Notes under the pieces: generated by a model
The model's database searches: none
What the model was told of the DNA's origin: nothing
What the model saw: the letters and a program-made list of their open reading frames with translations, nothing else
Made by a program: the position numbers and the translations under genes
Source of the DNA: Sphyrna mokarran
Taxonomy: Eukaryota
Direction of reading: 5' to 3'
DNA length: 64,000 bases
Assembly (NCBI GenBank): GCA_024679065.1
Contig: JAGIQG010000002.1
Coordinates: 117,862,001 to 117,926,000, forward strand
Shown here: piece by piece, positions 1-64,000 of the stretch
How positions within the stretch are numbered: the stretch's first letter is position 1
Layout of the letters: each line of letters opens with the position of its first letter

Positions 1-1322
1 GCTACAGTGTCTATCGACATTTACTTTTTCATAAGCAGTTTGTTGCTGGCGGAGAGCTTTGGGATATACTGAGAATGTGAAAGGTACTATATAAATGTAC
101 ATTTGTCTATTGTTTAAGATTGCTGTGCCAGCTATTTAATTTCAAACTGACCTCCTCCCTTCATTGAGTTCCAGCGCTGGAAAATGCAACAAATTTTCCA
201 TTTACTTCATCATTGTTGAAACAACTGTTGTAGGGCAGCATAAAAAAATCCCTTCCTATGTTCTAATCTACTGCCATTCATAACGTTTACAAAGAATGGC
301 ATCGAAATAGCAGAGTATTAAGCATTGAGAACATGTAGTGAGGAGAACCTTTAGAAAACATGAGAAGTGGTGATATATAAATCCAAATCTTTATTACTTT
401 CCCTTCTCTTTGTTTCCTCTTCTATCATCCGTTTTTAATTTTTATTTTTCAGTTGTCAATATTTCCTGGTATTGCAATTCCTGGTTCTGTTGTATTTTAG
501 TGAACATTCACCCTGTGCAATTGGATTTGGATAAGACAGTACAGCACTATTAAAAATACAGCCAAACAGAAGCCTGTGTCAAGGAGGTTCATATGACTGG
601 CTGGATATTGTTAATTGTATAGAGTTAATGTAGTGGTTATGGGCACCTGGGGACCTGACAATACACAACAGACGCTGATGAAATGTTTATGTTCTTAGTA
701 AATAATTCCGACTGAGCAATTCTTTGTTCGTTCTCCAAAGACCATTTACAGCCCCAAAAAAGTAGTCGGCTGCTGTTCAGCTGTTAACTTGCAAGGGTTG
801 TATGTCACTAGCTGCTGTGTTCAATTGAAACAGGTGGTCTTATAATGGGACAGTGAGTGGGTACTCACTTCATTTTGTTTTCAGTGAAGAAATGCCTTAA
901 CAAAAGGCTTGTGTTTAATGTAGCTGTACACCTGCTCAGTGAGTCTATTGGGTAAAGAGAGCTGAGTCCCTGGCCAGAATTTTCCAGCCCCTCCCGCTAG
1001 CAGGATTTCCCATCCCTCCAAAGTCAGTGGACTTTTGGAATGACTTGTCGGTTTGGAGCCAGATAATCCTAGCCTCTGATTCTCCTAAAGAGGGTCAAAG
1101 AATCAGTGTAAAAACTTAATTTACAAAAACCTGCATGGATCATTCCTCAAAGAGGCAACATTTGATAAACTAACACCCTTGCTGGTTATGTTGTACAGAT
1201 TATGGCATTAAATCTGTGATTTCGTATTGGATATCTCCTTATACAAGTGGAAGTTCCCAATGACTGGCATTCTGCATTCTAGAAAAATCCTTACCACATT
1301 TTCTAATTATTTTTGTATGTTA

Positions 1323-3235
1323 ATGGATAGCTATAGATTAGCTAGGAAGGAGGTAAAAAGTGAATTGAGGAGAGCTAAGAGGGGACACGAGAAGATGTTG
1401 GCGGATAGGATTAAGGAGAATCCTAAAGCTTTCTTTCGATATGTTAAGAATAGAAGATTGGTTAGGGCAAGATTAGGGCCAGTCATAGACAGCAGTGGGA
1501 AGTTGTGCGTGGAGCCTGAAGAGATTGGTGAGGCACTGAATAAATATTTCTCTTCGGTATTCACGCAGAGTGCTGGACATGTAGCTATGGAGAACACTGA
1601 GGTACAGGGTTGCAAATTGGGAAGTATTGTAGTAGATAGGGAGGATGTGTTAGAAATTCTCGAGGGTTTGAAGTTGGATAAGTCCCCTGGGCCGGACGGG
1701 ATATACCCTAGGATTCTCTGGGAGGCAAGAGAGGAGATTGCAGAGCCTCTGGCTCTGATCTTCAGGTCCTCGTTGGTTACGGGTGTTGTTCCGGAGGACT
1801 GGAGGATAGCGAATGTGGTCCCATTGTTTAAGAAGGGGAAGAGAGACCTTCCAGGGAATTATAGGCCAGTGAGTCTTACTTCTGTTGTGGGCAAGGTATT
1901 GGAGAGAATTATTAGGGATAGGATTTAGTTATTTAGAGAGAAATGAATTGATTGGGGATAGTCAGCATGGTTTCGTGAAGGGTAGGTCATGCCTTACTAA
2001 CCTCATTGAGTTTTTTTGAGAAAGTGACCAGAGAGGTGGATGGGGGTAAGGCGGTTGATGTAGTATATATGGACTTTAGTAAGGCTTTTTATAAGGTGGC
2101 CCATGGAAGACTTCTACAGAAAATGCAGATGTGTGGAATAGAGGGTGATTTAGCTAATTGGATTAGAAATTGGCTGGCAGATAGAAGACAGAGGGTGGTG
2201 GTTGATGGGAGATATTCATCGTGGAGTTCGGTGACGAGTGGTGTGCCTCATGGGTCTGTTTTGGGGCCCCTGCTGTTTGTAATTTTTATAAATGATCTGG
2301 ATGAGGTATTGAAGGATGGATTAGTAAATTTGCAGATGACACTAAAGTCGGTGGAGTGGTAGATAGTGAAGAGGGGTGTTATAGTTTGCAGAGAGACTTG
2401 GACAAGTTGCAGAGCTGGGCCGAGAGGTGGCAAATGGAGTTTTATGTGGAAAAGTGTGAGGTAATGCACTTTGGCAGGAACAATAAATGTGTAGAGTATA
2501 GGGCTAATGGTAGGGCTCTTAATAGTGTTGAGGAACAGAAGGATCTTGGTGTATGTGTCAATAGATCCTGAAAGTAGGCAGTCAAGTGGATAAAGTTGTT
2601 AAGAAGGCTTATGGAGTCTTAGCTTTTATTGGTAGGGGGCTTGAATTTAGGAGCCGCAGCATCATGTTGCAGCTGTACAAAACTCTAGTGCGGCCGCACT
2701 TGGAGTATTGTGTGCAGTTCTGGTCGCCACATTATAAGAAAGATGTGGAGGCATTGGAGAGGGTACAGAGGAGGTTTACTATGATGTTGCCTGGTATGGA
2801 GGGCAGGTCCTATGAAGAGAGGTTGAAGGATTTGAGGTTGTTTTCGTTAGAAAGGAGGCGGCTAAGAGGGGATCTTATTGAAGCATATAAGATGATTAGA
2901 GTTTTAGATAGGGTGGACAGTGATAGCCTTTTTCCTAGGATGGAGAAAGCTAGCACGAGGGTACACAACTTTAAATTAAGGGGTATGAGTTATAGGACGG
3001 ATATCAGAGGTAGGTTCTTTACTCAAAGAGTGATTAGGGAGTGGAATGCCCTGCCTGCAGCTGTTGTAGATGCGCCAAGTTTGGTGGCGTTTAAGAGGTT
3101 AGTTGATAAGTATATGGATGAGAAGGGAATGGTTTAGTTAGGGGGGGCATTGCTTTTTATTTTGGTCGGCGCAACATCGAAGGCCGAAGGGCCTGTTCTG
3201 TGCTGTATTGTTCTATGTTCTATGTTCTATGTTCT
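1323..3235 (+). mobile_element. Young 5'-truncated CR1-clade LINE (ORF2 reverse transcriptase half + 3' UTR + (TTCTATG)n tail)
   Basis: ORFs 1227-3137 give CR1 RT motifs ([52 protein letters not shown]) split by small indels. Ends in TTCTATG repeats. Nearly identical to the minus-strand copy at 51841-55893. Confidence 0.95.
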
Positions 3236-3291
3236 GAAATTGTTTCAGTAAAATTTCAATATCAAGCATTTAAATTGTAATTGTACAGGAT

Positions 3292-3695
3292 GTCAGTCTT
3301 GGCAATGTGGTACCACACTACTTCAAGAATTCTTGTGTTCAAATTCTCAGGCCAGACACCTGAACACATTTGCAGTAATGAGGTGGTAGATGCTGCCATT
3401 CGGATCCGACATTAAGCTAAGGCCCCATCTGCTCTCTTAGGTGGTTGAGGAAGATCCCATGGCATTCTTTCAAAGAAGAACAGGAAAGTTGGCCGCTAAT
3501 TATCTCACAGCTAGCATAATTAAGAGATTAAACTAATCTTATTACTGTTTATTGGGGCTTGCTGTGCAAATTGGTTGACCCGTTTCCTACATTATAACAA
3601 TGACTACTTCAGAAATATTTATTTGGCTATAAAGTGTTTTGGAATGTCTAAAGATTGTGAAAGGTGATATATTATTGCCAATGTTATCTTTCTTA
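3292..3695 (+). mobile_element. Old DeuSINE/SacSINE1-like SINE
   Basis: Contains AGGCCCCATCTGCTCTCTTAGGTGG...GATCCCATGGCA...CAAAGAAGAACAGG, GCTTGCTGTGCAAATTGG and a TGTGAAAGGTGATATA tail, as in Deu-domain SINEs. Recognised by eye. Confidence 0.6.
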
Positions 3696-3759
3696 CTTTC
3701 CTTCATCTTACTATTTTATTACTAAGTTGTTTGTGCTGAGGTTTATTTCCACGGCTACG

Positions 3760-4464
3760 GTGCAGTTTTTGGATGCCTGAGGAACAGGGTATTCGAAGAC
3801 TGAAGCCTCAAATGCAACACCAAGCTCAAGGTTTACAGAGCAGCTGTGGTTCACGCCCTTCTACATGCATCGGAAATATGCACAATTTGCAACGGACACC
3901 TCAAAACCCTGGAGCGATCACCAATATTGCCTCCGCAAAATCCTGCAAATCCACTGGCAGGATAGGTGTATCAATGTGAGTGTCCTCTCCCAGGCCAGTA
4001 TGTAAATGTTGAGGCATTAGTTATACTCGGCCAGCTGCAATGGGCAGGCCACGTTGTCCACATGCCTGACACAAGACTCCCAAAACAAGTGCCATACTCC
4101 AAGCTCTGCAATGCCAAGCTAACACTACAAGTGAACTCTGAAAGCCTCCTTGAATAAACACAATAACCCCTTCAACACGTGAGAATCATTTGTCTTATAG
4201 AGTACAGACAGGAGAAGAAGCATCCGTAAAGATGCCAATCATCTCAAGTGCCACCAGGTGGAGCACACAGAGATCAAGCATTATCAGCAGAAAGAGAGTA
4301 TAGAATTCAGAGCATCCCATCCACCTCGCTCATCAAACACCCCTCGCTAAACCTGTGGCAGAGTCTGCGACTGTAGGATTGGACCATTCAGCCACCACAG
4401 AACCTATCTCCCTTGAGTGGAAACAAGTCATCCTCAACCCTGAGGGACTGCCAAAGAAGGAAAG
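3760..4464 (+). mobile_element. Degenerate RTE-clade LINE 3' fragment
   Basis: Translation QLQWAGHVVHMPDTRLPKQV resembles the RTE C-terminus. Ends ...GTCATCCTCAACCCTGAGGGACTGCCAAAGAAGG. Confidence 0.75.
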
Positions 4465-5482
4465 CTTTCATTAATCCCTCCCCTATACCTACTCATAGTC
4501 CTCCTTAATCCTGAGCTAGAGGGAGAAATCACAATAGGTAGAGCTGTACAGTTGAGATTGTGCATATCTGTTCATTCTAATAGGGTCTCCATTGTTGGAA
4601 TGTTGATTGGTGCTCTATTGCCCTTGAGGCACTGAACTCAACTATAGTATACTTACCTAGGACGTGATCAACTTACTCAATATAGTCCAGAGATGGTACT
4701 TATTGCTTAGCAAACTAATAGTTATTCCTGTTCACTGTGCTATTTGGGGGTGTGGGTAGGAATTCATGGACAAGAGGGAAACCTGGCAAGTCCCTTGCTC
4801 AGGCCTTGGATGGAAGAGGTATGTTGGACACTCGTTGTCTTCCTCCACCCAAATGCCCCCTTCTTTCCTGGCTCTGTCATCAAAATCCCTACACACCTGC
4901 TTATCCACCCATTGAGTCTTCAGTCCCCTCTCTTCTGCTCCCTAGTAGGAAATCCCACTCTTACCTGATCTAGTGGACTTCTGCACTCAGTTTGTTGGGA
5001 CTGCTTGCAATCCCAGCAATGACGATGACTCCTGATGGCACTGCTGGGGCTACGTATCTGTCAGCTAGTAGATTTACTGACAGCTCTCTGAGGCAGGTCT
5101 CTTTTCCATATGAGAGGCAGAAGGCCCACCTCCAGCCAATTAACAGTCCCCAGCGCATCAAATGGCTGCAGAGCAGTCTCTTTAGGTGGGAAGTGTAAAA
5201 ACAAAATGCAAATGGAGTTTGTGTGAATTGTTCCACTCTGTTCCTATTGCACACTGTAGGTTACAACAATTTCAACATTATAATCTAGCTAAACTACAGC
5301 TGCTGACTCAATTCACCAAACATAATTTTGGTGTGATTGTGAATCAAACTGCTGAGGGCTTCCAATGTATTGGAATGGAATGGGCTTAACTAATGTACAA
5401 GAGAACAGTGCTGAGGAAATCCAGTGTATTGGCAACCACATGAGAGAGATGTTTATATATTGTAATCAGGTTATGGCTCCAT

Positions 5483-6385
5483 GGGCCCAATTTTTGTCAT
5501 TAAGTCGTGCCTGTTTTCAGACACAAAAACTTGGTAAAGTCAGGCATGAAGTGAGTAGCGCAATACGTGTCTGTCTCCCTATTGGTTCCCCTTTACCAAG
5601 GCCCGAAAATGGCACAATCAGGACCATGCCCAAAATGGGCACAACGGTCATGTAATTGTATTTTAATTTATTTAATGGGCCGCCTGCCCAACCTTACTGG
5701 CACTTTTCTCTTTACGACCATGTTCGCCCATTTAGAATCAGCACGAAAGAGACATGCTCCACAAAAATCCAGTTTGGGCTTTCCAATTAATGAGGAGGTA
5801 AATGCCATGTATCCAACGGCTCTCTGCTGGGTGGGTGGATCTGAGTGCTTGAGATCGGTTAGGGAAGGGAAGTCTGCTGCCACTCCGCCTGAGATCAGTG
5901 AGGGGGATGGGGGAATACTCTGACAGCGATCTACTTGAGATCAGTTGGGGGAGGTGAAGGGGAGTCTGCTGCCACTCTGCCTCAGATCAGTGAGGGAGAA
6001 GGGGAAGTCCGCTGCCATTCTGCCTGTGATCAGTGAGGGAGGAGGAGCGGTCCACTCCCACTCTGCCTGTGATCAGTGGTGAGGGAGTGGAGGGATAGGA
6101 GGATCAGTAATGTTATGGAATAGGGCAATGTCAGGGGGTGGCATTATCTGGCCTGGGAGCAATGTGGTAGGGGAGCTGCATTTTATCTTTTTTCTCTGCA
6201 CATGTGTAGTTGGAGGTGCCGATTGGAGCTACAGGATTTCAAATGCATTTACCCCACTTACAAGCTTCTGCAGTGTGATTCAGAACTGGTGATATTTTTT
6301 CAGGCAGAATGTTTATGGGGGTGCCTGAGAACGGGTCTAAAAGTCAGATCTGAAACACTCCCGGTTTTACGCAGCACTTAGAATC
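5483..6385. mobile_element. GC-rich non-autonomous DNA-transposon-like element with internal ~40-bp tandem repeat
   Basis: Begins GGGCCCAATTTT. GC-rich body resembles 21660-22570 and 28770-29455. Contains repeats of GGGAAGTCTGCTGCCACTCTGCCTGAGATCAGT. Confidence 0.4.
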
Positions 6386-7491
6386 ATATCTCATGGGTTT
6401 GGTGATTTGCTGTCCTAGCAACTGAAGTGGCTTGGTGATCCATCTAGTAAAAGTTTTCTGATGGAATTTCTAGTAATATAACCAGGGTTGTGGTAAGAGG
6501 TGGTGGAAATGCTTTCTATGTGCGTGTCTCCCCTGACAATGGAGAAGGCACATTCCAAATCTTCTCACCTATCCACAGGAGAGAAGAAATTGCAGAAGGA
6601 CATGCGAAGGAAATGTAAATGTCAAATGAAAATAAATAACTGAGTATATATATTTGGAATCTAATGTGTCATGAAACAAATCAACAGTTGTAAGTTTTAC
6701 ATTTGGTAACTTTCAATGTATGATTCCAAAGAAATGGCTTTAATTTACATACAGATGTATCAGATGCAGTACATATCCTTGACTATATGATGTAAGAAGA
6801 GCATATCAGGTCCAGTCCACCCCTCTGGGGGCCTCCTAAAATTCTTACAAATAACAAATTAAATGACAGCTACTGTGAGCACAGAGATCAGTCTGGTGAA
6901 CTGTGGGTAACAGCTGTTGCAAACACAAACAGCTGAGGTAATCCTGTAAAGCTACGGCTTTTGCAGATGACGGTACACAGTCGCCTGATAAGCCCTAACT
7001 ATTCTTTCTATCAGGGCCTTCAATTGTTACTCAGCCTCAGGCACAAAGCTCTGATTTCTACGCATCAGGGGCTTTTAGTGAGCCAATGAGAGACATTGAT
7101 GACTGCTGCCTACATGGTAACTCCCAGCAAGTTCCTGACTGGGCACTTGCAGCTGACTGGCTGATAGTTACTTCACCTGACACCCAGCACACGTCTGTTT
7201 TAAATTAGTTTTGACACCGAGAGGAAACAAATCCTTTGGTAGAAGCAAAAGGGGATCTGGAGGCGGAAGGGTTGACATGTAGCAAAAACTGGATTAAAAA
7301 TTCTTAGGGCTTTGAACATCAAGAACCTGTAGGAGTCCTTATACCACCCCTTACCAGCACACTCTTCCCACACATTATAGCACAAACATTTAAGTAAAAT
7401 GTAACAAGATGTGAGTTTATAGAATATCTATGCACTGTATGTAGAAAATTGTATCAAAATGCTATTACATTAAGTAAATTTGTGAGGACCC

Positions 7492-7697
7492 CTCATTTCT
7501 CGACCTTTGGGCTAAGATCAAGCGTAGAATCAAGTGTCTGATGAAATGTAATGCCTGTTCTTCTCAGCTTGAATCTAGTACATCTCCTTTGTGCTACTAT
7601 GAATTGGATTCAATTTGAATTTGAATTTGTTTTTTGGAGGTAACAAGGAAATGGATTATGGGCTTGCCCAGTTCATTCTGCACACTGGCTTTGTAAC
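7492..7697 (+). pseudogene. U2 snRNA-derived sequence (near full length, with internal insertions)
   Basis: TTCTCGACCTTTGGGCTAAGATCAAGCGTAG matches the U2 5' end. CTGTTCTTCTCAGCTT, TTTTTGGAG (Sm-site region) and GGAAATGGATTATGGGCTTGCCCAGTTCATTCTGCACACTGGC follow colinearly with U2. Confidence 0.75.
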
Positions 7698-8190
7698 TGA
7701 GATAGGAATAAAATTTTAAAATATATACACATATATAGGGACCCCATAGTAAGTCTTCTAACCACATGCCCAATTAGTCCCTGCATTAATTCACCTGCAC
7801 AAAGTTTCATTACAAACAGTTTGCATTTATATAGTGCCTTTAAAGTAGTAAAAATATGCCTAAGTGCTGTCCAAAAAGATAATGTGACAAAGTTTGACTT
7901 CAAACTGTGCAAAGTAGTGTTAAAATATGTGACCAAAAGCTTGTTTTAAAGAGCAACTGAAGAAAGAGAGAGGTGGAATTCCAAAGCTGATAGCTCTGGC
8001 AGCTGAAGGTACAACCACCAATAGTACAATGATTAAAATTAAGGAATCACAAGAGGCTAGAAGTGGAGGAGTATAGAGGACTGGAGGAAGTTGCAAAAAG
8101 AGAGAATGGATGAGGCCAGGGGTACTTTGAATACACCAATGAGGACTTTAAAATCAAGGTGTAGCTTAACCAGGAATCAGTGTGTTACAT

Positions 8191-8555
8191 GGGCAGCACA
8201 GTGGTTAGCTGTGCTGCTTCATAGCTCCAGGGACCTAGGTTTGATTCCCAGCTTGGGTCACTGTCTGTGTGGAGTTTGTACATTCTCCTTGTGTCTGCGT
8301 GGGTTTCCTCCTGGTGCTCAGGTTTCCTTCCACAGTCCAAAGATGTGCAGGTTAGGTTGATTGACCATGTTAAAATTACCTCTTAGTCCTGAGGTGCGTA
8401 GGTTAGAGAGATTAGCGAATAAATGTGTAGCAATATGGGGGGGGGGGGGGGGGGGTAGGTGGTAGGGGTAGGGCCTGGATGGGATTGTGGTTGGTGCAGA
8501 TTCGAGGGACCAAATGGCCTCTTTCTGCACTGTAGGGTTTCTGTGATTCTGTGAT
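8191..8555 (+). mobile_element. HE1/V-SINE (tRNA head, V domain, CR1-like tail)
   Basis: GGGCAGCACAGTGGTTAGC head, GGTTTGATTCC B-box, TGTGTGGAGTTTGTACATTCTCC...GGGTTTCCTCC V domain, AAATGGCCTCTTTCTGCACTGTAGGG tail. Confidence 0.9.
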
Positions 8556-10509
8556 ATCAGCGAGATCGGGCATAATGATGAACAGTACTTGATAGGAGTT
8601 GGAATACGGGCAGCGTAGTTTTAGATGAGCTCAAGTTTAAGTATTGAAATAGCTGACTATGGATGTAACTATGATTCAGTAGCAGATGTGCGGAGATAGG
8701 AATGGAGACAGGCTATCAAAAATTGTTGGTTGCTTCAGAATTTTTGTATCATAGAGCCCTGTCTTGCTTAATTATTTAAAATTCGTGCCTGTAAAGACAC
8801 TTCTGTTTTAATTGTACAGATTTGTTATCTTTTCTTTACACATGGAACTATTTATGCATTAGTTATAGGATTTGTCTACATATACAATAATTCAACTTGA
8901 ACTGTTTCATTTTGAGCCATAGGAAACTCAAAAATAAATTGAAAAGGAGAATCTCCAGACACACCATCCTCACTTGGAATTACATCACTGTTCTTTCACT
9001 GTCACTGGGTCAAAATCCTGGAAATGCCTCCCTAACAACCATGTGGGCTACCTACCCACACAGAGTGCAGCGGTTCAAGGGCAGTTAGGGATGGACAATG
9101 AAAATGTTGGCCTCGTCACTGATGCCTAAATCAAATGAAATTTTTTTTTTTAAATAAATGCTAGTTATGTGAGCGTCATGTTAACTTGCACTTAATAACT
9201 GACCTATTAAGCTAGGTCCTGTGTTGCACCAAAACAAAAGTACTTTCATACAGGCCAAGACTCCATGAGGAATGACTAATTTGATGATTAGTTTTAACAA
9301 GTATTGTATATTACTTGTATAAATGTAATGCAAGAATGTGGTGAACTTATTAAACCCAATTTGTCTACAACAATTACACCGCAACAATTTGCTAAGACTT
9401 CTTGACAGTACCTCCTAAACCTGCAACACCTGGAAGGATAAGGGCAGCTGGTGCATTGAAATAGCATCACCTCTTAATGTTTCTACTAAGTCGCAAACTG
9501 TTTCTTTATCATCTTTGGGTCAAAATCCTGGAACTCCCTAGTTAATAGCCCTGTTAGAGTATCTGCACTGAATTGCACTGATCAAGAAGAAATCTACAAC
9601 GACCTTTTCATGGGTAATAAAAAGCTGTCCCATGGTCAGTGTCTATCAAAGCCTGAGAATTAATATGTTAATAGAGGAAAGTTCCTTTGGGGGGTGGGGA
9701 GTGTGCAGGGGGCATCATATGTTTAGTAATCATTTTCCCAATAACTAGTCCTTAATACGTTAGTTTGTTAGTTGATTTTTTATGTTTTTACTTAAGATTC
9801 TTTGCTTTATAACCAACTCATGAGGATGCTTCCTCAATCTCTTTTACTCCTGATAGTTTTATTCATTACCAAAACGCTTGATTGCCCAAATGCTCACTCT
9901 ACCTATGTCACAAAGCATTTCCACAAAACTGTGTCTTCACAGACGTCAGTTTCACTCATGCATTGTGTTTTATTTTAAATTATGAGATAGACAGCAGTGA
10001 ATTAGTTGATGGCTGGTGGCTGCAAGGTAACTAGGCATCACCACTTGATTTGTTGCATATACAAAATAGCAAGCTTGAGATCATTTGGGCCTTTGGCCTG
10101 CTCTGATTTAGTACGATCATGGTTGCTATTGATATTGGCCTTAGTGCCACTTTCTTGTCTGCTACTGCCAACCCCGTCCATAACTCGTAACTGCCTTGTA
10201 GATCAAAAATCTGTCTAACAAATTTAATTGACAGATATCTCCCCTGCCAGTATATCACTTGCTTAAAAATGGAAGTGATTGCAGCCTGGAGTAGCAGCTG
10301 GAAGATACTACAAACAAACTTTAATTGACACAGATGTGGGGAACAGGGCATTTATGAAAGGAAACAGTGCTATGATTTCTTTTGCATCTGTGCAAGAGGA
10401 CAGATGAAACATCAGTATAATGAATGGGATTTTCCAAGTATGCTCTCTTTGAAACCAGAAAATCCTGTCTGAGGTCAATGGAGGGGCGGAACGAGAAAAT
10501 TCGCCCCAA

Positions 10510-10650
10510 TATCTCATTCAAAACATGACACTTCAGACAGTGCAGCACTCCCTCAGTATCACACTGGAGGGTCAGCCTAGATTGTGTGCACAAGTCTCTG
10601 GAATGGGATTTGAACACACAGCTTGACTCAGAGGTGAGAGTGCTATCTTT
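10510..10650 (-). mobile_element. DeuSINE-like SINE 5' head fragment
   Basis: Reverse complement gives TAGCACTCTCACCTCTGAGTC...GTGTTCAAATCCCATTCCAGAGACTTG...CTGAGGGAGTGCTGCACTGTC. Confidence 0.6.
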
Positions 10651-11800
10651 AGGTGAAAGTAGTGATTAAAACAATTTCTTTCAGGTGTTTTCTCTGCAAA
10701 TTGCATCAAAAAGTAAGATACAAAATGTAGTCTTGTGCATGGTGGTTCATTCAAGATTCAGTCTGTGCACTATGGTGATAAGTCACTGACTGGCCTTTTC
10801 TCCAAAATCGGCAGAGATGGATGTTGGGTGGGAAAAGCAGCATTGATGCCATGGAAGGAAAAGGCAGCTTTCTCTGCCATATAGTGCAGGACTTAGAAAA
10901 GTAAACTTGAAATCTGGGTTCCGTAACGTAAAGCTGGCAGGGCACACTCTGACTCACCTACTGGATTAGCAACTCAGATGATCCAGGGTACCATTTTTAA
11001 AGGCTGCCCCAGTACATAGCAAACAAATCAATTAACCCAGGTGCACCCTTGCAGCCCCTGACACTACCCTGCCATCATGCTACCAGTACCATGGCAAGAC
11101 CTACTGGGCACTCACTTGAGTTCTCCTGGGAGTAATGTTTGCCTGGAGCACATCTTCAAAAACCCATGGGATTGCATGTCATTTTGCCATTGCATCTTCA
11201 TGGATGGATTTTTTTCATGTGGGCGGGCATATGGATCTGATAATATGTAAATTTATCATAATGATGTTCCTGTTGTTGAACATCAAAATACGCAGTATGT
11301 CACTGATGTGAGGGAGGGGACAATCATGTCATGTTTTTATGCCGATGAAAAATGTGACTTTGCACTTCTTGCAATATTTTCCATTCCCATCACCGGACCC
11401 TTCCAACAGTAGTGGAATGTCCCAGTCACTGTTACTGCAGACTCTGGCAGAAAAACTGGGGAAATGGGAAGCGAAAGAGGAGAGGGCATAGAAAGTGGTC
11501 ATGAAAATTGAGAAACCTGTTAAAACAAAGTAAAGAATTATGAATCACCAAACAATTTCAAGTCCAAATCACTGATTCAGTACTGACTAAGCATTCCTTG
11601 ATTGAAGTACATTTACTGTCTAAATTCAATTTTCTTTAGTGGGGTGGTGAGAACAAATTATTTTGCAGAACATCAGTTTGCTGAAGTGAAAATGAAATGA
11701 AGATGCCGTGCGGTCATTTTAGGATGAATAATGAACGGTCGAGTACTAAATGTCATGCTGTTACAAAGGAGCTGGAAGTTTGTCCTCTCTATGTTTTCAG

Positions 11801-11966
11801 GGCCTTGCTGCATCTAGACCATCTTGTGGACCTTGTCCCCCACCTCCACCTCCTCCCCCTCCTGGGCCCCCTCCAGTTCTACTGTCGGAAACATCAAAAG
11901 ATGAGGCATCTGAGGCACGTTCCCAACTCTTCGCTCAGCTTAATCAAGGAGAGGGAATCACTAAAG
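11801..11966 (+). CDS. CAP2: CAP2 internal exon (proline-rich P1 region and start of WH2): GLAASRPSCGPCPPPPPPPPPGPPP...SQLFAQLNQGEGITK
   Basis: TTTTCAG acceptor, GT donor at 11967, phase 0 to 1. LFAQLNQGE.ITKG is the CAP WH2 motif. Confidence 0.95.
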
Positions 11967-12231
11967 GTGGGAATATCAGCATAATTATCATTATCTTCAC
12001 ATGATACTGGGGATCGGGATTGTCAGATGTTATCAGCAATATTTTGTTATTACTTTGGATACTGCAGATTTACAAACAAGTATTTTAAGTACGTTCTCGT
12101 TCAAAAATAGATCATTTGTAGCTGTGTGACTCCATTCTGTTGTTTTAAATGGTAGTTTGCGGAACCACGGGTATGTTAACAAGCCACTCAATTTAATGTG
12201 ATGCCCGTAATAAAAGAGAGTCCTACAAATG

Positions 12232-12430
12232 CTGGAGGTTTGAAATAAAAGCAGAAAGTGCTAGAAAACCTCAGCCAGTCTAACAGCATCTGTGAAGAGA
12301 GAAACAAGAGTTCACAGCCAGGTCTCGTACACCCCATCACCACTTCCAGCATAACTGGAGAATCCCAGCCATAGGGCAGATTGGAGAATTCCAGTCCATG
12401 TTTCGAGTCCAGTATGATGCTTCTTCAGGA
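12232..12430 (-). mobile_element. Penelope-type pseudo-LTR remnant with degenerate hammerhead motif, interrupted by a short insertion
   Basis: Minus strand reads CTGAAGAAG...GGACTCGAAAC, then an insertion, then ...TTTCTCTCTTCACAGATGCTG...CTGAGGTTTTCTAGCACTTTCTGCTTTTATTTC. Same family as 13093-13200 and 49497-49685. Confidence 0.55.
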
Positions 12431-12444
12431 TTCTTGAACTATAA

Positions 12445-12755
12445 GTTGGACTAGTGATCTGCTAACATGAGCTTAAATCTTAATTTAGCAATCGAAGAAT
12501 TTAAATACCATTGATTAAATAAATTGGGAGTGTGATTTTAAAGAAAAGCTGGTATCAGTAAATGTAACCATGAAACTACTAGATTGTTGTAAAAACCCAA
12601 TTTGGTTTACAGATGTATTTTAGGAAAAAAAGTCTATGATCCTTAACTGATATGACTCTATATGCGCAGAAATGTGGTTAATCTTAAACTGTTCTTTTGA
12701 AATAGCCTAGCAAACTATTATGTTGTATTGAGGTGAGCAATAAATGCTGGTTTTG
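12445..12755 (+). mobile_element. tRNA-derived SINE (second family; copies also near 27310-27460 and 36070-36405)
   Basis: Shared GGACTAGT, CCATGAAACTAC...TTGTAAAAACCC, GAAATAGCCTAGCAA and GCAATAAATGCTGG blocks between the copies. Confidence 0.6.
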
Positions 12756-13092
12756 TGAGGGACCCTATTTCACCTTTGTTGTTTTTATATATGGTTATTA
12801 CTTAAAAGCATCTGCACATGAGCAGTCATTTCTAAAGTGCACACTGAAACTTATTTGCAACTGACAGACCTTCTCTATAAGTTGTGAAGGATAGCTACAG
12901 ACAAATGGATGAAGAAAACCACATTAGTGATCTATATAGGCAGAATTATTTATCAAAGACCATTGTTATGATTTTGAACCTGCATTCTCCACAAGCGCAA
13001 ACAGCTCCTTGAAATGAGAGTCTCGTCAGTGAGACTTTACTTTCTAATTCACCCACTTCCACCCCAGTCCTTGCGGCCCTGTAAAATCTTAG

Positions 13093-13200
13093 CAGTAACT
13101 CTCTTTGTCTCTCCACAGATGCTGCCAGAACTGCTAAGTATTTCCAGCATTTTCTGCTTATTTTACACACACCTAGCATCTGCAGTACATTGATTTTGAA
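13093..13200 (+). mobile_element. Penelope-type pseudo-LTR 3' part
   Basis: TCTCTCCACAGATGCTGCCAGAACTGCTAAGTATTTCCAGCATTTTCTG...AGCATCTGCAGTA, inverted relative to the 12232 copy. Confidence 0.55.
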
Positions 13201-13531
13201 TGGGATCTTACTGTTTGTCTTGCTGAAAGATTTCCAAATGCTAAGTGGCATTCTTCAAAGAAATTGAAACTCATGCATCTATTCGAATAACTATCTCATA
13301 AACGCCTCCTGGTACTTCACAGAAAATTAACTACATTGTGCAGTTGTGTTGTCCCTGCATTGTGCACAGTAACAACGTGTTTTGATGGCTTTGGTTGGGA
13401 AAAATATTTGCTCCAATACAGCAAGAACTCCCAGCGTTTCAAAGAATGCTGCAAGATCCTTATAGTCCTTCACAACTAATGATGGCGCCTCAGCTTATTG
13501 TCTCAACAAAAAGAACAATACACCTCTAGTA

Positions 13532-13825
13532 GGGGCGACACGTGGCACAGTGGTTAGCACTGCTGCATCACAGTACCAGGGACCTGAGTTTGATTCCCAG
13601 TTTGGGTCACTTGGGCATGTTTTCCTCATGTCTTTGTGGGTTTTTACCAGGTGCTCCAGTTTCCTGTCTCAGTTCAAAACATGTGCTGGTTAGTTGCATT
13701 GACCATGCTAAATTCTCCCTCAGTGTACCTAAACAAGCACCAGAATGTAGCAGCTAGGGAGAATTCACAATTACATCATTGTAGTGTTAATGTAAGCCTA
13801 CTTGTGACATTACTAAGTAAAGTTT
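13532..13825 (+). mobile_element. V-SINE with alternative (L2-like) tail
   Basis: GTGGCACAGTGGTTAGCACTGCTGC head and GTGTTAATGTAAGCCTACTTGTGAC tail. Relatives at 46535-46825 (-), ~56300-56440 and ~63280-63350. Confidence 0.8.
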
Positions 13826-14701
13826 TTTTTTAATTTAATACTTTAATAGTGGAGTGCTCCTACAGTAGTGCACCAAAGTTAAATAATAAAAGCTGTGCAG
13901 CCTTCTGAGGCAAGAGTTCCATCCATCTAACTTGATCATTTTGAAGTTTGTAATTTATTAACTAAAATATTAAATAATTAAAAGTAGATGAAACACGTAT
14001 ATTCACTAATATTTTAGAAAATTTTGTGGATAACATTAAATAAATAAAAATTTGGGATAATATGGAAAGGCTAGTCTTTCCTGACGTATAACTTAAAATG
14101 AGAACTTTTGAAATTAAACCATCACTCCATGTAAATTCATTAACTTTAACACAAGTGGCGCAAGGTTGTGCTAAATTGAGATAAAAAAAATCAGCTGTAA
14201 AAGATTTCAAATAAAGAGAAGCTTCTTTACATGGGGAATTGTGGGGCTGTGAAATTTGCTTTCAATTTTAATGATTGAAGCAAAAATTGTATCAATTCAT
14301 TATTAAATTACTTGAAGTAAAAATGAATGAAATGGTATAGAACCAGGATGGATATAATAATTCAGACTATTTGTGTGGAGGAATAAATGTTGACAGGGAC
14401 TGGTTGAGAAAAAGACTGTTTTCATGTCGTATTTTTATGTGTAATTCATAGAAAATCATGAAAATCCTTGTCTGTTATCTTTAGAGAGCAGCTTGTTAAA
14501 TCGGTCTCCCAGCAGTCGGGAATATGAGATATGTGCACCCTCTAGAGGCCAGAGTGGAAATTCTTAGGATGTTAACTCTTACATGAACAATTTTTAAAAA
14601 AATGAATCAAGACTATGTCACTTGGGGAATAACTGAGAATTTCTCGTGTGTTTATTGAAATACTAAATAAACAGCTTCAGGGTCCTTACAGAAATTAAAT
14701 A

Positions 14702-14990
14702 ACATAAGAAATAAAAGCAGAAGTAGACCAAATGTGTCATTGAACCTGCCCCTTTCAATGAAATCATGGATGATCTGTCTCGACCCCCTTTTCCCACCCA
14801 CATCCCATAATCCCTGATTCCCTGAGGGCCCAAACATCTGTTTATCTCAGCCTTAAATATGTTCAAGCATAGAACATCTACAGCCATTTGGGATAGAGAA
14901 TTCCAAAGATTCATAATCCTTTGAGTGAAGAAATTTCTCCTCATTTCAAATCAAATGATCACTCCCTTATTCAGATCCTGTGCCCCAGCC
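14702..14990 (-). mobile_element. Old CR1 3' end fragment
   Basis: ORF 14663-14944: MRRNFFTQRIMNLWNSL...FKAEINR. Confidence 0.8.
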
Positions 14991-16984
14991 CAGAATTGGT
15001 AATCTCTCACCAATAATATCCAGTGTCAATTTGAAGGTTGTAGCCTCAATCCCTGATTTACTAGTAGTAAAGTTTCTATAACTAACTTCAGTATCCCTGG
15101 ACCAACAAAGGCAAATAAACATCAACTTAACATATCATTATCTAACAACTCCTATTTTTAGAGTATGAGTCTGTTTGAGTGTAGACATGTGCACATGTTT
15201 GTAACAGTTGGTAACTTCAGGCTCAGTCATGATGCTTCCTGGAACTAAATAAGCTGCCAACATTATTGAAACTCTAAACTGAATTCAAGTTGCCTTCCAA
15301 AGAGAGGACACTCCAATCCGTTGAACAATGACGATTCTGGACACTAATAAAATAAAACTGAACATGACGAATTGAGAAGCAAAAATCATTCTCAGAATAA
15401 TTAAATAACAGATTTACTTAGTACCTTTCATGTGCTCCGGATGCTACACATGGCCTCCTATGAATTACTTTTTAAATTTAGTCATTTGCTTTATAAGCAA
15501 TCATGGCAACTATTTGCATACAACAGTTTTGAAATAATGACTAATTAATCAGTTTTGGTGGTGGCAATTAAAGAGATGTTGACCAGAACACTAGAGAGAA
15601 TACTCCTGTTTTTTTTAAATAAACAGAACCATAAGATTTGTCAGAAAGACGGGGGGCTGAATTTTCAATCCGTGGTCCCAATGCTAGGATGAATTTCAGG
15701 TCAGAGACCTGGGAAATGCTGGTCATGGGATGTGAAAGGTGATTTTGGAGGACACTACCAATTAATTGGAATCACTTTTGGAAAGATCAGCTGCCCCGGT
15801 GTCAGAGGTGAGAGTGCCGATGTAGAGAGATGATAGAGACATCCTCTGAAAGCATTTTACAGAACTGTCATTGTGGATGGGAAGTCCCTCTACTGGAGAT
15901 ATCCTTGCAAGGTGGAGTGCTGGCCCCAAGCCTAGTGCCTCTACCCCTCAGCTGTGTTTTGGCCTCAGCTGGGGCTTACATGCCAAAATGAAAATTCTGG
16001 TTGGTATCCAAGTGGCCTTAACAGGGCTTTTAAGTCCTTTAATTAGTTGCAAGAGTATGTTGATAAACCAGCACACCAACCAGTTATGGGAAATTGCTGA
16101 CCTGCCAATCTGTCTTGGACCTCAATTTGCCATCATATCTGAAAGATAGAGGTAGGGCAGCATTAGATTCAATATTCAAGTACTTTGAATGCAAGATCTT
16201 ATGACTAGGGGCTGCATCTAGTGGCCCAATTCGCCATGGATGCAAAATCTTGTTATACCCACTAAATCTCACAAGAGAGCTAACACGGGATTTGTGCCAG
16301 TGAGATCTCATTTTGAAATCTTTCCCCTTCCAGTGGGTGATGTGATCAAGTTTACCCCAGGGGTTGAGAGACAAGGTTGGGCATTGCTCCTTCGCACTGC
16401 CAAGTGAACACATGAAAGGGTGGTGTCAAGAGGGCTCTGGCAGGAGGGATAATCTTCTTCCATTGAGCAGAGGGTTCTCCATGTGTACAGTGAGCAAGTG
16501 ACAAGGGAGAGCCTCAATGTTGGATGGAGGATGGATCCAGATCTCTGTGGAGGATTGTGGGTTCTGTTTATGTAATTTTGGAATTGGAACAACCTTTAAA
16601 AACACTGCCCTGATCTTAGAATCCCAGTCTTGCCAATGTATTAACTCTGCCCACCCCCCACCCACTCCAAGCTGCCGCGTGATCCTCGCCAGCACTTTGA
16701 AATTGCTTTAGAGTGCTATTTAATCAGTCAAAAAATATTGTCTGAAACCAGCAAGTTTTACAAAGCTTTTGTGTGTGTGTCCCACATTTTGCCATATGTT
16801 TTTCTTAATCCTGTGCAAGACTTTTGTCTCCTGAATGATTTTGCTACAAAGTTTTTCAGCCCGAAGGAAACTCGTGTCCATATTAGCTGAATGAACAGGC
16901 CAGTAATAAACCAGCTGTGTTAAACTAGAGAAAATGGACATTCATTTCAAGCATGTTCAGTTATTAGTTGATTAGGAGTAAGGG

Positions 16985-17416
16985 ACTTCAGTAATATAGA
17001 GGTTAAAGAAGCTGAGATTGTGTTCCTTAGTGCAAAGAAGATTAAGTGAAGATTTAGTAGAGGTGTTCAAAGTTATGAAAGGATATTGATGGAGTAAATG
17101 AGCAAAAGCCTCTTCCACTGCTGCATGGTTTTGGTAACTAGAAGACATAAATTTAAGTTAATTGACAAATGAACCAGAGGTGAGATTAGATTCTATTTTA
17201 CACAGTCAATAATTATGATATGGAAAATATTAGTGAAGTTATATGGAAGCAGATTCAAAAGAAATTTTGAAAAGGAAATTGGATAATTACTTGAATTGGA
17301 AAAAATGTAGGACAATGGAGAAAGAGTAGGGAAGTGGGACTAAGTGGATAGTTCTTACAAAGATTCAGCACAAGTGTGATGGGCCGAATGGCTTCCTTCT
17401 GTGCTGTATATTCTCT
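16985..17416 (+). mobile_element. Old CR1 3' end fragment
   Basis: Degenerate RRLRGDL.EVFK coding and GATGGGCCGAATGGCTTCCTTCTGTGCTGT tail. Confidence 0.75.
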
Positions 17417-17417
17417 T

Positions 17418-17745
17418 TGATTTGATTTATTATTGTTACATTATTAGTGTACAATGAAAAGTATTGTTTCTTGTGCGCTGTATAGGCAGAGCACACTGTT
17501 CATAGAGGGAAATGGGAGAGTGCAGAATGTAGTGTTACAGTCATAGTTAGGATGTAGAGAAAGATCAACTTAATGCAAGGTAGGCCCATTCAAAAGTCTA
17601 ATGGCAGCAGGGATGAACCTGTCCTTGAGTCGGTTGGTACGTGACCTCAGACTTTTGTATCTTTTTCCTGGCGGAAGGTGGAAGAGAGAATGTCCAGGGT
17701 GCGTGGGGTCCTTAATTATGCTGGCTGCTTTGCCAAGGCAGTGGC
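17418..17745 (-). mobile_element. Rex1/Babar-type LINE 3' end
   Basis: Reverse complement of the family at 59170-59625; (TCAAA)n tail. Another minus copy lies at 57741-58100. Confidence 0.7.
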
Positions 17746-17947
17746 AAAGCTGTACGTTTTGTGCTGTTTATAATGTCCTGATGGTAATTATTGAGACTGA
17801 TATAGTTTAATATTGAACTTCAGCTCCTTAAAATAATGAGATGAATATAAATGTTGAATACTTTACTTTTTGGTTTGGTTGCTGATTCAATAAACTGAAC
17901 AGTTTTCTTTGCAACTAATTGATATTTCTCTCTGTTTTACTTCTGAG

Positions 17948-18123
17948 GTCTCCGCCATGTCTCCGATGACCAGAAGAGCCACAAGAATCCAAATCTCCGT
18001 CAACGGAGTGGAATTGTCAATTCTCCATCAAAAAGTCCCTTGATCAGTCCTACATCTCCCATGTCCCCTCCACAACAGCTGAGAAACCCTGTGCTGGAGC
18101 TGGAAGGAAAGAAGTGGAAAGTG
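17948..18123 (+). CDS. CAP2: CAP2 exon: (G)LRHVSDDQKSHKNPNLR...PVLELEGKKWKV
   Basis: Phase 1 to 0, in frame with the previous exon. LRHV WH2 motif and ELEGKKW start of the C-CAP domain. Acceptor is GAG, donor GTAAAT. Confidence 0.95.
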
Positions 18124-20001
18124 GTAAATATAATAAAGTTATTGATCTGTATATCTATGATGTTAATGTCAAGACTTAAATTACAATATCTTACAACCAA
18201 GTACTGATAGATGGTATTCCATTCCATCCAGAAAGAAAGAACTTGCATTTATAATTAACCATCTGTTGGTGATATCAACTTTACCTTCTTGTCTGCCCTT
18301 TATAACCCTCGACTCTCTTGTGTAACAAAAATCTTCAATAGATTCAATGACCCAGCATCTATTTCTATCCTGAGAAGAAAACTCCACGTACAAACGGTCT
18401 TTTTGCGTCTCTTGCCAAATTCAATGAGTTTTGGAAGTTAGGTGATATGGTTATTGCTACCGGGGTCTCAAACACTGTTGGCAGATAATTATCATTGAGA
18501 CACAAGTTTCCATTGGAAATTTCTGTCCCCAAATTTAGACCACACAAATTAATTAAAGGCAGAACTGAGTGATGTATCACAAGATTGATAGACTTTAGAA
18601 ATCTTATTTATTTCAGTTGACCATTTTGATAAAATAGAAACCACAAAAAATTGACTCAAATATCAAGAGATTTCACTGTTCACTTGGACACATTTTTAAG
18701 ACAATTACCTGAAACCATGGTATAATGCTTAATGATTGAGCCCTCAGAAAGGAGCATTTATTGATTCACTTATTGCAACAAACATCCCCACTCAGCTTGG
18801 TATAGGATACTGTCTAAATCACAAATCTGTTTGTTTCCAATGATAAAATGGATAGTAGTGTTCATGCACATAAAGTACAATTAAAACCAGCACAACCTCT
18901 TCCAAGTTACAACTACTTGATATGAAGCTATTTAGATAAATTACGAAGGTATAGTTACCATTCTTCTATTGCTTTCCAACTGAACTTTTGGCTTTTGATT
19001 CATGCATGCAGTTTCTGAAAATATTGGGCACTGTTGAATAAATAATAACATCCCAAAATTTACAGTAAAATAACAGTCAATGCTCCATTACTTGTTTCTG
19101 TTTAACTGAACATTAGAAATTCTTCCATTGACTATCTTCCATTTAAATCATTTATAAGTTCTCTTTTTAGCATTTTGAAAATAATCCAGATGGAACATGG
19201 TGTAAAAAAGCAATGGGGATGTGGATTTAATTAAGTTTTTGTTCTTTAAATAAGCATTATTTACTTAAAATGCTTAAGATTTTTCATCTCTCACAGAACG
19301 TTTGCAAAAAAAATTGTTTTTAAAACATTTTACTTTAACTTCTTTTGGCTAACTTTAGTGAAGTTGACAGTAATTGTTTCTGACTGTCATTTATGATCAC
19401 CAATACATTACTCAGTGTTGTATAAAGTACAATAGTGACATCTAGTGTTAGTGAGCCATCTCGTAGAACAACATCGTTTCGTTGATCCATTTTGGATAAA
19501 GCTATCCCAAAACAGCTTCTTGTTTCTTTTTGAAAGACATTTAGGGAGTAATTTGTTTGACACTATTTGTTAGACTGTGTATAATTCATTACATGCCATC
19601 AGTGAGTCCGGCTTAAATGAGGATTGTTTTTGAATTTAGCTTTGATTCTATGAAGTGTAAATTTGATATCTTTATCATTCCCTCTCACTACGGTCTTTGC
19701 CAGGATCAAACTGTCCTCGATAAAACAGCACCAAGATATCACTTGCCCACCCTGAAGTATACACTGGGCATTCAGATTTGTGAATGTTGCTATTGGCACG
19801 ACTTAAGAGTGACCTGTTGAATGAGGTGATTAGTTGGCATGATAAAAAGGAAGAAGTACCTGTGCGACAGATTGCAGATAGAAAATACAATGGAGAATCA
19901 TGGTGAATATAGGAAGAAAGACCAGAGGAGAAGCGAAACTAATCTGAAAAGCAAAGAGGAAGCATGAAAAGAGACTAATAGCTAACATAAAATAGCATCT
20001 C

Positions 20002-21620
20002 TGTGTGATAATCTTACCAAGGCCAGTCTTCCGTCATCAATCGCCCTTTATTTTCAGTGTGCATAAATAACCATTTCTGCAGCTACAACATACAGATCAA
20101 GCCCCACAGTCCTTCGAGCCAGCTAGTTTTAAACCCTCTGCTGCTTTATTAGTTAAGCCATCACATAGAAAAAAAATGACAGCACAATACAGGCCCTTCG
20201 GCCCACAAAATTGTGCCGAACGTTTCCCTACCTTACAGATTATTAGGCTTACCTATAACCCTCTATCTTATTAAGTTCCATGTACTTAGCTAAAAGTCTC
20301 TTAAAAGACCCTAAAGAATCTGTCTCCACCGCCATTGCCGGCAGCCCATTCCATGCACCTACCACTGACATCTCCTCTATACCTTCTCTCCAGCACTTTA
20401 AACTTGTGTCTTCTTGTGGCAACCATTTTAGCCCTGGGAAAAAGCCTCTGACTATCCACTCGATCAATACCTCTCAATATTTTATACGCCTCTATCAGGT
20501 TACTCTTCATCCTTTGTCTCTTCAAGGAGAAAAAGCCAAACTCCCTCAATCTATCCTCAAAGTATGCTCCCAATCCAGGCAACATCCTTGTAAATCTCCT
20601 CTGCACCCTTTCTATGGCCTACACATCCTTCCTATAATGAGGTGACCAGAACTGAGCACAATAGTCCAAGCAGAGTCTGAACAGAGTCCTATGTAGCTGC
20701 AACATTATTTCTCGACTCCTAAACTCAATTCCTTGGTTGATGAAGGCCAGTACATCATATGCCTTCTTAATCACAGCTTCAGCCTGCACAGCTGCTTTGA
20801 GCGTCCTATGAACTCGGATCCCAAGATCCTACTGGTCTTCCACACTGCCAAGAATCTACCGTTAATATTATATTCTGCCATCCTATTTGACCTGCCAAAA
20901 TGAACCACTTCACACTTATCTGAGTTGAACTCCGTCTGCCACTTTTCTGCTCAATCTTGCATCCTATCAATGTCTCGCCGCAACTTCTGACATCCCTCCA
21001 CATTATCCACAATACCCCCAACTTTTGTGACATCGGCAAACTTATCAAACCATCCCTCCACTTTCTCATCCGGATCATTTATAAATAAGGGAGCTTGTAC
21101 TGTACAAGGTTCACAGAAGGATCTATTAGCGATCCTCTGTGGCCATCGTAAGATCCCTCCCCCTTCAGTCCGTTTCTTCCAGTACACAGCTGCGTATTGG
21201 CCTTTTCAGCATTTGGCGATCAGCCTGTGATCAATTGGCGGCAATACTGGATCTGTGATTGTGGAGCGGATCAGAGACCTTCACTTCCGAAGGGATTGTT
21301 GTAAAGCCACTGACGCCAATTCTTCCTGTTGTTTTACTCCAGCTGCATTGCCAGTATCTTCTGCTTCTACTTCGGAATCCGTGCCTTCATTATACGAAGG
21401 TACGAGTGTAGGGTTGTCTTCTGACAATAGTCATCTCCATGAGGCTTGCACTGGCACAGGCTCCCTACTCTTGAGATGATCCAGATGCTTCCTCACAACT
21501 TTGCCCAGCACTTAGACCTTATAAGACATAGGCCCCGTTTTTTTCCATTATGATCTGGGGATCCAACTGTGACCATGCTGAAAGTTCCTCACGTGGACTG
21601 AGTCACCAGTCTTGAACGTT
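20002..21620 (-). mobile_element. Gypsy-type LTR retrotransposon remnant (integrase C-terminus, PPT, 3' LTR), LTR interrupted by a CR1
   Basis: Minus translation FKTGDSVHVRNFQHGHSW...KKTGPMSYKV...VRKHLDHLK. Polypurine tract GAAGGGGGAGGGA (21154-21166). LTR ends ...ACA at 20002 with AATAAA upstream. Confidence 0.65.
20165..21085 (-). mobile_element. CR1 RT/3' fragment inserted in the Gypsy LTR
   Basis: ORFs FINDPDEKVEGWFDKFADVTKVGG and QRRFTRMLPGL...NLIEAYKILRGIDRVD. Confidence 0.9.
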
Positions 21621-21659
21621 TTTTCAAAATTCTTTTCAAGAAGTGTCAAGTTTTTGTAA

Positions 21660-22570
21660 AAACAAGTAATTCACAATTTTTTCTCGGTGGGAGTTCAGAG
21701 AAGAATCTCCCACACTCTGTGCACTGCAGAGATCACGAGCGTGCATATCGTAAAGCTGTGGCGGAACCTATGCCTACTGATGAGGCCGGCAGCATAGCAC
21801 TGAGCAGACCACTGTGCATGTGCACCGATCTGTCAGCATTGAGTGGCCCCCGCACTGCCGGCCTTCCGCCATGGCCTGCTTGCTGACCCCACTGTCGCCA
21901 CCTGCCTCCCTGCAAGTATACCCCCCACCCCCAACAACGCCAATCCTTCCCCACACCGAATCCCCCTCCCCGTCCAGCAGGCTACACCTTTTCCAGACCA
22001 TTCTGATTGTTGGCCTCCCTTTTCGCCCACTGATGCTGACTGCAGAACGGCAGTGGGTCTCACCAGCCCCACCGATTAACCCCCAAAGGGACCTGCCTCT
22101 ATAGGCCCTTCCCTTGGCACTGCCCCTGGCCTGATGGACAGTAAGAAATCTGACAACACCAGGTTTAAGTCCATGTCAAGGTGCTCCTGGGCAGTGGCAC
22201 TTTCCTCTTGGGTAGTGCCGGGGGCACAGACTGGCACTGCCAGGGCACCAATGCCCATGATGCTCCCACTGCCTGATTTCTGGGGAGGCCCTAATTGCCC
22301 TCCCCTTCACTCCGGTGGGATCAGGGCACTAGTTTCCTGAGCCATTGTAATCCCAGCTCAAGTGGACCACTTTGGTGGTGGGGGGGGGGTATTAAAATGA
22401 TTTCCGCATCTCTCTGCCAATTTCCAGCGCTGAGCTGATACTGCCAGAAATCCATGTTGGGAGACGGCATCACGGTGGGAACACGCGCAAATCCCATGAA
22501 TTGGCCAATACGAGAATCACCCAGACCACTGCACTAAAAATTAGAGCAGCAGGATGAGAGAATCGCAGCC
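21660..22570. mobile_element. GC-rich non-autonomous DNA-transposon-like element (inverted relative of 28770-29455)
   Basis: GCATGTGCACCGATCTGTCAGC is the reverse complement of GCTGACAGATCAGCACAGG near 29230. Shared TGGCAC/TGCCAG-rich body. Confidence 0.45.
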
Positions 22571-22987
22571 TGTATCTGTAGTCTCCACAGTGATGTTTGC
22601 TTCCAGGAGCAAAAAAACAACTAGCTTTGTGTAAAATATTAATGTAACCTACACATTCCGAAGAGAATCAGAAAATTAATGGAGAAGGATACATTCAGCC
22701 CACTATGTTTGCACAAAACAAGAAGTGCTTTCTAGCCAATCGCACTTTACAGTTTTGGGCCATAGCCCTGAATGTTTTGTCACTTCAAGTGCCTATCCAA
22801 TATTTTAAATATAGTGAGAGTTTTTGCCTCTACCATTCTTTTAGGCAGTAAATTCTAGCTTCCTTACTCTGTTCCCCTCGTCACCACCACCTTCTAGATG
22901 AAAACATTTCTCCTGAATTCCCCTCTATCCTTCTGTCTGTTACTTTATATCTATGCTTCGTGAGGGATTATTGACTGCTCTGCTAAT

Positions 22988-24258
22988 TGTGAAGGAATCA
23001 GACACTGCTGCCTGCCTCTCTGTTGTGGAAGGACTTCAAGTTCCAACATGGCCAAGAGTTCCAGGGCAAGTTCAGAGAGTGAAAGGGACAACAGGCTGTC
23101 CTTGAACAAGGATACCACCTCGGACAGGACACAAAAATCTGATCACGCGATCATGGTTTTGGGGCAGGAAAAGGGGCCACGTTATGAGGTGGTCCGAAGC
23201 TGAAAAGGCAGCAAGAAGTTGTCACCTCCATGCAGCTGTTTAGTTCCCCTCAGAGAGGCCCAGGAGTAGAAGTTGCTTAGTGCAACTTGGGGAGATTAGG
23301 ATTTGGGAAAGAATAAAAGCAGTTGTTGGCGTCAGTGTGACCTCGTAGTCAGGACTGTGCCTGTGTTTAGACACTGGAGTATAGCCTGGCCAACACAGAA
23401 GGATGCAGTCTCAGCAGAAGTTTAGCTCAGCTCGAAAAGAAACCAAGAAGGCTGGACTTGGAAGCAGATGTGAAAGAGGTCTGGAATACTGTGCCTTTTC
23501 AGTGAGGATTGTACCCATGAAACTCAGGTGGATCAGAGTATCTCTTTGAAAGGCAGGAATTTAAATTCCTCATGAGGAAGACAGAGTTTTACAAATTTCC
23601 GTTGACTCAGGAATGACTGACACCGGGTTAGTTACTGAGAAATGCAAAGGATCTGTCTTGGTTGTGTCTGCTGTTTTACTATGCAATTTGTGGTAGATTC
23701 AACCACAGTTTGCCTGTTAATTTATGATCAGTCATATTGATTCTGGATGTTAAATATAAGATAGATAGTATTGACTACATTCTGTGTTGACTCTTGTAAA
23801 GTAAAATCTCTTCTGTTTGTTTAAAATCATGGAATCTTGTGGTTTTATTCTCAAAGAACAAAACAGCACAGGAAACAGGCCCTTCGGCCCAACAAGCCCG
23901 CGCCACCACCCCGATGTTCCCACCTCTACCTGCAATCCCTGTCCATGTTTATAGATCTATGGATTAAAAACCAAATTTGAGACAATTTAGGGAGAATTTG
24001 TTTTGCCAATTAGCCTAAGAGCACATCTTTGGGATGTGGAGGAAACCGGAGCACCCGGAGAAAACCCACACAAGCACAGGGAGAATATGCAAACTCCCAC
24101 AGACACAGGCCCAAATCCATGTATCTGCACAGCACAGCGATAGTCACTGAGCTGTTGTGTTGCCCATCAAATGGTCAACGCTCTCTTAATAAGTAATTGA
24201 GAATTCAAATTTCATCACTCTAATCAAAATGTTATTGGTCCCTAAACAGATTGTAACA
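22988..24258 (+). mobile_element. Solo LTR (TGT...ACA) with 4-bp TSD TAAT, inserted in an old minus-strand CR1 (~22700-24600)
   Basis: TAAT at 22984-22987 and 24259-24262. The host reads continuously TCTGCTAAT|GGGAATAGG when the insert is removed. Orientation is tentative. Confidence 0.75.
23852..24176 (-). mobile_element. V-domain/CR1-tail retroposon (truncated copy of the 46086-46418 sequence) inserted in the solo LTR
   Basis: Near-identical reverse complement of 46086-46411. Confidence 0.9.
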
Positions 24259-25396
24259 TAATGGGAATAGGCCCTTCCTATCCACTCAACTGGTCCCCTT
24301 ATTTTATACACTTCAATTGAATCTCCCCTCAGGCTTCTCTAGTTTCACAGAAACCAACCCCAGCCTCTCCAATCTTTCCTCATAACTAAAATTCTCCATT
24401 CCTGCAAACTTGTAAATCTCTTTTGTACCCTGTCTAATGAGATTGCATCCTTCCTGTAACGTGGTGCCAGAATTTTATGCGGTACTTAAGCTGTGGCCTA
24501 ACTGGTATTTTATGCAGTCATAGCAGAACCATCCTGCTCTTTTATTACCATGGCTGGAATAATAAAAGGAAGTATCCCATGTTCTTTCTTAACAACTGTA
24601 TCTACCTGACACTTGCCTGAAATTCGGCATTAACTTATGTCCTGCTGAAAGTCTGGGATCGTCACTATTTGCACCAAACCTGAAGGAGCTTCTTACATTG
24701 TGATGCAAACAACGCCAGAGCTCAAAGTGCAGATAATACCTAATGAAAAAGAGGAGTAACCTTTGAATTTGCATACTTAAGCTATGTGCTGGTGTCACAC
24801 TGAGTTCACAAAATTGACTCATTGAAGGAAAGCATGATTCATTAAATCCAAAATCCTGCTCAAACCTTTGCTTTTATGCACAACATTCCTGACAGATTGT
24901 TAAAAGTGTCTAAGAAAGAGTCTTTGTAACCCAGTTCATCTCAAAGGATTCCAAATTTGTGCTTTGAAAGTCAATCGATTTTAAGAAAATGGAAGATTTA
25001 GGAGTGTTGAAGTCCTGGGAAAGAATGAACCGAACTATGAACAGATGTAACAAATCTTAATCAACAGATGAGATGTACAGACATGTACAGGCTGGTGATT
25101 TGGAACGTAGGAAGAGCTAGATTTGAGTCTATGAAATAGAAATTGGTCCTCACCATGCTCAATTTCTAAGCAAAAATAAGAGCTGAAGTGGAAAACTTCT
25201 AGAAGGCATTAACCTCCTACCAGATCTGCACTTTCATTGTGAGAGCTCCCACAAACAAACTGATTTCAGAAGGCTGCCAGAAACAGATGTTAAGTCAGAT
25301 TTTGTTGTAAATGAGAGCAGGATTTAGCACCCTGCGTGCCACTGGGATCATCCAATCCTGCTGAAAATCAATGGACTTTTGGCTGGACCTTCGAGT

Positions 25397-25696
25397 AGAA
25401 TCATAGAATCCCAACAGTGTAGAAGGAGGCCATTCAGCCCATCAGGTCTGCACCAACCACAATTCCACCCAGGCCCTATTCCCATAACCCCATATATTTA
25501 CCCTACTAATCCCCCTAACAATAGGGTCAATTTAGCATGACCAATGTACCTAACCCGCACATCTTTATCTGTGGGAGGAAACCAGAGCATCTGAAGGAAA
25601 ACCACGCAAACAGAAGGAAAATGTACAAACTCCACACAAACATGACCCGAGGCTGGAATTGAACCCTTGGCACTGAGGTACCAGTGCTAACCATTA
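25397..25696 (-). mobile_element. HE1/V-SINE
   Basis: Reverse complement of the 8191 family (TAGAATCATAGAATCCC tail, TGTACAAACTCCACAC, GTGCTAACCA). Confidence 0.85.
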
Positions 25697-26252
25697 CAGA
25701 ATATTCTGCAGCGATTCCCACCATGTCGGAACCAGAAAATCTGGTCAAGTGCCAGGAATGCCAGTTTCAGACTGTCTTACAGAAATTGGTTTTGACAGTT
25801 CAGACTAAGTGCCCAGTCCTTGTTTGCTTGGGAATCTTAATAAGTTGTTGCAGCCTAAGCAATGATCAGTCCCAAAAGGCAAAGATGTATTTTTAAATCT
25901 TAAACATTTTAAGGTTTGTCTGGAACCAGGAGGTGGAGGAATGCTTCCCTTGGACTCCGTAGACCATGTGATCACCCCTTACCCTTGCCCATTGCTGCTT
26001 CAACTATCCTTTCCAAGAACTTGATATTTAGGCCACTACAAGTAAGACAAATATTTCAATATTCTCTTAGTGAAATGTGTGACTTTCCCATGGAGTGCAA
26101 CTGATAGAACATTAATTTGGTTGGAGCACACAATGTTACTATGACATTGTTATGGACCCAAAAATAGGTCACAACCAAATTCTGCCCCTATATCTTTGTG
26201 CGGTTTATTTATATTTGAATTTGCAGGTAACTGTTTTGTTGCTTTGTTCTAG

Positions 26253-26376
26253 GAATACCAGGAAAATAATAACAATCTTGTCATTTCTGAGACTGAACTG
26301 AAGCATGTTGCTTATGTCTATAAGTGCAGCAAATCCACACTGAAAATCCAAGGCAAAGTCAATTCCATTATAGTCG
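26253..26376 (+). CDS. CAP2: CAP2 exon: [41 protein letters not shown]
   Basis: TTCTAG acceptor, GTAAGT donor, phase 0 to 1. C-CAP beta-helix sequence. Not in the ORF track. Confidence 0.95.
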
Positions 26377-26538
26377 GTAAGTATGTGAGTCAACACCAAA
26401 AAGGTTAAATACCTGACAGGAATGGCTCATCTTGCACGTGGTAGGGGCATCGCTTTGTTACCTTCAATTGACTGGTTCCATTACTTTTTGTTCATAACAC
26501 TGTGGTTGGTCCCTTAAGTATATTTTATTACATTTCAG

Positions 26539-26621
26539 ATTCTTGTAAAAAGCTTGGCCTCGTGTTTGACAACGTAGTGGGAATAGTTGAAATCATCAAT
26601 TCCAGAGATGTGGAAATTCAG
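26539..26621 (+). CDS. CAP2: CAP2 exon: (D)[27 protein letters not shown]
   Basis: TTTCAG acceptor, GTAACA donor, phase 1 to 0. [16 protein letters not shown] is CAP2-like. Confidence 0.95.
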
Positions 26622-27474
26622 GTAACAATTCATTTGCAGAAACATCAGCAAATACCCAGTATTTAATGGTTCTAAATAATAAAACTTGTAGAAATATTTC
26701 ACGTTTTGTGAAACTTTACAGCATTATAAATGATTACATAATTTACATCGTTATTTACCACAAATTTGAGTCAGTGCATCCTCTTTGTCCATTATTGGAA
26801 TGAAACACATCAGTTTATTATCAGTAGTGAGCTGTGATATTGTAGTTATTTCTCCCTGGTTAATCCAATCTATGGGGATCAATGAAATAGCTAGCAGAAA
26901 CTCCCTAATGATTCCCTCTTTTTTTTTCTTGCATTGATAGTTCAAACCCCTTTATAGATCAAGATTGTAGTAGCTACCTATTTCTCAAAACCATTTGCCA
27001 ATAAACACTGTCCTTCGAAAGTACTTTCAGGTTTGCAGCAGTTATCCACTTTTGAAGCTGATTGCTGATAAGTAGCTTTAAATCTTTGGGCTATAGGCCT
27101 TATTTCTATTTTAATGTTAACGCAAGTCTGCCAATAATATTCAATCAGTATCTTCTTTACACAGTGAATTGTCATGCATTTGGTCCTGGTATTTTGTTTG
27201 TGACATTGGTGCATTGGAGTGGGGAAGCCTGCTGAAGTAGGAGGTGAATTCTATCTAACACATCTCCATCTCCAGGATATAATTTGTTCAATAATCATAA
27301 ATTATTATAGGGAGGCAATGACCTGGTGGTTTTATCACTAGACTATTAATCAAAAACTCAGTTAATGTTCTGGGGACTCAGGTTCAAATCAAACCATGAC
27401 AGATGGTGGAATTTGAATGCAATTTTAAAAATCTGGAATAAAAAAAATCTATTAAATCGCCAATATCATAGATA

Positions 27475-28765
27475 TCGGTCTTCTGCCAATTTGATCCACT
27501 CCACATGATATCAGGAAATAATTGAAGATGCTGGACACTGCAAGGACTAGGAGCCCTGCCAAAATTCCAGCAGTAATCCTAAAGAATTGTGCTCCAGAAC
27601 ATGCTGTACTCCTAGCCAACTTGTTCCAGTACAGCTACTATGGTTGCATCTACCCAGCAATTTGGAAAATAGCCAGGTATGTCCTCTACACAAGAAACAG
27701 GACAAACCCCAGCCAGCCAAATACCACCCCATCAGTCTACTGTTGATCATCAGCAAAGTGACAGAAGAGGTCATCAATAGTGCTATCAAGCAGTACTTAC
27801 TCGGCAATAACCTGTTTATGGATTCTGCAAGAGTCACTCAGCTCCTGACCTCATTATTGCCTTGGTTCAAGTGTGGACAACAAAGCTGAATTCAAGAATT
27901 GAGAGTGACTACCCTTGACATCAAGGCAGCATTTAACCAAATATGCCATTAAGGAACCCTAGCAAAACTGGAGTCAACGGGAATCAGGGAAAATGCTTGG
28001 TTGGTTGGAGCCATACCTGGCACAAAGGAGGACAGTTATGGTGGTTGAAGGTCAACCATCTCAGCTCCAGGCCTTGGCTCACTGCCTAACCATCTTCAGC
28101 TGCTTCATCAATAACCTTCCTTCCATCAGTGAGACAAAAAAAGAGAGGTCATGAGGCTGGCATGCACCGATCTATGCGCTGACAGATCAGAATTGGGAAT
28201 GTTCACTGATGATTGCATAATGTTCAGCACCATTTGTATTTTTTCAAATACTAAAACAGTTCCTGTCCAAATGAAGCAAGATCTGGACAATATTCAGGCT
28301 TAGGCTGATAAGTGGCAAGTAATATTTGTGCCACATAAGTGCCAGGCAATGACGATCTCTAACAAGAGAGGAGCTAACCATCATCCCTTGACATTCAACG
28401 ACATTACCATCTCTGAATCCCCCCAGTATCAACATCCTGAGGGTTACCATCGACCAGAAATTGAACTGGGCTAGCCATATAAATACTGTGGCCACCAAAA
28501 CAGGCGAAGGAGTGGGAATACTGAGATGAGTAATTCACCTCCTGACTCCCCCAACCTGTCCATCATCTACAAGGCATAAATCAGAAGTGTAATAGAGTAC
28601 TCTCCACTTGACTGGATGAATGCAGCTCCAACAACATTCACAAAACTCAAACACCATCCAAGACAAAGCAGCCGACCTGATTGCTAACCTTTCCACAAAC
28701 GTTAATTCCCTCCACCACAGACGAACAGTGGCAGCTGTGTGTGCCTCTACAAGATGCAATGCAGG
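27475..28765 (+). mobile_element. Old CR1/L2-group LINE RT fossil (same family as 61826-64000)
   Basis: LKNCAPE, AKYHPISLLLIISKV, LDIKAAF, MFTDD and IQDKAADLI fragments. Confidence 0.85.
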
Positions 28766-28769
28766 AACT

Positions 28770-29455
28770 CAGCCTGCCAAGGTGCCTACTGGAAATTGCC
28801 AGCCTGGCAAACTGGTAAAGCCCAGGGGGTACCTTGGCACTATCCAGCAGGCATCGGGCAATGTCAACGGGGTGAGACCAGAGAGGGGGCAGGGTCTAAT
28901 GGTGGCTGGGCCTTGTGAGGGGGGACACAATCAATGAGGATATGGGGTCCTTCTGCCACTCTGCATTGGGATCAGTGAGGGAGGCCCATGATTGGGATTG
29001 GCCATCGGGATGCGGGCGATGGGGGTGGTCAGTCGCTGGGGGTGTTGGGATTACGGGGGGTTGGTGGAGGAGGATGGGGATAGGTATTGGCCCAGACATG
29101 TCTGGGAGGCCAGCAATTGGACCTTGAGGGGGAAATCGGTGGGACAAAAAAAAAGAGAGGTCATGGGGCTGGCCAGTGATCAGGAGGCAAGTAGTGCGGT
29201 GTTCCTGTGCATGCGCTGATTTATGTGCTGACAGATCAGCACAGGAACGGTGTCCTTCTCACAGTTGTGCTGCTGCCTCTCCAGCAGGAATAGGCTCTAT
29301 CCACAGTTTTTCAGTGTGATTCACACTAGGGCTCCCTGGGATGCAGAGAGTGTTGGAGATTCACTTTGAAAATAAGGCTTGATTTAAAAAAAAAACCAAA
29401 GGATTTATTCCAGTTTTTATGTGAATTCAGCACTTAAAACTTTTTTGGGAGACCC
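28770..29455. mobile_element. GC-rich non-autonomous DNA-transposon-like element
   Basis: Similarity to 21660-22570 in opposite orientation; ends CAGCACTTAAAACTTTTTTGGGAGA. Confidence 0.45.
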
Positions 29456-30247
29456 CCACCCAACATTCTTATAGACTTAAACCACTTCACAATAAGTTAA
29501 CAGATGACATAGGCTTACGTAGTTTACTTAATAGTCCTAAAGCTTTTGAACACCTTTAGAGAGAGAGAGAGAGAGACGAGTGGAGAGACACCTGTCTTTT
29601 GTCGGCCCCAAACATAAGCCTTCAGAGAGACAGAAAGACAGCCCTTGCTTCTTTCAAGACCAGGCAGAAACTGGCTGTTTTAGAATGAAAAAGAACTGTG
29701 TTTTCTCTCTACAAGAGTAGCTCCACCCATTCATGTGATTCTGCTTCTGTCAATCAACCTAATCAAAACCCAACTCTGAAAGCCCAGGCGAGAAAACAAA
29801 AATGCTTTAACTCAGTTTAAAGCAAATGCGTTCTGAACTAAAATCAATCACTATCCTGCTTTCTCAGCAGGTGAGCTGCCTGGTGCAGACAAATAGGCAT
29901 GGTGTAAAATAGAGCTGAATTGGATGCATACCCCTTACAAAAAACTTGATACTCAAGAGTAAATTGAGACTCAAATGGAGTAAGTGTCTCACTGCAGCAG
30001 TGTCTGTTATTCTGAAGAGAATTTTCCAGTCCGTTAAGTTAACATTATTCACCTTGCCACAATATCTTACTCACGTACATATCAAAGTATGGCATTAATA
30101 ATCTCAATCAGTTACACAGTTTCTCTTTTTGAAGAATGTTATATTTGTTGTGGAACCTTTGGCAATCCCTCTTCAACTGTTAAAGCATCTTTTAAGAGTC
30201 GGCATTGTTCAGTTGGAATACAAACAATTTTGTGTATTGTTTTACAG

Positions 30248-30388
30248 GTCATGGGCAAAGTACCCACTATATCTATAAATAAGACAGAGGGATGTCACAT
30301 ATACCTCAGTGAAGAGTCTTTAGGATGTGAGATTATCAGTGCCAAGTCTTCTGAAATGAATGTCCTAATTCCTCAGGATGATGATTAC
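30248..30388 (+). CDS. CAP2: CAP2 exon: [47 protein letters not shown]
   Basis: TTTACAG acceptor, GTAAGT donor, phase 0 to 0. Confidence 0.97.
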
Positions 30389-31227
30389 GTAAGTTTTACA
30401 CAGCCATAAACATTTGTTGTTTTGCAATGTTTTGACATTTTTCAGAATCTGATGTGATTACAAAAGGGTTCAGATTGGACTCCCTCAGGATAAATCTTTG
30501 GTTTCTGCTCCTCTAGTGGAGAATGTCATTGGAAGCATACAGCTGATTTCCTAATATGCAAAGCTCCGAATAGAAAGCTGAAGATAAACATTTGTTCCTT
30601 TCCCAAAAACACTTGGGGGAGCTCGTCCTACACATGCTAACATGTGTAGAAAGTTGAGCAGCTTAATTTAAAACAAACAAGTTGGTTTAACACAGATTAA
30701 CAATAAAATTCAAGTTACACATTTTAAGACACGCAGTCTTTAACCAGTTGCAAGTTGTATCTAATTAAGCTGTCATTTATCAACATTTCTCCCTGTAAAA
30801 CACGTTTGTGACAATTCAGATATGTAATCAGCATAGTTCAGTAAATAAGAATCTGAATTTTCCAAATTCAGCGACGAGAGAATTGATTGTAATATTTCAT
30901 CTAAGGACATACTTTAATTTTAAAAATTGATAAAACTGTATGTTGAATAAAATATTTTTTAAATGATTTAATTGCCTAATGTGGGACACAAAACCCATTA
31001 TCTATCAATTGAGATACCCAGGCTGTGTAAAAGTCCCTGCACAAAGCCTTAACATGTTAGGGGTGGAATTTAATGCCCTCCTCCCAAAGGTAGTTTGGAG
31101 GCATTTAATCAAGTGAATGGGGACTTTCTCTTCTTGGCCCTGATTAAGCCTGGGATAGAAAGTCTCATGGATGGCCATTCCACTTGATAAATTGAGGCCA
31201 TTAACTGGGCAATAAATGCTCACTTAA

Positions 31228-31526
31228 TAGAACATAGAACATTACTGCGCAGAACAGGCCCTTCGGCCTTCGATGTTGCGCCGACCAATTACAAAAAAGC
31301 AATGACCCTCTAACCTAAACCATTCCCTTTTCGTCCATAAACTTATCTACTAACTTCTTAAACGCCACCAAACTTGGCGCATCTACAACTGCAACAGGCA
31401 GGGCATTCCATACCCTTACCACCCTCTGGGTAAAGAACCTATCTCTGACATCCGTCCTATAACTACCACCCCTTAATTTAAAGCTGTGACCCCTTGTGCT
31501 AGCTTTCTCCATCCTGGGAAAAAGGG
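31228..31526 (-). mobile_element. Short 3' copy of the young CR1 family, TSD CTTAA
   Basis: MEKASTRGHSFKLRG...DKFMDEKGMV. CTTAA at 31223-31227 and 31527-31531. Confidence 0.92.
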
Positions 31527-33680
31527 CTTAAGGGCCTAATGCCATGAGAGAACTCTGGAAAAGCAAACCCTGATGTTTACAGGCTTCTGAAATGGGTAGG
31601 GGGCTGGACAGTCCCTCATTCAAAGGCACTCAGTGCCTGATTGAGAAACCCAGGATTGGGAATAGGCCAAAGCCTGTAATTGCTGCAAATCTCTTCCCCT
31701 CGACCCTCATCCCTCCCTCACTCACCTCTGGTCTGGGTCCTTCAGCAATCCTAGGCTTTTGGGGAATGCATTTCTGGCAGCTATCAGCACTCCCCCAATG
31801 GCACTGCCTGAAATGCCTGGCTGCCAACCTTTGATTAGCAAGCAGCTCTTGAGAACAGAGCGAATTTCCATCCTTGGGATCGTTAATCCTGGAAAAGGCC
31901 CATGCTGACCACTTAAGTGCCTGAGAAGCATTTAATTTAGCAGACCTTCTGCAAAGGAGGTGATGCAGGACTCATGCCAACTCGCCATCTGACAGATGAA
32001 GCCACTGTTGCTTACATTAAATACACTCTAGCCCAGCTCCAACTGACCCCATTTAATAGGTATCAATCATGTAAAATCTCATTGAGAATGAGATATCATT
32101 ACAGATTGGGAACTGGGATGCATAATCAGGCTATGGACGGTGAGATTTTATAATTAATGCTGGCAAATTATGTTTGTTTTAAACATTATTTGCAACCATG
32201 AAATTAGTGCTGATGGGACATATTCCAATCTCCTGCTACTTATTGGAAAGGGGTCAGAAACAGTTGTCATGCACCAGCAGCCGCAATGTTGGCTGAGTGC
32301 AAAATGTGCAACTGTTCCTGATGCCTTTCTAGTCACTGACAGGAGTTAGTGTTGCTGAAAAGAAAGCAATGTTTGTGCAGTTAAAAACTTGAAACAGCAG
32401 CAGTCAAAAATGCTCATGGAATGTTGGCCTTTATTTCAGTGGGACTGTATTGCAAAGGGAATGAAGTTACGCTTCTTCTGTAGATATCCTTGGTAAGACC
32501 TTATCAAGAATACTGCATTCAGGTTTGGGCACTGGACTTAAGGAAGAATATATAAAATTGACTATCGTGCATATTCACCAAAATGATACTGGGGCTTCAA
32601 GAATTAAATTTTAGAGGCATTAATTGCATTCTTGACAGATATTGGACAGTATGGGGTAGTCTTTATGGATTAGCACTTCCAGAACTAGATATTCACATGA
32701 TGAATACATTTTGAGAATTTGGGCACAGAGTTTGGTTGCACGCGATCAATTTTCTGCCCATTAAATATTATTGGATAGAAATTCTGCACTAACATGTACT
32801 CATGTACATTTCTAGAAATAGAGTTCTGTGCCAGGATCTTGAGTTGCTAAAATCCTGTGGTGCTCAAAATCCTAGTCTGTTTTCCTTGCAAAGGTTGACC
32901 AATGTTCCTTTATATTTTTCAATCATATTAACTTGTGGTTTGGATAATGATTGTAAAGGTATAAATTATGGTTGGGTATGCTTTAGGAAATCTTAGGTAG
33001 CTCCCCTCCCAAGGATGTCATCCTGTATAAAATAAATGAATAATGCTCCCACGTAAACTGCAAGGAATAGAAACACATAAAGCCTTGATAAGATAACTAA
33101 AGGGTAATCTTTACTTGTGCCATAAGTGTCCAAACACTGACCCAGCTAATCTGATATGTGAACTCAGAAAACTGTCCTGTTTATATTTAATTTTAAATTC
33201 ATTTTGTAAAGTTGCTGTATTGTATAGTTGCAAAGAGAGGAAAATAAAAGTTGCTGACATAGTTGAGGGTAAGTGGGAAAGCACACACTTTGGGGGTCAG
33301 TCCTGTTTCGAATTTATGGAACTGGAAGTTTAAGAAGGTTGCCTTTTGAGTGGAAAGTCCCAAATCAGAACATCAAGATCTGGAAATATACTGTATGGGA
33401 ACACAACTTTAAACACTGAATGCACTCCACCACTGAGGCTTGCCAAGGTAAAAAAAAGTTTGAACAGCTTGAATATATAGTTGAAAAAGAGGTATCTTCA
33501 AGGCTTTCAGGAAGGGACAGGAACTAATTTGATAGCTCTTTGCAAGAGCTGACACAGTAGCAAAGGCCAAATGGACTACGTGATTCTATGCTCCTTCCCT
33601 CAGCTGCTGAGAATTACTAATAATCTGTTGTCATTGTAGGTGCTAGCTAGATAGTATTATTTCAAGAATGAAATCATATT

Positions 33681-33687
33681 TACTAAC
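33681..33687 (+). promoter_or_regulatory. Perfect TACTAAC branch-point motif of the last CAP2 intron
   Basis: Lies just over 20 nt upstream of the TTGTAG acceptor, before a pyrimidine tract. Confidence 0.65.
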
Positions 33688-33709
33688 AGGCATTTTGTTT
33701 CCCTTGTAG

Positions 33710-33793
33710 AAAGAATATCCAATCCCTGAACAGTTCAAGACTACGTGGAATGGTTCAAAACTGCTGACCGAAGCAGCAGAGAACGTTGGCTAA
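33710..33793 (+). CDS. CAP2: CAP2 last coding exon: KEYPIPEQFKTTWNGSKLLTEAAENVG*
   Basis: CCCTTGTAG acceptor, stop TAA at 33791-33793. PIPEQFKT.W.GSKL.TE is the CAP C-terminus. Confidence 0.96.
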   Translation, partial: KEYPIPEQFKTTWNGSKLLTEAAENVG

Positions 33794-35014
33794 CTGCCAA
33801 AATTATAGGTTGTTCTGTAATTCATGTATTGTATTCCAGAGTTATAGTTCATCATAATGCAGTTTTACACTTTGTGTAGCCATAGCATATAATACCACAG
33901 TAGTCAGACACCTTGCAGTAGCTGCATTACAAGTAGTGCAATAATTGATGGTCTTACTGACAACTCTATGTTTTAGCAACTGTGGGTTACATAACGCTTG
34001 TACATATTTTGAGTGTCATCGACATCTTTGTACTATTTGAGCTTTGTATGACAAAATCTCACTCCGTTCTTTCATGAGTTTAGATAATCCAGGATTTCAA
34101 TTCATTCAAAATTAATCATTGCACCAGTTGGTTCAAATCGGTGTTATAATTGGGCATCTCACCACAGTGTCCTTTTCTTGCCTCTTTTTTTAAAAATTGC
34201 CATTTAAGTTTATCCCAAGGACACCAATTAATCTCTAATACATAGTTGCTTTGAAACATTTCAGTTAATGTTCCGTATGCCCTTGTATTGCCGATAATTT
34301 CCAATGTTGCATAATATCTTGTCACGTTTTCTTGGTCAGGATGGATGTTGCCCTTTCAGAGAAAAACTGGACAACAAATTGTAGTTTTAAAACAACTTTT
34401 TTTGTTTTGCTGCATTTATTATAGCATTTTTGTTTTTCTTAATTTTGTTTTGTGCGCTAATTTGCCCATCTATATTGAGTCTAAATTTGTAATTGGGGGA
34501 AAGGACTCAAATTACACAAGAAGTTAACACCTGTCTTTTCTTAAGGTGTTGGCACAATGTGGTAGTAGGTAGAAGCAGTCACTTGGATAAAAGTAGCTTT
34601 TATTCTGTTCCCCTTTCTCCAAGCCTTTACTGAAATGGCCAGGCCATTTCAAAGCAATCAGGAGCGTAGATCAAAGATCTGTATATCTGTATTGTCCAGT
34701 GTCTTGTAAATGCAGCAATCAGATCCTGGCAGAGACATTACAATGTAATGACTTGCATAACCTCTTGTTATTCAGGTACCAAGATGTCCTCGCACACTGC
34801 ACCGACAAGATTAACGTAGACTTCTGCTGTTCTAAGTTTCAAAGTTTGTCCTTGACAATATCTTAGTGTAGAAAATGGATACGGTTTGTTGCAATGTAGT
34901 ATTGCAGTTGTTCCTGTTAATGAACTTATTTCTGAGGGATTAGTTATTGTAATTTGTAATATCACTAGATAGTTTGAAGACTATTGTCATGTGTCACAAG
35001 GAAGGCGTTCTGCA

Positions 35015-35020
35015 AATAAA
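35015..35020 (+). terminator. Probable CAP2 polyadenylation signal (AATAAA); alternative at 35248-35253
   Basis: Follows ~1.2 kb of AT-rich, apparently repeat-free 3' UTR-like sequence, with T/GT-rich sequence downstream. Confidence 0.55.
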
Positions 35021-38000
35021 AATCAAACTGTTGAAAACTATAATGATCAACATGATGCTTTATCATTTCAATTTTGGGGACTGTGGTGGATATTACTAAT
35101 ATAACTAAATTCCATGCTCCACTTATATACCTTTTATGTTTTGCACAATGTAGTTTGTTTGCTACACCAGACTAATATTTTTTTGAAAGAAATAGTATTT
35201 ATTACCTGTAAGCTCCACAAGACACATAAATGAGATTGTGAATCTTAAATAAAAAATAGAAAATGTTGCACGATATAGAGCAGAACTTGCCGAATCTAGA
35301 GAGACATAAACCAAGTTAGCATTTCAGGTGGAATGTTCATCAGAGCTGGATGAAATTCATATCAGTTTATGAATTCTAATGTTGTATTCAAGTTTCTCCG
35401 GGGAACTCCTTCCATAACTTGCAAGTGTGTAATTACATTGCTTGGTTTGGTACTTAACCTTTCACGATTGCATGATATCCCAGAGTACCTTTGAAGTGTA
35501 GTCATTGTTGTCATGCAGGTAACGTGAGAGCCAATTTGCACACAGGAAGTTCCCACAGACAGCAGTGTGACAATGATCGGCTAATCTGTTTTAGTGATGT
35601 TGGTTACAGACCATGTGGTTCCAGGCTCAATCCCAGCCAGTGTATTTGGCGTACTAAATTAACCTTATTGTTCCTGGATTAGGGAATGGAAAGAAATTCA
35701 GCAAAGAACATTGTTTCTTACTGTTATCCAGTGCCTGTTATTGAAAATGTACAAACTTGGACACCTGGTAAAACATGGATAGGACTCCACTGTAGTGCCC
35801 TATGCCACAGTTCATCAACACAGATTCAGATCTGAAGAACATTGGTCCATGGCTGTGGAACTCAACGTGAATCAGCACCATCATAAGAAAGGAGAATAAA
35901 ACCAAGTGGGAAAATAAATTTGAGCTCTGCAGGAGGTGGTTTCAGTTTCTTGATTATAGAAGTAGAATCTAATTTCCTCACTGGGAGGGATTACGTCATA
36001 TCTCACTCATCTTCCACCACTGACACACACACCAATCCTGTGTTAATAGTGAGAGAACAGGCTAATAGGAGAGACAGCAGTGATATTGTTAGCGGACTAG
36101 TATTCCAGAGACCCAGAATAATATTGGGGACCACAGCAGATTGTGAACTTTGCATTCAACAAAAATCTGGAATTAAAGGCCAATAATGACCATTAAGATA
36201 TCGGTGATCAAAAAAATCCACCTGATTCACTAATATCCTTTAGGAAAGGAAATCTGCCATCTTTACCTAGTTAGGTCTATATGTGACTCCAGAACCACAA
36301 CAATGTGGTTAGCTCAGAAATGTCCTAGCAAGCCACTCTGTTCAAGGTCAATAAGGAATAAATGCTGGCTTTGCCAGTGATATCCACATCCCATGAATTA
36401 ATTTTTTCAAATTAAGCTTCAGCTATTTTGTGTCTCCATTAACAGAGTGAACACTAACTTATCTACAAACCTAAAACTGTTCACTTTGAGCTGAGAAATG
36501 TGCAGCCCATGTTTGATGCTGTAGCAGGGAAAGATCCAAGTGGTGCTGTGATTAAAGGAAGGGAAGAAAAATTTAAAAGAATCCTAGAGCCTTGAAGATA
36601 TATTGCGATGAAGGCTCTATCCAAGATAGGGACATTCAACAGGGAAACTCTTGGAGAAATGTGCCCTCTTTCCCACTACCTCATTTATATCACCTGTTGC
36701 CATTATCACTACTATTTTTGAGGATGTAATGGATATTTCCCTATACACACGAGTGCAGGCAATTATAGACTTGATTTAAACTGACACAAATACAATTGAT
36801 AATTTTAAAATGGGAGGCACAAGAAAACAGACATGCAAATGAACTTAATGACATGAACACATTTAGCTTTTTTATAGTGAGGTACAATAAGAAAGTATTC
36901 ATTTACTCTTAAATGTTTCCAATTATTTTTCATCATTGACTTATGTAATTGCTGTAAGTAGAGTTTTATCATGTTGTGCTTAGAGAAATTGAATCCTTTT
37001 ATGAAGCACAATTTGGAATGGTATGAAGTGAACTCAGAGACAATGACCTGGATTTTCATTCTCAACAGGAATCATGAGTTGAGTCATTTCCTGCTTTCAC
37101 AATCCCACCTCCCGTTGAGCAGTGCCTGTTCACGATATTTTCATTGTGCGGTGATGGGAACGGGCTAGGGCCAAGATTGTTGCATCCAGAAGCAAGAGGG
37201 AATGGAGGCAGATGGATGCTGAGGCGGGCAGGTTAGAAGGTCCACTTCAATTCACTGGGATACCAGCCCAGATCTGTCAACAAATACTGGGCATTTAAAC
37301 ATCAGCCCCATCCCTCCCAACTTTATGCCATTCATTTCTTCCATTTTTCAACCCTTCATATCCACATACATTCTCCATGTGCACCATGCATCCTCCATAC
37401 CTAGTCACTGTAGGCAGAAGTCATGAGTTCCATAAAAACATTCAGCAGAAAGCTGACTTCTTTGCTAGATCAGTCATTAATTTGGTTTACTGCAAAGGTT
37501 TCACTGTTTTCAGTTTTACAGCATTTGTGATACAATTGAGAAATTGAATGTGATTAGGAATCGTTGGCTGAGCTCCAAGCCTCACTAATGGAGTTAGATT
37601 TTACACTTGCCTGTGCAAATGTCTGAAGGGAGGCGGCTCGCTAAATCTGGTAGGTTGTCTGCCTGCTCCCAATGCTATTATACTACCGGTGGACATGGCA
37701 TGGGTAGCATACCCACCAATGGCCAGTTGAAACCCTTAAATGTGCAATTAGTTCCAATTTAAGGTCCATCTCCCCCTGCTGCTTGGATTTAACAAATGGC
37801 AAGAAGGACCCATATCAAGCATTGATGTTTCCTTTGTGGACAGCTGGCGAGCAGGGTGTCTCTCTCTCTGTAACAGAACCCTGAGGCCCAAGTTGCCTGG
37901 TTGGCACCAACAAGATTCCTATATATATTTCCAAATCCCAATCGAATGATGCACATCTCTGTCTCAAAGTGCTGAAAAGCTATCAGACTCTTGATTGGCC

Positions 38001-38473
38001 AACAGCTCTCTGAAGTAGGACCTCTTGTTCCTGATGGACAGAAATCCAACCTGGAGGCTATTAATGGCCATTTGGGCGTGAAATGTCTGCAGGACTGCCA
38101 TTGCTGTCCTCAATGGGCTGCCTGCCCTAACTTGGGGAATCTGTCTCCTAATATAATTCAGTTTTGTGGAACTTTTTTACATAGCTGTGAAGAAGGCTTT
38201 AGGTTTTGTCTCATTGGCAGTTTATGAACTGTTTAAAGAATAATGTTTCTTTGAAGTGGTTTTAAATACCAATTTGTATATTTTGATAGATTTATGCAAA
38301 ATTAATAAGATTAAGGGGCATTTGAATGGATTTTTTGGATGGTTTCATGAACTTTTCAAAAACCTGCAAGTATAATTACCGAGTTCAAGAGTTCTGTCCG
38401 TGGTGGGTACTAGAAGAGTGCTTCAAAGGGGCCCATCAGATATCTGGACTTTAAATCAATAAAAAGGTGAAAG

Positions 38474-39618
38474 CATAATGTCCAGATGACAATACTGTCA
38501 GATTCTCAATACTGTTGAATGCAGTATTCACTTTAAAAATGGCGCCAGCACATACCATGGCATGACCTGATATCACCTCCGATGTCTGTATATCTGCTTC
38601 TGCTCTCTCTGTGTTTGGTCCCTGCACCTACTGACTCTTAGTTGGCCAGCTGCTGGTAGATCACGTTCAGCTTGTTGCTCTGAGTTCAAGTGGTGGGACC
38701 TGTTGCCTGGCCACAATATTCAAACTGTAGTTCCACCTAGATGACAATTCCCTAATTTTACAGTAGAATTTGAATAGGATTTTGTTTATTCAAAGAGACA
38801 AAGTTACTGCAATATATAAATGATAACCACTACCTACAAGGTGACACCATGCATCTGGACTGGTAGTAAATATTTTAACCTGAACCAATCCAAATATCTG
38901 AAGTGGGATTAGGATATTGATACCTGTTAGGGTCCACAATTAAATATTACCCTCAGTCAAAAGTCTTACAGGTGATTGTAAATGTTACCCACAAAAGAAT
39001 TATGTATACTTAAGTGCTTGATTTAGGAAGTAAAGAAGCAAGCAGATCAGTTTGAAAGATCGTAGGTTGATTTTTTTAATACTCAAATGGAGAATTGTAA
39101 GAACACATTCTTATATACCTACAATCATGACACTTATAAGATTGCTATGTTTTGGATTGTGGACTCTAACAGGCACCAATATCCTAACCCCACTTCAGAC
39201 ATTTGGATTGTTCAGGTTAAAATGTTAACCACCAGTCCAAATGCATGGTGTCACCTTATAGGTTTATCATTTATATATTGCAGTAACTTTGTCTCTTTGA
39301 ATAAACAAAATCCTATTCAAATTCTACTGTAAAATTAGGGAATTGTCATCTAGGTGGAACTACAGTTTGAATATTGTGGCCAGGCAACAGGTCCCACCAC
39401 TTGAAATCAGAGCAACAAGCTGAACGTGATCTACCAGCAGCTGGCCAACTAAGAGTCAGCAGGTGCAGGGACCAAACACAGAGAGAGCAGAAGCAGATAT
39501 ACAGGCATTGGAGGTGATATCAGGTCATACCATGGTATGTGCTAGCACCATATTTGAAGTGAATACTGCATTCAACAGTATTGAGAATCTGATTGTAATG
39601 TGTTATCTGGACTTTATG
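38474..39618. repeat. Long inverted repeat: arms ~38474-38940 and ~39156-39618, ~215-bp spacer
   Basis: Direct reverse-complement match, e.g. TGTTGCCTGGCCACAATATTCAAACTGTAG versus CTACAGTTTGAATATTGTGGCCAGGCAACA. Confidence 0.97.
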
Positions 39619-41079
39619 GTAAAATCAAAGAAATCTGGTGGTCTGTGCCAAAGTCTGCCTGACAACAAGGCTTGGTTGATGGGGTGTTAAAGATTAAATG
39701 AAGGTCTAGGTTGTTTTGCTGGGTAGAAGGTGTGTGTGGGGAGAGGAGGGGGAGAGATTTGTCAACATTGCCACGCCATTATTAGATTTTTGAAGAATAG
39801 TGAGGTTAAAAATCCATTTTGTGCCCAACACAAAAGAATTTGCAATTCTCCCAGCTCCTTTCTTAATGGTGTGAACTGTTTCACAGCAGGCGTCTTCCAT
39901 GGGCTGGTGGGGTAGGGGTGGGGCATTGCTTAGGCTGGGCCAGGTATCCTCAGGTCAGGATCATTGCTGGTTTGGGGTCATGTGGCAAGCATTCTCCCTG
40001 CCTGCTGAAAGACAAGGTCACAGATGTCGTACCTTCCTACCCTGCCACTTCTCAGCTGGAAAGGCTCCGTGGTTTATTGTGGACTCCCGTCCCAGCCCCA
40101 CTAACAGTCACAAGCACCTGGCAGTTGTCATTCCTAATCAAGAGAGCTCAGAAGATGCTAACACAGCTTTGCACACTGCTTGAACTCCATGGTGTTTCCC
40201 GTAATGGCTGTCCGTTGCATAGAAGAAGGTGCTCCCCTATCATCTGTCCGACCTGGACGCTATGTTTGGAAGCCACTTTGCACCAAATGCCCAGGTGGGT
40301 ACATGCAGGTTTGTACTTTACATTTATCCTCAATGAGCACCTTCCTACAGCCACCCTTGTGCCAGAGCACCGAGTCCAGTCTGCTTCACACTGCTGCCGC
40401 TGGCTTTTGGTAACAGAGATCTGTATCCTGGGAGATCCAGCCATTTAGGAGCTGCTCTGTACTGAATACCACTGAGCATGCAACTGCACTGGGAGTGCAG
40501 AAGGTATTGTGCTGCATCATATGATGGGAGGGTACAGCCCTGCAGGACACCTTTGGTGACCATGAGGGAGGAGTGTCCGTGGCTGTTGAGGTGATGATGT
40601 GATAACAGCAGCCATTTGAGGTGGAGCATGGCACCAGAAGTTCAGATACATGGGGATATGGGGTGCTGGCAGGGATTGAGGGTCCCAGAATGGACAAAAT
40701 CACAGACTTTCTTTCACTCTCTCCTTAACCCACCTCCCCCACTGCCCTCCATACTTCCTGCAGAGCAAAAACGGATCTTGGATTAGAGCTATCAGAGCTG
40801 GCAGCAATCATCATTGCTGCTATGGCAGTTGGCAGACATTGTTACCTATGGCACACCCAACCCAGACCAGAATCTACACCAGGACAACAGGGGGCTGTTA
40901 GTCCGAGTAAGGATTTGGCCGCATGTTGGCCTGCAGGGAGGGTAAAAGACAGCAAAGGAGAGGTCCTAGCAGTAGAGGACACACGTGTCGTTCCATGAAC
41001 TGGCAGACGCCATGTGCTGCTGAAGGCTTCACCTGCACTTGGCAACACCTAAGCCAGTCCTCATGGATCTGGCATCCTA

Positions 41080-41370
41080 TGGGGGAAGAGGCACCCACTC
41101 TCACTGGCTGTTAAGGTGACAGCTGCCCTTAACCTCTATGCCACTGGTCATTCCAGGGCTCCAGCAGGGACCTGTGTGACATTTTGCAGGCATCAGGCCA
41201 CAGCTGCATCTGGGAGATGACAAATGCCCTGTACTTCCAGGCAAGGCAGTACATCCATTTTGACCAAAGCCAAACCCAACAAGAAGCCCAAGGTGAAGAC
41301 TTTGCCACCATCACTGACATGCCACCAGTTCAAGGGACTATAGATGATATGCACAGCACCTGCTGGCCCC
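41080..41370 (+). pseudogene. Harbinger/PIF (HARBI1-like DDE) transposase fragment
   Basis: Across one frameshift: HPLSLAVKVTAALNLYATG/SFQGSSRDLCDILQASGHSCIWEMTNAL...YIHF...FATITDMPPVQGTIDDMH, resembling the Harbinger GSFQ and GAID.TH motifs. Confidence 0.75.
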
Positions 41371-41724
41371 ATGCAATCAGGGTCAGATTGTGAAAGGAAG
41401 GCCTGAGGAAAGTGGCAGTTGCACTGAAGGGGGAATGGGAGGGTAGGGGGTTGGTGGAAAGAAGGAAAACTGGAATGGAGAGGTGGAAAAATAAAAATGA
41501 AAAAGAAGGACAATAAAATGGATGAATGAGATGAAATGAAATGGAATAAAATGAATGAAAATGGGATGAAGGTGGAGGAGAGAGTTCATCCCCTGAACAA
41601 CAATAATGTGCACCACTGTTCTCCCATTTTGATCATTTAATGGACACTCTTACACCTTTTCAGCCTTCTGTATCCTCACTTACCTTCTCTTTATCCAATT
41701 CCACACCCTTGACTGATAGGCAAA

Positions 41725-41997
41725 ACTAGGGGACATAGCCTCAAAATAGGGGGAGCAGGTTTAGGACTCAGTTGAAGAAGAGCTTCTTCACCCAAATGGC
41801 TGTGAATCTGTGGAATTCCCTGCCCAATGAAGCAATTGAGGCTACTTCTTTGAATGTTTTTAGGGCAAAGATTTTTGAACAGGCAAGGAACTAAGTGTTA
41901 TGGTGAGCGAGTGGGTAAGTGGAGCTGAGTCCATGAATGGTGGAGCAGGCTTGAGGAGCCAGATGGCTTATTCCTGCTGCTAGTTCTTATGTTCTTA
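41725..41997 (+). mobile_element. Old CR1 3' end fragment
   Basis: TRGHSLKI...FFTQ..VNLWNSLP coding and TTCTTATGTTCTTAT tail. Confidence 0.8.
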
Positions 41998-42789
41998 TCT
42001 TCTCCCCTCCCACACCACCCATCTCAAGGGTTGCACTGACTTTACCCAGGGTTATGGACCTAGGTTGGCCATGCCAGTGAGTGAAGCTCAATTGCACCTG
42101 CACTATGGTGTGCAAGCCTCTGAGTTTGGACCAAGATCTGGAGTCTCGCTGCAATCACCCGTTGTGTCTCAAGCATGATCCTAAGACATTGTCATTCCTA
42201 AACATATTGTGGATGATTCAATTGGTATCATAGTTTTAATAGAACCTCAGCTAAGCGGTGATGATGCCTTCCCCTAAGTGAAGTCTCCCTACCTGACCAT
42301 ACCTTCTATGACTTTCCCCATTAAGACCATGCTTATCACCAAATGACACCTTGTCCTGCCTTCCTACTACTTTCTCCTTCTTTGAACATCTCACCTTATC
42401 TTGGTCATCTCAACTCTTGCTCAAGATCTTTATTCCGTACTGCAGATCCAAGTGCAATAAAAGTTTTCTCAAGGAGCCATCTTCACTGTTTTCCTCTCTC
42501 AGCAACAGCACCAAACGATTTCTCACATGATTTCAATATGCACTCCAACTCATCATGCTCTCTTCTTTCTTATTTTATTGCTCTTTTACCCACTCATAGG
42601 CTGGAACTCTACCAACTCAACTGCCACAGAATCAGCACAGGCAAGGGTCCAAAAATGGAAATCTCCATTGACCTTGGGTGGGAATTTCCAGTCTCGATTG
42701 CAGAGAGGCTCCTGATCTTGGTCCAGACTTAGTGGGCCATCGCTAAGGGCTCGCACACCATGGTGTAGCGAGCGAGGCTGTAAAATCAT

Positions 42790-43587
42790 CCAGAGAACAG
42801 TGACCACAATACCACACAACTCTGCCATAGCAACCTCTGCAAGACGTGCTGGATCATCGACATGGATGACATCATCAAACGTGAGAACACCATTCACCAG
42901 GTACACGGTACATACTCTTGCAACTCGGCTAACGTTGTCTACCTAATACGTTGCAAGAAAGGATGTCCCGAAGCATGGTACATTGGGAAGACCATGCAGA
43001 CACTATGACAGCGGATGAATGAACATCGCTTGACAATCACCAGGCAAAACTGTTCCCTTCCTGTTGGCGAACACTTCAGCGGTCACGGGCATTCGGCCTC
43101 CAACCTTCAGATAAACGTTCTTCAAGGGGCCTTCACAACACACAACAGCGCAGAGCCGCTGAGCAGAGACTGATAGCCAAGTTCTGCTCACGTGAGGATG
43201 GTCTTAACAGGGATCTTGGCTTCATGTCACACTATCTGTAACCCCCATGACTTGCCTGGGTTAGCAAAAAACCACACTTACTGTGCCGTCTGGAGACAAT
43301 ACACATCTCTCTAACCTGTGCTCAGTGCTCCTTCCACTTACATTGTTAGCCACTTTAAGACTTGAATAGCAGGTTAGGGGTAAAGATTTGCATTCTAATC
43401 AGTAATCTGTAAACAGTCTGTGCTGGTATGTGTGCTTTTGGAGACCAGAACACCTCATTCGCCTGACGAAGGCTATAAAGCTGAAAGCTTGCGAGTTTAC
43501 TATCAAATAAATCGGTTGGATTTAAAACTGGTATTGCAGACTTCTTACTGTGTTTGCCCCAGTCCAATGCCGGCATCTCTACATCAT
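42790..43587 (+). mobile_element. 5'-truncated Penelope-like element (GIY-YIG endonuclease + 3' pseudo-LTR), Neptune-like
   Basis: Translation CHSNLCKTC...SCNSANVVYLIRCKKGCPEAWYIGKT.QTL*QRMNEHR...PVGEHF...EQRLIAKF...GLNRDLGFMSHYL*. One CGA>TGA-type stop at 43006 and one frameshift. A Cys-rich linker precedes the GIY-YIG domain. Confidence 0.92.
43457..43496 (+). ncRNA. Minimal type I hammerhead ribozyme motif in the PLE pseudo-LTR
   Basis: ATTCGC-CTGACGA-A-GGCT(ATAA)AGCT-GAAA-GCT-T-GCGAGT: stem I, core, stem II and palindromic AGCU stem III. Confidence 0.75.
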
Positions 43588-43699
43588 AAATATACGGGGT
43601 TACAGGGATAAGGCTTGGGTAAGATGCTTTCTCAGAGAGTCAGTGCAGACTCAACGGATTGAATAGCCTGCTGCAATGCCCCAGAAGACTGGCTGCTGC

Positions 43700-44068
43700 A
43701 GTTGATTGACAGCTGGAATCCAGGCCCCGCCCACACGCACTGACGTACCCAGTTCCCCACCTCCCGACATGTCAATACGTCAACCAGAGGAGGGCGCGTT
43801 CATTCTGGGGCGGAGAAGGGGGTGATATTCTCAACTGTTCCAACTTTCCACTAGATCTCCTCAGCTCTAAAAAAAACCTCAACGTCTAAACAATAAGAAA
43901 TTGGTGTATAATTATAACAGGAAGAGCTGTGGGCTGATATGTTGCTGTCCTTGTAAAGATATATTGTCGTGCTTCTCTGTATTTCCCCCCCCCCCGTTGT
44001 GTGTGAGTGCCGTTACAGTGAGTTGTTCCTCTCCTTCCCCCCACCACCACCGGGTCCGCTCGTTGACA
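43700..44068 (+). promoter_or_regulatory. FAM8A1 CpG-rich promoter/5' UTR
   Basis: GC boxes CCCCGCCC (43725-43732) and GGGGCGGAG (43807-43815), TGACGT CRE-like site (43741). CpG-rich through exon 1 in an otherwise CpG-poor window. Confidence 0.7.
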
Positions 44069-44561
44069 ATGGCGGAGAGCGGCTCAGGCTCAGCTTTGGG
44101 CCCTGGTTCGGGCCGGGATGGATGCTGCTCCTCCTCCTCTAGCCCCAGCCCGGCTGGGAAAAGTCAGGCAGCCCCCGGGACCGCGGGCGCTGGGGAATAT
44201 TGTCGGAAGGTGCAGGAGTGGCTGTGGCAGTATTATAGCTACGTGCAGTGGCAGAGCTGGATGATGATGATGGCCCCGCTGCCTCCCTATTGCCCCTTCC
44301 CCGGCAGCGGCGGGGCCCGGCCGGGCGAGGGGGAGGAAGCCGCCGCCACCACCACCACCACCCTGCCCGGTGCCTACAACCCTTTCCCGATTTACCCTCC
44401 CTACTTTACTCTAGGGGTGGCCGCAGCGGTGCCGCCGGCTTCGGGTGAACACCCTCAGCAGCAGCAGCAGCAGGAGGTGGCGACAGCTTCGGGGAACCGT
44501 GTCGGGTTGCCGGGCACCAATGCACAGCAGCAGCCGGCGGCAGGGAATGTGCACCCCAGAG
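44069..44561 (+). CDS. FAM8A1: FAM8A1 coding exon 1 (MAESGSG...EYCRKVQEWLWQYY...NVHPR)
   Basis: Good Kozak context ACAATGG, GTAAGA donor in phase 1. EY.R.V.EWLWQ.Y motif of FAM8A1. Joins in frame to 60048. Confidence 0.9.
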
Positions 44562-45067
44562 GTAAGAGACAGCCACTGAGGCGGAAAAAGGGCTAAAAAT
44601 TCCAATTAGCGAGGCCAAGCTTCACAAACAAGGTCTCCAGTGAAGCCAGCTATTGAAATAGGGACACGCAGTTCTTTTTCCATCACAACACTTTGCAGTA
44701 ACGCCTGTTAATGCACCATAAAAATGTGATTGTTACTTTGAGCGCAACTCCTGGTAATGTGCTCAGGGATTTGGAGCTGTTGGACTTTGCAATCCTAAAG
44801 ATGTTCTATTTAAGGTTCACTTAAAATTCCCTTCTAGCTCTAATCATTGTTTCCTGACCACGATAACAGCTTCTGTTTGTTTTAAGTGTTGTGTGTGGTA
44901 TGGTAGGAATGTCGGTGAATGTGATCTATAAATCTTGAGTTGCGTCACAAGTTCTGCAAATTGAAGATGGTGAAATTCTGAGTGTCACTCAAGGGTTATC
45001 AGTGTAAGGATAGGCCGTTCGGCCCCTCAAGCCTGCTGCAGAGAAGATCTGGCTGATCTGATTATGG

Positions 45068-46418
45068 AGTGATCAGCAAGTTTGCAGACCACACAAAGAT
45101 GGCTGGACTTCCGGATAGTGAAGAGCATTGTCAGGTGATGCAGCAGGACATAGGTTGGTAGCTTGGGCAGACAGATGGCAGATGGAATTCAATCCTGATA
45201 AATGCGAGGTGATGTATTTCGGGAGAAAGAATGTAGCGGACAGGTATATGATAAAGGGTAGACCTATTAAGAGTATAGAAATGCAGAGGGACCTGGGGGT
45301 GCAGGTGAACAACTCTCTGAAGGTGGCAGAGCAAGTGGAGAAGGTTGTGAAGAAAGCATATGGTATGCTAGCCTTTATAGGAATGGGTATAAAGTACAAG
45401 AGCTGGCCTTTAATGTTGCAGTTGTATAAAACGTTGATTAGACCTCATTTGGAATACTGCGTCCAGTTCTGGTTGTCCTACTACCGGAAGGATGTGGAGA
45501 CTCTGGAGAGAGTGCAGAGGAGGTTTACCAGGATGCTGCCTGGAATGAAGGTCTGAGTTACCAGGAGAGGTTAGGCAAATTGGGACTGTTTTCCTTAGAA
45601 AGACGTAGACTTAGAGGAGATCTAATAGAGGTGTACAAGATTATGAGGGGTATAGATAGAGTAAACAGGGTTAAGCTTTTTCCTAGGACGGACTTGAATA
45701 GCACGAGGGGTCATGGGCTTAGGGCGAGGGGGGTAAGGTATAATTTGGATGCTAGAGGGTGTTTGGGGTATGGAATGCACTGCCAAGTAAAGTGGTGGAG
45801 GCAGGTACTGTGGAGTTATTTAAGAAATACTTAGATGGGCACATGAACAGAATGGGAATGGAGGGGTATAGGAAACTGATTTAAAATAGGGATCATGAGC
45901 CTTGGGAGTCCCTGGGAAGTGTGTAAATAGATGATGATATTGATGTACTTGTTTTCATCCTACAGGTGCTTTGGTCCACCTTGTTGTCTAACGAGGGGCA
46001 TACACGCGATGGGTCGTGAGAGGGCTGCTCTTGGATTTTTTGAGAGTATCCTAGTGCTTCACGTCGTTAGTGTACGCTTGACCTGGACCATTTGATGGGC
46101 AACACGACAGCTCAGTGACTATCGCTGTGCTGTGCAGATACATGGATTTGGGCCTGTGTCTGTGGGAGTTTGCGCATTCTCCCCGTGCTTGCGTGGGTTT
46201 TCTCCGGGTGCTCCGGTTTCCTCCCACATCCCAAAGATGTGCTCTTAGGTTAATTGGCAAAACAAATTCTCCCTAAATTGTCTCAAATTTGGTTTTTAAT
46301 CCATAGATCTATAAACATGGACAGGGATCGCGGGTAGAAGTGGGAACATCGGGGTGGCGGCACGGGCTCGTTGGGCCGAAGGGCCTGTTTCACGTGCTGT
46401 TTTGTTCTTTGTTCCTTG
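45068..46418 (+). mobile_element. 5'-truncated CR1 with an unusually long 3' UTR containing a V-SINE-like domain
   Basis: ISKFAD...WADRWQMEFNPDKC...RRLRGDLIEVYK, then ~200 bp unique, then V domain and (TTTGTTC)n tail. The host repeat resumes on both sides. Confidence 0.85.
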
Positions 46419-46534
46419 ATCTCAATTCCACTCTTGTCTGCCCATCCCTCTCCCATAACTCTAGTCTCCCAGATAAAGCTGTCAAACTCAGCCTTGCATA
46501 AATTAAATGGCCCAGCCTCCACCGTTAAAATAAA

Positions 46535-46825
46535 GTTAAAGTTTATTTATTGGTCACAAGTAGGCTTATATTAACACTGCAATGAAATTACTGTGAAAAT
46601 CCCTTCATCCCAAGATCTGCCTGTTTGGGTACACTGCGGGAGAATTTAGCATGGCCAGTGCACTTAACCAGCATGTCTTTCGGACTGTGGCAGGAAACTG
46701 GAGTACCAGGAGGAAACCTACACAGGCACTGAAGAACGTACAGACTCCGCAGAGATAGTGACGAAGCCAGGAATTGAACTGGGTCTCAGATGCTATGATG
46801 CAGAAGTGCTAACTGCTGTGCTGCT
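46535..46825 (-). mobile_element. V-SINE with L2-like tail
   Basis: Reverse complement of the 13532 family. Confidence 0.75.
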
Positions 46826-49189
46826 TTCTGTTTTACAGAATTCCTCTCTTCAGAGGAAACAAAATCCTCTTCATCTCCATCTTCCCAAGATGAGCGTTTT
46901 GTCTTTTGAGGAAAGTTTGGACCCACGCTCATTAGAATTCAGGAGAATGATAGATGGTCTTATTGAAGCATACAAGATTCTGGAGATATTAGGGTAGATG
47001 TTGAGAGGATATTTCTCTTCAGAGAAATTTAAACTAGAGAGACAAAGCTTCAAAATAAGGAATTTCATATATAAGATGGGAATAAGGAGGTTTATTCGTG
47101 GAATTCCCTTTCCCAGAGACCATTGAAGGCTGGGTTATTGAAAATATTCAGGGCTGGGTTAGAGTCTTTTATTGTCAAGGATTATGACAGGAAAATGCAT
47201 TTAAAGCCACAGTCAGATCAGTCATGATCTTATTGATTGATGGAGCTAGCTTCTACTCCCATATCTTGTGTTTTTATGACCCTTTATTATGAAAGCCATT
47301 CCAGATTACCGCATGATCATTTCCGTATCCTACTCAATCCCCTTGCAATAGAGCCAATGTTCTGTTTGCCTGCTGTAACTGCGTGCTAACTTTGTGATTC
47401 ATGTACGTGAATACCCAGATTCCTCTATATCATGGCATTCTGCAGTTTCTCCATTTAAACAATACTCTGATTTTCCTGCCAAAGTGGATAGCCTCACTTG
47501 TCCCACATTATACTCCATCTGCCAAATTTTTGTCCACTCGGTTAATCTATCTATATTCCTTCGCAGGCTGCTTGTTTCCTTTTCACAATTTGCTTTCCTA
47601 TCTCATCAGAAAATTTGAACACTCCAAATCATTAATACAAATTGTAAATACCAATAGTTGAGGCCTCAATACTGATCCTTGACGTCCACTGGTTACATCT
47701 TTTAGTGACATTTCTGAAAATTGAAACTATAATTGAAACCATGTTAAGTGACAGATTTTTCATCATGACCAATATAAAAGCTTTAGTTTGGCTCTGTAAG
47801 ACCTTTCCAGTCAAAAGGAAAACATCCCCTGTAAGTTCAAATGCTAAAAATTGCTAAGTGAATATATTCATAGAGGAGTAACTTTTAAATTTAAAAATAA
47901 ATGTTATCTACTTGATTTGAGCGCTGTTAGTTGCTCCTCTCACTCTGACTTGCAGCTCATCATGCTCCCTGATCTTCCCACTGGCAGCCTTTCCAATCAC
48001 CAACCGTCCTGGTATTACCCCTCCTGCTCACTGCTTTGCTTTTCCTGATCCCTTACTGTAATTTCTTATCTGCCCTACCAACATTCCTCACTGTTTTCAG
48101 CACCTTTATTAAATTACCCCTTAATTTTCTGTGCTCAGGAAAATCAGTCCCAGCTTCTGCAGTGTCCTGTCTTACCAAATGTCCATCATCCCTGGTGATC
48201 TTGATGAGCTTTGCTGCGCTCTTTTCAAAGCCTTTGCATCCTTCCTAAAGTGTGGTATTCAAAATTGGATACACTACTCCAGCTGAGGTCTATCCAGAAA
48301 ATTATAAAGAATCAGCACAGCTTCCTTTTTTACATTCTCTGTCTCTATACAACTCTTTATAACCAAGGATTTAAGTTTTTTAATGGATATATCAACTTAT
48401 GCCCACACCTTCAAAGATTTCTATATGTACATCCATGCTACTTTCTATTTCTATATCCCCTATAAAATTGTACCATTTAGTTTCTAATGCCCCTCATCCT
48501 TCCAACCAAAATACCATTGTATTGCTAGAGTGTTCTGTGAACCAGAAAAGCAACCTAGTTATAAGAAGTTTCTCCACATAGATCTAATCTGTACTGAATC
48601 TTGTTGGAGCTACTATTTTGATTTTTCATGCCTAGTTGTGCAAGTTGAAGCCCATTTGGAACATCTGTGCGCTTGAACATGTTGCAGTTGTATTCGGTTA
48701 GCTCATCTATTACATTCATGGAACAGCAGCAAATCAGAACTGAATAGGATCAGGCATCTGCAAAAGAAAGACTAGCCAATTCAAATAGGATAATTTAAAA
48801 CAATTGAAATAAACTTATTCACTTCCCAGCTTGTTTCTTCTGACCTTCATTTACTTTCAACAGCTCGCAATCTACGCTTATCAGAGCAACAACAATTAAC
48901 GACCGTCTTACCTCAGGATATCCTATTTACTGTGGTTAACTTTGCAGCCTTTAAGGGCATGCTATCTTAAACTCTGCTCCATCTTAATCACAAACTGCTT
49001 TCCCCAGACAGCTGGAGAGCTGTAAACTAATTGTGTGTGTATGTGTCTGTATGTGGGGTGGGGGAGGGGGATTTAGAAATCCAAAACAGAAAAGTTGAGA
49101 CAGTAGAAAGTGTAGCAAAATGGGTAAAGACAAGCAGAGTGGGAAGGGAGACAGTTTACAGTAATAATGCATCAGTAAGAAAGATTCCT

Positions 49190-51840
49190 GGAGATGATAC
49201 AAAAATGAAATTAAAGTATCTTTATTTGAATGTGCATAGTGTCTGCAATAAGCTAGATGAGCTAATGGTGCAGGTTGAGATAAATGCTTCAGATCTAATA
49301 GTTATTACTTGAGACATGCTTATGGTAAACAGGATTAGGAAATAAATATTCCAGCATTTCAAAAGGCAGCTTGAATGGAAAAGGAGGAGGAGTAACCTGT
49401 TTGTAAAAGATGTCGTGAGGATGTTAGAAAATATCTTGGTTTAGAAGATCAAAATGTAGAATCAGTATCAGTGAAGTTTAAGAATAGTGAGAATCAAAAA
49501 ATGCTAGAAAGTCTCAGCAGGTCTGACAGTATCTGTGAGGAGAGAATAGAGTATTTCAAGTCTAGACAATACTTTGTCATCTAGACTTGAAACATTGGTT
49601 CTATTCTCTCCCCACAGCTATTGAGATTTTCCAGAATTTTCAGATTTTGTTTCAGATTCCTGCATCTGCAGTATTTTGCTTTTATCTAAGGATCAGAAAG
49701 CACTGGTGTGGGTAGATTATAGGAATGCTAGTTATCCCATTGAGTCAATTGCTTTTGTTGCATGCTCCAATGTAATGAATTGTGGGGGCTTTAAACTTGA
49801 TATAAACTGGACAAGTTGGCAAAGATGGTTTGGAAGTTACTTTTGCAACAATTTCTTTGAGCAATATGTTTTGGAACCAACTAGGAATGAAGTTATTTTA
49901 GGTCTAGTAATGTATAATGTTGAATTAATTAGCAATCTCATAGTAAAAGTTCTGCTGGGAAATAACTGGTTGAATCCTGCATGTTTGCATGACATACTTC
50001 AACCACAAACGGGAATCTTAAACACATCAATTACATAGGAATGAGATGCAAGTTATTTAAGATTGATTGAGTAAATAGTCTAAAAGAGGTGAAGGAAAAT
50101 AGTCAGTCAGAAGTATTTAAAGAAACAATTCAAATTGTTAAACAAAAATACTTTCCATTGAAGAACAAAAGCTCAGTGAGAAAGATACATCTGCGGCTCA
50201 CTAAAGAGATTAAGGATAGTATTAGATTAAGAATATTGGGAATTATATATAGTACAGGTAGTGCATCTCAAAACCAGCAAGCTTGGAACTGAACCCATGC
50301 TGGATTTCAGATCTTGCTGGTTTAAAATAAAAGATCTAAGGCATTTCAGTATCTGTGATGGGATTAGATAATGATTGAAGTGATCAAGTGTAAGGATGAA
50401 ACTGGTTAGTGTTTTGGTAAGGCCACGTATTTAAAACTGCTTTTCTTTGGGTTATTGGAGCATGAGAGAAATACTTGAGATGGAAAATGTACAGTGATGT
50501 GCAGCTCCATGCACTTTTCCAAGCTGGGTTGGGTGGGGCAATAGTCACTCAGACCACAAAATGAGAAAAGACGGGTACGCATTATTAGATAACTGTTCAT
50601 CATACCACCTACGAATGCAAGAAGTGCACATAAACTGGTGATGTTTTTTCACTACTTTAATAACACTTAAAATTTTTATGTTGTCAATTTAAAACATTCA
50701 ATTTTCAGACATCAGTTTTTGAATAACTGAATTTGAGATTATGTATTTGTAGTTAGTTCGACATTAGTCGTTGGGGAGGTGCTAGAATCTATTAAGGAAG
50801 TCTTGCCATGATTTCAAAGTGAATTGATTGTTATGTTGAGCCAAAGTCAACATGGTTTTATTGAATTGAAATACTATTTGACAAATATATTGAATTTTTT
50901 TAGAATGTTGTATACCTGGATTTTCAAAACTGAAGCTGCCACTCAAATGGTTGATAAATTAATGGCTCAGAATTGGAAGATAATATATTAGCATGGTAAC
51001 TGATCACAGGAATAAAAGAATATGGTTAAGCAAGCTGTGACTTGTTGAGTGATGCAAGGATCAATGACTTGGATCTAGAACTCAAGTTCAGTCTAAGGCT
51101 GTGGGGCCAGTCATTTAAGACTGAGATGAGGAGGCATTTCTTCTCTCAGGGTTGTGAATCTTTGGAATTCTCTATTGCATTGGGTTGTGGAAGTTTCTAA
51201 CTTTTTTATCAATACAATGTTCGGAGAGATGCAAGCTGCGAGGAAGATGCAGACAGAAAAGAGAGACAGGGTTAGGAAGTGGACTACAGAATGGAATATG
51301 GTATACATAGATGTGAAGCTGTTCACTTTGGTTGTAATAATAGAAAAGAAAAATACTTTAAAACTTATAAATGTTGATGTTTAGCAGAGCTTGGATATAC
51401 CTGTAGAATGAATGCAGGAACTTAGCATGCAGGTTTGCAATCAGTTAGGATGGCATATTACATGTAGGCCTACTTTCCAAGGGGGTTGAGATACAAGAAG
51501 TCTTGTTTTGCTGAAATCACACTTGAAGTACTGTGCAAAGTTTTGGTCCACATAAAAGGAAGAATATACCTGTCTTTCAGATGGTGCAGTAATTTGAATC
51601 CTGAGATGAGAGGGTTGTCCTATGATGAGAGGGTGCATGATATATTTCTATGTTATCTAGAGTTTAGAAGAATGAGATGATTTCATTGAAATGTAGAAGA
51701 TTCTGAAGAGGGTTGACAGAATAAACATGGAGAGGTTGTTTCCTCAGGCTACATGATCTTGATCTCTCACGTGCAGCCTCAGGATGTGGAGCCAGTCATT
51801 TAGGACTGAGATGGGGAGGTGTTTCTTCACACAGGGTTAT
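49190..51840 (+). mobile_element. Highly decayed old CR1 (EN to RT), host of younger insertions; resumes at ~55894-56090
   Basis: LKYLYLNVHSVCNKLDEL...DLIVIT, FFEQYVLEPTRNEVIL and MRGLSYDER fragments. Confidence 0.7.
49497..49685. mobile_element. Small head-to-head inverted pair of Penelope-type pseudo-LTRs
   Basis: CTGTGAGGAGAGAATAGA...TTTCAAGTCTAGA mirrored by TCTAGACTTGAAAC...TCTATTCTCTCCCCACAG. Confidence 0.65.
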
Positions 51841-51924
51841 AGAACATAGAACATTACAGCACAGAACAGGCCCTTCGGCCTTCGATGTTGTGCCGACCAA
51901 AATAAAAAGCAATGCCCCTCCAAA

Positions 51925-54710
51925 CAAAACCATTCCCTTCTCTTCCATATACTTATCAATTAACCTCTTAAACGCCACCAAACTTGGCGCATCTACAACA
52001 GCTGCAGGCAGGGCATTCCACTCCCTAAATCACTCTTTGAGTAAAGAACCTACCTCTGATATCCGTCCTATAACTCATACCCCTTAATTTAAAGCTGTGT
52101 CCCCTAGTGCTAGCTTTCTCCATCCTAGGAAAAAGGCTGTCACTGTCCACCCTATCTAAACCTCTAATCATCTTATATGCTTCAATAAGATCCCCTCTTA
52201 GCCGCCTCCTTTCTAACGAAAACAACCTCCAATCCTTCAACCTCTCTTCATAGGACCTGCCCTCCATACCAGGCAACATCCTGGTAAACCTCCTCTGTAC
52301 CCTCTCCAATGCCTCAACATCTTTCTTATAATGTGGGGACCAGAACTGCACACAATACTCCAAGTGCGGCCGCACTAGAGTTTTGTACAGTTGCAACATG
52401 ATGCTGCGGCTCCTAAATTCAATCCCCCTACCAATAAAAGCTAAGACTCCATATGCCTTCTTAACAACTTTATCCACTTGACTGCCTACTTTCAGGGAAC
52501 TATTGACACATACACCAAGATCCTTCTGTTCCTCAACACTATTAAGAGCCCTACCATTAGCCCTATACTCTACACATTTATTGTTCCTGCCAAATTGCAT
52601 TACCTCACACTTTTCCACATTAAACTCCATTTGCCACCTCTCGGCCCAGCTCTGCAACTTGTCCAAGTCACTCTGTAAACTATAACACCCCTCTTCACTA
52701 TCTACCACGCCACCGACTTTAGTGTCATCTGCAAATTTACTGATCCATCCCTCAATACCCTCATCCAGATCATTTATAAAAATTACAAACAGCAGGGGCC
52801 CCAAAACAGACCCCTGAGGCACACCACTCGTCACCGAACGCCACGATGAATATCTCCCATCAACCACCACCCTCTGTCTTCTATCTGCCAGCCAATTTCT
52901 AATCCAATTAGCTAAATCACCCTCTATTCCACACATCTGCATTTTCTGTAGAAGTCTTACATGGGCCACCTTATCAAAAGCCTTACTAAAGTCCATATAT
53001 ACTACATCAACCGCCTTACCCCCATCCACCTCTCTGGTCACTTTCTCAAAAAACTCAATGAGGTTAGTAAGGCATGAACTACCCTTCACGAAACCATGCT
53101 GACTATCCCCAATCAATTCATTTCTCTCTAAATAACTATAAATCCTATCCCTAATAATTCTCTCCAATACCTTGCCCACCACAGAAGTAAGACTCACTGG
53201 CCTATAATTCCCAGGAAGGTCTCTCTTCCCCGTCTTAAACAATGGGACCACATTCGCTATCCTCCAGTCCTTCGGAACCACACCCGTAACCAACGAGGAC
53301 CTGAAGATCAGAGCCAGAGGCTCTGCAATCTCCTCTCTTGCCTCCCAGAGAATCCTAGGGTAAATCCCGTCCGGCCCAGGGGACTTATCCAACTTCAAAC
53401 CCTCGAGAATATCTAGCAAATCCTCCCTATCTACTTCAATACTTTCCAGTTTGCTACCCTGTACCTCAGTGTTCTCCATAACTACATTTACATCACCCTG
53501 CGTGAATACCGAAGAGAAATATTTATTCAGTACCTCTCCAATCTCCTCAGGCTCCAAGCACAACTTCCCACTGCTGTCTATGACTGGCCCTAATCTTGCC
53601 CTAACCAATCTTCTATTCTTAACATATCTAAAGAAAGCTTTAGGATTCTCCTTAATCCTATCAGCCAAAGTCTTCTCGTGTCCCCTTTTAGCTCTCCTCA
53701 ACTCCCTCTTTAGCTCCCTCCTGGCTAATCTATAGCTATCCATTGCACTAAATGAGCCTTCAAGCCTCATCCTGACATAAGCCTCCTTTTTCCTTTTAAC
53801 CAGCAAATCAACTTTTTTCGTGCACCAAGGTTCTCTTACTTGACCATTTCCTCCTTGCCTGACAGGGACATACTTATCAAGGACCCGCAGCAGCTGCTCC
53901 TTGAATAAGCTCCACATTCCAGATGTTCCCAGTCCCTGTAGCTTCCTAGTCCAATCTATGCACCATAATTCTCTCCTGATGGCCTCATAATTACCCTTCC
54001 CCCAGCTATACCTACTGCCCCCAGCTTCATGCCTATCCCTGTCCATCACTAAGGTGAACGTAACCGAATTGTGGTCACTATCACCAAAATGTTCACTAAC
54101 TTCCAAGCCTAACACCTGGTCTGGCTCATTGCCCAGCACCAAATCCAATGTAGCCTCACCTCTAGTTGGCCTATCTACATACTGAGTCAAAAAAACCTTC
54201 CTGCACACTCTGTACGAAAACTGACCCCTCTAACGAGCTAGAGCTATAGCTATTCCAATCAATATTAGCAAAGTTAAAGTCCCCATCACAATTACCCTAC
54301 TACTTTCACTCCTAATCAGAATTGACTTTGCAATCCTTTCCTCAACCTCTCTAGAAATATTAGGAGGTCTGTAAAAGACTCCCAACAGGGTGACCTCTCC
54401 TCTCCTGTTTCTAATCTCAGCCCATACTACCTCAACAGACAAGTCCTCATCAAATTTCTTTTCTATCACCGTGATACAGTCTTTGACCAATAACGCCACT
54501 CCTCCCCCCCTTCTACCTCCTTCTCTACTCCGACTAAAGCATTTGAACCCCGGAACCTGCAACATCCATTCTTGTCCCTGCTTACCCAAGTCTCTGAAAT
54601 GGCCACAACATCGAAGTTCCAGGTACTGGTCCAAGCTGCAAGTTCCTCCCCCTTATTGCAAATACTCCTTGCATTAAAGTATACGCATTTCAAACCATGC
54701 CCCACCCCAT
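51925..54710 (-). pseudogene. CR1 ORF2 (APE endonuclease + reverse transcriptase), four single-base frameshifts in this sequence
   Basis: [51 protein letters not shown] and FADD motifs over ORFs 54466-54705, 54230-54634 and 52025-54208. Confidence 0.93.
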
Positions 54711-54807
54711 CCGTACGCCGCTGTGTTTTACAACTCTCCTCTATAACCCCCTTACTCTCATCCCTCTCAGCACCCCAACTACTTAGGATCCCACCCCCCC
54801 CCCCGAA

Positions 54808-55731
54808 TCAGTTTAACGCCCCCATCATAGCCTTAGCAAATTTTCCCCCCAAGATATTAGTCCCCCTCTGGTTCAGGTGTAGACCATCTCTATTGAAGAG
54901 GTCCCACCTATCCCAGAATGAGTCCCAATTGTTAAGGAACCTGAACCCCTCCCTCCTGCACCATCCACGCAGCCATGAGTTCAAACTGTCCCTTTCTCTG
55001 TTCTTCTCTAAACTATCCCTTGGCACAGGCAAGAGTCCAGAGATAACCACTCTGCCTGTTATGGACCTAAGCTTCCACCCTAACTCCATAAATTTCTGTT
55101 TAATATCCCCATCCCTTGTCCTACCTACATCATGTGTCCCCACATGAACAATGACTTGGGGCTGACTCCCCTCACCCTTAAGAATCCTAAAAACCCGATC
55201 TGCAACATCCTGGACCCCAGCCCCTGGGAGGCAACACACCAGCCCTGAGTCCTGTTTATTACTATTTACCCTCCCATCTGTCCCTCTAACTATGGAGTCT
55301 CCTATAACTAGGCCTAATCTCTTATTCCCCCCACCCACCTGAGCATTCTCAGCAGGCTCACCCCCAGAGACCTGCTCCCTTTGGTCAGCTCCAGTTGATT
55401 CTTCCTCAACTGTAGCCTCCAAGACAGAAAATTTATTTTGGAGGGGAACAGCCCCAGGGGATTGTCTCCCCGATTGCTTCTTACCCCTCCTCCTAATAGT
55501 TACCCAATTATCACTTTTAGGAGTTATAATCTCTTTGTTACTTCTGCCTATATCATCCTCTACCTCTCGAATTACCCTGAGTTCCTCTAATTCCAGCTCC
55601 AGCTCCTTAACACGATCCTCAAGGAGCTGCAAATGTGCACACTTCCTGCAGGTGTAATCAGCAGGAACACTACTGGTGTCCCTCACCTCATACATACTGC
55701 AGGAGGTGCAACGTACTACCTGCACTGCCAT
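54808..55731 (-). CDS. CR1 ORF1 (zinc finger/leucine zipper + SGNH esterase-like domain), open frame of 307 aa
   Basis: MAVQVVRCTSC...CRKC, LEDRVKELELELEEL coiled coil, VIGDSIVR, CLPGA, HVGTHD and DGLHLN blocks. Confidence 0.92.
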   Translation of the reverse strand: MAVQVVRCTSCSMYEVRDTSSVPADYTCRKCAHLQLLEDRVKELELELEELRVIREVEDDIGRSNKEIITPKSDNWVTIRRRGKKQSGRQSPGAVPLQNKFSVLEATVEEESTGADQREQVSGGEPAENAQVGGGNKRLGLVIGDSIVRGTDGRVNSNKQDSGLVCCLPGAGVQDVADRVFRILKGEGSQPQVIVHVGTHDVGRTRDGDIKQKFMELGWKLRSITGRVVISGLLPVPRDSLEKNRERDSLNSWLRGWCRREGFRFLNNWDSFWDRWDLFNRDGLHLNQRGTNILGGKFAKAMMGALN

Positions 55732-57740
55732 CACTGTTACTTTAATTTCCAGGAGAGAAAAAAAAAACTTCTCACACACTTTTATTATTAGGTTAGAGGA
55801 GGGGGGAGGGTGGGATACTCTACCTGTGTAGAGTATCGGGTTTCCTCTCTGTACCAATTTATAGAGTCAGAGAGAAAAACTACAACTACCGTTAAGGTTA
55901 TGAATCTTTGGACTTCTCTATCCCAATCTGTTGTGGATGCTCCATGATTGAATATGTTTAAAGCCAAGATGGGCAAAAGGGATACAGGGAACGTGGAGTT
56001 GAAGCCTGAAATCAGCCGTCATCATTGAATGGCAGAGCAAGCTCAATGAGCTGTATGTTCTGCTGCTGTTTGTCTCTTACGTTCTTGTGTTCATTTATAT
56101 GTTAGAAAATGTTTGAGACACAAACATTGTTGTGGTTATATAACAATATACCATGAATTACTTGATCTAAGGTACTGGTTTTTAACTCTCATCTGTAAGC
56201 ATAACTTACGATTTACCATGAGGAATCCCATAGTGATCACGTGATTAAGCTACCACCTTTTGTATAAGTGCCTGTTTTATTGCCTACATATGTGTCGGAA
56301 AGATGTGCCGGTTAGGTGTATTAGTCATGCTAAATTCTCCCTCAGGGTACCTGAACAGGCGCTGGGATGTGCAACTAGGGGATTTTCACAGTAACTTCAT
56401 TGTAGTATTAATGTAAGCCTGTGACATAAACTTTAAAAAAAAGCCGTACAATTCCTCTCTTTTATCAGTGGTCTTGATGTGAATGATATTCTTTTGATTA
56501 TCAATAATTGTTTTGCTGTGGTATTGTACAGTGGACAGAGAAATGGTGTGTTATCTGCAATACTGAAATTATTCATTTGATAATTTGTTGGGAATGTAAG
56601 TCGTATCACCTATCTCCAGCCTAAAGGGTTGCAAAACTTGATTGCTTAATAATTTGTCTGTCCACTAAAGTTATACTATAACTGTAGCGTAGATACAAAA
56701 GTAAATTTTGCTGCACTGATAAAATTAGCTAATTGCTGCATTGTGATAATTATAGATTTAAGAAACTCATACATTGGGAATCCAATATGAAAGCTCAGCT
56801 TATGTATCAGGCTATGATGTAGCCTGAACCTATTCTGTAGATACCGTGATGGCAAGAGAGACTTCTTGACATATCAGTTGTTGCATCATTGGATTTTGCA
56901 AGGCATTTATTTGGTCTTTTATTTAAATAAATGGTCCCCAAAATAAGGTCAAGGAGATGTTGGGGAAATTTTATTTAGAACAGACATTAGATGCATAGGA
57001 GGACCGTCACTTGCAAATTCCTCTCCAAGTCAGAAACTATCCCAACTTGAAAGTATATCCCTACTGAATGGAATAGCATTGTGAAGGCACCTTCACCATG
57101 GGCTGCCACAGTTCAGTAAAAATATTCACCACTTTGTGGGCAATAATTCAAACCTTACCAGCAACATCCAAGTATGGAAAAATATCTTCATGCTCAAATG
57201 AGCCCAATAGTTGTTTGGAATAAACAAATATAGTTGAATGCTCTGGGGAGACCGATGTTTTGATTCTATAGTTTGCATATATCCGTGTTCGTATACACTA
57301 GTGTACTTAACAAACTAGCTCATGCTTTGCACTATCAACAAAACACCACCTAAATATTTGTGATTGCAACAGTGCCATGAGAGCTGTTAGTCTTGAATTC
57401 ACACTTCTGTTTTTGTACCAGGAAAAGGTGAACTGGTGCAACTATACCTAAACATGCAGCAACAATTCTAAATGTCCATTTGTAAGATTGAGCAGTAAAT
57501 GTTATGTATTCCATTACCTGCAGATTGTATTCAGACAGCATTATCACAAACCGCTCTTTCCCATTGTAATCGAGCTAAGGTGGGGAACTAGTAATCACTT
57601 GTTAAATTAGGGTTGCTGGAACATTTAATACACAATATGAAACTTGGTGTCCAGCTCTATTCCTTCAAGACTTTTGTGTCTCTAGAGGTCATCAGAGTTC
57701 ACATTTATGTGCATCTGTTTCTTTTTAGCAGAGCACAGTT

Positions 57741-58100
57741 TGATTTTTTTGATTTATTGTTGTCATGTATTAGTATACAGTGAAAAGTATTGTTTCTTGT
57801 CTGCTGTACAGACAAAATATAGTCCTTGTGGAGAAGGAAATAAAAGAATTCAGAATGGAGTGTTACACCTATAGCCAGGGTGTAGCGAAAGATCAACTTA
57901 ATGAAAGATCGGTTCATTCAAAAATCTGATGGCAAGAAGGAAAGAAGCTGTTCTTGAGGTCAGTTGATATGTGACCTCAGATGTTTGTACCTTTTTTCTG
58001 ATGGAAGGTGGTGGAAGAAAGAATGGGGTCCTTAATTATGTTGGCTGCTTTTCCAAGACAGTGGGAAATGTAGACAGAATCAATGAATGGGAGGCTGATT
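57741..58100 (-). mobile_element. Rex1/Babar-type LINE 3' end
   Basis: Same sequence family as 17418-17745. Confidence 0.7.
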
Positions 58101-58489
58101 AGAAGTTAAAGGAAGATGGAGACCTTGCTTTCTTAAATGTAGCATTTGGTTGCAATTAATTATTCTAAACATTCATTTCTGCTTTGAGTAAAGAAGTTTT
58201 TCTTTTAAATTTTTAATTTAACTTTATAATCTCTGGTCTTAATTTCAGAGCTAATTGTGAAGTAATAAACTGGAATATGCCTTAGATAATTTACGAGGTT
58301 ATCCCTTTATCCACTTTCTTTTCTGAGAATATCAAATTATAATACATTTTTCTAGGTTTACACTCAGTATCAGTTTTTCCCCCTCAGTTAAAGTGTCACT
58401 GTTTATTTAGTCTTCATGGAGTTTGTCATTGAAGAGTATCATTGTCTTTCCATTGGCATATGCTCATCACATTCTACATGTCAAATCTC

Positions 58490-59067
58490 AAGTACAGGAT
58501 CAGGGATGTATTGTTACAATATAAAGAGCATTGGTGGCACCTAGAGTATTGTGTGCAATTTTGGTGTCCTTTTCTGAGGGAAGGATGCTCATACTTTTGA
58601 AAGAGTGCAACGAAGGCTTACCGAGCTGATTCCGGGATGGTGGGACTGATATATGAGGAGAGATTGACTGAGCTAGAATTGTTTTCGCTGGAGTTCAGGC
58701 AAATGGGAGAGGATCTCATTGAAACTTATAAAATTCTAATATAATAGGTGCAGGGAAGATATTCCCGATGATGGGGGGGTCAGAATCAGGGATCACAGTC
58801 TGAGGATTCAGGGTAGGCCACTTAGGGCGGAAGTGAGGAGACTTCTTCACTGAGAGTGGCGAGCCTGTGGAATTCATTACCACAGGAAGTAGTTGATGCC
58901 TAAACATTGAATGTATTCAAGAGGCGGCTAGGCACAGCACTTGGGGCAAATGGGATCAGAGTATGGGGAAAAAGCAGGATTAGGCTGTTGTGTTGGATAA
59001 TTGTAATGAATGGTGGAGCAAGCTTGAAGGGCGAAATGGCCACCACCTGCTCCTATCTTCTATGTTT
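58490..59067 (+). mobile_element. Old CR1 3' fragment
   Basis: HLEYCVQFW...DLIETYKI...NVFKRRL fragments and CR1-type tail. Confidence 0.8.
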
Positions 59068-59169
59068 CAAGTATTGTACTTCATTAGAGGTACAAACATC
59101 CTTTCCAAAAATCAGAGGGAAAGCGTACATTTTGTGCTAGGTTATTTTGACTTCTAGCCAGATTTCCGG

Positions 59170-59625
59170 ATGTATCACAGCTTGATATGGCTCCTGTCTG
59201 AGCAAGACTGCAAAAAACTACAAAAGATTGTCAATATAGCGCAATCCATCACACAAACCCCAGCCTCCCATCCATGCACTCTTGTCTATACTTCCCACTG
59301 CCTCAGAAAAACAGCCAGTATAATAAAGGACCCCATGCATCATGGACATACACTCTTCCACCTTCTTCAGTTGGAGAAAAGATACAAAAGTCTGAGGTCA
59401 TGTACCAACTGATTTAAGAACAGCTTCTTCACTGATGCCATCAGTTTTTTGAATGGACTTGTATTAAGTTGATCTCTCTCTACACCCTAGCTGTGACTAT
59501 AACGCTATATTCTCCATCCTTTCCTTTTCCCCTATGTATTCTGTGAACAGTATGCTCTGCCTGTATAGCACACAAGAAAGAATACTTCTCGTTGTGTACT
59601 AATACATCTGACAGATCAAATCAAA
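59170..59625 (+). mobile_element. Rex1/Babar-type LINE C-terminus + 3' UTR
   Basis: EQDCKKLQKIVNIAQSI...IIKDPMHHGHTLFHLL..KRYKSLRS..N.FKNSFF; TCAAATCAAA tail. Confidence 0.8.
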
Positions 59626-60047
59626 AAGCAACTTACAAGCACTGCAATTGAACTGTGGTGTTATCACAGAGTTATAACAACCTCAATTGCTCAGATACAG
59701 CACTTCCCCATAGGAAGTACATGATCAGGAACTTCAAAGGGAAAGTCCATGTTATCTAAATAGTGACACAAACTTATACACAGTTGGGGAAATGTATTTA
59801 TTTTAAGGGTGACATTTTCCTGTTTAAAAAATTAGCAGTATATCTTTTCATTGTCTATATAGGTGCTCCATTAATGTGGAATGATGGTGGAGAAGGAACC
59901 TCAAAGCCATAACCAACGTTTTCACTGGTTTGGAGGCAGTTTCCATGTTCCAGTAGATGCTGCAGAAAGAGAGCCTTTCTCTTGTGTATTTATTAAATGT
60001 GTGGCATGAATTTTGTTTTCAAATCAGAATTACTTTTGTTTCTAAAG

Positions 60048-60168
60048 GCCGTGAATACACTATTCCAACCCTGATGCATCGATTCCTTGCAGAGATGGTG
60101 GATTTTTTAATCCTGTTCCTGTTAAAAGCTGTCGTGGTGCTGACTGTGATGCATATCTGTGGGATCAA
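60048..60168 (+). CDS. FAM8A1: FAM8A1 coding exon 2 (start of RDD domain): (G)REYTIPTLMHRFLAEMVDFLILFLLKAVVVLTVMHICGI(K)
   Basis: TTTCTAAAG acceptor, GTAAGT donor, phase 1 to 2. Closely matches vertebrate FAM8A1 GREY.IP.L.HRF.AEMVDF. Confidence 0.95.
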
Positions 60169-62022
60169 GTAAGTAGTAGAACTCTTATTTACAACTGCAG
60201 CTTTTGTTCATAGATAATGTTGTAACACTGGTAAATCATGAAGGGGAGCATATCTATCATTTGAGTTGACCATGAATGAATCTAAACTGACAGTCAGTAC
60301 ATGAAATTGTCAGTTGCTAATTTACTTTATATTAGAATTGCTGCAATTTTTGATGAGCACCATAAGGTGATGTTTTGATGTCCAGTTTCTGTTTCTGTAC
60401 AAGGAAACTGTATGCATGTGTGTGCGCAAGTTCAGGATTAATTTCTCCAAGTATTTTGCTTGCAATTTTGCTCCTACTTTCAGCTGGAGTAACATGTGCC
60501 TAATAAAAACAGTGGGAAGTGACATTTTACACATCCTATTCTCAGGCATTTAAATAAAATTCAGCTTTTTGCACATGTTTTATTTTTGGGAATATTCCTT
60601 AATTTATTTTGGAGCTGGGCGATGCTGTCTAGATAGATGGATTGCAGATTGGGAGTGTGTTAGAGAACTGCAGCCTTTCTAAGGAAGTCATAAATTCACA
60701 AAAGCTGAAAATGAAATGGTAATAGGTGATACCAGTGAAATCCTGTGACTTACACTTTGGTTTGTGACAAATGGGTGACCCAGAAACATTCTAAACAGAA
60801 ATATTTTCTCAGCAGATTAATGATGTATTTCACCAGACCTGTAAGAATGAGTGTTTTTAAAAAGCAAAAACTCTTAAAAGCATTTAAAGGTCTGCCTAAT
60901 TTATTGATGCTTTGTGATAATCTATAGGATTTGGTACGATGTAGCATATTGTAGTTTATATGGTTCTATACAGTGCTGGAGAAGGTGGTGATCTCTAGGA
61001 CTCTGTGATACCATGTCATGTGATCTCTAGGACTTTACTCATTTATATAGAATGTGATTAAGTAGCCGTTGTTTTTAAGGACTTTGTCAGATCAGTATCT
61101 TTCAAGAATGATTTTTAAAAATCCCTTTTTAGCGAGCAGGAAACTGGTCACTACTGTAAGAAGGAGACGGTGAGCTTTTTTAAATACTCACTGACAAAAA
61201 AAGGTTAATTTAATCCACCATTGCAAGTTTGAGACAGTGGGTCACTGCTGATGTTTGAGGGAAAGAGATCCCACGTAGAATTGCAGGACTTCAGTGCAGA
61301 AGGAGGCTATCGTTCTATCATGTCCACACTGCTTTCCAAATGAACAATTCACGTAATGCTATTCTCCCACCTTCTCAAGCTGGCTGATTCTTCCTTTTCA
61401 CTTGAGCTTAATTCCCTTTTGAATATTTAACTTAAACCTGCTTCCTCTACACTCATAGGTTGTGTATTCTGGACCTTAATCACTTGCTACATGAAAAAGT
61501 TTTTCCTTGGTTCACTTTTATTTTGTATGCTACTTTAAATCTGTGCCCTCTCTTGATCCCTTCATGAGTGAGAATTATTTCTTCTTACATTCTGTGTCAA
61601 AATCCCTCGTGATTTTAAATATCTCAATCAGATGTCCTCTCAGCCTTATCTTTTCCAAGTCAAACAGTTTTAACTTCTCCAATCCATCTTTGTAACTGAA
61701 GTTCCAGAGAGTTCCACATTCGTGAATGTTTTCTGCACTCACTCCAATGCTTTCACACCTTTCCTGAATTGTGGGGCCCAGAATTGGATTCAGTTCTCCA
61801 ACTGACATCATAACTTTTTATAAAATTCATTTATAGCATGGGCATCACTGGCTAGGCCAGTATTTATTGCCCATCCTTAATTGCCCTTGAGATGATGAGC
61901 TGCCTTCTTGAACTGCTACAGTCTCTGTGGTGCAGATACACTTACAAAGCTGTTACATTAGAGTGTGCTCAGTAAAGGTTTACAACGCCAATTTTAAATC
62001 CAACCAATTTATTTGATAGTAA

Positions 62023-62062
62023 ATTTGCGAGCTTTCGACTCTATGGCCTTCGTCAGGCAAAT
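62023..62062 (-). ncRNA. Minimal type I hammerhead ribozyme motif (left arm)
   Basis: Exact reverse complement of 62811-62850. Confidence 0.8.
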
Positions 62063-62810
62063 GCAGTGTTCTGGTCTGCAATAGCATTCATATCAACACA
62101 GACAGTCACAGATTGCTGATTAGAATGCGAATCCTTACATCTAACCTGCTATTCAAGTGTTAAAGTGGCTAACAATGTGTGTGAAGGGAATCCTGAGCAT
62201 TGGTTAGAGAATTGTGTGTTTTCTCCAGACAGCACAGTAAGTAAGGTTTTTTGCTAACCCAGGCAAGTTACGGGGGTTACAGATAGTGTGTCATGAAGCC
62301 AAGATCCCTATTAAGACTGTCCTTGTGTGCGGAACTTGGCTATCAGTCTCTGCTCAGCGACTCTGCGTTGTCATGTGTCGTTCCGCACACGAGGACGGCC
62401 TTAATAGGGATCTTGGCTTCATGACACAGGGGTTACAGATAGTGTGTCATGAAGCCAAGATCCCTATTAAGACCGTCCTCGTGTGCGGAACGACACACGA
62501 CAGCGCAGAGTCGCTGAGCAGAGACTGATAGCCAAGTTCCGCACACATGAGGACAGTCTTAATAGGGATCTTGGCTTCATGACACACTATCTGTAACCCC
62601 CGTAACTTGCCTGGGTTAGCAAAAAACCTTACTTACTTTGCTGTCGGGAGAAAATACACAATTCTCTAACCAATGCTCAGGATTCCCTTCACACACATTG
62701 TTAGCCACTTTAACACTTGAATAGCAGGTTAGATGTAAGGATTCGCATTCTAATCAGCAATCTGTGACTGTCTGTGTTGATATGAATGCTATTGCAGACC
62801 AGAACACTGC

Positions 62811-62850
62811 ATTTGCCTGACGAAGGCCATAGAGTCGAAAGCTCGCAAAT
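62811..62850 (+). ncRNA. Minimal type I hammerhead ribozyme motif (right arm)
   Basis: ATTTGC-CTGACGA-A-GGC(CATAGA)GTC-GAAA-GCT-C-GCAAAT: perfect 6-bp stem I, intact core, predicted cleavage after C62844. Confidence 0.82.
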
Positions 62851-64000
62851 TTACTATCAAATAAATTGGTTGGATTTAAAATTGGTGTTGTAAAACTTTA
62901 CTGAGTTTACCCCAGTCCAACGCCGGCATCTCTACATCATGACATTAGTGTGTTCCAGGATTTTGACCTAGTGACAGTGAAGGAATGGCGATATATTTCT
63001 AGATCAGGATGATGTGTGGCTTGGTGGGGAAGCTCTGGTGATGGTGTTCCCATGTGCCTAATGCAATTGTTTTTCTAGTTGGTAGCAGTCATGGGTTTGA
63101 AAGGTGCTGCCAAGGAATCTTGGTAATTTCCTACAATGCATCTTAAAGGTGTTGCATACTGTTGCCACTTTGCCAGTGGTGGAAGAAGTGAATGTTTGTG
63201 GAAGGGGTATCAATTAAGTTGGTTACTTTGTCCTGGATGGTATCAAGCTTCTTGTATTGTTGGAGCTGTACTGAACAAAGCTAGGGGAATTTCACAGTAA
63301 CTTCATTGCAATGTTAATGTAAGCCTTGCTTGTAACTAATGAATAAACCTTTTAAAAACTTTAAAAAAAAAGTGGAGATCGTTCCATCATGTTGCTGACT
63401 TATGCCTGGTAGATGGTGGGTTGGCTTTGGGACTCAGGAAGTGAGTTACCCTCTACGTGATTCCTAGCTTCCTACCTGTTTTTGTAGTCACTGTATTTAT
63501 ATGGTTGGTCCAATTTAGTTATTGGTTAATAATAACCTCCAGCACGTTGATAGTGGATGATTCAGCAATAGTAATGCCATTGAATACCAAATGGCAATGG
63601 TTAGATTCTCTCTTGTTGGAGATGGTCACTGCTTGGTGAATGTTACTTGCCACTTATCAGTCCAAGCCTGGATATTGTTCAGGTCTTGCTGCAATTGGAT
63701 ATGGATTGCTTCAGTGTCTGAGGAGTCACAAATGGTGCTGAATGTTGTGCAATCGTCAGCAAACATCCCCACTTCTGTCCGTATGATGGCAGGAAGATCA
63801 TTGATGAAGCAGTTGAAGATGGTTGGACCTAAAACAGTATTCTGAGGAACTCCTGCCCTGGAACTGAGATGACTGACTTCTAACTACCCCTATCAATCTG
63901 CCTTTGTTTAGGTATGATAGCAGAGAGTTGATTTCCATCGACACTGTTTTGTTGAGGCCCCTTGAAGCCCAGTCTTTCATGGGCAGTTGCTCTCACCTCA

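Follow-up and report, generated by a model that had tools for sequence, protein, structure and literature searches.

An old, short inverted repeat in a shark genome with a core apparently homogenised by arm-to-arm conversion

The window, the 64-kb stretch of Sphyrna mokarran DNA analysed here, contains a gene-free inverted repeat whose core shows the main hallmarks of palindromes converted from arm to arm: it is a real locus, it is older than the split of this organism (A) from relatives B and F, and its arms are most alike within species. Our preferred reading, to which we assign a probability of about 0.8, is that an old fold-back duplication arose at a single locus in decayed repeat DNA before the A/B/F split and that its arms have been re-matched by non-reciprocal copying. 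The sequence comparisons indicate that the arms co-evolve through arm-to-arm conversion in the core, and the structure as a whole is probably a neutral mini-palindrome.

Results

Self-alignment of the locus gave two arms of the length first reported (about 465 bp) around a spacer of 215 bp (Table 1). The alignment has 469 columns, with 438 matches, 23 mismatches and 8 gap columns in 4 events, the inner end of the right arm being taken from the final alignment row. The 27 differences fall unevenly along the arms: the 241-bp core has 2, against 13 for the outer 112 bp and 12 for the inner 114 bp. These figures agree closely with the first-pass annotation, which by eye had seen about 140 identical bp within some 240 bp carrying two mismatches, flanked by more diverged, indel-bearing arm ends. 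The differences are clustered (20,000 permutations; p=0.0008 for the 142-bp identical run, p=0.0001 for the 241-bp window), and they stay so when the ragged outer 24 bp are trimmed (p=0.006 and p=0.00005, respectively). The inner edge of the core coincides exactly with a 5-bp indel at 38827.

Table 1. Features of the inverted repeat and its gene context (positions within the window)
Feature	Position	Strand	Basis
CAP_C exon	30248-30388		
Last coding exon of upstream CAP gene	33710-33793	+	
Left flank and end of the arm, holding 38-71-nt patches that have diverged relatives elsewhere	38221-38523	.	
Small DNA hairpin (-6.3 kcal/mol) at outer left end, from which the 12-mer direct repeat derives	38441-38488	.	
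Left arm of inverted repeat	38474-38940	+	Self-alignment; X1 contigs identical over 38504-38615 and 38797-39154
Homogenised core, left copy, 241 bp, 2 differences	38586-38826	+	Alignment, permutation, relatives
Identical run, 142 bp	38685-38826 (mirror 39264-39405)	+	Self-alignment
5-bp indel at inner edge of core	38827-38831	+	Self-alignment; comparison with relatives
Spacer, 215 bp, AT-rich (GC 0.30), faint residual self-symmetry	38941-39155	.	Orthologous in B, D and F (F: covered part)
Right arm of inverted repeat	39156-39618	-	Self-alignment; right-arm letters in X1 records 4, 6 and 7
Homogenised core, right copy	39264-39504	-	Self-alignment
Second 12-mer copy, an inverted copy of the small hairpin's 3' stem	39604-39615	+	
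Probable first coding exon of downstream gene	44069-44560	+	
RDD-like exon, sub-threshold	60050-60169		RDD hit, E=0.025

The faint symmetry that had been noticed in the spacer could be recovered, though weakly: it was significant in 4 of 6 scoring schemes, those aware of transitions (p=0.004-0.023), and p was 0.16-0.25 in the 2 plain schemes, the test being run on a spacer shorter by one base. Its score was reached by 2 of 571 control segments from the window, and the direct-orientation control was null. Past the outer ends, symmetry was confined to one 22-nt patch (p=0.01-0.03 over 60 nt), with no significance over 150 nt or globally. Nothing else in the 64-kb window matches the arms, and their six-frame translation contains no long frame, the frames being broken by stops. 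No tandem repeats were found near the locus; elsewhere, a tandem array with a 43-bp unit (about 5.3 copies) occupies 5846-6078, and 49527-49623 is a 97-bp imperfect self-complementary stretch (73%).

The repeat had been placed about 3.5 kb past the CAP2 poly(A) signal. A CAP gene does lie upstream, and its AATAAA motifs (35015 and 35248) precede the left arm by 3.2-3.5 kb. The CAP exon matches human CAP1, with no CAP2 entry among the matches, and an atlas search with the probable first exon of the downstream gene (44069-44560) returned no match. Going by synteny and the sub-threshold RDD hit, the upstream gene is putatively CAP2 and the downstream gene putatively FAM8A1.

Short-read contigs from run X1, the single listed run of organism A, the window's own organism, contain 0.89 of the sequence words, compared with 0.07-0.16 in 22 other runs; the listing included no RNA run, which is neutral as to expression. 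Five of the X1 contigs are informative (records 1 and 4-7). One leads from the left flank into the left arm, and a 112-nt bubble has branches with 0 and 7 differences, corresponding to the left and right arm versions (records 4 and 5). A collapsed contig of 241 nt is precisely the core, and record 7, at the expected length of 497 nt, crosses the spacer and changes strand at the fold-back. Long reads failing to span the structure had been named as a possible refutation; because short-read contigs, possibly from the assembly's own sample, rebuild the fold-back, it is not an assembly error. At the two core mismatches X1 has right-arm letters only, and the missing left-arm letters reflect either bubble removal or polymorphism of the left letters.

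The same contigs bear on copy number. No second long copy at ≥80% likeness was found in the roughly 96% of run X1 that was covered, older copies below that likeness lying outside its reach, and 38616-38775 is matched by the core contig only (19 X1 records). Since a single X1 contig covers the core, no young multi-copy family is involved, and the inverted repeat is real and single-locus at ≥80% likeness. Contig depth was rejected as a measure of copy number: it was 22.8 for the core against 15-16 for unique sequence, but 7.2 and 9.2 for the two bubble arms.

The outer ends of the repeat carry traces of older sequence. The 12-bp sequence TATCTGGACTTT, previously reported at 38441 and 39604, is indeed present at both positions, its sole two copies in the window, but it is a derivative feature, because a small hairpin at the left end and the large inversion that copies its 3' stem together generate the direct repeat. 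For four of 23 runs, contigs at 80% likeness were compared with the stretch from the left flank through the left arm to the spacer (at least 40 substitution rows). Short diverged matches (38-71 nt) stack at 38221-38291, 38383-38429 and 38439-38523, those at the arm end being present in all four runs, and some are apparently at the same loci in different organisms. Three contigs match the left flank and the arm end in line, with joints at other loci from 38263 to 38501 and from 38429 to 38501 (short sides, weak). These in-line matches suggest that the left end sits in an old dispersed repeat, of which 38221-38523 appears to be a remnant without a family name. The earlier statement that neither an ORF nor a recognisable TE explains the arms thus stands as regards long frames and needs amending for the left flank and the adjoining outer part of the left arm, which have short diverged relatives elsewhere.

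The whole 1.2-kb unit could have arrived as an ancient fold-back DNA transposon, non-autonomous and MITE-like with long TIRs, that is long dead and was converted only later, a scenario that departs from our preferred reading in origin alone and that we consider possible but doubtful. Diverged matches to the outer arm end (38439-38523) in 4 of 4 runs, the small end hairpin and the faint symmetry running through the spacer are all compatible with it. MITE or fold-back elements and ancient unclassified vertebrate repeats are likewise non-coding, with long inverted arms and distant relatives of their ends (PMC5753468). For the repeat described here, neither a multi-copy family nor diagnostic termini or a target-site duplication came to light. 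Further full-length copies were absent from the window, and no other copy matched over the core at ≥80% in X1 contigs, so that the multi-copy MITE or foldback family with long TIRs that the first-pass annotation had set against its own reading was not found at that likeness. A scan for 4-10-bp target-site duplications returned none at any tested end pair, the ends being eroded. No family name could be assigned, and the in-line matches suggest, weakly, that the old repeat crosses the left boundary of the arm.

Other mobile-element signatures were sought at the locus and recorded across the window. A reading of the recurring ATCTGGAC (5 in the window, 4 at the locus) as an IR/DR of Tc1 type was rejected because it had no other support. 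In a test for Penelope-like pLTRs, none of 8 hammerhead motif hits fell within 38400-39700; three of them lie in a second palindrome at 61968-62905 and its paralog. The arms of this second palindrome are identical at 453 of 463 positions around a 14-nt loop, each with a minimal-hammerhead-like motif (62056 -, 62817 +), and are 84-86% like a paralogous stretch at 43050-43600. The paralog as a whole (42760-43590) has a hammerhead-like motif at 43463 and lies about 500 bp before the first exon of the downstream gene; its upstream coding remnants, which gave nothing with Pfam, resemble the end of a GIY-YIG endonuclease. The second palindrome looks like an inverted pair of Penelope-like pLTRs, and opposite-strand dual hammerheads have been described (PMC4209133).

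Two LINE copies (1322-3223 and 51839-53744) lie 50 kb apart in opposite orientation with 95-99% identity, and a reverse-transcriptase-like frame of 734 aa occupies 52025-54229. We take this LINE to be of CR1/L2 type. In six-frame translation, 41085-41390 gives a decayed reading that we take to resemble a Harbinger/HARBI1-type transposase; Pfam returned nothing for two fragments of it.

Contigs from relatives B, D and F, about 6-8% diverged from A, carry the repeat or part of it. In B, one contig runs through an arm, switches strand into the spacer and ends with 18 nt of the inner end of the second arm, the arm being joined to the right end of the spacer by an opposite-strand joint. A left-flank contig of B would end, by its length and coordinates, on the same 30 bases that start the arm contig. 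In F, the left arm is joined to the left end of the spacer, and the outer arm end is joined to sequence that differs from the left flank but is similar to the right one. Both arm junctions are therefore present in B and F; D shows one arm only, with left flank, left arm and spacer followed by 387 nt in which no inverted piece was matched (run X6, record 25). That contig is 992 nt long, whereas a symmetric hairpin contig would have 997, a close value, and the absent second arm may reflect loss of the right arm, its replacement or a missed match. In each relative the repeat was seen without both arms end to end, as contigs collapse repeats. The arm junctions in B and F imply that the repeat predates the split of A from both, and it persists in at least 3 of the 4 lineages. 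Its absolute age would come to 32-160 My if yearly rates per site between 1 and 0.2 x 1e-9 are assumed; the published rate is given per generation only (7e-10; PMC10587355).

The arms of these relatives reveal concerted change. At 11 or more sites, at least 9 of which fall within the core, the two A arms share one letter and the right-side arm of B and the left arm of D share another (38606, 38610, 38611, 38641, 38709, 38806, 38812, 38815, 38824, 38845 and 38883 among the rows listed), and the left arm of F has the relatives' letter at 6 of the 7 sites it covers among those rows. Of 33 differences from B, at least 14 are common to both A arms by subtraction (15 in a second tally, one inside an indel). 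Arms evolving independently would be predicted to show at least 15 core differences where 2 were observed (P=2.7e-5). The probability that 9 sites mutated in parallel is about 7e-13. With parallel mutation negligible, the shared sites mean that the arms group by lineage and not by side, the same test as has been applied to primate X palindromes (PMC8327919). The lineage of each shared change is unpolarised, and either direction requires copying between arms.

The core has 2 differences in 241 bp within A, whereas 9 or more shared differences separate it from B and D; in the outer zones, with about 10% mismatch, the arms are no more alike within species than between them. About 4% of the core shows shared change, and outer-zone mismatch is about twice that. 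The within- versus between-species comparison of arms that had been proposed for related sharks thus groups the core arms by lineage across B, D and F.

Among the rows listed, there are 10 sites where the A arms differ and the relatives have the letter of the right arm. These sites, which include both core mismatches (38630 and 38684), are accordingly new changes in the left arm. At the indel 38827-38831 the relatives lack 1 nt compared with the left arm, so it is probably for the most part a deletion in the window's right arm, and the two larger inner indels also look like right-arm deletions. The shared changes comprise 3 W-to-S, 5 S-to-W and 2 W-to-W (p=0.73), showing no GC bias in a small unpolarised sample. 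In the left arm (38630-38931), 6 of 10 polarised private changes are G-to-A, which are small numbers; an APOBEC-like or ADAR-compensated reading of this excess was rejected because contexts are mixed and changes few.

Paired changes of this kind would arise from conversion and from selection on an RNA duplex alike, and sequence alone cannot fully separate the two. In the latter case the arms would be kept matched by selection for a long dsRNA from CAP read-through (endo-siRNA, ADAR substrate, or a role in termination or retention), with conversion supplying the co-evolution. The plus strand does fold into one long stem (-831 kcal/mol), as expected of any such repeat, and the locus lies within a few kilobases of the CAP polyadenylation motifs, with a further AATAAA at 39300 and ATTAAA at 39693 (weak, given 16 such hexamers in 10.4 kb). 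Its retention in at least three lineages would fit such a role, and the plant locus Ea-IR offers a precedent (PMC11746138). Divergence from B, however, is much the same in the left arm (7.6%), spacer (6.3%) and flank (6.5%; Fisher p=0.51). For the right arm it is 3.7-7.4%, depending on substitutions beyond the rows listed, against 6.4% for flank plus spacer, in arm tests of low power (p=0.085-0.59), and A's right arm may be closer to B at the low end (p=0.085), leaving room for mild constraint. On the sense strand the mismatches would comprise 11 A-C pairs of 23, but the 7 G-U and 5 others set beside them reveal no bias (subsets p=0.21-0.33).

Half of the stem, moreover, tolerates about 10% mismatch, the perfect part stops at an indel like a DNA-repair tract, Rfam at gathering score gave no hits in the window, and D has no matched second arm. 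A hairpin-RNA function for the arms is thus unlikely on these comparisons. Equally improbable is the fuller version, in which a gene-free mini-palindrome has been kept for tens of My and the 460-bp duplex from CAP read-through is diced or edited, regulating termination or the neighbouring gene. If true, the locus would be what plant read-through inverted-repeat loci are, but in a vertebrate, the compensatory changes coming from gene conversion, and processed duplex in RNA data would make the locus matter much more. Of the two parts of the original inference, the old fold-back with arm-to-arm conversion gains support from the relatives' contigs, and selection for a hairpin RNA gains none from divergence, wobble pairing, Rfam or D.

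Near-perfect palindromes are a common assembly error and the core is 99% identical, but a fold-back chimera produced in assembly, or a single duplication of recent date, is scarcely credible for arms that differ at 27 places, whose two versions and junction are present in short-read contigs, that recur in B and F, and whose differences are clustered where a recent duplication would give uniform ones.

Discussion

[quoted passage not shown] As in those, the arms are closer within than between species, the spacer is unhomogenised and the structure is orthologous across lineages. Primate palindromes have arms of 8-140 kb, are up to 99.99% identical, mostly bear genes and lie on sex chromosomes (human P6 being almost without functional elements; PMC3723533), whereas the arms here are 0.47 kb, gene-free and 93% identical overall, with only the 241-bp core converted. 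The GC-biased shared changes of human P6 (PMC3723533) were not seen here, in a small unpolarised sample.

Shorter systems offer further parallels. Concertedly evolving short inverted repeats have been described in nematomorph mitochondria (PMC6649704), and hairpin maintenance via template switching has been proposed (10.1101/2021.04.15.439925); in both, as here, close arms change in pairs, and repair or template switching has been put forward. Those repeats are perfect, tens to 142 bp long, with tiny loops and inside genes, whereas the shark repeat is nuclear, intergenic and imperfect, with a 215-bp spacer. The Arabidopsis Ea-IR likewise lies just 3' of a gene, between two genes (PMC11746138). 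For Ea-IR, read-through, siRNAs and chromatin looping have been shown, in a plant that has an RNA-directed methylation pathway (PMC11746138); the shark repeat is known from sequence alone. Searches of a literature collection with few subscription journals found no report of a repeat of this kind, either from sharks or for the locus itself.

Under the reading that we prefer, an old fold-back duplication maintained by copying, the arms would have been re-matched by gene conversion during break repair, or by fold-back or template-switch repair. The 215-bp spacer could ease copying between the arms; in yeast, short spacers favour intramolecular fold-back (PMC6103520). Such copying would need near-perfect homology. 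Consistent with this requirement, three close inverted pairs of old dispersed repeats used as controls (57746-59627, 12220-13188 and 46165-46748) remain unhomogenised, with 71-74% identity. A likely conversion barrier is the 5-bp indel at 38827, and its appearance in A's lineage, together with mismatches 38581 and 38585, may have confined conversion to the 241-bp core. The outer zones would then have drifted to their present mismatch, with little conversion since the split, and the spacer and outermost ends would have escaped much earlier, leaving a nested gradient. Such a gradient, from a near-random spacer through outer zones at about 10% to a core below 1%, fits a shrinking conversion window. 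The repeat might persist without a selected function, conversion renewing it and deletion being slow.

The locus would represent a sub-kilobase, gene-free case of homogenisation within a species, for which giant palindromes of sex chromosomes are the best-known examples. It would record the retreat of conversion as indels accumulate, with 241 bp still converted between diverged flanks and a spacer that has lost nearly all symmetry. For slowly evolving genomes it also suggests a caution, that near-perfect hairpins can be old without needing an RNA function.

Follow-up and report, generated by a model that had tools for sequence, protein, structure and literature searches.

An inverted layout with a tail on one side only has been published for Penelope-like elements (PLEs) (PMC3846280; PMC8557442; PMC2377424), and self-priming on an antisense template has been proposed for inverted copies (PMC3846280). 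In the case of Poseidon PAc from Anolis carolinensis, both target strands are cut and extended in vitro, two reverse transcription (RT) start sites bound the tail, and the hammerhead ribozyme is protein-assisted, requiring the PLE protein; the steps after priming are unvalidated for PLEs (PMC11167929). With a single minimal hammerhead no cleavage was observed, and hammerhead pairs on opposite strands, 100–700 bp apart, are mentioned (PMC4209133). Inverted Penelope copies in transgenic Drosophila yield siRNAs that match the inverted regions, and these fail to silence Penelope efficiently (PMC3681739). Penelope is a massively hyper-edited repeat in lizard, and hyper-editing is abundant in the brain of the elephant shark (PMC5625713).

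Here we describe a palindromic insert in a 64,000-nt window of the Sphyrna mokarran genome (contig JAGIQG010000002.1, positions 117,862,001 to 117,926,000 of the forward strand). We hold with considerable confidence that it goes back to one recent insertion, without an ORF, of a Neptune-type PLE in head-to-head, one-tail form, and that it is likely a neutral by-product of integration.

Position and Anatomy of the Insert

The proteins closest to host exon 1 are shark FAM8A1. Exon 2 is found at 60044..60168 (+; start approximate), and exon 3 is reached some 5.3 kb downstream of the window; because exon 2 ends at about 60168, the insert falls within intron 2, where a previous interpretation made from the letters alone (the sequence-only reading) had placed it. 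It sits on the sense strand of the gene. Intron 1 holds a 734-aa open frame (52025–54229, minus strand), an inverted copy of which, 95–99% identical, is present some 50 kb upstream at 1322–3223; the frame resembles what we take to be a CR1-type LINE reverse transcriptase.

Arm alignment reproduces the geometry, mismatch count and identical run of about 230 bp given in the sequence-only reading: a left arm of 461 bp (61968–62428) and a right arm of 463 bp (62443–62905) flank a 14-nt loop (62429–62442), differ by eight substitutions and one 2-nt indel, and share a longest identical run of 230 bp terminating at 62885. The target-site duplication (TSD) is imperfect, the left copy (61955..61967, +, 13 nt) being 2 nt longer than the right (62942..62952, +, 11 nt) through an indel. 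Among the DNA compared, six other copies of the host repeat have both flanks adjacent, with gaps of 1–11 nt, and represent empty sites, in agreement with the proposed insertion into an old LINE. The window also contains a second long inverted repeat (38489–38826 / 39264–39601; 338-nt arms, 96% identity, 437-nt spacer), which is unlike the Penelope palindrome, shows more inverted similarity in its spacer by eye and is perhaps a TIR element.

When numbered against the near-full-length copy L051, with 0 as the tail end, the insert runs from −35 to −448 in inverted orientation, then from −402 to −354 in sense, from −337 to −402 inverted again, and finally from −448 to 0 in sense. Its components are an inverted, tail-less arm corresponding to the element 3′ end (61968..62379, minus strand; family positions −448 to −35); nested piece B (62380..62428, +; −402 to −354), which joins the left arm through a 2-nt microhomology; nested piece C (62429..62491, minus strand; −402 to −337, inverted), whose first 14 nt form the palindrome loop; a direct arm (62492..62905, +; −448 to −35); and a 36-bp tail (62906..62941, +) ending at the start codon (ATG) of the L051 ORF. 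The tail is carried by the right arm and is missing from the left. Both it and the nested inversion (62380–62491), which gives the two arms the same inner inversion, had been overlooked previously. A remnant of the GIY-YIG endonuclease domain, its final 30 codons plus the stop (62504..62596, +), matches the ORF end of longer copies. The region 62492–62610, which holds the four junctions of the locus, is predicted to fold as a stem-loop in the element RNA; it coincides in part with the one-arm haplotype block described below and is possibly a site of RT pausing or switching.

Support for the Assembly

The left junction is spanned (61896–62008) with 0 differences by a contig from sequencing run X1, possibly the source sample, at a depth of 16.5 compared with 13–15 in the flanks. 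The palindrome centre and right junction are absent among the eight pieces listed of 10,431 (100% placement) and are thus unconfirmed by reads, which is the point in favor of a fold-back artefact of assembly or sequencing. We consider such an artefact exceedingly improbable, since the arms differ at eight sites plus the indel and both have changed with respect to the family; the flanks are unmirrored and rejoin into the host repeat around the TSD; the one-sided tail is typical of the family; and the left junction is present in run X1. Joints in X1 that seemingly skip the insert have a different sequence and resemble further copies of the host repeat. Run X4, which is only presumed to be RNA, shows no coverage of the unique flank, a result that counts in neither direction.

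The Element Family

The longer copy L036 contains an RT domain (Pfam RVT_1, E = 2e-9). C-terminal to the RT, L062 displays GIY-YIG motifs (VVYLIRC...WYIGET plus the ORF end), recognized by motif rather than by a profile hit, and the linker CHSNLCKTC, of the form CX4CxxC, occurs in L062 and in a sister copy within the window. Since CX2-5CxxC between RT and endonuclease is a feature of the Neptune/Nematis clade (PMC8557442), the family, an EN+ Penelope-like element, is classed by the linker motif alone as Neptune/Nematis-type. RT, linker, GIY-YIG, hammerhead-bearing pLTR, one-sided tail and TSD were all found, and the Penelope identity proposed earlier stands.

The sister copy (42793..43588, +) is a solo, 5′-truncated member of an older subfamily. 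Its segment 43135–43588 is 85.7% identical to the palindrome arm and includes its own intact minimal sense hammerhead (43457–43496, +). Its end lies some 480 bp upstream of the FAM8A1 start codon, within the promoter or close to it. The window arms do share differences from this sister, as had been remarked; these reflect subfamily age, the arms diverging from the young majority sequence by 1.3% and 2.2% and the sister by 12.6%. Concerted evolution inferred from the sister was rejected for the same reason. Two other candidates were also discarded. A non-LTR retrozyme requires head-to-tail tandem hammerhead units (bioRxiv 10.64898/2026.07.22.740005), whereas the units here are head-to-head and retain ORF sequence; a MITE-like self-copying palindrome is contradicted by an inner junction found at one locus only and by truncation pairs that differ among 60 loci.

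Hammerhead Motifs and the Predicted Hairpin

The insert carries a minimal type I hammerhead at 62811..62850 (+), with cleavage predicted after 62844, consisting of a 6-bp stem I, a CUGACGA core, an extra A, a 3-bp stem II, GAAA, and a loop-less helix III formed by the palindromic AGCU. Its exact mirror, 750 bp away at 62023..62062 (minus strand), is antisense in FAM8A1 pre-mRNA; the two opposed ribozymes reported before are thus present as motifs, with an intact core on each strand. Rfam, at gathering and E-value thresholds, detected no hammerhead and returned only chance matches to miRNA hairpins. Free folding gives another structure than the hammerhead, which is not the minimum-energy fold (−5.5 vs −8.3 kcal/mol; z about 0).

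The motif is complete in 57/74 young and 14/43 older copies, and stem I shows a compensatory pair in the older subfamily; the hammerhead was thus selected in source elements. Selection after insertion was rejected: across 63 arms, with CpG and subfamily sites excluded, inserted hammerheads show 25 non-CpG substitutions in 1886 as against 174 in 21,088 elsewhere, so that they decay no more slowly than flanking sequence. Each transcript of the palindrome has one sense hammerhead, and no second same-sense core is found on the plus strand between the FAM8A1 start and stop codons. Because a minimal hammerhead needs a same-sense partner or protein, the lone motif here is expected to be nearly inactive, leaving little activity for masking to remove, and masking by the left arm probably removes little.

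Folding of the plus-strand pre-mRNA predicts a single long hairpin of about 460–470 bp in which all 40 hammerhead bases pair with the other arm, in line with the suggestion that the sense ribozyme would be buried. By analogy with the published cases, ADAR editing of the insert in FAM8A1 pre-mRNA is likely and some siRNA is possible, which would hold for numerous copies of this kind; such dsRNA processing would be expected here rather than new, and this copy gives no sign of selection.

Frequency of the Head-to-Head Layout

In the 2.77-Gb assembly, a first look returned 2354 candidates with a young query and 7236 with the sister query, figures that are not copy numbers. A tail-less inverted arm is present in 27 of the 40 best-matching young loci (window included). 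By a strict automatic rule the layout is seen in at least 60 of 117 young loci (22/40, 16/37 and 22/40), these being the 40 best plus 77 from three other queries, with about 14 places from one query left out; loci were chosen by similarity and are not a random sample. The older subfamily, reached with the sister query, has an inverted piece within 1.5-kb flanks in 16/30 loci. Shorter arms terminate between −25 and −57, longer ones between 0 and −5, and TSD-like repeats of about 10–14 nt surround most pairs.

Fifty-one pairs are clean, that is, without a large central insert. Besides the window locus, eight of these have spacers of at most 50 nt with arms of 593–1087 bp, and the window pair, with an arm divergence of 1.5%, ranks 11 of 51. 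That the palindrome is special is not supported: head-to-head is the family's commonest product and the arm identity is unremarkable.

Several further arrangements were observed. Palindromes tighter or longer than that of the window occur at L057, L109, L127, L163 and L168 (arms 915–1087 bp, spacers 8–45 nt); L163 and L168 are symmetric, yet their arm divergence is 2.4–2.8%. Independent mini-palindromes of about 210–250 bp, built of two hammerhead-bearing ends, lie a few kb from large ones near L049, L055, L062, L119 and L127. Finally, L046, L052 and L061 are partial tandems whose tail runs into the next ORF start, associated with a near-full-length copy that is direct or inverted.

Arm Comparisons across the Family

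Of the 51 clean pairs, 22 have the longer arm on the tail-less side, 23 have it on the tailed side and 6 have arms of near-equal length; overlaps or gaps at the junction are mostly within 10 nt. Since the tail sits on the shorter arm in the first of these classes, fold-back of a single cDNA would be insufficient for it; priming from both target ends at two start sites would yield all arm-length classes. In the likely mechanism, the element enzyme would cut both target strands about 11–13 nt apart and each cut end would prime reverse transcription, one at either of the two start sites that delimit the tail; both cDNAs would stop early and then be joined. There are more near-symmetric pairs than expected (6/51 within 20 nt vs 1.0, p = 0.0004), and pairs with longer spacers have more divergent arms (rho 0.42, p = 0.002, 51 pairs), so that fold-back, arm-to-arm conversion or faster loss of tight palindromes acts on a subset to which this locus belongs.

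Within the last 200 nt of the first 26 pairs, recurrent non-CpG alleles occur 29 times in both arms and 11 times in one (8.3 and 52.3 expected); upstream of that point they occur 6 and 50 times, respectively (5.5 and 50.9 expected). The contrast between the two regions (p = 4e-10, 26 pairs) treats linked sites as independent and so is overstated. For 38 new pairs, F is 0.97, 0.83 and 0.82 in the last 200 nt and 0.51, 0.44 and 0.45 beyond, a gradient that persists but is weaker upstream than in the first set; some near-indel sites in the new pairs may be alignment noise. Because subfamily alleles are shared at the outer ends and only half upstream, many pairs are not simple fold-backs. The combination of outer-end sharing and half-independent upstream arms appears, on these alignments, to be a new family-level observation; the literature searched, most subscription papers and supplements lying outside it, contains no report of template sharing between paired PLE arms.

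A linked block at −454/−446/−403, typical of one pLTR lineage, is found in both arms of 10/10 pairs of that lineage. The 43 other informative pairs carry it in one arm (9), in both (0) or in neither (34); 7/60 pairs without block coverage were dropped, and two of the nine were found by a block-carrying query. Derivation of all pairs from two unrelated RNAs was rejected, as mates share derived alleles at 2.85/kb and non-mates at 0.61/kb.

One scheme, which we offer as doubtful though worth stating, is that PLE integration resembles retroviral strand transfer occurring twice at once, each cDNA jumping independently to the 3′ end of element RNA. Both cut target ends would be primed on one pLTR to give two short strong-stop cDNAs, which if joined unjumped would form the mini-palindromes of about 240 bp; otherwise the two would each transfer to an element RNA at its 3′ end, often not the same RNA for both. 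Strand transfer would leave arms sharing the last 200 nt and half-independent upstream, and the ORF haplotype block in one arm only, as in 9/9 informative pairs. Short pieces often start near the 5′ side of the hammerhead (13/30 at −117 to −147), which fits a strong-stop product. Alternatively, the paired arms may come from two RNAs of a pool whose pLTRs turn over with time. The allele pattern may also be due to later gene conversion; concordance at the outer ends argues against conversion centered on the hairpin.

Origin of the Window Insert

The centre of the locus would additionally record template switching or fold-back around −448 to −337. Each window arm has the other as its best match (rank 1 of 24), and the two share a pair of rare non-CpG alleles as well as the same inner junction, from which it follows that they likely derive from one template; dual priming on ordinary RNA leaves the rare alleles and the inner junction unexplained. 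If differences were scattered uniformly, a 230-bp run would have P = 0.019, although 3/25 other pairs equal it. A 2-nt deletion is present in the left arm and both inner pieces and is missing from the right arm, and a G>A change occurs in both outer arms only. With two mismatches allowed, a search for a parent carrying the inner junction found only the window locus in the 2.77-Gb assembly. Inner pieces are also seen in a few other pairs, e.g., L172.

We give an even chance to serial fold-back of one cDNA strand, in which synthesis would run from the tail to −448, snap back to copy −402 to −337, and snap back a second time so that the whole arm was copied. The two arms have −448 as their common stopping point and share the −402 inversion, the order of the pieces fits on the bottom strand, and the mutual best match and the junction without a parent elsewhere agree with it. 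It has to contend with a central join lacking microhomology, with copying that stops at the family's usual −35 site, and with the spread of the 2-nt deletion and the G>A change, which would need later conversion or recurrent mutation. As a local route it is compatible with dual-priming integration. The canonical −35/0 ends, together with the shared junction, the rare alleles and the differences between inner pieces and outer arms, would instead be accounted for if both arms had been reverse-transcribed from read-through RNA of an older palindrome already holding the inner junction. This second-generation copy we judge unlikely, since the junction is unique in 2.77 Gb and any parent would need to have disappeared, escaped assembly or diverged by more than two mismatches. 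Neither route accounts cleanly for which of the four inner-segment copies carry the 2-nt deletion.

The sequence-only reading had gone on to propose a selected self-silencing cassette, in which host transcription would give a ribozyme-masking hairpin and small RNAs acting in trans against the family. The predicted 470-bp fold with its fully paired hammerhead, the intronic position in a conserved gene, and the Drosophila siRNAs and lizard hyper-editing cited above are in its favor. Set against these are the inefficiency of the same siRNAs against Penelope, at least 59 other loci of the same shape (eight of them tight with longer arms), hammerheads without excess conservation, and a gene whose coding span offers no same-sense partner to a motif that is inactive or protein-dependent when single. 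The older-subfamily origin of the differences from the sister also deprives the cassette of its special standing, and we regard it as very unlikely. We prefer the neutral insertion.

Comparison with Known Systems

The window locus is an ordinary member of a published insertion type. With the inverted-pLTR EN+ PLEs (Pen2a_Av and Pen2 derivatives, PMC3846280; PMC8557442; D. virilis Penelope, PMC2377424) it has in common a head-to-head, inverted, 5′-truncated copy, a one-sided tail of 30–40 bp, a TSD, a palindromic junction and a pLTR hammerhead. It is unlike them in being ORF-less, in having both arms truncated at the same point, in its nested central double inversion and in its location in a vertebrate intron. 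The hammerheads resemble the minimal motifs of metazoan PLEs (Cervera and de la Pena 2014, PMC4209133) in their full core, extra base between 9 and 10.1, G10.1-C11.1 pair and palindromic, loop-less helix III, whereas stem II is shorter (3–4 bp), stem I has 6 bp and the motifs are 750 bp apart. Like Poseidon PAc (Frangieh et al. 2024, PMC11167929), the family has a tail with two fixed ends; it belongs to a different clade and the ORF ATG lies at the tail end, not inside the hammerhead. Inverted pairs and two-template arms are not treated in the parts of PMC11167929 covered. The consequences of dsRNA were demonstrated with RNA data in the siRNA (PMC3681739) and hyper-editing (PMC5625713) studies, whereas at the window locus they are proposed only.

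Alone, the window locus matters little, as it is one of a large class. The family-level arm pattern bears on the question of how PLEs build inverted copies, for the paired arms in shark genomes record the template used by each end, and if half of thousands of copies are hairpins, they would impose a large load of ADAR substrate on shark introns. A further parallel is L1 twin priming, where both target ends are primed and an inverted 5′ segment results inside one TSD. Twin priming copies two non-overlapping parts of one RNA, whereas in the insert described here both arms copy the same 3′ region.

Follow-up and report, generated by a model that had tools for sequence, protein, structure and literature searches.

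A probable minimal hammerhead ribozyme of a Neptune-type Penelope-like retrotransposon in the shark Sphyrna mokarran, with an apparently inert copy in an intron of FAM8A1

Minimal hammerhead ribozymes (min-HHRs) of metazoan Penelope-like elements (PLEs) were defined by Cervera & de la Pena 2014, and a dimer model was already included in that work (PMC4209133). A loop-less form, GAAA-GCU-H, is listed there for family 1 of Schistosoma mansoni, for Adineta and Philodina, and for the painted turtle Chrysemys. The min-HHRs showed no cleavage as monomers and low cleavage as dimers and trimers, and release and circularisation of the element RNA were proposed (PMC4209133). Pairs of motifs on opposite strands were noted in 2014 as well, for Schistosoma and for a Cotesia locus (PMC4209133). 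Dimer cleavage of PLE hammerheads is also cited in a review (PMC6765202). In a lizard PLE, the hammerhead cuts only when the PLE protein is present, and insertion in vitro does not require the ribozyme (Frangieh et al. 2024, PMC11167929). Reverse transcription of this element begins at two sites bounding the tail (PMC11167929). Non-LTR retrozymes carry related motifs, type I hammerheads akin to those of PLE pseudo-LTRs (PMC7229834), and a recent preprint describes retrozymes with hammerheads as well as PLEs in the only cartilaginous fish that it sampled (bioRxiv 10.64898/2026.07.22.740005). No cartilaginous fish stands among the min-HHR species in the accessible part of the 2014 supplement (PMC4209133). 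Our literature search returned no relevant paper on shark PLE hammerheads, which does not imply absence from print, and supplements may list shark motifs. The kind of motif described here has been known since 2014 and the dimer idea is published; the present motif adds sharks to the class. Work in the field now turns on cleavage by PLE hammerheads in vivo and on the dependence of transposition on it.

The window analysed here is the whole stretch of 64,000 nucleotides of Sphyrna mokarran DNA. A minimal type I hammerhead was located at 62811..62850 on the forward strand (copy A), with 11 of 11 invariant core bases and a 6-bp stem I. The coordinates of its parts and of all other features are given in Table 1. 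A preliminary description of this DNA had presented copy A together with a diverged copy at 43457 (copy C), and the letters of both were as it gave them, including the identical core. A third copy on the opposite strand (copy B) had been overlooked. The core, the extra A, the GAAA and the GCU are letter-identical between copies A and C, and the 11 invariant core bases are complete in copies A, B and C and in a metagenome PLE fragment (L002), which is 52% identical over 50 endonuclease residues. Helix III of copy A consists of the loop-less palindrome AGCU at 62840-62843, identical in copy C and L002. As the preliminary description had claimed, such a helix can form only between two copies. Position N17 of copy A is a C, and cleavage is therefore predicted after 62844, in agreement with the earlier proposal. 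Stem I of copy C is formed by 43457-43462 with 43491-43496, six base pairs of which one is U.G. Stem II is more variable. Its length is 3 bp in copies A and B, 4 bp in copy C, and 5 bp in L002 and in two contigs of another organism (X13). In copy A it runs G-C, G.U and C-G before a C.A mismatch. An extra base stands between positions 9 and 10.1 (A62824), and the pair G10.1-C11.1 (G62825-C62836) is found in copies A, B and L002. Copy C has one base pair more in stem II, yet carries G.U at this normally conserved pair.

Table 1. Coordinates of the hammerhead motifs, the surrounding PLE fragments and the host gene within the window.
Feature	Position	Strand	Remark
Copy A, stem I	62811-62816 with 62845-62850	+	6 bp
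Copy A, core C3-U4-G5-A6-C7-G8-A9	62817-62823	+	
Copy A, extra A	62824	+	
Copy A, stem II	62825-62827 with 62834-62836	+	3 bp
Copy A, G12-A13-A14-A15.1 (GAAA)	62837-62840	+	
Copy A, GCU	62841-62843	+	
Copy A, N17 = C	62844	+	
Hammerhead copy B	62023..62062	-	40-mer identical to copy A (read as 62062-62023)
Hammerhead copy C	43457..43496	+	8 differences from copy A; G.U at pair 10.1-11.1; U17 at 43490
AATAAA	62860..62865	+	15 nt behind predicted cut
PLE 3' fragment A	62490..62940	+	last ~34 ORF codons, stop ending 62596, then pseudo-LTR with hammerhead and tail
PLE fragment B	61968..62428	-	inverted copy of 62443-62905, 97.8% identical, without tail
Short fold-back copy of 62544-62603	62426..62489	-	at 5' end of fragment A
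Terminal 'tail'	62906..62940	+	35 nt; in A and C, not in B
PLE 3' fragment C	42770..43587	+	broken GIY-YIG endonuclease, stop ending 43241, pseudo-LTR
Left candidate target-site duplication, imperfect	61955..61967	+	11 shared bases, 2-nt indel versus 62943-62953
Right candidate target-site duplication	62943..62953	+	flanks inverted pair
FAM8A1 first coding exon	44069..44569	+	
FAM8A1 next coding exon	60044..60169	+	

The shark motif resembles the published min-HHRs in most respects. It is of type I, lacks loop III, and has the palindromic positions 15.2-16.2, the extra base between 9 and 10.1 and the pair G10.1-C11.1 (PMC4209133). It matches the published pattern CUGANGAH-G...C-GAAAN-NU-H with a U-rich 5' flank and an AU-rich 3' flank (PMC4209133). 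It also lies in the 3' pseudo-LTR of 5'-truncated copies with a second copy nearby on the opposite strand (PMC4209133). Stem II of the shark motif, at 3-5 bp, is shorter than the 5-8 bp of most published min-HHRs, copy A lying near the weak end, and stem I, at 5-6 bp, is at the long end (PMC4209133). The motif had been called an extremely reduced variant, a wording that is not supported, since the loop-less GAAA-GCU-H form was published in 2014 for several animals and defines the PLE hammerheads of metazoans. The canonical type I hammerheads of Rfam share the core bases and the order of helices. In contrast, the shark motif has no stable helix III and no Rfam match. The proposed check against the Rfam models gave no hammerhead at E<=10 in the 64-kb window, in a 251-nt stretch, or in L002 and two further PLE fragments (L001 and L003). 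A plain pattern found 3 matches in the window versus 0.10 expected. A structural descriptor (stem I of at least 4 bp, stem II of at least 3 bp, core required) matched exactly the three copies, against a mean of 0.0075 across 400 dinucleotide shuffles. Its strict form, with stem I of at least 6 bp and a loop-less helix III, matched none of the 400 shuffles. A covariance model built from 4 sequences detected no further full copy within the window, and the next best match was partial with 16 bits. The AATAAA lies just downstream of the cut, as had been pointed out. A coupling of this signal to cleavage was dismissed as unsupported, because it is not present in the distant homologue L002, and the element ends ~96 nt past the cut.

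All three motifs sit in the 3' part of one repeat, whose copies are 97.8% (A versus B) and 85.7% (A versus C) identical. In copies A and C the motif lies in the pseudo-LTR behind the stop of the PLE ORF, ~220 nt downstream in copy A, and the attribution to a shark PLE in the preliminary description is upheld. The endonuclease of copy C contains one stop and one frameshift near 43128. A GIY-YIG domain is detected in it (PF01541, E 4e-6), and the residues of a CX4CxxC linker and of a CCHH motif are seen (P0001). The copy C protein has 25 longer relatives. They include proteins of Mustelus asterias, 82-86% identical for the best six, and others from Scyliorhinus, Heptranchias and Chiloscyllium. 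An RT domain is present in the two relatives tested, and the endonuclease is C-terminal in RT-bearing relatives and in an 881-aa relative. The window itself contains no RT. The Neptune clade has been described with a C-terminal GIY-YIG, CCHH and a CX2-5CxxC linker (PMC8557442). The C-terminal GIY-YIG, CX4CxxC and CCHH of the shark element, judged by eye from motifs and not from a tree, fit this description, and the element is assigned to this clade. A locus search with a close protein alignment yielded 2 loci from 49 candidates in metagenomes, 0 from 51 in viral contigs and 1 from 36 in genome contigs. In L002, the hammerhead stands ~210 nt behind the stop, with other stems, the same loop-less AGCU and a recognisable downstream stretch and tail. 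No viral, genome or metagenome contig matched the tail motif itself.

Two 3' ends of element copies were found, 35 nt apart and lying 61 and 96 nt past the predicted cut. The ends of the family accumulate at the second one, where 428+600+488 contigs of a DNA sequencing run (X1) leave the reference (62939-62941). This arrangement resembles Poseidon PAc of Anolis, in which a pLTR hammerhead lies upstream of two RT start sites bounding a tail of 30-40 nt (PMC11167929). On the other hand, PAc belongs to the Poseidon clade and the shark element to Neptune, the PAc ORF starts inside stem II, and protein-assisted cleavage has been shown for PAc (PMC11167929), whereas for the shark element it is predicted. 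An identity as a non-LTR retrozyme was also considered. Retrozymes are head-to-tail tandem repeats without an ORF, each unit with a hammerhead, whereas the shark copies lie scattered or inverted and still contain remnants of the ORF. The repeats around copy A are only inverted or short internal ones, with no head-to-tail units, and this identity was rejected. Some minor observations concern the same region. The element ends on ATG in copy A (62939-62941), and an ATG is found at the aligned place in L002; the ORF of the following tandem unit may begin there. A few X1 contigs return from the element end (62943) to ~62905, which suggests a tandem duplication of the tail. In three X1 contigs the strand changes precisely at both arms of stem I (62810-62851), as if the motif had been inverted in place at another locus.

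We propose, with high confidence, that the motif is a min-HHR of the pseudo-LTR of an abundant shark Neptune-type PLE, which would work as a double hammerhead in a tandem element, and that copy A is an inert passenger. In an active tandem element, two motif copies in one transcript would swap their stem I strands, and the AGCU palindromes of the two copies would pair to form a shared helix III. Judged from the published family, cleavage by the double hammerhead would follow N17 and be slow, and it would probably require the protein of the element as a chaperone. Reverse transcription would begin 61 or 96 nt past the cut, as we infer from the two 3' ends. The inserted copies keep the motif with 61-97 nt behind it, and the template should therefore have been either uncut, or cut and re-ligated.

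A less likely alternative takes the motif for a structural or protein-binding element which, for example, positions reverse transcription, with cleavage playing no part in transposition. It agrees with the three copies, all of which retain the uncut motif and 61-97 nt downstream. It agrees also with the family ends at 62939-62941, as none lies at 62844 among the best-supported loose ends listed. Catalytic mutants of the lizard PLE show normal insertion in vitro, and none of its RNA-seq reads ends at the cut site (PMC11167929). Naiad PLEs are described as thriving without canonical hammerheads (PMC8557442). However, the same ends are explained by a template that is cut and circularised. Furthermore, the catalytic core is without a known role besides cleavage, and it is the same in the shark copies as in L002, whereas the stems have changed; this argues against the alternative.

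The fold of copy A was predicted for the 40-mer alone, for dimers and for the intron transcript. In copy A alone, a competing hairpin is formed with P 0.83-0.99, and stems I and II reach only P<=0.09. This hairpin pairs positions 2.2-2.1-C3-U4 with the extra A and 10.1-10.3, and it can form in copies A, C and L002. Its P is 0.09-0.85 in copy C and <=0.09 in L002. The double-hammerhead fold lies above the dimer minimum by 9-10 kcal/mol for A:A, C:C and L002:L002 and by 14 kcal/mol for A:C; the nearest-neighbour model ignores the tertiary contacts of the core, and its energies do not favour the dimer. Dimer folding was therefore discarded as support for the double hammerhead, the fold being 9-14 kcal/mol above the best dimer. 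A more elaborate scheme gives the competing hairpin a function. The hairpin would keep the core inactive until the protein of the element is bound near the tail, 61-96 nt downstream, and dimer cleavage, circularisation and a start of reverse transcription inside the circle would follow. Inverted 5' twins such as copy B would silence the copies, which would then be tolerated in introns. Such a protein-gated switch is improbable in our view, and since the hairpin dominates in copy A alone, its support is thin.

Copies A and B belong to one insertion. Their arms (61968-62428 and 62443-62905) form an inverted repeat of ~460 bp with 98% identity and a smaller fold-back inside. Copy B stops at the place matching 62905, whereas A and C extend 35 nt further. 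Inverted 5'-truncated copies and tails of 30-40 nt are described for PLEs (PMC11167929, PMC8557442), and all three insertion hallmarks, the 5' truncation, the inverted 5' copy and the 35-nt tail, were found here. The host gene is FAM8A1, with 83% identity to the Mustelus protein. No FAM8A1 exon was detected after 60169 within the window, and therefore A and B lie in the following intron (intron 2). Copy A is in the sense orientation of the gene. Fragment C lies on the same strand as FAM8A1 and ends ~480 nt before the start codon of the gene, likely in the promoter region. In the predicted fold of the intron transcript, all 40 nt of copy A pair with 62023-62062 at P>=0.997, and the hairpin has an energy of about -894 kcal/mol. 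The antisense arm B is transcribed before A in the FAM8A1 intron RNA. Since copy A is predicted to pair with its mirror arm in the intron-2 transcript, cleavage is unlikely here. Copy B is on the opposite strand and so cannot supply a dimer partner for A in the same RNA. Copy A is without a same-strand partner within the FAM8A1 stretch inside the window, and the end of the gene lies outside the window. The inverted repeat at 61968-62905 is likely to be a long double-stranded RNA and an editing target. Copy A had been described as structurally intact. This is too generous, and in practice it is not supported, given the 3-bp stem II, the competing hairpin and the pairing with the antisense twin. 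Most likely, copy A is merely carried along by a 5'-truncated insertion that has an inverted twin, and it does not cleave.

The opposite possibility is that copy A functions where it stands and cleaves the FAM8A1 pre-mRNA within the intron, either alone or in trans with a transcript of the family, with an effect on the host gene. We regard this as very improbable. The sense orientation, the intact core bases, the C at N17 and the great abundance of the family are in its favour. However, the antisense arm is made first and pairs with the whole motif, stem II has only 3 bp, the competing hairpin dominates, and monomers of the min-HHR class showed no cleavage (PMC4209133). Copy C stands 19 kb from it, before the start codon of FAM8A1. 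An identity of 98% between the A and B arms suggests a young insertion rather than an old co-option. Locked in a hairpin of 460 bp, copy A is a poor test object, and at most it shows how an intact ribozyme core can be harmless in a host intron. In contrast, a very abundant family with covarying subfamilies would be usable material for the question of cleavage in vivo.

The preservation of pairing was assessed across the copies and their relatives. Of the 40 positions, 8 are different between copies A and C. The single two-sided pair is 62814/62847, U-A versus C-G, and the remaining stem changes are one-sided. The preliminary description had warned that such changes could be CpG decay, and the caution was justified, as this sole two-sided change is CpG-type on both sides. 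The probability that 8 differences spare all 11 core bases by chance is p=0.056. Therefore, copies A and C alone prove little on selection. The homologues extend the comparison. Two-sided changes occur at 4 of 11 pairs among 3 distinct sequences, and 29 of 33 cells pair (87.9%). The covariation score was reached by 3 of 500 shuffles and slid registers drop to 21-48% paired, in a tiny sample whose structure was drawn from the same sequences and whose kinship alone can beat shuffles. Together with two contigs of X13, these 3 sequences make up the covariation evidence. The two-sided changes of L002 include transversions, G-C to U-A in stem I and C-G to G.U in stem II. In X13, for which 5 contigs aligned, two contigs have 5-bp stems II, GGCAC/GUGUC and GGUGC/GCAUC, with an AUA loop. 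Read by hand, these stems differ by two two-sided changes. The claim that pairing is preserved across diverged copies thus holds beyond the two copies originally named, since L002 and the X13 contigs pair through two-sided changes. The covariation in this small sample shows pairing that appears to have been kept by selection on transposing PLE lineages.

Variation within the family was read from sequencing runs, 4 of the 22 listed being used (X1, X13, X17 and X20). X20, DNA raw reads, aligned 1 read, and the other three consist of contigs. X17, presumably RNA, hardly covers the core. In X1, 45,391 contigs aligned, and its shares are depth-weighted values rather than copy counts, biased by which contigs align. 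Changes of at least 4% are seen at 10 of the 29 motif positions beyond the core, at 1 of 11 within it and at 20 of 261 outside the motif. Those beyond the core fall on N7, N17, the distal stem II with its loop and the 3' strand of stem I. The sole core position is G12 (5.9%), a CpG. The constancy of the core does not exceed that of the flanks (p=0.59), nor significantly that of the non-core motif (p=0.23). Within the two CpGs C7-G8 and C17-G1.1, the free base varies (N7 11.5%, N17 19.8%), and the constrained partner (G8, G1.1) stays below 4%. The pattern of free and constrained CpG bases was counted for a conserved hammerhead, and the comparison of core and flanks was counted against it. A stem I variant of X1 with CCAGC as the 5' strand (loose-end consensus of 32 contigs, agreement 0.67) would pair with 3' variants at 62847-62849; it was left out of the covariation because linkage of the two sides is unproven. 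The least probable explanation is that the pairing is an accident of CpG decay of one ancestor and the motif a chance look-alike or long dead, as the CpG-type change between A and C, the p value for core sparing and the missing Rfam match would suggest; against it stand the transversions of L002, the strict descriptor without a match in the shuffles, the position of the motif at the place of the family's published hammerhead, and the failure of Rfam to recognise L002 as well.

Several side observations were made on related sequences and on the window. A hammerhead-like motif was seen in L001 at 1780-1818, ~290 nt behind the stop of a distant PLE (38% identical). In this motif the core pair is swapped to G3-C8, stem I has 4 bp, stem II has 3 bp, and loop III is a single nucleotide. 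By its sequence, a single one, the G3-C8 is a putative natural form of the classic rescue change. L003, a PLE fragment with 59% identity to the shark protein, comes from a 1.3-kb contig in the assembly of a bacterial symbiont and most likely represents host DNA. No hammerhead motif is present in it, and the sequence stops ~35 nt behind the ORF. Shark gene models annotated as NOXP20-like, septin 5a, IQCK and USP8 (P0006, P0016, P0023 and P0026) contain pieces of the PLE. P0016 reads through the pseudo-LTR and the hammerhead region. Such models would reflect exonisation or an annotation artefact. At 7492-7716 of the window, a U2 snRNA-like stretch scores 44 bits versus a cut-off of 46 and is probably a pseudogene. 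Finally, a strong negative GC skew (-0.45, -0.35) is found at 52001-56000 in FAM8A1 intron 1.
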